Below, one piece after another: positions 1 through 23,110 of a DNA stretch of 23,110 nucleotides (within the stretch, counting starts at the first letter, position 1; each line of letters begins with the position of its first letter). The position numbers and the translations under genes are program-made. The notes beneath the pieces were generated by a model that was not told the DNA's origin, did not search any database, and was given only the letters and a program-made list of their open reading frames with translations. This DNA comes from a virus: IMG/VR virus record IMGVR_UViG_3300012861_000029. One strand, written 5' to 3'.

Positions 1-97
1 CATCGAGATGTTCTACAACCCGATCCGCCGGCACGGTTCCGCTGGCGGGGTGTCACCGGTAGAGTTCGAACGGCGCTACGCGCAACGCGGCAACTGA
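1..97 (+). CDS. IS3-family DDE transposase (OrfB), C-terminal fragment, partial at the window edge
   Basis: Frame 2 reads IEMFYNPIRRHGSAGGVSPVEFERRYAQRGN with a stop at 95-97. The FYNxxRRH...SPxEFE tail is characteristic of IS3-family integrase-fold transposases. Confidence 0.8.
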   Translation, partial: IEMFYNPIRRHGSAGGVSPVEFERRYAQRGN

Positions 98-123
98 GTG
101 TCTACGGAACCCTGGCCGGTCCA
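1..123 (+). mobile_element. Terminal 123 bp of an IS3-family insertion sequence; the element body lies left of the window
   Basis: Bases 1-123 are the exact reverse complement of 22988-23110 (checked block by block). The block carries the transposase C-terminus and ends ...GGTCCA, which fits the TG...CA tips typical of IS3-family ends. Confidence 0.8.
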
Positions 124-840
124 AACCCCGGCCTGCTGGGTCTTGCTGTGCTCCAGCCGGTAGATATAGCCCACCTCGCCAATCCGGCGCAGGTCGCGCA
201 GGTCGGCCGCGGCGATCTCGCTGCGCCGGCGCCCACCGCTGGCAAACCCAAAGCAGAGCAGGGCACGGTCGCGGATCCCTTCCAGACTGTCGTCACAGGT
301 GGCCAGCATGGCCTCCAGTTCGGGCAGGGTGATTGCGGTCTTCTTGCGCGGACGCTCGCCACGTTTGACTGCGGCCCGGGCGGCGCGGCTGAGCACGGTC
401 CGGATCGCCGGTTGCCCGCAGGGATTGGCCAGTTGCTTGAGCCGATGGGCGGTCGACAGCACGGCCACCCGATGCCGCACGGTGGCCAAGGTCCAGGGCC
501 CCAGCCTGGCCTTCAGGCCGGCCGCCACCAATGCCCGGTCCACGATCAGCGGCAGCTCCCATGCGAGCTCACCGTCAGTCGAGCGGCGCTGAACGTGGTC
601 GACCACAAACTGCAGCACGGTGGCTTCGGGCACCGGCAAGGCCAGCTCGATGCCGTAGCGCGCCGCGTGCCAGCCGGCCCAGTAGCGCAGCGCGCTGGCG
701 TAGCTGCGGGTGGTGTTGGCCGCGGCCGCTTCGGCCAGCAGCTCACGCACCGCATCCGCGGCCTGTTGCGCCAGCTGTTCGGGCAGCACCAGGTGCTGGA
801 CAGTCTGAGCGAGGGCGCCACTGGTGGAATTATCTTTCAT
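124..840 (-). pseudogene. Tyrosine recombinase / integrase (possibly TnpS-like), truncated by the IS insertion
   Basis: ATG at 838-840. The first 239 codons are native and include an N-terminal SAM-like region (NTTRSYASALRYWAGW) and the Arg-I box (RDRALLCFGFASGGRRRSEI). From base 123 down, the last 15 codons (WTGQGSVDTQLPRCA) and the stop are IS sequence. The HxxR box and the catalytic Tyr are missing. Confidence 0.75.
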
Positions 841-898
841 AGTATGTAATGTATACTACGCCTTAGTGCCTCTAACCGCGATAATCATCACTTATCGC
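840..898. promoter_or_regulatory. Divergent intergenic region with two palindromes, each with a 7-nt spacer (candidate recombinase core or operator sites)
   Basis: TAGTAT-gtaatgt-ATACTA at 840-858 and GCGATAA-tcatcac-TTATCGC at 878-898. The region is AT-rich relative to its surroundings and sits between the divergent recombinase and DNA-binding genes. Confidence 0.4.
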
Positions 899-944
899 CA
901 GTACGCACACAACGAGGCAGGGCGGCCACACAGGAGACCTTTCT

Positions 945-1877
945 ATGGCCCGCGGCATTACTGAATCCGATGTCCACACCGCCGCCGACGAATTGGTCGC
1001 TGCGGGCGAACGCCCGACCGTCGAGCGGATCCGCGCCCATTTGGGCACGGGCTCGCCGAACACGGTTACGCGTTGGCTAGAAACTTGGTGGCGCGGGCTA
1101 GGGCGTCGTCTGCATGCGCAACAAATACACCTGGACGTCCCGGCGGCGCCGGAAGTCGTAGCCGCCCTGGCAGGGGAGTGGTGGGGGCGTGCGCTGGCCG
1201 CGGCCCGAGAAGAATCTGCCCAGGCGTTGGCCACTGAGCGCAGCGCCCTACTGCAAGAACGCGAGGCCCTCGACGACGAGCGCAACCGCTTGGCTGCTGA
1301 GGCCAGTGCGCTGCGCGCTGCGTTGGAGGCGGCGCGACATTCGGAGCAGGTTGCGCAGGCTCAAGCCACGGAGCTGCAACGCCTGGTCGAGCAGGTGCAG
1401 AATCAGGTCCACGGATTGACGCAGCAGCGGGACACAGCGCTGGCCCGCGGCCAGGAGTTGGAGGTTGCCCGGGAGGCGCTACAGCGCCACCTGCAGCAGG
1501 CCGAAGAAGTAGCCCGCACCGAGCGCGAAAGCCTCACTCAGCACCTTCGCGCCGTAGAGAATCGGGCTCACACCGAGGTAGATCGTGCGCGCCAGGAAAC
1601 GAAGGAGCTTTCATCCAAGCTTAGTGCGCTAGACAAGGAGCGGACGTCGGTCGAACGTCGGCACCGCGAACAGCTAGAAGAGGCCCGAAAGGCCACTGCC
1701 GAAATTCAACAGGAATTGGCAGGCCAGCGGGCACGAGCGGACGGCCTGGAAGCCCAGCTCGATAACCTCCGAAGCCTGCCGCTAGCGCTGGAGGCCGCTC
1801 TTCGGACACGTAGCCCCGCAAAGCCAAGGACCGCCGGCCGGAAGACGAAGGTTCGAGGCGGTTCGGGCACGCCCTGA
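945..1877 (+). CDS. KfrA_N-type DNA-binding protein with a long Ala/Glu/Arg-rich coiled coil (KfrA-like or TnpT-like)
   Basis: AGGAGA RBS 7 nt upstream of the ATG. The N-terminus (ITESDVHTAADELVAAGERPTVERIRAHLGTGSPNTVTRWLETWW) matches the KfrA N-terminal DNA-binding domain as I remember it. The remainder is heptad-like coiled coil. Confidence 0.7.
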   Translation: MARGITESDVHTAADELVAAGERPTVERIRAHLGTGSPNTVTRWLETWWRGLGRRLHAQQIHLDVPAAPEVVAALAGEWWGRALAAAREESAQALATERSALLQEREALDDERNRLAAEASALRAALEAARHSEQVAQAQATELQRLVEQVQNQVHGLTQQRDTALARGQELEVAREALQRHLQQAEEVARTERESLTQHLRAVENRAHTEVDRARQETKELSSKLSALDKERTSVERRHREQLEEARKATAEIQQELAGQRARADGLEAQLDNLRSLPLALEAALRTRSPAKPRTAGRKTKVRGGSGTP

Positions 1878-2050
1878 GCCAAACAGCACTCTTGCGATCG
1901 CCTCGACGGCGCTATCCTGACTTTGGATCGTGTCCGTGTTGCTCAAAAAAACCTTTGCAGATCAATGAAGGGCGCGATCCTCCGCAAAGTGACAGCAATC
2001 GGCGTTACCGACACTTCGTTCCGCCCCCAGCCTTTGGGAGTCGGGCCGTG

Positions 2051-2078
2051 ATCTTACATAATATACATTATGCGAAAT
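2051..2078 (-). repeat. 28-bp dif-like XerC/XerD site (prophage junction, XerD-arm side)
   Basis: The minus strand reads ATTTCGCATAA-TGTATA-TTATGTAAGAT, very close to the proteobacterial dif consensus (..GCGCATAATGTATATTATGTTAAAT). It shares 18 bp (2061-2078) with 8529-8546. Confidence 0.85.
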
Positions 2079-2164
2079 GAGTTGTTGTGGCTGATGCTCG
2101 CCTTGGCGGCTCTGGCACCGCTCCTGCACCGGTGCGTTCCCCCGCAACAGCAAAGGAACGCACC

Positions 2165-2515
2165 ATGGTAGACACGTACGATCGCATCGACCTGACCGGC
2201 CCTTGGGCCGGTTTTGGTTTTCAGGGAGACCGGTTTTTCAGCCCCGAAGGCCACGACTTCAATCCAGAGGAATTGCTTTGGCTGTCGCTGACCTTCAACC
2301 TCGCCCGCGAGTGGCGGCTAATGATGGCCGAGGAACGCGCAGGACGCGCCACACGGGCCACACGGGCCACGGACGGCTGCGAGGTCATCCACCTGCGACA
2401 CATTCTCCTGCGGCGCAAGGAAAGGCGGTTATCCACGATGGGCGGCGCGAGGTTCGCCGACCCAGCAAAGGCAGTCCGAGCGACCAGACGGCACAGCCGC
2501 TATCGGCGCGGGTGA
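2165..2515 (+). CDS. Phage protein, DUF3653-like
   Basis: ATG at 2165 is preceded by AAAGGAA. WAGFGFQGDRFFSPEGHDFNPEELLWL resembles the DUF3653 family seen in Xanthomonas/Xylella filamentous phages (from memory). The longer 2087 start crosses no RBS. Confidence 0.6.
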   Translation: MVDTYDRIDLTGPWAGFGFQGDRFFSPEGHDFNPEELLWLSLTFNLAREWRLMMAEERAGRATRATRATDGCEVIHLRHILLRRKERRLSTMGGARFADPAKAVRATRRHSRYRRG

Positions 2516-2525
2516 AACGTTGTCC

Positions 2526-2546
2526 GTAGGGGGCCAAGCCCCCTAC
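2526..2546. terminator. Perfect 9-bp GC-rich hairpin, GTAGGGGGC-caa-GCCCCCTAC
   Basis: It lies 11 nt after the stop at 2513-2515. There is no U-tract. It could act as a terminator, or as a phage ssDNA origin or packaging hairpin. Confidence 0.4.
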
Positions 2547-2583
2547 ACCCCTACAATGCCGGCTTCAACCACAGGGGGAAACC

Positions 2584-2901
2584 ATGAACTACCGACCGCC
2601 CAGCCCACGCGAAACCTATCAAGGCCTTTGGTGGCAAATCGCCCTGGGCATCTTCGTCGGCCAGCTGATGATTGCGGGCCTCGCCGCGGTGCTCGCCTTC
2701 GCCTTCGGCTTTCTGGCCCTCAGCAGCATTTCCGCAGCGCTGCCGCGCACCAGCCATCACGCGACGGTGCGACTACCGACTGTGACACCGTTTGCCCCAG
2801 CGACGCCGCGCGCACTTGAGGCTGGCGAACGCTGCATCAGCCACAAGCGCTTCGAGCGCCTGCCCAACGGCTGGCAGGAATTGCCGAACGATCCCTGCTG
2901 A
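2584..2901 (+). CDS. Small membrane protein (phage accessory, function unknown)
   Basis: Strong RBS AGGGGGAAACC before the ATG. One clear hydrophobic segment (WWQIALGIFVGQLMIAGLAAVLAFAFGFLAL). Its stop abuts the convergent zot-like stop. Confidence 0.6.
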   Translation: MNYRPPSPRETYQGLWWQIALGIFVGQLMIAGLAAVLAFAFGFLALSSISAALPRTSHHATVRLPTVTPFAPATPRALEAGERCISHKRFERLPNGWQELPNDPC

Positions 2902-4227
2902 TCACATGTCCAACGTCGTGGGCGGCGTGTACGACTCGGCCTTATAGCCCGGCGATTCGGGGAACGTGCCCTGCACTCGGGCCTGCTTTCCGATGGTGGC
3001 GCCAGAGAGGCCGGCACCGCCCCCGGCGTCATTCGCTGCGCTCACAACGCCGGGAGCAGCGCCGCCCGGAGAGAGGTTGTACAGACGAGCATCGGCCTCG
3101 CGCACTGGCGCGGTCCAAGGCCACGCCGTGGCGATCAGCACATGCTCGCCAGCAGCCAGTCGCACGCCGTAAGACTCGACCTCAACCACGAAGCCCAGCG
3201 CTTCCAGCTGGCGCAAGTCCAGTTGCTCCACGATCACGCCACTGGTGTCGATCCACTGGACCCATGCGCGCACCTCCGTGCCGACCTGGGCGACGGCTGC
3301 CAGCCTGATACGCCCCTTGTCGCCGAGGTCGACCACGTAGCGTTGTTCCGGGCGAAGATCAGCCAACGGATCGACTACGGCTTTTGCGACCGCCTGCCCG
3401 GGCGCTGGCACGACCTCGCCGGGCTTGAACACCTGCCCCACAGCCGGAGTCGCACTCGGCCCCGCCGAAGCGCTCTGCGCCTTGTGGTGATCGGCCTTGC
3501 CCTTAGAGAAGTAGTGCACCAGCCCCATCACGCCTAGCGCACCGGCGGCGATGAAGAACACCGCCTTGACCGCGATGGCGGCCCACAGCGTTTTCCCGCC
3601 TTCTTCGTACACCTCGACGTTCTCCGCGCCCGGCGCATAGCCCTCATACAGGGGAAAAATCGCCGGATCGTACTTGAGCGTCTGGCCACCGACCTTCTCA
3701 AACTTGCCCGCGCTGACCGTGTGGAAATACGTCACCCGGTAGCGGCCCTTCATGCCTACAGCCGTCAGTTTCTGAAAGCTGTGTTTCTTCTCGATACGGG
3801 CCTTCACCGCGCTATGCAGGCGGTTGATCCACTGGGTCAGGATGACCGCATCGCCGCCGTTCTGGCCCAGCAGCGCCCAAAAATTCTCGACCTCTGGCGG
3901 CAGCGGCTTGCGCTCATTCACGTAGAACTCGTGGACCTCATCGATCACGACCAAAGCGTCCTTGAATCGATCATCAATGCGCCACTGCCCGCTTTCCGCG
4001 TCGCGATGGCACACGAACATCGACACCACGTCCTTGGTATCCACCACCACCAGCAGCGCCCGCACATCGTCTTCGCTCATGCCCAGGTGCGCGGCGATCC
4101 GGTCATGCCGCAGCCCGTTGAGCCGCGCAAACACGGTCCGACCCTTCTTGAGCGCCGGGAGAATATGGTTCTTCACCGCATCGTAGGACTTGCCCGCACG
4201 GGGCACCCCTTCATTGAAAACAAGCAT
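2902..4227 (-). CDS. Filamentous-phage assembly ATPase pI / zonula occludens toxin (Zot)-like protein
   Basis: MLVFNEGVPRAGKSYDAV carries a Walker A P-loop, and VVIDEVHEF a Walker B. A central TM segment (LWAAIAVKAVFFIAAGALGVMGLV) follows. The ATG at 4225-4227 overlaps the upstream stop (TAATG). The track ORF from 4536 is over-extended. Confidence 0.9.
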   Translation of the reverse strand: MLVFNEGVPRAGKSYDAVKNHILPALKKGRTVFARLNGLRHDRIAAHLGMSEDDVRALLVVVDTKDVVSMFVCHRDAESGQWRIDDRFKDALVVIDEVHEFYVNERKPLPPEVENFWALLGQNGGDAVILTQWINRLHSAVKARIEKKHSFQKLTAVGMKGRYRVTYFHTVSAGKFEKVGGQTLKYDPAIFPLYEGYAPGAENVEVYEEGGKTLWAAIAVKAVFFIAAGALGVMGLVHYFSKGKADHHKAQSASAGPSATPAVGQVFKPGEVVPAPGQAVAKAVVDPLADLRPEQRYVVDLGDKGRIRLAAVAQVGTEVRAWVQWIDTSGVIVEQLDLRQLEALGFVVEVESYGVRLAAGEHVLIATAWPWTAPVREADARLYNLSPGGAAPGVVSAANDAGGGAGLSGATIGKQARVQGTFPESPGYKAESYTPPTTLDM

Positions 4228-4553
4228 TACCAGATCCCCAGCGTCAGCACCCGACGCACGATGTAGAAGATCATCGCCGCGCCCAGCATGGTCAACGCCG
4301 GGCCCACCTGAAATACCTGGGCGAACCACAGCGCCGTGTTGCCCGCCTGCCCCATCATCCCGCCGATGCTCTGCCCCTGCATGAAGCTCGGCAACGGCAG
4401 CTTGTCCAGCACATACAGGATCATGCCCAACGACTGTTCCAGCCACATCACGAACAGGTCGCCAACGAAAGTGACCACGGCCTCCCACACGTCCTTTATT
4501 GCGTCCCACAACCACTGAGTGAGATCTGTCAACCAACCGGCTTGCATGTTCAT
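4227..4553 (-). CDS. pVI-like minor coat protein (DUF2523-like)
   Basis: [17 protein letters not shown]... is a hydrophobic 108-aa protein sitting between the pIII-like and pI genes. Its start overlaps the upstream stop (TGATG at 4551-4555). Confidence 0.65.
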   Translation of the reverse strand: MNMQAGWLTDLTQWLWDAIKDVWEAVVTFVGDLFVMWLEQSLGMILYVLDKLPLPSFMQGQSIGGMMGQAGNTALWFAQVFQVGPALTMLGAAMIFYIVRRVLTLGIW

Positions 4554-5803
4554 CAGGTCACCGCGATGCGAATAGCGAAATAGGCCGCGATCGCCAAGAT
4601 CACGAAACCACACGCCTGCAAGAACACCAGAAAGTCGCCGCTACAGTGCCCGCTGTAGTTCATGGCAGACCACCACTTTGTGCCCGGGATGGAGAACACC
4701 GGGCAACTTCCTCCGCCGGGCAGCGTCATGAAGGTACTGATGCCGCCCACGATGCGCGTTTGCTGCACCGAACCCATGAACTGATCCAGTACCGACGAAA
4801 CAGTCTTCTCTGACTTCGTGTAGAGCTTGCTGCGCTCCGCACCAGCGCCCGGGTCGTCGTCGTCACCATCGTCGCCGCCATCACCGCTGCCGCCGCTACC
4901 CGAGCCCGAGCCGGTCCCATCCCCCTTGCCCGTGCCGTCCTTGCCATAGGTGCTGTCGAACGTGGTGATATTGCTGGTAGTCGAAGCACCGCCGTTGGAC
5001 GAACTCGTTACCTGGCCCTGCCCGCTCACAGACCAATCGCCGCCATTGGCGGGAGGATCCTTGGGCGCGTTTATCTGAGCGCCCTCAGGCGACTTCGTGG
5101 CAGCCTGATTGCCGCTCTCTGCCGTCTTAACGCCGCTCTCGCCGGGCGACCAACAGAACTGTTTACCTGTAGACGCCGTCGCGCACGTCTTTCCGTCAGC
5201 GCGCACACACTGCGTCAACGTTCCGGTTTGAACGCACCTCTCTTGATCGCCGAGCGGCGAACTCGGGCCACCCACTCCATCGCCAACCGTGCACGCCTGA
5301 CCGGTCGGCGACATCTTGCTGGCCTTAGTGATCGTCACGCCCCCAACGGTCACAACGTCCCATGTGCCGCTAGTGTCCACTGCGAAGCCGCAACCACCCG
5401 AGCAGGCTCCCGCGTTGCCCTGGACACGTACATTCTGCAAGGCAGGCTGGCTCGCGCAGCTCTTCGTTGTATCGAAATAGAACTCAACACGATTCATGTA
5501 AGACGTCAGGTTCCAGAAGCTGCCACCCGGCGCACCCGCAGCACGCGCTTGGTATGCCCCATCCACCGAAGGGCACCACGCATAGGCACCCGCGTATAGG
5601 CTGCCGTTTGACGTAATGCCCGACTGGATCAAGACGGACACTGCCTGCGAGGCGTACGACATGCAGGACGAGTAGGCAGAACCTTGGGGGCACTTGTTCG
5701 CGAAAGTACACAAGTCGGCCGGAACATTGACTGCGGCGGCGAACGCAACGCGCGGCGCAAGCGCCAGCAACGCTACCAGCAGCACGGCAAGCACCCGGAT
5801 CAT
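4553..5803 (-). CDS. pIII-like adsorption / minor coat protein
   Basis: It has a signal peptide ([24 protein letters not shown]), a Cys-rich N-domain, a Gly/Ser/Asp linker ([26 protein letters not shown]) and a C-terminal membrane anchor ([16 protein letters not shown]). The ATG at 5801-5803 forms an ATGA overlap with the upstream micro-ORF. Confidence 0.8.
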
Positions 5804-5874
5804 GCGTCTAGCCCCTTGACACCCGCGATGCCGCACAGCGCGCCTACGAAGCCACAGAACAGCAGAAAGATCAT
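5800..5874 (-). CDS. 24-aa hydrophobic micro-ORF (pVII/pIX-like candidate), absent from the ORF track
   Basis: Hand translation gives [33 protein letters not shown] lies upstream, and its stop overlaps the pIII-like ATG. Confidence 0.45.
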
Positions 5875-5932
5875 GTCTCGCTCCCAGAAAAGGCGAAGGC
5901 GGCACCGAAGTACCGCCCTCCCCTTGCCACCA

Positions 5933-6061
5933 TCAGCCGAAGAAACCGGCCACCTTCTTCGCGCACCACTTGGTGAAGCCGACCAGGGCGATCAGCGCGG
6001 CAGCGCCGGTGATGGCCACGACGGCGTCGGCGGTGCTCAGGCCACTGAGGATGTCATCCAT
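5933..6061 (-). CDS. Major coat protein (pVIII-like), 42 aa, absent from the ORF track
   Basis: AGGAGA RBS 7 nt upstream. Hand translation gives MDDILSGLSTADAVVAITGAAALIALVGFTKWCAKKVAGFFG, with an acidic N-terminus, a hydrophobic core and a basic C-terminus, as expected for an inovirus major coat protein. Confidence 0.8.
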   Translation of the reverse strand: MDDILSGLSTADAVVAITGAAALIALVGFTKWCAKKVAGFFG

Positions 6062-6091
6062 TGCAATTCTCCTTTCATTGGTTGCGCCAGC

Positions 6092-6337
6092 TCACTTGAA
6101 CATCGCGGCGACGGAGCCGGCCAAGCGCCCCGCGACGAAACACACCAGCACCGCGCCAAAGCACGTGCTGAACCACAGCGCCGCGTCGCCCACGTCGGGC
6201 GGCGTCAACGCCTGTTGCACCAGCGAATACACGCCGTACTCGCTGCCAGTGACCAGCACGTAGCCCGTGCACTCACTGACCGCCTGCCCGGTGGGGGCAA
6301 GCGTTCCGTCAGCACGAAGGGCTACGCACAGGGCCAT
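6092..6337 (-). CDS. Hypothetical phage membrane / minor coat candidate
   Basis: An 81-aa ORF between the ssDNA-binding and coat genes, with a C-terminal TM segment (ALWFSTCFGAVLVCFVAGRLAG). No clear RBS; assigned by position only. Confidence 0.5.
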   Translation of the reverse strand: MALCVALRADGTLAPTGQAVSECTGYVLVTGSEYGVYSLVQQALTPPDVGDAALWFSTCFGAVLVCFVAGRLAGSVAAMFK

Positions 6338-6340
6338 GGA

Positions 6341-6619
6341 TTACTTCGCGCTCTTGGAGGCGAGGTCCGGAATCAGGCGGATGCGGCGACCGAATTCCAG
6401 CCCGCCGAACTTGCCGCTCTCCAACGAAGCCGGATCGATGACGTAATCACCCGGGATGTACGGGCGCTGGTCATCGTCCAGCGTGAGCTTGAACGGCAAG
6501 GGGAAATCTCCCTCGCGGATCACAGCGGCCTTCTGCTCTCGAAACGAGACAGCCGCCTTGCCCTCGCGGGCGGGGAACGAACGCGTTTCGACCGCATCGG
6601 TCATGACCTGGACTTTCAT
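6341..6619 (-). CDS. Probable ssDNA-binding protein (gV-like)
   Basis: The start MKVQVM has a GGAAGGTGG RBS, and its ATG overlaps the Rep stop (ATGA at 6616-6619). The 92-aa size and position right after Rep fit gV. Assigned by synteny rather than by motif. Confidence 0.55.
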
Positions 6620-7650
6620 ATTTGAACCACCTTCCACGCTATTGGCCGGCCCCCTAGGAGAGTTACGCGCCACGGACTGGGCCAGTATTCGCCCGTGAGC
6701 TTGTCGAACCATCCGCCCTTTGCCTTGCGAATGTCCGCGTCAACGCCGAGCACTTCGCGTGCCTCGACAGATGCTTTCCACCAGCGCAATTCGCGCTTGC
6801 TTTCTTCGTTCAAACCACCGCAGCCATGCGTACGGAACCCCTTCGGGAACGCACCAGCGATGAGCGACGTGAACTTGCTCGCGTACTTGGCGAGATAGCC
6901 AACCGCGTTGCGCGCACGCTCCATCTTCGTGGAGCCATGCGGCCACCAGCCCTTTTCGTCAGGCCGTCCAAACCAGATGCCGCGCGGAACCCATATCAGG
7001 ACGTGATAGTGCGGGCGTCCGCGCTGGGTGAGTTCGCCCACCCATAGGTAACGGAACACTTCACCTGCGAACCGTCGGGCCCGAGAGACAAGGCGATTGA
7101 AGAACCGCCGCATTGCTCTAAATAGCTCGCTAACGTCACGAGGGCTCGCACAGCTTCCGTCTCGGTAAGTGAGCGTGAGCATGTACCACGCGCCACGCCG
7201 CGACCCTTTTTGCGTTTCTTGCTCATGGAGCCTCGCGCTCGTTATCACGGACTTACGCAGCCGCTGCGCCCGCGCTTGCAGCGGGTCAATTTCAATCGCT
7301 ACACGACCGGTCTTCGCCGTGTCGTGACCACTTGTTTTGTAATGGACAAGCCCAAGGGCGAGCGCTTCGCGCTCGCCCTCCGAGGTCAGCGCGAGCGGAC
7401 CGCCCGCAGCCATGAATGAGGCAACAGAAGCCGTGCTAGCCCGCTTCTGGCGGGCGATGGTTTCCGACGCGAGTTCAGCACGACGCGACGCCGCCTGATG
7501 CTGTGCGACGTACGCGTCAATGTTGTCCAGGCGCGGCGGTCCAGCCTCGGCCATGCGGATGCGCGCATCGCGCGACGTGCACGCAACGCACAAGCCGCCC
7601 GGGAAGGCGTACGTGATTGGATCACCGCAGAAGTTGCAGGCCCGGCTCAT
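6616..7650 (-). CDS. Rolling-circle replication initiator (HUH endonuclease, gII/RstA-like)
   Basis: ATG at 7648-7650 with a GGAAGG RBS. It has an N-terminal CxxC...CxxC pair (CNFC, CVAC), an HUH motif (RPHYHVLIW) and a YxxK motif (GYLAKYASK). The 462-aa track ORF is over-extended across two small upstream ORFs. Confidence 0.85.
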
Positions 7651-7832
7651 GCGGCCTTCCGACGCAGCCGCAGCAGGCGCCGATTCGCACGCCAGATCCA
7701 GAACGCTTCCCGCATGCCATCGCGCACAAGCGATACACCGCCAGCGCCAACGAACGCACCAGCGGCAGCGGTCCAGAACAGCCACTTGACGAACTGGCCG
7801 AGTTCTTCGGGCGACGTGCAGAAGGTGCTCAT
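7647..7832 (-). CDS. Small phage membrane protein (hypothetical)
   Basis: 61 aa with one TM segment ([17 protein letters not shown]) and ATGA overlaps at both ends. Confidence 0.5.
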
Positions 7833-8032
7833 GCTGCACGCTTCCAGTCGCGCTCATCGGCGCGCTTCTTGCCCAGGGTGCGATTTGCCTCGGCCACCAG
7901 TGCGGCCGCACGGTACTTGCTGTCCAGCTGCGCCAGCCGGCGCTCGCCACACCACGCACAGAAACGCGCGAGCCCTGCGGCCACGGCGAACGCCGCAGCG
8001 GCAAGGCTCAGAATCATGATCAGATCCAGCAT
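7829..8032 (-). CDS. Small phage membrane protein (hypothetical)
   Basis: The start [20 protein letters not shown] has a GGAGGGG RBS. It is 67 aa and is the first gene of the minus-strand phage operon. Confidence 0.5.
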
Positions 8033-8092
8033 CGGCCGATCCCCTCCCCTGCCCCCGAAGGACCCGCCCACCGGTCAGGGGGCCGGGGGCCG

Positions 8093-8163
8093 GGTGTCAC
8101 CAATTCGGTGACGGCGGGGAGTGTATGCTCCTAGGTGACACTACTGTCAACGGTTTGGTGACA
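8093..8163. promoter_or_regulatory. Divergent phage control region with four GGTG(A/T)CAC-type repeats
   Basis: GGTGTCACC at 8093-8101, GGTGAC at 8107-8112, GGTGACA at 8134-8140 and GGTGACA at 8157-8163. The last runs straight into the regulator ATG, which has no SD and may be leaderless. Confidence 0.45.
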
Positions 8164-8669
8164 TGAATTCGCTAAATAAATTGCTTGACAAGGCGCGGTC
8201 CATGTGTAGCCGCGATAGCGATGCCGCAGTTGCCGAGGCTCTTAAGGTGTCGCGACAGACGCTAATGCAGTGGCGAAATGGCGAACGTCGCATCACCGAC
8301 GAACACCTCACAGCGCTTATTTCGCTTGCGAAAGAGGATCAGTCCGCGTTTATGCGGATCCGCGAGGAGATGGCCGGAACACCGGCCGAGCGCAAGCTTT
8401 GGGGGTCGCTGTTGGACCGAATTGGCGCGGCGATGGTGGTGGTAGCGGTCGGGGCGGTCGCCCTGGCCCACCGCGACGCGCATGAAGGACTGCAAGCAGC
8501 CCTACCCCTGCTTGCTGTCGCTGAACCTATATACATTATGCGAAATACGATCTGGCCCGGGCGGCGGCCCGGCTTCGCTGGATCTGGCTTTGGATCAAGA
8601 CTTGCCTACCCACCCGGCGCCCCACGGATAATGTTGTACGCACCGAAGCTTCCCCAGCTTGCGCGCTAG
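8163..8669 (+). CDS. Phage HTH regulator (Cro/CI-like, DUF3693-like); its 3' end crosses the prophage junction
   Basis: HTH segment AAVAEALKVSRQTLMQWRNGER. Codons 1-128 (8163-8546) are phage DNA. The last 40 codons are read from DNA beyond the dif-like repeat. Confidence 0.65.
   Translation: MNSLNKLLDKARSMCSRDSDAAVAEALKVSRQTLMQWRNGERRITDEHLTALISLAKEDQSAFMRIREEMAGTPAERKLWGSLLDRIGAAMVVVAVGAVALAHRDAHEGLQAALPLLAVAEPIYIMRNTIWPGRRPGFAGSGFGSRLAYPPGAPRIMLYAPKLPQLAR
8519..8546 (-). repeat. Hybrid dif-like site (prophage junction with a degenerate XerD arm)
   Basis: The minus strand reads ATTTCGCATAA-TGTATA-TAGGTTCAGCG. The XerC arm and central region are identical to 2051-2078, and the XerD arm is diverged, as expected for a phage attP-derived half. 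Confidence 0.8.
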
Positions 8670-9270
8670 GCCTCCCCATTTGACGCAGTCAATTGTCCCC
8701 GTCCACGAACGGACGTACTCAACTCTCCCCAGCGTCAATTGATTGCCTCCGAGGACATGCGGACGAAGCAACAGTCGCGGACAATGTGTACGGAATTTCC
8801 AGAAGATGATGGTTCGCGGCCGCCTTAGTGACGGATGATAGCCGTGGAGCACATTCAGTTTCTATCGACATATCCTGGGCTAGCGTCCTTTGCCAGCTAT
8901 CCAAGCGGCATTCGCAGAAACTTTGGCGCGCTTTCTTGGTGAGCTGCGTGGCGGCTGATTACCGCCAAACAACCGTCCCATATCCGCCCAACAAAACCCC
9001 AAATCGCTTCCCACAAGCACCCCATACCTGACGCGCCGCCAACAAACCGCCCCAATTTCAGTGCTGCTACCAACAAGCCGCGCCAAATTTGTCTACTGCA
9101 TGAGGCGTGACCATTCCCAAGTAGGAACTGCCGCCGTCGATCGGCCAGACCATGGCCCCAGCTTGGATCTGCGTCCGGCTCTATGGGATGCCTTGCCGTC
9201 CGATCTGTAAACATAGCGGTGTCCACAATGAGCTCCGAGGGATGTCTGCCATGGGGCTCCAGTGGACCTG

Positions 9271-9298
9271 CCCTACCCTCGATAAATCTCCCTAATCC
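9271..9298 (+). repeat. 28-bp repeat, copy 1 (upstream of the patatin operon)
   Basis: ccctaccctcgataaatctccctaatcc matches 13225-13252 at 25 of 28 positions. It is followed by a C-rich block and an imperfect hairpin homologous to 13195-13225. Confidence 0.6.
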
Positions 9299-9549
9299 CT
9301 GCCCCTCCCCACAATGTCCGGCTCTGGCTCACAAGCAGACATCCACGAATAGCCAATGAATCACACGCATTGCACCGGAGCTACGGTCTGTCAGCGTTTC
9401 CCTGGCCCCGGTCTGCAATCCGCTAGGGGAGCGCGGTAATTGTGTCAAGATACAGCCTCGAAAGTCGTCAAAGGCCAAATCGAAAAAAACTCGCCAACGT
9501 AGTTAGCGTGCAAGCCAATATTAATCTCCTAGACAGTGAAACATAGATC

Positions 9550-10476
9550 ATGCCTAAAGACGATGGCGTCTATCGAATCTTGGCCTTAGACGGCGGGGGC
9601 GCCAAGGGCTTCTATACCCTAGGGGTCCTAAAGGAGATTGAGGCCATGGTGGGGTGCCCGCTGCATGAGCGGTTCGATCTGATCTTCGGGACTAGTACTG
9701 GAGCGATCATTGCCGCTTTGATCGCGCTCGGCTATCAAGTAGATCAGATCCACGAACTCTACAGATTGCATGTACCTAGGGTCATGGCCAGTAAGGGGGC
9801 CGCCGCTAAGACTTCCGCTTTGCGGGACTTGGCTGGAGAGGTGTTCGGGAACAAGACCTTTGACGATGTACGGACCGGTATCGGCATAGTCGCAACGCGC
9901 TGGGCCACTGAGAAGCCGATGATCTTCAAGGCTGACGTTGCACAAGCGCACGGTCGCAAGGCGACATTCAAGCCAGGATTCGGCGTGAACATCGCGGATG
10001 CCGTCCAGGCGTCGTGTTCCGCCTACCCCTTCTTCGAACGGAAGATCGTCACGACCTCCGACGGAAACAGGATCGAGCTGATAGATGGCGGCTACTGCGC
10101 GAACAACCCGACGCTTTTTGCGATCGCCGATGCAACGGCCGCGCTGAACAAGGAAAGAAAGGATATTCGCGTCGTGAACGTCGGCGTCGGCATCTATCCG
10201 GAGCCGAAGCCTGGTTTGCTGATGAAGATCGCGAAGAAGTGGCTTGCAGTCCAGTTGTTGCAAAAGACCCTGGAGATAAATACGCAGTCGCTTGACCAAC
10301 TGCGCGAAGTATTGTTCAAGGATGTCGCGACGATCCGGATAAGCGACACATTCGAACGCCCTGAAATGGCAACGGACCTCATGGAGCACGACCTCGGCAA
10401 ACTGAACATGCTTCGTCAATGCGGCAGTGAGTCGTTCGCTGCCCGCGAAGCGCAACTGAAAGAACTTCTTCTCTGA
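9550..10476 (+). CDS. Patatin-like phospholipase (CapV-like effector candidate)
   Basis: Oxyanion motif DGGGAKG (aa 14-20), nucleophile elbow GTSTG (aa 47-51, Ser49) and catalytic Asp in [10 protein letters not shown] (Asp179). Confidence 0.9.
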
Positions 10477-11384
10477 TGGAACCGAGGAACATGGGGATTC
10501 CTGAAAATCAACTCGACACTTGGTCCCATCAAGGTTCGGTCATGCAATCTGCAGCGACTTACAACGCGATCAAGAACGCTTTGGAATCCACAAACGCCGC
10601 ATACCATGCCAAGGACTTCAAGGTCTTCCTTCAAGGTTCGTACGGTAACGACACCAATATCTATGCCGAAAGCGATGTAGACGTCGTAATCCAGCTCGAC
10701 GACGTCTACTTCAGCGATGTGACCTCGCTGCCGCCGGCAGACAAGGAGGCTTATGACCGGGCTTTTGTTCCAGCGACCTATTCCTACGACCAATACAGAA
10801 GTGATGTAGTCAGTGCCCTTATCAGTCGATTTGCAACCGACGTCACAAATGGTCATAAAGCCATCGCCGTAGCGGCGAACGGCAACCGCCGCAAGGCCGA
10901 CGTCATTGCGGCAATGCAATTCCGTCGATACTGGAAGTTCAGAAGCGCTTATGACTCGTCCTATGATGAGGGAATCTGCTTTTTCACTTCCGACGGTCAG
11001 CAGATCGTCAACTACCCCAAGCAGCACTCTGAAAACCTGACCATCAAGCATCAAGCCAGCAACGGGTGGCTGAAGCCGATGATCCGCGTATTGAAGAACA
11101 TGCGAAGGAAGCTGGTCGCCGATGGCGTCCTGAACGCAAGCGTGGCACCTTCGTACTATCTCGAAGGACTGCTCTACAACGTACCTTCCGGAAAGTTCGG
11201 ACTGAGCTACGAGGACAGCTTTGTCAACGCGATTAACTGGATACAGTCAGAGGCCGACAAGAGCAAGCTGGTGTGTGCCAACGAACAGTATTACTTGCTT
11301 TGGGAAGGGCCCCCCACCTCGTGGAAACCGTCCAACGCGGAGGCGCTCCTCCAGGCCGTCATTAAGCAATGGAATGAATGGTGA
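10476..11384 (+). CDS. Pol-beta-fold nucleotidyltransferase, SMODS / CD-NTase-like
   Basis: The ATG overlaps the patatin stop (TGATG). Motifs: GS at aa 54-55, DVD at aa 67-69 ([24 protein letters not shown]), a third acidic residue in KADVIAA (Asp142) and a C-terminal [14 protein letters not shown] helix typical of this family (from memory). Confidence 0.75.
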
Positions 11385-11447
11385 CCCCTAGGCAGTCACC
11401 CAAGCGCCTCCACAACTGCTCGATCCGATTTTCGAAGGGAATGAAAC

Positions 11448-13193
11448 ATGAAAGGACGCACGATCTACCTCTTCATGTGGGGCTACCAGGACAGCTATAG
11501 GATCAGTCTTCAAGGCCTGGCCAGAGATGTCCTCTCCAAACTCGGAGTCGTGGACGATGCCTACGTCCTGCTTGTAGGCGCCCGCGCTCCTGGGAGCAAT
11601 AGCCCCAACCCCGTCTGCGTCGAGCCGGAAGACGGCCAATGGCCGCTGTCGCTCTTCGACGGCTTGCTCGAAAAAGTGGAGTCGAAATACCAGGGGCATC
11701 ACCTACAGACAGTATTCTACGGCGATGCCCCCAGCATGAGCGACAAGCCCGAATGGATTCGGCGCGACGCGGCGCGAATGGCGGTTGCCGATGCGCTGGA
11801 GCCCTATGACAAGGCCTACGAGGTAACGTCATTCTGCGGCGAGCCCAGGCGCATCGGAGACTACTACGTCACTCCGGTCATACAAGTCCCGACGGCGACC
11901 TTCGCCCAGTTTCCGCCCTTGTCGCCGCGGCCAGTGGGAGCATTCGAAAGAGGTTATGGATACCGCAGCCTGATCCATGCGGCGATCTATGCCGTGCTCG
12001 AAGAAGCAACCGGGAAGCTTCAGGCCCCGGAACCCGGGCGCCTTTTCCATGACGGTGTGAGGAACGCGGAGGAAATTGTCCGTGTAGCGGGAGAGAACTT
12101 CATGCATACGCCGGGTTTGTCGATCGACAGGCGGTACATTCATACCGATCTGTTCAAGATTCTGAATATCGTCTCCTCTCTTCTCTACGAAGGATCGAAA
12201 GGAATCGGTGACCTCGTAATCGTCGATCCCACGAACGCGGCGGTCGACTTCGCCTTGAAATTCGCCAGTCCCGTGCCGCTCCGGGAGCCACGCTGGATCA
12301 GGAAGGTCCTGCAGATGGCCGCGACCGGCGTCGGGATCATTGGGGACCATCAGAACATCTACGGCCTAGGCAGACTAAAGGAATCCCATAACCCTGCAGA
12401 ACAGGATGCGTTTATCGTCACCTTCGTTGACCACTTTCACTGGAAGCTGCGTTGCGGCGACCAAATGCTGATACGAAGCCACTATGGAGTACCCAGACTC
12501 CCGCAGGAACCCATCGACAAGAGGGCCTTTCTCAGTAGCTACGCGCGACTCTTCCCGCGATCCCTGCCAGAAGACGGACTGCGTGCATGGGGTCTACTGA
12601 ATGCACAGACCCGCATGGAGCATGGCAGCATGATTGTGTTCGCTGAAGACGCGGCCAGCGAGGCAGAACGACTCAGCAGGCAAGGCACGCCGATCACGCC
12701 AATCAACCTTACTGATGAGCTGCTTCAAAGCGTCAGCGGCATCGATGGAACGATACTCGTCGATCCCAGCGGGTACTGCCACGCTATCGGTGTCATCCTG
12801 GACGGAGATGCCAGCGAGGAGTGCATGCCATCAAGAGGGTCCCGATACAATTCCGGAGTAAGGTACGTGGGCTCCGGCAGCATCAAGAGACTGGCGGTCA
12901 TTGTTTCAGATGACCGCACCATCGATGTTATTCCCGCGCTGAGACGATTGGTCAGTCGGACATTGATCGAACGACACGTCGCCTTCCTCGAATCTGCAAC
13001 GCTCGACAACTATCACGATTCCAGGAGTTGGCTCGACAAGCACCGCTTCTACATCAATCCCGAGCAATGCGAAAGGATCAACGCGGCGCTTTCCCGCTTC
13101 GACAATCTCCCGAAGGAGGCAGGCCTGCTCTACTTCGAAACCGAGCGATTCGAAGCTCATCCAGAGATGGACGAAAGTTACCTAGTCATTTAG
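11448..13193 (+). CDS. 581-aa protein with a divergent DisA_N / diadenylate-cyclase-like C-terminal domain; the N-terminal ~390 aa are unassigned
   Basis: AGGGA RBS 7 nt upstream. Residues ~390-497 align by eye to the CdaA/DisA DAC domain: GSMIVFAE versus GALIVIE, IDGTILVD versus HDGAVIM, GSRYNSGVRY versus GTRHRAAVGI, and AVIVSDDRTIDVI versus TIIVSEETGGVSV. Confidence 0.6.
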   Translation: MKGRTIYLFMWGYQDSYRISLQGLARDVLSKLGVVDDAYVLLVGARAPGSNSPNPVCVEPEDGQWPLSLFDGLLEKVESKYQGHHLQTVFYGDAPSMSDKPEWIRRDAARMAVADALEPYDKAYEVTSFCGEPRRIGDYYVTPVIQVPTATFAQFPPLSPRPVGAFERGYGYRSLIHAAIYAVLEEATGKLQAPEPGRLFHDGVRNAEEIVRVAGENFMHTPGLSIDRRYIHTDLFKILNIVSSLLYEGSKGIGDLVIVDPTNAAVDFALKFASPVPLREPRWIRKVLQMAATGVGIIGDHQNIYGLGRLKESHNPAEQDAFIVTFVDHFHWKLRCGDQMLIRSHYGVPRLPQEPIDKRAFLSSYARLFPRSLPEDGLRAWGLLNAQTRMEHGSMIVFAEDAASEAERLSRQGTPITPINLTDELLQSVSGIDGTILVDPSGYCHAIGVILDGDASEECMPSRGSRYNSGVRYVGSGSIKRLAVIVSDDRTIDVIPALRRLVSRTLIERHVAFLESATLDNYHDSRSWLDKHRFYINPEQCERINAALSRFDNLPKEAGLLYFETERFEAHPEMDESYLVI

Positions 13194-13194
13194 T

Positions 13195-13225
13195 GAATGT
13201 CCGCTCTTGGCCAAAGCGGACATTC
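13195..13225 (+). terminator. Perfect 11-bp stem hairpin directly after the operon stop
   Basis: GAATGTCCGCT-cttggccaa-AGCGGACATTC starts 2 nt after the TAG at 13191-13193. No U-tract follows it. Confidence 0.5.
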
Positions 13226-13252
13226 CCTACCCCCGATAAACATCCCTAATCC
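13225..13252 (+). repeat. 28-bp repeat, copy 2 (downstream of the patatin operon)
   Basis: ccctacccccgataaacatccctaatcc matches 9271-9298 at 25 of 28 positions. Confidence 0.6.
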
Positions 13253-13406
13253 GAATCTAAGGCATCGCTTCCAGTAACGCACGGCTCGACTCCGTATCAC
13301 TCCATTCGCGGCATTGCCCCCCCCTCCCCCACCTGAAGAAGCTGCCCAATGCTCTCGGCAGTCCTTTGCCCTATCATTGCTCCGGCATGGGGTGCAGGGG
13401 GTCGCC

Positions 13407-16400
13407 TTGAGCGTTACATCGGTCGAAGACAATTTCTGGTTCCTCAGTGGGCACGACCCCATGTTCTTGAAGCTCGCGTCTATGGCCGAGCAGGTCTTCG
13501 CCGCCGACCCCAATACGACGCTGATCAAGCTCCGCCAGCTCGGGGAGGCGTTTGCGAAGGACCTGGCGAGCCGAGCCGGCCTCCAGGTCGACGAGCGGGC
13601 ATCGCAGGCCGATCTCATCTTCCAGATCTCCCGGGAACTGCGGCTCGACCCGCGGATCCGGGAGCTGTTCCATGTCCTTCGCGTCGAAGGCAACAAGGCC
13701 ACCCACGGTTTCGCCACTCAACATCGCGAAGCGATGGACGGCCTGAAGGTCGCCCGCGAGCTGGCTGTCTGGTACCACCGCGCGTTCGGCCAGGACGCGG
13801 CAGATTTCAAACCCGGACCGTTCTCACCTCCCAAGGACCTGGCCGCTCCCCTGCGCGAGGTCCAGGCCGAGGTGAAGCAGCTCCAGGCCGAGCTTGACGC
13901 CGAGCGCAAGGCGCATGACGAAAGCCTGAAGCTGGCGGAGCTGCAGCAGGAGCAGTCCCAGCTACATGCCGCCCTGGCCGAAGCCATGGACGTGGAGGCA
14001 AGGCAGCAGGCCGCCTTGGTCGCTGAACGCGAACGCGAGCTTGCACAGCTGCGCGAGGGGTTCGAGCAGCGCATCGCACGGATGTCTCAGGCGTCGGATC
14101 CCCAGGGTGAGGACACCGGCAAGGTCCAGGCCGCCACCTACCGTGCCAGCCAGGCCTTCGACCTGAGCGAGGACCTCACCCGCATCCTGATCGACCAGCA
14201 GCTGTGCGATGCCGGCTGGGAAGCTGACTCACTCGAACTCACCCATGCCGGCGGCACCCGGCCCGAGAGAGGCGTCAACCGGGCTATCGCAGAGTGGCCG
14301 ACCCGGGTGCCTGGCGCGAACGCGGACTACGTGCTGTTCAGTGGCCTGGTGCCGGTCGCCATCGTCGAGGCCAAGCGCAAGCGGATCAACGTAGCCGACC
14401 GGATCACGCAGGCGGAGCGCTATGCACGCGACCTGGTTCCGTCCGGGGATCTGCAGTCCGCATGGCGGGAGGCGGGGCTCGCTGGTCCCTGGCCCGACGG
14501 CGAAGGCGGCGGCTTTCACGTGCCGCTGGCGTTTTCCTGCAACGGCCGCCCCTACGTCAGGCAGTTGGCCGAGCAGTCCGGCATCTGGTTCCGCGACCTG
14601 CGCCGCCCCTCCAACCTCAGGCGTGCCCTGCAGGGGTTCTATACGCCGGAAGGCATCGCCGACCTGCTCCCGCGTGACATCGACAGCGCACAGTCGCGGC
14701 TGGCCCAGGAGGGCATGGCCTACCTGCGCCTGCGCGACTACCAGCAACAAGCCATCCAGGCGGTCGAGGACGCCATGGCCGCCGGCCATCGTACCTGTCT
14801 CCTGGCCATGGCCACCGGCACCGGCAAGACCCGGACCATCATCGGGCTGATCTACCGCCTGCTGAAAACCGAGCGCTTCCGCCGGATCCTGTTCCTCGTC
14901 GACCGCTCCGCACTCGGAGAACAGGCCCAGGACGCCATGGGCGAGATGCGCCTGGAGCAGAACCAGACGCTCTCTCAGATCTACAACCTGGACGGCCTGC
15001 AGGACACATCCACCGCGGACGAGGCGCGCGTGCAGGTGGCCACCGTGCAGGCCATGGTCCGTCGCATCTTCCAGTCAGACGCCCCTCCCCCGATCGACAC
15101 TTTCGACTGCATCGTCGTGGACGAGGCCCATCGCGGCTACACCCTCGACCTGGAGATGACCGAGGGCGAACTGGCCGTCCGCGATCATGCACAGTACATG
15201 TCGCAGTATCGGCGCGTGCTCGACTATTTCGACGCCCACCGTATCGGCCTGACCGCCACTCCCGCCAAGCACACCACCGACATCTTCGGGAAGCCGGTCT
15301 ATACCTACAGCTACCGCGAAGCGGTCGCCGACGACTGGCTGATCGACCACGAGCCGCCGATCCGCTACGAGACCCTGCTCAACACCCGCGGCATCCACTT
15401 CGAGCGTGGCGAACACGTCAGCGTGGTCAACGTCCAGACTGGCGAAGTCGACACCGCGGAGCTGGAGGACGATCTCGACTTCAACGTCGAATCCTTCAAC
15501 CGCCGCGTCATCACCCCGGCCTTCGATCAGGTCATCTGTGAACAGCTGGCGCAGGAGCTGGATCCCGATGGCGATGAGAAGACGCTCATCTTTTGCGTAA
15601 GCCAGCCCCACGCAGAACGCGTGAAGCATCTGCTCGATGAGGCATTCAAAGCCGTCCACGGCGAACAATACAACCAGGCCAGCGTGGCCGTTGTCACGGG
15701 GCGCAGCGACAAGGTGGACGCGCTGATCAGGCGATACAAGAACGAGCGCCACCCCAACATCGCCATCACAGTCGACCTGCTCACCACCGGCATCGACGTG
15801 CCCGCCATCTCCAACTTGGTATTCATGCGCCGGGTCCGCTCGCGCATCCTCTACGAGCAGATGAAGGGCCGGGCCACCCGCCGCTGCGACGACATCGGCA
15901 AGACCGTCTTCCGCATCTACGATCCGGTGGACCTGTACGCCGCGTTGGAAGACGTGGACACCATGAAGCCGCTGGTCAAGGACCCTAACGTCAGCATCGA
16001 ACAGCTGCTGCACGAGCTGAAGGACCCACGCAGCCTCGCCACCCACGGCAGCAACGGTAACAGCCATGCGCAGGACGTCCTCGACCAGCTCGGCCAGAAG
16101 CTGATGCGCGTTCTGCGCAAGGCCGCGCATCGTGCCGCCGGCAAACCACCGCTGCGCGACAAGTTGAACCAGCTCGAGGCTGCGTGGGGTGTCGCGCCGG
16201 AGTGGCTGCATGCCCACCTCCACGACCTGGGCCCGCAGGCCTCCGCGCAGTTCCTGCAGCAGCAGCCGCTGCTCCTACAGCAGCTGGCCGAGGTCGGCGC
16301 CCTGCTCGGTTCCGACAACTACCCGATCATTTCCACTCACCAGGACGAATTGATCGACCGTCAGCAGAACTACGGCGTGCACGAACAGCCGGCCGACTAT

Positions 16401-16889
16401 CTGGAGAGCTTCAACCGCTTCATCCGTGAGAACCTCAATCAATCGGCCGCCCTGAGCGTCATCGTCAACCGCCCCCGCGACCTCACCCGCGCCCAGCTGC
16501 GTGAAGTCCGCCTGCTGCTGGACGAACACGGCTTCACCGAAACCAACCTGCGCGGCGCCCTGCGCGAGAGCACCCAACAGGAAATCGCGGCCAGCATCAT
16601 CGGCCACATCCGCCGCGCCGCCCTGGGCGAAGCGCTGGTCCCGTTTGAACACCGCGTCGGCCGCGCCATGCAGGCCATCTACGCCAGCCGTGCCTGGACG
16701 CCGCTGCAACGGCGCTGGCTAGAGCGCCTCGCCCAGCAGCTCGTGCACGAGGTGGTGCTGGATCGCGAGGTGGTGCAGCGCAACTTCGAGGCCGACGGTG
16801 GCGCGCCCAGGCTCGACAAGCTGCTCGTTGGCCAGCTCGACCTGATCCTGAACGATATCAGGGAGCAACTCTGGGACCAGGCTGGTTGA
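13407..16889 (+). CDS. hsdR: Type I restriction enzyme R subunit with an N-terminal DUF4145-like domain and coiled coil
   Basis: PD-(D/E)xK nuclease motif (ADYVLF...VAIVEAKRKR); helicase motif I (LLAMATGTGKTRT), motif II (IVVDEAHRG), motif III (GLTATP) and motif VI (QMKGRATR); EcoEI-R-type C-terminal domain. The start is uncertain. TTG 13407 has an AGGGGG RBS 6 nt upstream. In-frame alternatives are GTG 13392 and TTG 13314, the track start, which would add a poly-Pro N-terminus. Confidence 0.9.
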   Translation: MSVTSVEDNFWFLSGHDPMFLKLASMAEQVFAADPNTTLIKLRQLGEAFAKDLASRAGLQVDERASQADLIFQISRELRLDPRIRELFHVLRVEGNKATHGFATQHREAMDGLKVARELAVWYHRAFGQDAADFKPGPFSPPKDLAAPLREVQAEVKQLQAELDAERKAHDESLKLAELQQEQSQLHAALAEAMDVEARQQAALVAERERELAQLREGFEQRIARMSQASDPQGEDTGKVQAATYRASQAFDLSEDLTRILIDQQLCDAGWEADSLELTHAGGTRPERGVNRAIAEWPTRVPGANADYVLFSGLVPVAIVEAKRKRINVADRITQAERYARDLVPSGDLQSAWREAGLAGPWPDGEGGGFHVPLAFSCNGRPYVRQLAEQSGIWFRDLRRPSNLRRALQGFYTPEGIADLLPRDIDSAQSRLAQEGMAYLRLRDYQQQAIQAVEDAMAAGHRTCLLAMATGTGKTRTIIGLIYRLLKTERFRRILFLVDRSALGEQAQDAMGEMRLEQNQTLSQIYNLDGLQDTSTADEARVQVATVQAMVRRIFQSDAPPPIDTFDCIVVDEAHRGYTLDLEMTEGELAVRDHAQYMSQYRRVLDYFDAHRIGLTATPAKHTTDIFGKPVYTYSYREAVADDWLIDHEPPIRYETLLNTRGIHFERGEHVSVVNVQTGEVDTAELEDDLDFNVESFNRRVITPAFDQVICEQLAQELDPDGDEKTLIFCVSQPHAERVKHLLDEAFKAVHGEQYNQASVAVVTGRSDKVDALIRRYKNERHPNIAITVDLLTTGIDVPAISNLVFMRRVRSRILYEQMKGRATRRCDDIGKTVFRIYDPVDLYAALEDVDTMKPLVKDPNVSIEQLLHELKDPRSLATHGSNGNSHAQDVLDQLGQKLMRVLRKAAHRAAGKPPLRDKLNQLEAAWGVAPEWLHAHLHDLGPQASAQFLQQQPLLLQQLAEVGALLGSDNYPIISTHQDELIDRQQNYGVHEQPADYLESFNRFIRENLNQSAALSVIVNRPRDLTRAQLREVRLLLDEHGFTETNLRGALRESTQQEIAASIIGHIRRAALGEALVPFEHRVGRAMQAIYASRAWTPLQRRWLERLAQQLVHEVVLDREVVQRNFEADGGAPRLDKLLVGQLDLILNDIREQLWDQAG

Positions 16890-16897
16890 TGTGCAGA

Positions 16898-16928
16898 TGA
16901 GCCGATTATTGGGTATATTCGGCTCATA
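16898..16928 (+). terminator. 9-bp stem hairpin between hsdR and fic
   Basis: ATGAGCCGA-(13 nt)-TCGGCTCAT, 9 nt after the hsdR stop. No U-tract. Confidence 0.35.
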
Positions 16929-16973
16929 CTTCGAGCCAAATAGATCCGGTATTCAGCTCATGCAGACCACCCG

Positions 16974-18158
16974 ATGACCGTACCCCGCTGGATCTGGCGG
17001 CAGCCCACCTGGCCCCGCTTCACATGGGATGCCACGGCGCTGGCCAGCCTGTTGCGCAACTGCCAGCAGGTGCAGGGCCAACTGCTCGGCATGGCCGGTG
17101 CCGCCACCGGCGACCTGCAGGCCGAGGAAGCACTCGACACCCTGCTCTCCAACATCGTCGACTCCTCGGCGATCGAGGGCGAGCAGTTGGACGTGGGTTC
17201 GGTGCGCTCGTCGCTGGCCCGCCGGCTGGGCCTGGTCGACGAACCTGCGCGCCGCACCACCGCCCACGCCGAAGGCCTGGCCGAGCTGATGCTCGATGCC
17301 ACCCGGCATGCCGACGCCCCGCTCGACCTGCCGCGCCTGCTGCAGTGGCATCGCTGGCTGTTCGCCGCCAGCGACGACCTCCTGCCGACGGGTATCCAGG
17401 TCGGTGCGCTGCGCGGCAGCGAGCCCATGCAGGTGGTGTCGGGACGCATCGATCGTCCCACCGTGCATTTCGAAGCCCCGCCTCGCGAAGGACTCGAAGC
17501 GCAGTTGGACGACTTCATCGCCTGGTTCAACGCCTCGCGCCAGGACAACACGCTAGATCCCCTGCTTCGGGCGGGCGTCGCGCACTTCTGGTTCGTCACC
17601 CTGCATCCCTTCGACGACGGCAACGGCCGCCTGACGCGCGCCCTTACCGACCTTGCGCTCGCCCAGGCACAGTCGCAGGTCATCCGTTTCCACGCCATGT
17701 CGGCCAGCATCCTTGCCGACCGTGCCGGCTATTACCGCGTGCTCGAAGCGAGCCAGAAGAACGGCCTCGACATCACCGCGTGGCTGCAGTGGTTCCTGCA
17801 CACCCTGCACGACAGCCTGACCCGCGCCCTGCACCGCATCGACCGCGTGTTGGCCAAGGCACGCTTCTGGCAGACCCACCGCGAACAGACGCTGTCGACC
17901 GAGCAGGTCAAGGTGCTCAACCGCCTGCTGGACGTCGGCGAGCGCGGCTTCGAGCAGGGCCTGACCGCGCGCCATTACCAGGCGATCGCGAAGGTCTCCA
18001 AACCCACCGCCACCCGCCACATCGCCGACCTGCTTGAGAAAGGCTGCATCCGCCGCCTGCCAGGTGGTGGGCGCAGCACCCGCTATGAGATCAACGCACC
18101 GGCACCGGGCATCTCGCTGCCGCCCTGCCCCACTCCCATGAAAGACCCCAAGGCATGA
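16974..18158 (+). CDS. Fic family protein (DUF4172 N-terminus, class II auto-inhibited type, C-terminal wHTH)
   Basis: Fic core HPFDDGNGRLTRAL; N-terminal inhibitory-helix motif SxxxEG (SSAIEGEQL); WIWRQPTWPRFTW N-terminus typical of DUF4172-Fic proteins. The stop overlaps the hsdM ATG (ATGA at 18155-18158). Confidence 0.9.
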   Translation: MTVPRWIWRQPTWPRFTWDATALASLLRNCQQVQGQLLGMAGAATGDLQAEEALDTLLSNIVDSSAIEGEQLDVGSVRSSLARRLGLVDEPARRTTAHAEGLAELMLDATRHADAPLDLPRLLQWHRWLFAASDDLLPTGIQVGALRGSEPMQVVSGRIDRPTVHFEAPPREGLEAQLDDFIAWFNASRQDNTLDPLLRAGVAHFWFVTLHPFDDGNGRLTRALTDLALAQAQSQVIRFHAMSASILADRAGYYRVLEASQKNGLDITAWLQWFLHTLHDSLTRALHRIDRVLAKARFWQTHREQTLSTEQVKVLNRLLDVGERGFEQGLTARHYQAIAKVSKPTATRHIADLLEKGCIRRLPGGGRSTRYEINAPAPGISLPPCPTPMKDPKA

Positions 18159-19693
18159 CCCACAACGACATCGTCCAGAAGCTCTGGAACCTTTGCGACG
18201 TCCTCCGCGACGACGGCATCAACTACAGCGACTACGTCACCGAGCTGGTGCTGCTGCTGTTCGTGAAGATGGAATACGAGCAGGTGCAGAACAACGCCGC
18301 CTTCGAGCACAAGCTACCCAAGGACTGCCGCTGGCCGGATCTGGAAGGCCGCTCCGGTCTCAACCTGCTCAATCACTACCGGCAGATGCTGTTGGACCTG
18401 GGCAAGAGCAGCGACCCAATGATCGCGGCCATCTACGCCGACGCGCAGACCCGCCTCAAGGAGCCGCGCCACCTGGAAACCCTGGTCAGGGCGCTGGACG
18501 GGCTGGACTGGTTCAGCGCCCGCGAGGACGGCCTGGGCGACCTGTACGAAGGCCTGCTGCAGAAGAACGCCAACGAGACCAAGTCCGGCGCCGGCCAATA
18601 CTTCACCCCGCGCCCGCTGATCGACGCCATCATCCGCTGCATCAAGCCACAGCCCGGTGAAACCATCCAGGACCCTGCCGCCGGCACCGCTGGCTTCCTG
18701 ATTGCCGCCGACACTTACATCAAGGGCAACACCAACGACCTGTACGCGCTGGAGGATAAGGCCCGCCGCTTCCAGCGTCGCAAGGCCTACACCGGCATGG
18801 AACTGGTACCCAGCACCCGCCGGCTGGCGCTGATGAACTGCCTGCTGCACGGCATCGAGGGCGAAGGCGAAGGCGTGGTGCAGCTGGGTAACAGCCTCGG
18901 CAATCCCGGCGCCGCGCTGCCCAAGGTCGACATCATCCTGTCCAACCCACCGTTCGGTACCGCCAAGGGTGGCGGCGGCCCGACCCGCGACGACCTCACC
19001 TACCGCACCAGCAACAAGCAGCTCGCCTTCCTGCAGCATATCTATCGCGGCCTCAAGCCTGGAGGCCGTGCCGCCGTGGTGCTGCCGGACAACGTGCTGT
19101 TCGAGGCCGGCGTCGGCACCGAGATCCGCCGCGACCTGATGGACAAGTGCAATCTGCACACCCTGCTGCGCCTGCCCACCGGCATTTTCTATGCGCAAGG
19201 CGTGAAGACCAACGTGCTGTTCTTCCAGAAAGGCAGCGCCGATAACCCGCGCCAGGAGACCGGCTGCACGCAGGCAACCTGGATCTTCGACCTGCGAAGC
19301 AACATGCCCAGCTTCGGCAAGCGCACCCCGTTCGGTGAGGCCCACCTCAAGCCGTTCGAGAAAGCCTACGGCAAGGACCCGAACGGCCGCAGCAAACGCA
19401 AGGAAGAGGGCGAGGAAGGTCGCTTCCGCTGCTTCACCCGCGAGCAGATTTCCGAACGCGGCGACTCGCTGGATATCAGCTGGTTGAAAGATGCCGACAG
19501 CGTGGATGCCGACAGCCTACCGGCGCCGGAAGTGCTGGCGGCCGAGGCGATGGCGGAACTGTCAGAGGCGTTGCGCGAGCTGGATGCACTGATGCAGGCG
19601 CTGGGCGCCGGCGATGAAGCGCTGGAGCAGAAGCGGTTGCTGGCTGAGGTGATGGGGCTGGAAGTGGCGAGTGGCGAGGTGGACGGTGAGTGA
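18155..19693 (+). CDS. hsdM: Type I R-M N6-adenine DNA methyltransferase subunit
   Basis: HsdM N-terminal helix bundle (IVQKLWNLCDVLRDDG...LVLLLFVKM), SAM motif I (DPAAGTAGFL) and catalytic motif IV (NPPFG). Confidence 0.95.
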   Translation: MTHNDIVQKLWNLCDVLRDDGINYSDYVTELVLLLFVKMEYEQVQNNAAFEHKLPKDCRWPDLEGRSGLNLLNHYRQMLLDLGKSSDPMIAAIYADAQTRLKEPRHLETLVRALDGLDWFSAREDGLGDLYEGLLQKNANETKSGAGQYFTPRPLIDAIIRCIKPQPGETIQDPAAGTAGFLIAADTYIKGNTNDLYALEDKARRFQRRKAYTGMELVPSTRRLALMNCLLHGIEGEGEGVVQLGNSLGNPGAALPKVDIILSNPPFGTAKGGGGPTRDDLTYRTSNKQLAFLQHIYRGLKPGGRAAVVLPDNVLFEAGVGTEIRRDLMDKCNLHTLLRLPTGIFYAQGVKTNVLFFQKGSADNPRQETGCTQATWIFDLRSNMPSFGKRTPFGEAHLKPFEKAYGKDPNGRSKRKEEGEEGRFRCFTREQISERGDSLDISWLKDADSVDADSLPAPEVLAAEAMAELSEALRELDALMQALGAGDEALEQKRLLAEVMGLEVASGEVDGE

Positions 19694-21164
19694 GTTGCCG
19701 GCCGGGTGGGGCACCAGCGCGCTGGCGAACTTGGTGGAGACTGTCCGAGGCGTGACCTACAACAAATCGCAGGCGCAGAACTCGAACGGGAAAGGCTTGA
19801 TTCCCATTCTTCGCGCCAACAACATCAAGGCTGGAACTCTCTCATTTGACGAACTCGTTTTTGTTCCAAAGGAGTGCGTATCGAGTACGCAGGCCCTGTC
19901 GCAAGGTGACATCGTCGTTGCCATGTCGAGTGGAAGCCGGAGCGTCGTCGGCAAGTCCGCCCAGCTGACCGCGCCTTGGAAAGGGAGCCTCGGTGCCTTT
20001 TGTAGTGTTCTGCGTACTGCCACAGAGATGGACGCCCGCTACCTGTACTACTTCACCCAAAGCCGCATCTATCGCGATCGCGTTTCAGAGCTTGCTGCTG
20101 GCGTCAACATCAACAACTTGAAACCTGCTCATTTTGAGGAGATTCCGGTTCCTGTAGCTCCCGCGCAAGAACAAAAGCGCATCGCACAGAAGCTGGATGC
20201 GCTGCTGGCCCAGGTCAACACCCTAAAGGCCCGCATCGATGCAATCCCCGCCCTGCTCAAGCGCTTTCGAGAGTCAGTGCTTCGCGCTGCGGTATCAGGG
20301 CAACTCACGGAAGACTGGCGTGCTTCCAACCAAGGCTTGACAGCGCAAACCATGCTGGAAGGCTTTAACCCTCTGCCGCCACCCGCAAGGTACAGAAGCC
20401 GCTCCGATGCGTTCATCCGAGGCGTTTGTGCAACTGCAGTAGGCAAACCCAAAGTCCAGCTTGTCGATGCTTGGGAATGGACCCCACTCGTGCAAGTTGC
20501 GTGGATGGAGTCAGGGCACACGCCCAGCCGTGAAATTCCAGAGTACTGGGATGGCGACGTACCCTGGATCGGCATCAAAGACGCGCGTATCAACCATGAA
20601 AAAGCAATCTATTCGACCCTGCAAACAACCAATCAGCTAGGCCTGGACAACTCCGCAGCGCGACTGCTACCGGAGGGAACCGTCTGCATCAGCAGAACTG
20701 CATCTGTCGGTTATGTCGTGAAGATGGGCATCCCCATGGCAACCAGCCAGGACTTCGTTAATTGGGTACCGACCGACTGCGTCGATGCCGATTGGCTCAA
20801 ATGGCTATTCGTCGCAGAGAAGGAATCGCTATTCCGCTTCGGGAAGGGATCCACGCATACCACTGTCTACTTCCCCGAATGGCTGTCAATGCATGTTGCA
20901 CTTCCACATGTAGATGAGCAGAGGCTCATTGCGGCTCGCGTTCAAGGCCTTCTTGACTTGGCGGATCAATTGGGTAGTCGGGTCGCCGCCGCCAAGCTAC
21001 GCATCGACACCCTGCCCCAGAGCCTGCTCGCCAAGGCCTTCCGCGGCGAACTGGTCCCGCAGGATCCGGATGATGAGCCAGCCAGCGTGCTGCTGGAGCG
21101 CATCCGCGCCCAGCGCGCTGCCGCACCCAGACCCAAGCGCGGTCGCAATACCACAGCCTCCTGA
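19686..21164 (+). CDS. hsdS: Type I R-M specificity subunit
   Basis: Two variable TRDs are separated by conserved coiled-coil spacers (EQKRIAQKLDALLAQVNTLKARID... and EQRLIAARVQGLLDLADQLGSRV...LLAKAFRGELV). GTG 19686 gives MSELPAGW, has an AGGTGG RBS and overlaps the hsdM stop. GTG 19671 is the alternative start. Confidence 0.9.
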   Translation: MSELPAGWGTSALANLVETVRGVTYNKSQAQNSNGKGLIPILRANNIKAGTLSFDELVFVPKECVSSTQALSQGDIVVAMSSGSRSVVGKSAQLTAPWKGSLGAFCSVLRTATEMDARYLYYFTQSRIYRDRVSELAAGVNINNLKPAHFEEIPVPVAPAQEQKRIAQKLDALLAQVNTLKARIDAIPALLKRFRESVLRAAVSGQLTEDWRASNQGLTAQTMLEGFNPLPPPARYRSRSDAFIRGVCATAVGKPKVQLVDAWEWTPLVQVAWMESGHTPSREIPEYWDGDVPWIGIKDARINHEKAIYSTLQTTNQLGLDNSAARLLPEGTVCISRTASVGYVVKMGIPMATSQDFVNWVPTDCVDADWLKWLFVAEKESLFRFGKGSTHTTVYFPEWLSMHVALPHVDEQRLIAARVQGLLDLADQLGSRVAAAKLRIDTLPQSLLAKAFRGELVPQDPDDEPASVLLERIRAQRAAAPRPKRGRNTTAS

Positions 21165-21200
21165 CATTGCCAACTCAACGCACCGCAAAGGACCGCACGC

Positions 21201-23009
21201 ATGACCACCTTCGACAGTACCAAGCTTCCGCTGAAAGACCTACTCAAGGACATCGTCGCCGGCAAGATCCAGTTGCCGGATTTCCAGCGCGGCTGGGTCT
21301 GGGATGACGAGCACGTCCGTAGTCTGCTGGTCAGCCTGGGTCGTTCATTCCCAGTGGGCGCTGTGATGCTGTTAGAAACCGGTGGTGCGGTGCGCTTCCA
21401 GGTGCGCCCGGTGGAGAATGTGCCAGCGAACATTCTGGCCACACCGGAAAAGCTGATCCTGGACGGTCAGCAACGCCTGACCACACTGACCCAGGTGCTC
21501 AAGCTGGCCGGTCCGGTCAAGACCACCACCGACAAGGGCAAGCCGGTGGACCGCCATTACTACATCCATATCCCCACTGCGTTGGCCGGGCCTGACAGGC
21601 TCGATGAAGCGATCATCGCCACCGACGGTAGCCGCCAGCAGCGCAGCGATTTCGGTCGCAAGGTCGACCTTGACCTATCCACGCGCGAGCTGGAATGCCA
21701 GCAGCTGTACTTTCCCTGTTCGGAGATCCTGGAGGCCATGGATTGGCTCCAGGACCTGTACCAGTACAACGCCGCAGCGGTGCCACAGTTCTTCGACTTC
21801 AAGAAGCAGGTGCTCGACGCCTACAACGAGTACCAGATCCCGCTGATCGTGCTGAAGAAGGAGACCAGCAAGGAGGCGGTCTGCTTGGTATTCGAGAAGG
21901 TCAACACCGGCGGTGTGCCGCTGTCGGTATTCGAACTGGTCACTGCCACCTATGCGGCCGATGGTTACAACCTGCGTGACGACTGGTTTGGCAGCGTGCA
22001 ACGCCAAGTGTCCTCGCGCCACAAGCGCTTGGCGAAGGAGCCGATCCTCCAAGGCGTGGAGAACACCGACTTCCTGCAGGCAATCACCATGCTGCATACA
22101 CTGGAGAAGCGCCGCGCCGATATCGCCGAGGGAAAAACCGGCAAGCAGTTATCGCCAGTCAGCGCCAAGCGCGCCTCAGTGCTCGAACTGCCGCTCGAGG
22201 CGTATCAGCGCTGGGCAGATCCGGTGGAACAAGGGTTCCTGCGTGCAGCCAAGTTCCTGCGCCAAGAGTGCTTCACTGCACCGCGTGATCTCCCCTATCG
22301 CACCCAGCTTGCGCCTTTGGCTTCGGTTCTCGCATTGATCGGCGCTGACGAACGCTGGCGCGAGCCACGTATCCACCAGAAGCTGGCCCAGTGGTACTGG
22401 TGCGGCGTGCTGGGCGAACTGTATGGCGGCGCGGTGGAAACCCGCATGGCCAATGATGTCGAGGAGCTTCTTGCATGGATCGAAGCCGATGGTCAGTCGC
22501 CTCGGACCATTAGTGACGCCGCCTTCCAGGTCGATCGCCTGACATCTTTGACGTCACGGCTCAGCGCTGCCTACAAAGGGATCAACGTGCTGGTGCTGCG
22601 CGAAGGTGCGCACGACCTTTTCTGGAAATCCCGCATCCGTGAACTGGAAGCCGACGAAGTCGCCCTGGACATCCATCATATCTTCCCGCGAGACTGGTGC
22701 GAGAAGCTAGACATCCCCCGCCGCCGCTACGACTCGATCATCAACAAGACGCCGATCTCATACAAAGCAAATCGGATGATCGGCGGCAGCGCTCCATCCG
22801 TCTATCTGGCATCCCTGCAAGCGCACAAGCAGGTTCAACTCGATGATGCCGGCATGGATGCACTGCTTGCGAGCCACTGTATTCCGGTAGGCGCACTGCG
22901 ATCGGATGACTTCGAACTGTTCTACGAGCAACGCCAGCAGAACCTGCTCTCGTTGATCGAAGCCGTTATGGGCAAGCAGAGCGTCCCTGGACCGGCCAGG
23001 GTTCCGTAG
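21201..23009 (+). CDS. DUF262 + DUF1524 (GmrSD-family) type IV restriction-like nuclease; the 3' tip is replaced by the IS
   Basis: N-terminal ParB-like DUF262 motifs (LPDFQRGWVW, LDGQQRLTTL) and a C-terminal His-Me finger (LDIHHIFPRDW...INKTPISYKANR). Native sequence ends at 22987, after codon 595. The last ~7 codons and the stop are IS-derived. Confidence 0.85.
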   Translation: MTTFDSTKLPLKDLLKDIVAGKIQLPDFQRGWVWDDEHVRSLLVSLGRSFPVGAVMLLETGGAVRFQVRPVENVPANILATPEKLILDGQQRLTTLTQVLKLAGPVKTTTDKGKPVDRHYYIHIPTALAGPDRLDEAIIATDGSRQQRSDFGRKVDLDLSTRELECQQLYFPCSEILEAMDWLQDLYQYNAAAVPQFFDFKKQVLDAYNEYQIPLIVLKKETSKEAVCLVFEKVNTGGVPLSVFELVTATYAADGYNLRDDWFGSVQRQVSSRHKRLAKEPILQGVENTDFLQAITMLHTLEKRRADIAEGKTGKQLSPVSAKRASVLELPLEAYQRWADPVEQGFLRAAKFLRQECFTAPRDLPYRTQLAPLASVLALIGADERWREPRIHQKLAQWYWCGVLGELYGGAVETRMANDVEELLAWIEADGQSPRTISDAAFQVDRLTSLTSRLSAAYKGINVLVLREGAHDLFWKSRIRELEADEVALDIHHIFPRDWCEKLDIPRRRYDSIINKTPISYKANRMIGGSAPSVYLASLQAHKQVQLDDAGMDALLASHCIPVGALRSDDFELFYEQRQQNLLSLIEAVMGKQSVPGPARVP

Positions 23010-23110
23010 ACACTCAGTTGCCGCGTTGCGCGTAGCGCCGTTCGAACTCTACCGGTGACACCCCGCCAGCGGAACCGTGCCGGCGGATCGGGTTGTAGAA
23101 CATCTCGATG
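22988..23110 (-). mobile_element. Second, inverted copy of the same IS3-family end; the element body lies right of the window
   Basis: Exact reverse complement of 1-123. The transposase C-terminal fragment lies on the minus strand at 23014-23110. Confidence 0.8.
23014..23110 (-). CDS. IS3-family DDE transposase (OrfB), C-terminal fragment, partial at the window edge
   Basis: Mirror image of 1-97, with an identical peptide ...FYNPIRRHGSAGGVSPVEFERRYAQRGN*. Confidence 0.8.
   Translation of the reverse strand, partial: IEMFYNPIRRHGSAGGVSPVEFERRYAQRGN

Follow-up and report, generated by a model that had tools for sequence, protein, structure and literature searches.

A three-gene patatin, CD-NTase and CdaG-type locus, very probably orthologous to the anti-phage system DS-2

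In the window (the whole stretch of viral DNA analysed, 23,110 nucleotides), three co-directional genes make up an intact operon on the plus strand at 9550–13193: a capE-like gene for a patatin phospholipase effector (DS-2A; 9550–10476, 308 aa), a cdnE-like gene for a CD-NTase (DS-2B; 10476–11384, 302 aa as the longest ORF), and a gene for a 581-aa protein with a DACNG-DACNH-DAC-C-terminal helical architecture (DS-2C, a predicted CdaG-type diadenylate cyclase; 11448–13193). When the longest ORFs are taken, the patatin stop codon and the NTase start codon overlap as TGATG at 10474–10478. A 63-bp spacer (11385–11447) separates the second and third genes and carries an AGGGA Shine-Dalgarno sequence (11435–11439), 8 nt upstream of the DS-2C ATG. 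A first-pass annotation had described a co-directional unit with this overlap, this gap and this ribosome-binding site, and all of its coordinates were confirmed. In relatives, the NTase–DAC spacer is 43–69 nt long and its sequence is not conserved; the exception is one locus (L011), where a repeat array lengthens it to 127 nt. The trio has a GC content of 0.559 against a window average of 0.62 (hsdR, 0.657; hsdM, 0.647), in agreement with the earlier impression that the block is poorer in GC than its flanks, and its GC3 values are 0.67–0.70 vs 0.85–0.87 in hsdR and hsdM. The neighbours were identified by Pfam as the type I R-M genes hsdR, hsdM and hsdS and a GmrSD type IV enzyme, so that the proposed defence-island setting also holds.

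Directly 3′ of the DS-2C stop codon, the plus strand carries a perfect 11-bp hairpin with a loop of 9 nt (13195–13225), as had been reported for the end of the unit. The stem, with arms at 13195–13205 and 13215–13225, starts 2 nt past the stop codon; the fold has a free energy of −19.1 kcal/mol (z = −4.96), and none of 200 shuffled sequences folds equally well. A T-tract, or U-tract in the transcript, is absent downstream of the stem, and the hairpin thus departs from the textbook form of an intrinsic terminator; a search for such terminators did not report it. The window shares the first arm alone with L010 and L058, its closest relatives, and no enrichment of hairpins 3′ of the DAC stop codon was seen across 43 relatives. 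The hairpin is local to the present insertion, and the cassette as conserved elsewhere does not include it.

The patatin carries the oxyanion motif GGGAKG (residues 15–20), GTSTG (47–51) with the catalytic Ser49, and DGG (179–181) with Asp179, and the NTase carries GS (54–55), D67-x-D69 and D142; the first-pass annotation had named the GGGxKG, GTSTG and DGG motifs of the former and the GS...DxD motif and a third Asp of the latter. The patatin matches Pfam Patatin (E = 6e-30), the PADLOC model of the CBASS phospholipase effector (E = 3e-165) and NCBIfam DS2_1_antiphage (510 bits; cut-off 400). Its match to PDB 9iom, a 'cUMP-AMP-activated phospholipase', covers the whole length (E = 4e-165), with an identity of roughly 83% as estimated by reading the alignment. 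It is 79% identical to E. coli CapE (WP_001593459.1; 320 aa), which is longer by 12 aa at the N terminus.

For the NTase, the Pfam evidence is slight: SMODS is matched at residues 27–110 only, with 24.9 bits, slightly under the gathering score of 26.5, and NTP_transf_2 is matched weakly. These two results are what would favour an MNT-type antitoxin or an aminoglycoside nucleotidyltransferase with no role as a signalling cyclase, a reading whose probability is practically nil and which we regard as refuted. The CBASS cyclase model of PADLOC is matched over the full length (E = 2e-128), the closest solved structures are CdnE enzymes (PDB 6e0k, RmCdnE; E = 2e-56, residues 6–302), the identity to E. 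coli CdnE (WP_001593458.1) is 75%, and PF26305 (CD_NTase_C) was found in an independent gene call of the source contig. The protein also scores 457 bits against NCBIfam DS2_2_antiphage (cut-off 350). As to its specificity, Asn179 aligns with Asn166 of RmCdnE, the residue that reads the uracil acceptor (PMC10442399), and the (R/Q)xW donor-pyrimidine motif is absent; the catalytic Asp residues, an open donor pocket and a uracil-reading Asn are all present, as in EcCdnE and RmCdnE.

The alignments of the NTase to NCBIfam, PADLOC and the RmCdnE structure all begin at residue 6. E. coli CdnE starts at the Met equivalent to Met6, the independent gene call gives a protein of 297 aa, and GAGGAA is located upstream of the ATG at 10491. 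The TGATG overlap is therefore probably an artefact of choosing the longest ORF, and the true start is likely the ATG at 10491, giving 297 aa. With this start, the patatin–NTase gap would be about 14 nt (15 nt in E. coli).

Within the third protein, two putative sensor domains were identified by Pfam on the plus strand: DACNG (11475–12104, residues 10–219; PF21752, E = 3e-61) and DACNH (12147–12455, residues 234–336; PF21750, E = 1e-27), the latter with a putative sensory or regulatory role. DACNG residues 20–150 are modelled by AF2 with a pLDDT of about 80–92, and no significant structural neighbour of this domain was found in PDB or BFVD; DACNH showed no significant similarity to the DAC domain in a profile–profile test. 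The catalytic DAC domain (plus strand, 12591–12944, about residues 382–499) is a prediction from structure. The Pfam DAC model has no match in the window protein and matches one of 30 homologues, and the DS-2C family profile fails to reach DisA or CdaA in PDB by sequence, so that the assignment rests on the AF2 model and on the orthologue, for which HHpred aligned residues 382–499 with PF02457 at a probability of 99.3% (PMC13092281). In a Foldseek search with the AF2 model, which is of medium confidence (mean pLDDT 70.7; below 50 in the loop 452–465), the best 32 PDB matches were all diadenylate cyclases, led by DacA 6gyx (E = 4.6e-4, probability 1.0, TM 0.54) and including DisA, CdaA and DacM. 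The DAC-fold domain suspected in the 581-aa protein is accordingly backed by Pfam DACNG and DACNH and by the predicted fold.

The likeness to DisA and CdaA is one of fold (TM about 0.5, probability 1.0) and of the conserved Asp of the DGx motif, D433: DGT occupies residues 433–435, the position of DGA in DisA. On the other hand, RYN (466–468) replaces the RHR of DisA, neither the HhH DNA-binding domain of DisA nor the transmembrane region of CdaA is present, the sequence is too divergent for the Pfam DAC model, and the gene sits in a mobile defence cassette, whereas DisA and CdaA are housekeeping enzymes. The DACNG-DACNH-DAC arrangement and the association with CBASS are both features of the CdaG class of Galperin 2023 (J Bacteriol e0002323), as cited by DeWeirdt et al. 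(PMC13092281) and in a 2026 preprint. DS-2C is by its sequence a CdaG-class protein, and no difference was found. It has 630 homologues in the protein database, and the N-terminal module of ~350 aa is kept in all 30 that were aligned.

Homology between the window and its relatives is confined to 9559–13183, even at 91% nucleotide identity; it covers the three genes only, and the trio is therefore a portable cassette. Its order is retained in 9 of 10 species genomes. Among 25 loci (DAC homologues of at least 60% identity, with at least 2 kb visible on both flanks), a CD-NTase was found near the DAC gene in all 25 and the patatin–NTase–DAC order in 22, as the suggested co-occurrence of the proteins would have it. 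Proteins 57–64% identical to the window DS-2C are paired elsewhere with Cap15 effectors, beside CD-NTases 27–29% identical to the window NTase, which indicates that the constant partner of DS-2C is a CD-NTase and no particular effector. In the 38 loci where the DAC gene has both a patatin and a CD-NTase nearby, the order being canonical in almost all, divergence is correlated at r = 0.89 for DAC–NTase vs r = 0.31 for DAC–patatin; gene adjacency and common descent confound the former value, which is weak evidence.

These data bear on the reading of the locus as a two-gene type I CBASS followed by an unrelated gene, either a passenger or a housekeeping c-di-AMP synthase. The 63-bp gap and the separate ribosome-binding site before gene 3 agree with it, and so does the software: the CBASS models of PADLOC v2 cover the first two proteins only, and DefenseFinder placed the E. 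coli patatin in type I CBASS and matched the E. coli NTase to CBASS cyclase models, leaving the third gene unlabelled (PMC13092281). However, the homology block always contains all three genes and ends at their ends, a CD-NTase accompanies every one of the 25 close DAC homologues, and the third gene is curated by NCBIfam as DS2_3. For the E. coli orthologue this reading is refuted by DAC point mutants, which abolish defence (PMC13092281), and for the window we consider it extremely unlikely.

All three proteins exceed the NCBIfam equivalog cut-offs (DS2_1, DS2_2 and DS2_3), DS-2C with 776 bits against 630 for DS2_3_antiphage. A collinear trio occurs in 18 genomes of E. coli, where 99% of the query is aligned with a nucleotide identity of 68%; the matching genes encode CapE, CdnE and DS-2C (WP_001593459/8/7), the last being 66% identical to the window protein without gaps. 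On this sequence evidence, the locus is very probably an orthologue of DS-2, the system named, cloned and phage-tested by DeWeirdt et al. (DefensePredictor, Science 2026; PMC13092281). E. coli carrying it is protected about 10^4-fold against phage Bas1, and the DAC mutations D433A and R468A remove the protection (PMC13092281). WP_001593457.1 is the EcDS-2C of the preprint by Ragucci et al. 2026, in which purified homologues produce 3′3′-c-di-AMP in vitro. Two 2026 preprints treat the third protein as DS-2C or CdaG, newer RefSeq records label the DS-2 proteins 'anti-phage', and the CBASS–DAC association had been noticed bioinformatically by Galperin 2023, as cited by DeWeirdt et al. (PMC13092281). 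As for the numbering, neither WP_001593457.1 nor the window protein has an Arg at 468, with Arg instead at 463, 466 and 472, and the published 'R468A' fits no Arg468 in either.

DS-2 is a type I-like CBASS made up of a clade-E CdnE, a patatin CapE and an obligatory second cyclase, DS-2C/CdaG. The three-gene architecture is already known and is no new kind of system. The first-pass annotation had taken the large DAC protein for an accessory outside the known CBASS modules; that view falls, since the same trio is the published DS-2, and the locus as a whole belongs to a described subtype with equivalog models for all three genes. Its broader reading, a CBASS-like membrane-lysis system activated by a nucleotide, is supported by the PADLOC effector and cyclase models and by the 9iom and CdnE matches, and of the profile searches it proposed, those with Pfam Patatin and CBASS cyclase models gave matches and that with Pfam DAC did not.

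The E. coli system (WP_001593459.1, WP_016240615.1/WP_001593458.1 and WP_016240614.1/WP_001593457.1) agrees with the window in its genes and in their order and orientation; it has similar spacers (14–15 nt, then 60–63 nt), an NTase (297 aa, counted from Met6 in the window) and a DS-2C (581 aa) of equal length, and the same catalytic motifs, D433 included. The differences concern host and context. The window host is a GC-rich metagenomic proteobacterium, with Pseudoxanthomonas (92%) and Pseudomonas (81%) as nearest relatives; the cassette is adjacent to an inovirus integrated at dif and to an island of type I R-M and GmrSD genes, unlike that of E. coli, which adjoins a DncV CBASS and a Panoptes-like pair. 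The window also resembles the CdnE–CapE type I CBASS (9iom, 6e0k), which reportedly goes back to Whiteley et al. 2019, in its clade-E-like CD-NTase with a uracil-reading Asn, in a patatin whose full length matches the solved structure of CapE activated by cUA, and in having no Cap2/Cap3 or HORMA/TRIP13 genes. The two-protein literature has largely passed over the third gene, which is needed for defence in vivo.

From the steps shown in the E. coli orthologues, infection would cause the window CdnE to make 3′3′-cUMP-AMP, which would bind CapE dimers and assemble them at the membrane into filaments of active phospholipase, and the cell would die before the phage cycle is completed (abortive infection). 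In E. coli, cUA made by EcCdnE brings about CapE filament formation and the disruption of the membrane (PMC12804361, PMC13434031), a mechanism that these two papers credit to Wang, Li et al. 2025.

As a metagenomic orthologue, the window locus adds little on what c-di-AMP does in DS-2. The DACNG/DACNH module may gate the DAC domain, making DS-2C a regulated sensor-cyclase, and c-di-AMP may license the CBASS core, as a positive signal that works at or together with the CD-NTase and not as a CapE-specific ligand. This reading as a whole is tentative, with a conditional probability of rather less than an even chance. The catalytic DAC mutants could be obtained as strains and lost defence, so that c-di-AMP appears to act positively; conservation of the ~350-aa module in 30 of 30 homologues argues for regulated synthesis; and the constancy of the CD-NTase as partner and, weakly, the DAC–NTase correlation point the same way. 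Against licensing, CdnE by itself reportedly made cUA in vitro in the work of Whiteley in 2019, and no phage factor was needed for the in vitro activity of the DS-2C homologues (Ragucci et al. 2026).

The latter result, that no trigger is needed, also suits a decoy or anti-evasion role, in which constitutive c-di-AMP would saturate phage sponges (Acb2/Acb4) or nucleases (Acb1) and spare cUA for CapE. The CBASS core would then suffice alone against phages lacking such counter-defences. We consider this role unlikely. The DAC module moves between CBASS cores with differing cyclases and effectors, as suits a core-independent function. Most Proteobacteria are not known to have housekeeping c-di-AMP signalling, so that the molecule would stand apart from the physiology of the host. 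Acb4, moreover, binds c-di-AMP and other CBASS signals (2026 preprint). However, the conserved 350-aa DACNG/DACNH module, which minimal PanS DACs do without, would be superfluous in a constitutive decoy, and the phage against which DAC mutants lost defence was Bas1, with no sponge on record in the literature covered.

A guard of the Panoptes/Panoptoo kind, in which constitutive c-di-AMP represses an effector that is freed when the phage sequesters the nucleotide, is very unlikely. DAC domains do act in this way in Panoptoo/PanDA (PanS with the 2TM-beta PanE; 2026 preprints), where a DAC-fold enzyme, often encoded near CBASS, makes 3′3′-c-di-AMP in immunity, as DS-2C homologues do; Panoptoo/PanDA and Panoptes (mCpol with OptE) are among the known systems nearest to DS-2, and in E. 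coli the neighbours of DS-2 are a DncV CBASS and a pair formed by mCpol and Cap15. However, D433A and R468A gave viable strains in which defence was lost, with no toxicity reported (PMC13092281), activation of CapE by cUA is positive (PMC12804361, PMC13434031), and the window has neither a minimal cyclase nor a 2TM-beta effector. PanS is a stand-alone DAC of ~150 aa and a constitutive repressor of its 2TM-beta effector, its activity working against toxicity, whereas DS-2C is a 581-aa protein with DACNG/DACNH sensor domains, linked to a CD-NTase, and its activity works for defence and is needed for it.

On the evidence of sequence comparison, the three plus-strand genes at 9550–13193, which encode a patatin (DS-2A), a CD-NTase (DS-2B) and a third protein (DS-2C), are an orthologue of the published CBASS variant DS-2. 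One indication is that all three proteins pass the curated cut-offs of the NCBIfam equivalog models DS2_1, DS2_2 and DS2_3 '_antiphage' (NF053870, 510 bits vs 400; NF053871, 457 vs 350; NF053872, 776 vs 630). Another is that the DS-2 gene set is complete: a patatin phospholipase, a CD-NTase and a diadenylate cyclase (DAC) protein lie adjacent and co-oriented. The last is the relationship to E. coli: the proteins are 79%, 75% and 66% identical to WP_001593459.1, WP_001593458.1 and WP_001593457.1, respectively, over essentially the full length (580 residues for DS-2C, ungapped), and the 3.6-kb block aligns as a single piece in 18 of 5,426 complete E. coli genomes (99% covered, 68% nucleotide identity), where newer PGAP labels read 'anti-phage phospholipase', 'anti-phage nucleotidyltransferase' and 'anti-phage protein'.

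DS-2 was described in the DefensePredictor study of DeWeirdt et al. (Science 2026; bioRxiv January 2025; PMC13092281) as a combination of a phospholipase, a cGAS-like enzyme and a diadenylate cyclase. It was cloned from E. coli, and defence disappeared on mutation of two residues predicted to be catalytic in the DAC: with phage Bas1, the -log EOP fell from 4 in the wild type to 0.18 (D433A) and -0.37 (R468A) (PMC13092281). The association of CBASS with DACs had, in the account given by DeWeirdt et al., been noticed bioinformatically by Galperin in 2023 (PMC13092281). Nabhani et al. (bioRxiv 2026) treat the CdaG family of DACs, which was recently categorised, and place CdaG beside CD-NTases and 2TM-beta effectors. 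Purified DS-2C homologues of Flagellimonas and Hymenobacter make 3'3'-c-di-AMP (Ragucci preprint, in which WP_001593457.1 is EcDS-2C). The phage protection data refer to E. coli DS-2 only, and the c-di-AMP synthesis data to these two homologues only. The role of DS-2C 'remains an important goal' (Ragucci preprint), and both 2026 preprints treat it as an open goal.

The first-pass annotation had described the locus as CBASS-like with a non-canonical third gene. Its functional reading was essentially right, as the PADLOC models for a CBASS effector and cyclase and the matches to PDB 9iom and RmCdnE attest. Its claim of novelty for the third gene is wrong: DS-2 has been published, tested against phages and curated in NCBIfam. 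With all three equivalog cut-offs passed, the locus belongs to an already described subtype, and its architecture, propagated into RefSeq annotation, is known. What value the trio retains is that of a further natural example of DS-2, the third protein of which has still to be explained mechanistically; being GC-rich and from a host resembling Xanthomonadales or Pseudomonas, it could be of use for biochemistry or in host-range tests.

The patatin matches the Pfam Patatin family (E = 6e-30) and the PADLOC CBASS phospholipase effector model (E = 3e-165), and it aligns over its whole length with the 'cUMP-AMP-activated phospholipase' CapE (PDB 9iom; E = 4e-165). Its identity to 9iom, an E. coli protein, is roughly 83% as read by eye off the alignment; the BLASTP figure for this protein is 79%. 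The Ser-Asp dyad (S49 and D179) and the oxyanion motif GGGAKG are present, which qualifies the protein as a CapE-type effector. The CD-NTase matches the PADLOC CBASS cyclase model (E = 2e-128) and RmCdnE (6e0k; E = 2e-56, residues 6–302); its Pfam SMODS score falls slightly short of the threshold. The active site GS...DxD...D is complete, D142 being aligned with D129 of RmCdnE. All the motifs cited in the first-pass annotation were recovered: GGGAKG at 15–20, GTSTG at 47–51 and DGG at 179–181 in the patatin, and GS at 54–55, D67xD69 and D142 in the CD-NTase. The PDB sequence matches of the CD-NTase, six of six, are CdnE enzymes (the strong five are 6e0k, 6e0m, 7x4f, 7x4c and 7x4a), and the enzyme was assigned to clade E by these nearest neighbours rather than by a phylogeny. 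No Cap2/Cap3, HORMA/TRIP13 or other type II–IV accessory was found by Pfam among the window genes, as expected of a type I CBASS. In RmCdnE, Asn166 reads the uracil acceptor, and N166S turns the product into c-di-AMP (PMC10442399); the (R/Q)xW motif confines the donor site to pyrimidines. Because the counterpart of this Asn is kept (Asn179) and the (R/Q)xW motif is missing, as it is from EcCdnE, the product is predicted to be 3'3'-cUMP-AMP (cUA).

The co-directional unit is intact, with ORFs at 9550–10476 (patatin, 308 aa), 10476–11384 (CD-NTase, 302 aa as the longest ORF) and 11448–13193 (DS-2C, 581 aa), all on the plus strand. The first-pass annotation had the patatin stop overlap the CD-NTase start. 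The TGATG at 10474–10478 is indeed there; its use as a real stop/start is probably an artefact of choosing the longest ORF, since the CD-NTase matches in NCBIfam, PADLOC and PDB (RmCdnE) begin at residue 6 of the 302-aa ORF, E. coli CdnE starts at the Met equivalent to the Met at this residue, the gene caller on the source metagenome contig (ENA ERZ27245274) gave 297 aa, and GAGGAA stands ahead of the alternative start, ATG 10491. The weak Pfam SMODS match, confined to residues 27–110, is uninformative on the start. If translation begins at ATG 10491, the true gap is probably about 14 nt; the E. coli gap is 15 nt. The spacer between the CD-NTase and DS-2C genes is 63 bp long, as had been noted, and AGGGA precedes the DS-2C start codon by 8 nt. 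A conserved RNA element was not found in this spacer: those of the relatives measure 43–69 nt and are alike only among close relatives. An Rfam scan of the whole window gave no family at its gathering score.

The perfect 11-bp hairpin that had been seen to close the unit was also confirmed (stem 13195–13205 / 13215–13225, 9-nt loop, 2 nt past the last stop), with an energy of -19.1 kcal/mol and z = -4.96 against shuffles. It carries no U-tract, and the terminator scan made no call there. Its candidacy as a conserved terminator of the cassette was rejected: of 43 relatives, 7% lie below the 5th percentile of the background, which is no enrichment. One arm only is common to two of the relatives' loci (L010 and L058), and the hairpin is otherwise not shared with relatives; it is real but local to the window. 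The lower GC of the trio, first noticed by eye, was borne out by counting: GC is 0.559 and GC3 0.67–0.70, compared with 0.65–0.66 and 0.85–0.87 for hsdR and hsdM.

The closest genome copy, that of Pseudoxanthomonas putridarboris (91.5% nucleotide identity), is homologous within 9559–13183 only, i.e., from start codon to stop codon, and the same limits apply to eight other genomes. In Pseudomonas sp. UFMG81 alone, the homology begins about 50 bp earlier and, at its other end, reaches the first arm of the hairpin. Judged from these limits, the trio is a compact cassette that moves with its boundaries at the gene ends. The patatin-NTase-DAC arrangement is kept in 9 of 10 loci of species-representative genomes. 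With 79 metagenomic loci added, all ORFs were screened by HMMs of patatin, CD-NTase and Cap15, and partners were counted where each flank reached 2 kb or more (39 loci); a CD-NTase is present in 33 of these. Co-occurrence was firmest among those of the 39 whose DS-2C is at least 60% identical to that of the window: a CD-NTase accompanies 25 of 25, in the canonical order in 22 of 25.

Other arrangements were also found: NTase-DAC-Cap15 (Acinetobacter locus L009, confirmed by Pfam and PADLOC), Cap15-NTase-DAC, Cap15-NTase divergently transcribed beside DAC, and DAC-patatin-NTase. DS-2C homologues 57–64% identical to that of the window occur with CD-NTases only 27–29% identical and with Cap15 replacing the patatin. 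These identities imply that DS-2C is a portable module, for which the CD-NTase is the constant partner and the effectors and cyclases are interchangeable. This picture widens, without overturning it, that of fig. S9 of DeWeirdt et al. (PMC13092281) and Fig. 4g of Nabhani et al. The relatives' loci with Cap15 (2TM-beta) are L009, L033, L034, L036, L041 and L055 (DS-2C 49–64% and CD-NTase about 27–29% identical), and they show several gene orders and orientations; in L009, the PADLOC OloA/OloB (Olokun) genes lie directly upstream. In the locus of Scandinavium sp. UTDF21-P1B (L011), a perfect AGGTGGC tandem repeat of 12.3 copies covers the start of the DS-2C gene (5929–6014). Since its 7-nt period is no multiple of 3, slippage could possibly toggle translation of the DAC gene, a phase variation of the accessory cyclase. 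In E. coli strain 361 (L001, 5926–15593), DS-2 adjoins a DncV-CapV-Cap2-Cap3 type II CBASS and a Panoptes-like pair of mCpol and a Cap15-family gene, so that three cyclic-nucleotide immune systems lie inside about 10 kb.

In DS-2C, Pfam recognises DACNG (residues 10–219, E = 3e-61) and DACNH (234–336, E = 1e-27). Pfam DAC (PF02457) gave no match to it even at E ≤ 10 and matches only one of 30 DS-2C homologues. A family profile of 30 sequences did not find DisA or CdaA among PDB sequences, and phmmer with the single protein returned chance matches only, e.g., HMG-CoA synthase. Because the DAC domain is too divergent for these searches with Pfam and the family profile, the structure was predicted from the 30-sequence alignment (mean pLDDT 70.7; about 74–88 across residues 361–450). 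The best 32 Foldseek matches of the model in the PDB are all diadenylate cyclases (DacA, DisA, CdaA and DacM), with probabilities of 0.99–1.00 and a TM score of about 0.5 for single-domain targets. In WP_001593457.1, HHpred had assigned residues 382–499 to Pfam DAC with 99.3% probability (DeWeirdt et al., PMC13092281). The architecture is accordingly taken as DACNG + DACNH + DAC, with the DAC part resting on the predicted structure and the published HHpred result. The first-pass designation 'DAC-like' was therefore apt, given the Foldseek matches and the invariance of D433, the Asp of DGx, across the 30 homologues; the position of the DisA 'RHR' is occupied by RYN. The window protein and WP_001593457.1 both have Asn at position 468 and Arg at 463, 466 and 472, and the published 'R468A' (PMC13092281, Table S11) meets no Arg468 in either (residues 463–472); the variant that was tested, WP_016240614.1, may follow another numbering, or else the label is shifted. 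A profile-profile comparison of DACNH with DAC was not significant, the test being weak on a shallow alignment (Neff 1.8). Foldseek against the BFVD viral structures for phage mimics of DACNG/DACNH gave nothing meaningful.

Two known designs differ from this one. DisA consists of DAC, a linker and a C-terminal HhH DNA-binding domain, whereas in DS-2C the DAC lies C-terminal of two unrelated domains, and HhH or DisA-linker Pfam matches were not obtained in it even at E ≤ 10. Panoptes and Panoptoo (PanDA) combine a minimal stand-alone cyclase of about 150 aa with a 2TM-beta (Cap15/OptE/PanE) effector, whereas the DAC protein here has 581 aa with two N-terminal domains, and a Cap15-type gene is absent from the window.

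In the orthologues, CdnE makes cUA, which drives CapE into filaments, with the membrane destroyed and the infection aborted as a result (PMC12804361, PMC13434031), and DS-2C makes c-di-AMP (Ragucci preprint), the DAC activity being needed for defence (PMC13092281). The mechanisms open to DS-2C are narrowed by the gene-end limits of the cassette, the constancy of the CD-NTase near close DS-2C homologues and the interchangeability of effectors and cyclases. We tentatively favour, at somewhat below even probability, a licensing or sensor role, in which DACNG/DACNH would gate the DAC domain and c-di-AMP would be a positive signal that enables the CBASS core through its cyclase. The constancy of the CD-NTase beside variable effectors argues for this role, as does the conservation of the large N-terminal module in 30 of the 30 aligned homologues. 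Divergence also co-varies more between DAC and NTase (r = 0.89) than between DAC and patatin (r = 0.31), a weak and confounded correlation that favours the same role slightly. A Panoptes-like repression is argued against because DAC-dead strains were obtained and lost defence. The main rival is that the c-di-AMP acts as a decoy saturating phage sponges or nucleases; such saturation would fit the portability of DS-2C and the activity of its homologues in vitro without a trigger but leaves the sensor-like DACNG/DACNH domains unexplained, and we regard it as quite unlikely. Since DS-2C proteins 57–64% identical serve cores with CD-NTases of about 27% identity and differing effectors (patatin or Cap15), DS-2C may be a portable add-on independent of the CBASS core, with its c-di-AMP acting on no specific effector or cyclase but serving anti-evasion or licensing in general; it might titrate phage sponges or nucleases, for instance, or report a phage cue that DACNG/DACNH sense. 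This we hold to be fairly unlikely; if true, it would add to CBASS a new class of accessory logic, in which there are two cyclases and one of their signals protects or gates the other.

In the window, which is a metagenome contig (23,146 bp in the ENA record), an inovirus-like prophage of about 6.5 kb lies upstream of the trio, comprising genes for Zot, capsid, G7P, an ssDNA-binding protein, a G2P-type Rep and an HTH/DUF3693 repressor. Comparison with the dif consensus gave a full 28-bp dif-like XerCD site (ATTTCGCATAA-TGTATA-TTATGTAAGAT) at 2051–2078 and a half-site, with the XerC arm and central region only, at 8529–8546 (minus strand). The two are 6,468 bp apart and bracket about 2100–8700 (2 matches, 0.02 expected). 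This looks like a filamentous prophage integrated by Xer at the chromosomal dif site; the DS-2 cassette lies about 1 kb away. Further dif-like sites were sought for the possibility that the defence genes are themselves an Xer-mobilised element, and only the two inovirus-flanking sites were found. The 880 bp upstream of the patatin (8670–9549) hold no called gene and have a lower GC of 0.55; they are common to no relative's upstream region, match no Rfam family, and presumably contain the operon promoter and the insertion junction. Just upstream of the full dif-like site, at 945–1877, are two further genes, one for a DNA-binding protein of the plasmid-partition-associated KfrA_N type and one with DUF3653.

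The defence-island context was confirmed by Pfam, with hsdR, a Fic-domain gene, hsdM, hsdS and GmrSD downstream of the trio. HsdR (13314–16889) is unusually long, 1191 aa as the longest ORF and 1160 aa in the gene call, and carries an N-terminal DUF4145 before the HSDR_N, helicase and EcoEI_R_C domains. The Fic-domain gene (16974–18158) is embedded in the type I R-M operon between hsdR and hsdM and encodes Fic/DOC + DUF4172 with a C-terminal region resembling MarR. Its stop overlaps the hsdM start, and its product may be a toxin or an abortive-infection module linked to R-M.

Follow-up and report, generated by a model that had tools for sequence, protein, structure and literature searches.

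A three-gene cassette in the DNA analysed here (virus record IMGVR_UViG_3300012861_000029; the whole stretch of 23,110 nucleotides is referred to as the window) is an ortholog of the DS-2 anti-phage system, a variant of CBASS. The product of its third gene, DS-2C, contains a region which profile alignment and a structural model indicate to be a genuine but divergent diadenylate cyclase (DAC) domain. The best explanation of the data is that DS-2C is a positively acting diadenylate cyclase of the CdaG family within a DS-2 ortholog, and we consider this reading probable. The CdaG family, the DS-2 system, the assignment of a DAC domain, the connection with CBASS and the requirement for two motif residues have all been published and are not new. 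Galperin (J Bacteriol 2023, as cited in later work) described CdaG with its DACNG-DACNH-DAC arrangement, and the architecture and its link to CBASS were reported there and by DeWeirdt (2026), Ragucci (2026) and Nabhani (2026). The features of the cassette are listed in Table 1.

Table 1. Positions of the DS-2 genes in the window and of the domains and motifs of DS-2C
Feature	Position	Strand	Evidence
DS-2A, patatin-like phospholipase effector, 308 aa	9550..10476	+	Pfam Patatin 6e-30; PADLOC CBASS phospholipase effector 3e-165
DS-2B, CD-NTase / SMODS-type oligonucleotide cyclase, 302 aa	10476..11384	+	PADLOC Cyclase PDLC00788 1.6e-128; weak Pfam SMODS match
DS-2C / CdaG-family protein, 581 aa	11448..13193	+	NCBIfam DS2_3_antiphage (NF053872) equivalog 775.7 bits, cut-off 630
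DACNG domain, aa 10-219, presumed sensor or regulatory module	11475..12104	+	Pfam PF21752 3.4e-61, full profile length
DACNH domain, aa 234-336, predicted degenerate DAC-like fold without catalytic motifs	12147..12455	+	Pfam PF21750 9.5e-28
Predicted catalytic-type DAC (DisA_N-like) domain, aa ~370-500	12555..12947	+	Foldseek, hhalign, family Pfam matches
DGT motif, D433-G434-T435, DGA counterpart	12744-12752	+	Translation and hhalign register
S-R-Y-N, aa 465-468, T-R-H-R counterpart	12840-12851	+	Translation and hhalign register
S487-D488-D489, counterpart of CdaA-type S-E-E	12906..12914	+	hhalign and canonical alignment register
C-terminal helical region, aa ~504-581, weak DisA-linker-like similarity	12957..13190	+	Model helices 504-515, 522-531, 538-552

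The DS-2 cassette

DS-2A matches the NCBIfam model DS2_1_antiphage (NF053870; 510 bits, cut-off 400), and its translation retains the GGGxKG, GTSTG and IDGG motifs intact. DS-2B scores 457 bits against DS2_2_antiphage (NF053871, cut-off 350) and the start of its gene overlaps the stop codon of the patatin gene. The NF053872 match to DS-2C pairs residues 6-578 with profile positions 1-576. A spacer of 63 bp separates the CD-NTase and DS-2C genes, both of which are on the plus strand. A terminator scan of this spacer predicted none on the plus strand, and a promoter scan gave nothing exceeding shuffle expectation.

The canonical CBASS equivalogs of NCBIfam were not reached (CBASS_lipase, 140 against 200; CBASS_cyclase_b, 37.7 against 200). 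As the PADLOC models for the CBASS cyclase and effector match strongly while these equivalogs are missed, the cassette is a CBASS-like variant. PADLOC 2023 contains no model for DS-2C, and its sole match to this protein was a spurious one to PD-T7-4 at E 0.02. The window is a defence island, with a type I R-M system and GmrSD, and a filamentous-prophage-like region lies beside it. A tRNA scan of the window found none; hence an integration site was not found. The GC content is 62% and the best protein match is to Pseudoxanthomonas (92%). The DS-2 genes are already named by the NCBI annotation pipeline, which leaves little weight to their discovery here; the value left lies in adding a high-GC, Xanthomonadaceae-like genome to those with a copy of DS-2.

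The diadenylate cyclase domain

An earlier note on this DNA, made from the sequence alone, had proposed a divergent DAC-like domain at 12615-12938 with DGT and SRYN at the positions of DGA and RHR. This segment of the plus strand translates to MEHGSMIVFAEDAASEAERLSRQGTPITPINLTDELLQSVSGIDGTILVDPSGYCHAIGVILDGDASEECMPSRGSRYNSGVRYVGSGSIKRLAVIVSDDRTIDVIPA, which corresponds to aa 390-497 of the 581-aa ORF at 11448-13193. An AlphaFold2 model of DS-2C (pLDDT 75.7) recovered the DAC fold. In a Foldseek search of the PDB, ranks 1-29 were all DisA, CdaA, DacA, CdaM or DacM, with a probability of 1.00 and E-values of 2e-5 to 5e-3, and the next match had an E-value of 0.4.

The family C-terminal region (67 sequences) was aligned by hhalign with four canonical DACs verified in the PDB, giving an E-value of 5.7e-6 and a probability of 85% over 121 columns. 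With gaps scored in this way, all motif blocks that the earlier note had aligned by eye were kept in register. HGSMIVF is paired with FGALIFL, IDGT with MDGA (D75-G76-A77 of TmDisA), GSRYNSGVRY with GTRHRTAERL and VIVSD with IAVSR, so that R466, Y467 and N468 fall on R108, H109 and R110. A chance resemblance was rejected on the basis of this E-value and of the 29 out of 29 top fold matches.

The divergence of the domain was also borne out. Pfam DAC (PF02457) gave no match, even at E<=10, to the whole of DS-2C or to its isolated C-terminal and flagged regions, and hmmsearch of the PDB sequences with close and diverse family profiles returned no DAC, with noise only at E>0.3. The lack of a direct Pfam or PDB-sequence match shows that the domain is truly divergent, and since these direct searches were empty, profile-profile and fold comparisons were needed to establish the link to DACs. 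PF02457 was matched by 48 of 67 diverse full-length homologs, with a best E-value of 6.5e-15. The E. coli DS-2C ortholog has been assigned a DAC domain at residues 382-499 by HHblits, with a published probability of 99.3%.

Conservation of the motifs

At the DGA position of DS-2C both D433 and G434 are kept, and the third residue, which is threonine here, is alanine, serine or threonine across the family. Threonine was observed in 120 of 121 close-clade sequences, and the wider family was found to hold DGA (100), DGS (14) and DGT (12). DG[A/T/S] are the normal family versions of this motif. At the RHR position, where the window protein has R466-Y467-N468, only the first arginine is kept. R-[Y/F]-N occurs in 131 of 132 diverse members, with N468 present in all 132, and the longer pattern RG[AS]R[YF]NS was found in about 128 of them. 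R-[Y/F]-N characterises the family as a whole; it is the normal version of RHR and not a local decay. Serine at position 487 and aspartate at position 489 are each present in 131 of the 132 diverse members; we take S487-D488-D489 to form the phosphate and metal site, as in CdaA-type cyclases. In members 26-48% identical to the query, residues D433, G434, R463, G464, R466, N468, S487 and D489 show little or no variation. A decayed or pseudogenised cyclase was rejected, as the motifs do not vary among hundreds of homologs.

The earlier note had read the altered motifs as a sign that the domain binds a nucleotide rather than synthesising one. On such a reading, the DAC domain would be a non-catalytic receptor that binds the CD-NTase product, or some other nucleotide, and relays it to the system. 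The changes of RHR to RYN and of DGA to DGT and the absence of a direct Pfam DAC match would be in keeping with this, as would the association of DG[T/S] with the CD-NTase-linked clade (29 of 40 DG[T/S] loci are linked, against 4 of 37 DGA loci), which is a minor new point. The motif argument loses its force, however, because R-[Y/F]-N is present throughout the family, in Pfam-DAC-positive members and in a species with a reportedly active enzyme. The homolog in that species, Hymenobacter wooponensis, has IDGA and RGARYNS at these positions and is recognised by Pfam DAC with 39 bits. In addition, hardly any variation is seen at the metal and phosphate residues (D433, G434, S487 and D489), a pattern more in keeping with catalysis than with binding alone.

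Domains outside the cyclase

The N-terminal stretch of about 240 aa, which the earlier note could not assign to any family, is largely covered by the DACNG match. DACNH spans the weak echo of the DAC pattern that had been noticed upstream, at aa ~250-310 (GIGDLVIVDP...ATGVGIIGDHQNIYGLG), and taken as a hint of a degenerate tandem copy. Both DACNG and DACNH are matched by Pfam in 67 of 67 diverse homologs. The order in the window protein, with Pfam DACNG and DACNH followed by the DAC domain recognised from fold and profile-profile alignment, is that of CdaG.

An AlphaFold2 model of the isolated DACNH domain (pLDDT 82.3) was compared with the PDB by Foldseek, and the best 50 matches were all diadenylate cyclases, with E-values from 4.6e-3 and a TMq of about 0.5. 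The tandem copy thus has structure on its side but not sequence, as hhalign of DACNH against DAC and against canonical DACs was not significant (probability <=2.7%). We regard DACNH as a predicted degenerate DAC-like domain, and it is the fold search that suggests the tandem copy. DACNG against DAC or DACNH, and the C-terminal region of DS-2C against DisA, likewise gave hhalign probabilities of <=2.7%. The C-terminal helical region is missing in the shorter Hymenobacter homologs; in the E. coli ortholog, the C-terminal region has been matched to PF10635 by HHblits with a published probability of 81.7%. The value left in the protein analysis is the recognition of R-[Y/F]-N as the family norm and the independent structural support for DACNH as a degenerate DAC fold.

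Mutants and activity of related proteins

The E. coli DS-2 system (DeWeirdt et al., Science 2026, PMC13092281; Ragucci et al., bioRxiv 10.64898/2026.08.10.743927) gives about 4 logs of protection against phage Bas1. Defence is abolished by the D433A mutation of E. coli DS-2C, which removes the aspartate of DGT, and by an alanine mutation of the SRYN arginine. The latter is labelled R468A in the published work, where residue 468 is asparagine; according to the primer sequence, the codon changed is that of the arginine in GS-R-YN, residue 466. No toxicity is reported for the catalytic mutants in the text and strain table, and the strains were plated for phage assays. DS-2C proteins from Hymenobacter, including H. 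wooponensis, and from Flagellimonas have been reported to make c-di-AMP in vitro, and EcDS-2C is not named among the DS-2C enzymes active in vitro.

Mutation of the Asp or the Arg would also abolish nucleotide binding, so these mutants alone are no proof of catalysis. They could also be explained by loss of binding in a receptor, and the place of EcDS-2C outside the listed active proteins leans the same way. For the DGT-type, CBASS-linked subclade, the case for activity is a genetic one. Weighed against the family-wide motif and the almost invariant metal and phosphate residues, a receptor role is nevertheless unlikely in our judgement.

The mutants also bear on a guard or decoy arrangement of the kind seen in Panoptes and PanDA/Panoptoo, in which constitutive c-di-AMP would restrain an effector until phage sponges deplete cyclic nucleotides and release it. 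Minimal DACs operate in this way with 2TM-beta effectors, E. coli DS-2 adjoins a type II CBASS and an mCpol/Cap15 pair, and some family members have a gene other than the patatin beside the CD-NTase or lie near Cap15-type genes. The DS-2C catalytic mutants, however, are described as losing defence and their strains were plated, contrary to the prediction for a signal of the repressor type. In this system a patatin phospholipase, and not a Cap15-type receptor, serves as the effector, and DS-2C has large sensor-like domains, which the constitutive minimal DACs do not have. Membership of PanDA/Panoptoo was also rejected for the window protein, which has 581 aa with three further regions, and a CD-NTase and a patatin phospholipase as neighbours. 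We find a guard role quite improbable.

Linkage to the CD-NTase

The family comprises 2573 clusters at 50% identity. A related CD-NTase was found within 6 kb in 34 of 80 species-level loci, and the genes differ in order and orientation among them; this count is a lower bound, as the iterative CD-NTase HMM detects no enzymes beyond the clade of the window CD-NTase. For the other loci, neighbours on the same strand were scanned with PADLOC and Pfam, and the top families listed included no cyclase. Linkage was observed for 16 of the 21 homologs that are at least 48% identical. The biochemically active homologs come from a Bacteroidota subclade of the DGA type. In the loci surveyed, this subclade, which includes the Hymenobacter proteins, is shorter and adjoins a TonB_C gene, with no CD-NTase within 6 kb. 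The homologs from the genus with active enzymes are thus DGA-type proteins without CD-NTase linkage in these loci.

These counts also bear on whether DS-2C might be an independent neighbour, such as a c-di-AMP synthase of the housekeeping type or a defence gene in its own right, placed beside a type I CBASS through the clustering of genes in defence islands. That 46 of the 80 loci lack a related CD-NTase within 6 kb (with the clade-limited HMM), the TonB_C neighbours of the Hymenobacter copies and the type I R-M system and GmrSD in the window would all be compatible with an independent gene. Nonetheless, the linkage survives changes in gene order and is frequent among the closer homologs, the 63-bp same-strand spacer has no predicted terminator, and point mutations in E. 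coli DS-2C abolish the defence provided by the three-gene unit. We consider an independent gene very improbable indeed.

Proposed mechanism

In the preferred reading of DS-2C as a positively acting CdaG-family cyclase, two DAC domains would come together face to face to condense a pair of NTPs, using D433/G434, R466 and the S487-D-D489 site. The product would most likely be 3'3'-c-di-AMP formed from two ATP. The cyclase activity would act positively and be required together with the CD-NTase for a phospholipase-based abortive defence, and DACNG and DACNH may gate the cyclase. For the window copy, we infer the activity of DS-2C, its product and the connection of its signal to the CD-NTase and phospholipase.

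There is a small chance that the CD-NTase-linked DG[T/S] proteins are not plain c-di-AMP synthases. DS-2C could then form the second step in a relay of two cyclases, in which DACNH (or DACNG) would gate the DAC domain on sensing either a phage cue or the product of the CD-NTase. Otherwise, a remodelled pocket (T435, Y467, N468 and the CHAIGVILDG block) could make another product which is the real activator of the patatin. The earlier note had found a DAC-fold protein next to a second, unrelated nucleotide-signal synthase unusual, but the combination of a DAC with a CD-NTase is a published defining feature of DS-2. The presence of this second cyclase in a CBASS-like system is an interesting question which the field has already recognised.

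Comparison with known systems

The closest known system is that of E. coli. Its three genes correspond to those of the window and follow one another in the same order and at similar spacing, and the two cassettes are collinear over 99% of 3.6 kb with 67.8% nucleotide identity. E. coli DS-2C (WP_001593457.1 / WP_016240614.1) also has 581 aa and is 66% identical to the window protein in a gapless alignment, where the IDGTIL, PSRGSRYNSGVRYV and SDDRT motifs are identical. The two differ in host. Their surroundings differ as well, with the type II CBASS and mCpol/Cap15 (Panoptes-like) genes in E. coli replaced in the window by the filamentous-prophage-like region, the type I R-M system and GmrSD. 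The CdaG family shares the domain architecture of the window protein, which differs in belonging to the DG[T/S], CD-NTase-linked subclade with a C-terminal helical extension.

The canonical DACs (DisA from T. maritima, 3C1Y, and M. tuberculosis, 9Y4S; CdaA/DacA) share the fold and the order and register of the G-x-[LM]-I-V strand, D-G-x, G-x-R-x-x and V-S-[ED]. Identity to these proteins is only about 18%, and DS-2C carries R-[YF]-N instead of RHR. The DS-2C family also has an invariant C-H-A-I-G-V-I-L-D-G block between the motifs. The N-terminal partner domains are different, and DS-2C has neither an HhH DNA-binding domain nor a membrane anchor.

The PanS minimal DACs of PanDA/Panoptoo resemble DS-2C in the use of a DAC for anti-phage immunity, often in the vicinity of CBASS. 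They are constitutive proteins of about 150 aa that are partnered with a 2TM-beta effector and act as negative regulators. In contrast, the much longer DS-2C combines its DAC domain with sensor-like domains and with CD-NTase and patatin partners, and its catalytic residues are needed for defence in E. coli.

Assignment of the DAC domain

The segment that the earlier note had read as a DAC-like domain lies in DS-2C (Table), and all the sequence blocks quoted for it were found in the translation of the window. A Pfam scan of DS-2C detected only DACNG (residues 10-219, E = 3.4e-61) and DACNH (residues 234-336, E = 9.5e-28). No DAC/DisA_N match was obtained even at E<=10, including with the isolated region, and family profiles run against PDB sequences found no cyclase. 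Three independent lines of evidence, namely fold, intermediate sequences and profile-profile alignment, establish the segment as a DAC domain. The AlphaFold2 model of DS-2C, built with 34 homologs (pLDDT 75.7 overall, ~80 at residues 370-450, ~55-75 at 451-500 and <50 at 460-464), matched exclusively DisA, CdaA, DacA, CdaM or DacM at Foldseek PDB ranks 1-29, with a probability of 1.00 and E values of 2e-5 to 5e-3; the next match had an E value of 0.4. Pfam PF02457 was matched by 48 of 67 diverse full-length homologs that are 26-47% identical to the query (best E 6.5e-15). The family C-terminal region was also aligned by hhalign with four PDB-verified canonical DACs (DisA of T. maritima, M. tuberculosis and M. 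smegmatis, and CdaA of E. faecium), giving an E value of 5.7e-6 and a probability of 85% over 121 columns. In this alignment HGSMIVF pairs with FGALIFL, VIVSD with IAVSR, IDGT with MDGA (D75-G76-A77) and GSRYNSGVRY with GTRHRTAERL, where S465, R466, Y467 and N468 are located opposite T107, R108, H109 and R110 respectively. The by-eye alignment proposed earlier has the same register and did not collapse when gaps were scored. For the E. coli ortholog (EcDS-2C), published HHblits results place PF02457 at residues 382-499 with a probability of 99.3%.

Features of the window (blank cells: nothing recorded)
Feature	Coordinates	Strand	Remarks
KfrA_N protein	945-1877		
DUF3653 phage protein	2087-2515		
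Zot	2902-4536	-	
G2P-type replication initiator (Rep)	6616-8004	-	
DUF3693 HTH phage-related protein	8163-8669		
Patatin phospholipase	9550-10476	+	NCBIfam DS2_1_antiphage 510, cut-off 400
Nucleotidyltransferase (CD-NTase)	10476-11384	+	NCBIfam DS2_2_antiphage 457, cut-off 350
DS-2C	11448-13193	+	581 aa; NCBIfam DS2_3_antiphage 775.7, cut-off 630
DACNH	12147-12455		residues 234-336
DAC segment	12615-12938	+	DS-2C residues 390-497
DGT motif	12744-12752	+	translation
C-H-A-I-G-V-I-L-D-G block	12777-12806		residues 444-453
SRYN motif	12840-12851	+	translation
hsdR, N-terminal DUF4145	13314-16889		type I R-M
Fic/DOC + DUF4172 gene	16974-18158		between hsdR and hsdM
hsdM	18155-19693		type I R-M
hsdS	19671-21164		type I R-M
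GmrSD-type type IV restriction enzyme	21201-23009		

Conservation of the catalytic motifs

DGT was found in 120 of 121 sequences of the close set (120 cluster representatives, at least 57% identical), where P-S-R-G-S-R-Y-N-S-G-V-R-Y is almost invariant. The wider family comprises 2573 clusters at 50% identity (E<=1e-3). Of 131 representatives with 26-48% identity to the query, 100 have DGA as their first motif, 14 have DGS and 12 have DGT. The second motif, R-G-[A/S]-R-[Y/F]-N-S, occurs in ~128 of 132 wider-family sequences, with N468 present in all 132 and S487 and D489 each in 131. This conservation across the close and wider family marks RYN as a family hallmark under strong purifying selection and not a product of local erosion.

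Between the two motifs we noticed a C-H-A-I-G-V-I-L-D-G block with no counterpart motif in canonical DisA/CdaA. Homologs down to 26% identity all keep G448, L451, D452 and G453, and nearly all keep C444 and I450; the block may serve as a lid or base-recognition element specific to this family.

All 11 Hymenobacter homologs share IDGA and RGARYNS. As an example, the protein at L063, a locus of the H. wooponensis genome, carries both and passes Pfam DAC with 39 bits. We infer from the species that it is the active H. wooponensis DS-2C for which c-di-AMP synthesis is reported in the preprint text available to us, which gives no accession. The Hymenobacter CdaG homologs (L063, L067, L069, L072-L074, L076, L077 and L081) are ~490-520 aa long and do not have the C-terminal ~80 aa; a TonB_C protein gene is directly upstream at 9/9 loci checked, and no related CD-NTase was found within 6 kb. 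It thus seems that the in-vitro c-di-AMP activity published for "DS-2C" belongs to a subclade without CBASS linkage.

These observations bear on the suggestion that the DS-2C subclade with altered motifs binds a nucleotide rather than synthesising one. It keeps some probability for this subclade, since the active enzymes are DGA-type proteins of the short, TonB_C-associated, CD-NTase-free kind and EcDS-2C does not appear among the proteins reported active. However, RYN is family-wide and is also present in H. wooponensis, and its motifs together with the reported c-di-AMP synthesis make RYN compatible with cyclase activity, so binding without synthesis is disfavoured.

The DACNH domain

The stretch at residues ~250-310, in which the earlier note saw a degenerate tandem copy, falls within DACNH. 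At the sequence level the idea found no support, as hhalign of DACNH against DAC was not significant (probability 2.7%); the best alignment with TmDisA, also non-significant, pairs KVLQMA--ATGVGIIGDHQNIY with KLYELSKMDGAIVLSEDITKIY and corresponds to the echo described before. At the fold level it was borne out: with DACNH modelled alone (residues 228-348, pLDDT 82.3, pTM 0.76), the best 50 PDB fold matches were all diadenylate cyclases (E from 4.6e-3, probability up to 1.00, TM ~0.5). DACNH is thus a degenerate DAC-like fold that lacks the DGx and RxN motifs and conserves residues of its own, R285 without exception and K286, G306 and W332 almost so. It could form a nucleotide-sensing pocket.

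The DS-2 operon and its surroundings

All three consecutive genes exceed the curated cut-offs of the NCBIfam DS2 equivalog models, and PADLOC identified the first as a CBASS phospholipase effector (3e-165) and the second as an oligonucleotide cyclase (1.6e-128). The patatin motifs GGGxKG, GTSTG and IDGG are retained. The CD-NTase start overlaps the patatin stop. The 63-bp spacer ahead of DS-2C contains an AAGGGA Shine-Dalgarno-like site, and no terminator is predicted there on the + strand. An E. coli locus annotated "anti-phage phospholipase / nucleotidyltransferase / protein", which 18 of the 5426 complete genomes of this species carry, aligns collinearly with 99% of the 3.6-kb cassette at a nucleotide identity of 67.8%. 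The third protein of that locus, WP_001593457.1, is 66% identical to the window's DS-2C over 580 residues with zero gaps, and the two do not differ in the IDGTIL, PSRGSRYNSGVRYV and SDDRT blocks.

The GC content of the three genes (53-57% vs 62-66% in the flanks) fits horizontal acquisition. Directly upstream, 945-8669 resembles a filamentous (inovirus-type) prophage or remnant, and the DS-2 genes may ride on or beside such an element. On the right, 13314-23009 forms a defence island of type I R-M followed by a GmrSD gene. The window has no tRNA genes.

Gene linkage

A CD-NTase related to that of the window lies within 6 kb in 34 of 80 species-level loci, and in 16/21 of those with homologs at least 48% identical. 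Adjacent, same-strand patatin-CDN-DAC was the arrangement in 15 loci; the CDN is upstream on the same strand, non-adjacent and without a related patatin in six, CDN and patatin are upstream on the opposite strand in four, DAC precedes patatin-CDN in four and other arrangements occur in five. We noticed that the DGx variant tracks this linkage (DGT 23/32, DGS 6/8, DGA 4/37), a pattern confounded by shared ancestry and of which we found no mention in the portion of the DS-2 literature available to us. Same-strand neighbours of unlinked loci are mixed (TonB_C, Cap15-type 2TM effectors, methyltransferases and toxin-antitoxin genes). In six loci (L026, L030, L032-L034 and L079), where no related patatin was found, a gene of ~220-250 aa between the CD-NTase and DAC genes may encode a different effector.

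Comparison with known systems

The E. coli DS-2 was validated by DeWeirdt et al. (Science 2026, PMC13092281) as a system made up of a phospholipase, a cGAS-like cyclase and a diadenylate cyclase; these authors reported that 15/30 DAC homologs adjoin a CBASS and cited Galperin (J Bacteriol 2023) for the CBASS-DAC association from earlier bioinformatics. Two DAC catalytic-residue mutants, named D433A and R468A in their Table S11, eliminated defence: the wild type protected against phage Bas1 by ~4 logs, D433A by 0.18 and the Arg mutant by -0.37. Read from the primers, D433A alters the Asp of I-D-G-T, and "R468A" the codon directly before Y-N-S-G-V-R-Y, the Arg of S-R-Y-N at residue 466 of the 581-aa sequence. 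The published label is at odds with the E. coli DS-2C sequence (L001, the E. coli DS-2 locus, 7858-9603), where residue 468 is Asn.

DS-2C is best explained as a regulated cyclase of the DAC type, with an activity that has a positive role in defence and is needed for it, and with DACNG and DACNH as putative gating modules; what the DGT-type enzyme produces and how both cyclases are wired to the phospholipase we infer. A Panoptes-like decoy, with a nucleotide signal holding the effector off, is unlikely because loss of defence is what is reported for the catalytic mutants, toxicity being unmentioned and the strains having been plated for phage assays, and because the effector is a patatin phospholipase and not a Cap15-type receptor.

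In E. coli, DS-2 is directly followed at L001 10025-15593 by a complete type II CBASS (CapV, DncV, Cap2-like E2 and Cap3) and then by a Cap15-family/mCpol (Panoptes-like) pair, so that three defence systems based on nucleotide signalling follow one another. None of these neighbours occurs in the window. The earlier observation is confirmed and its interpretation partly supported, and every element of it is already in print. The feature is an ortholog of DS-2, a system already described and experimentally validated, and its remaining interest is why a second cyclase should be required in a CBASS-like system.
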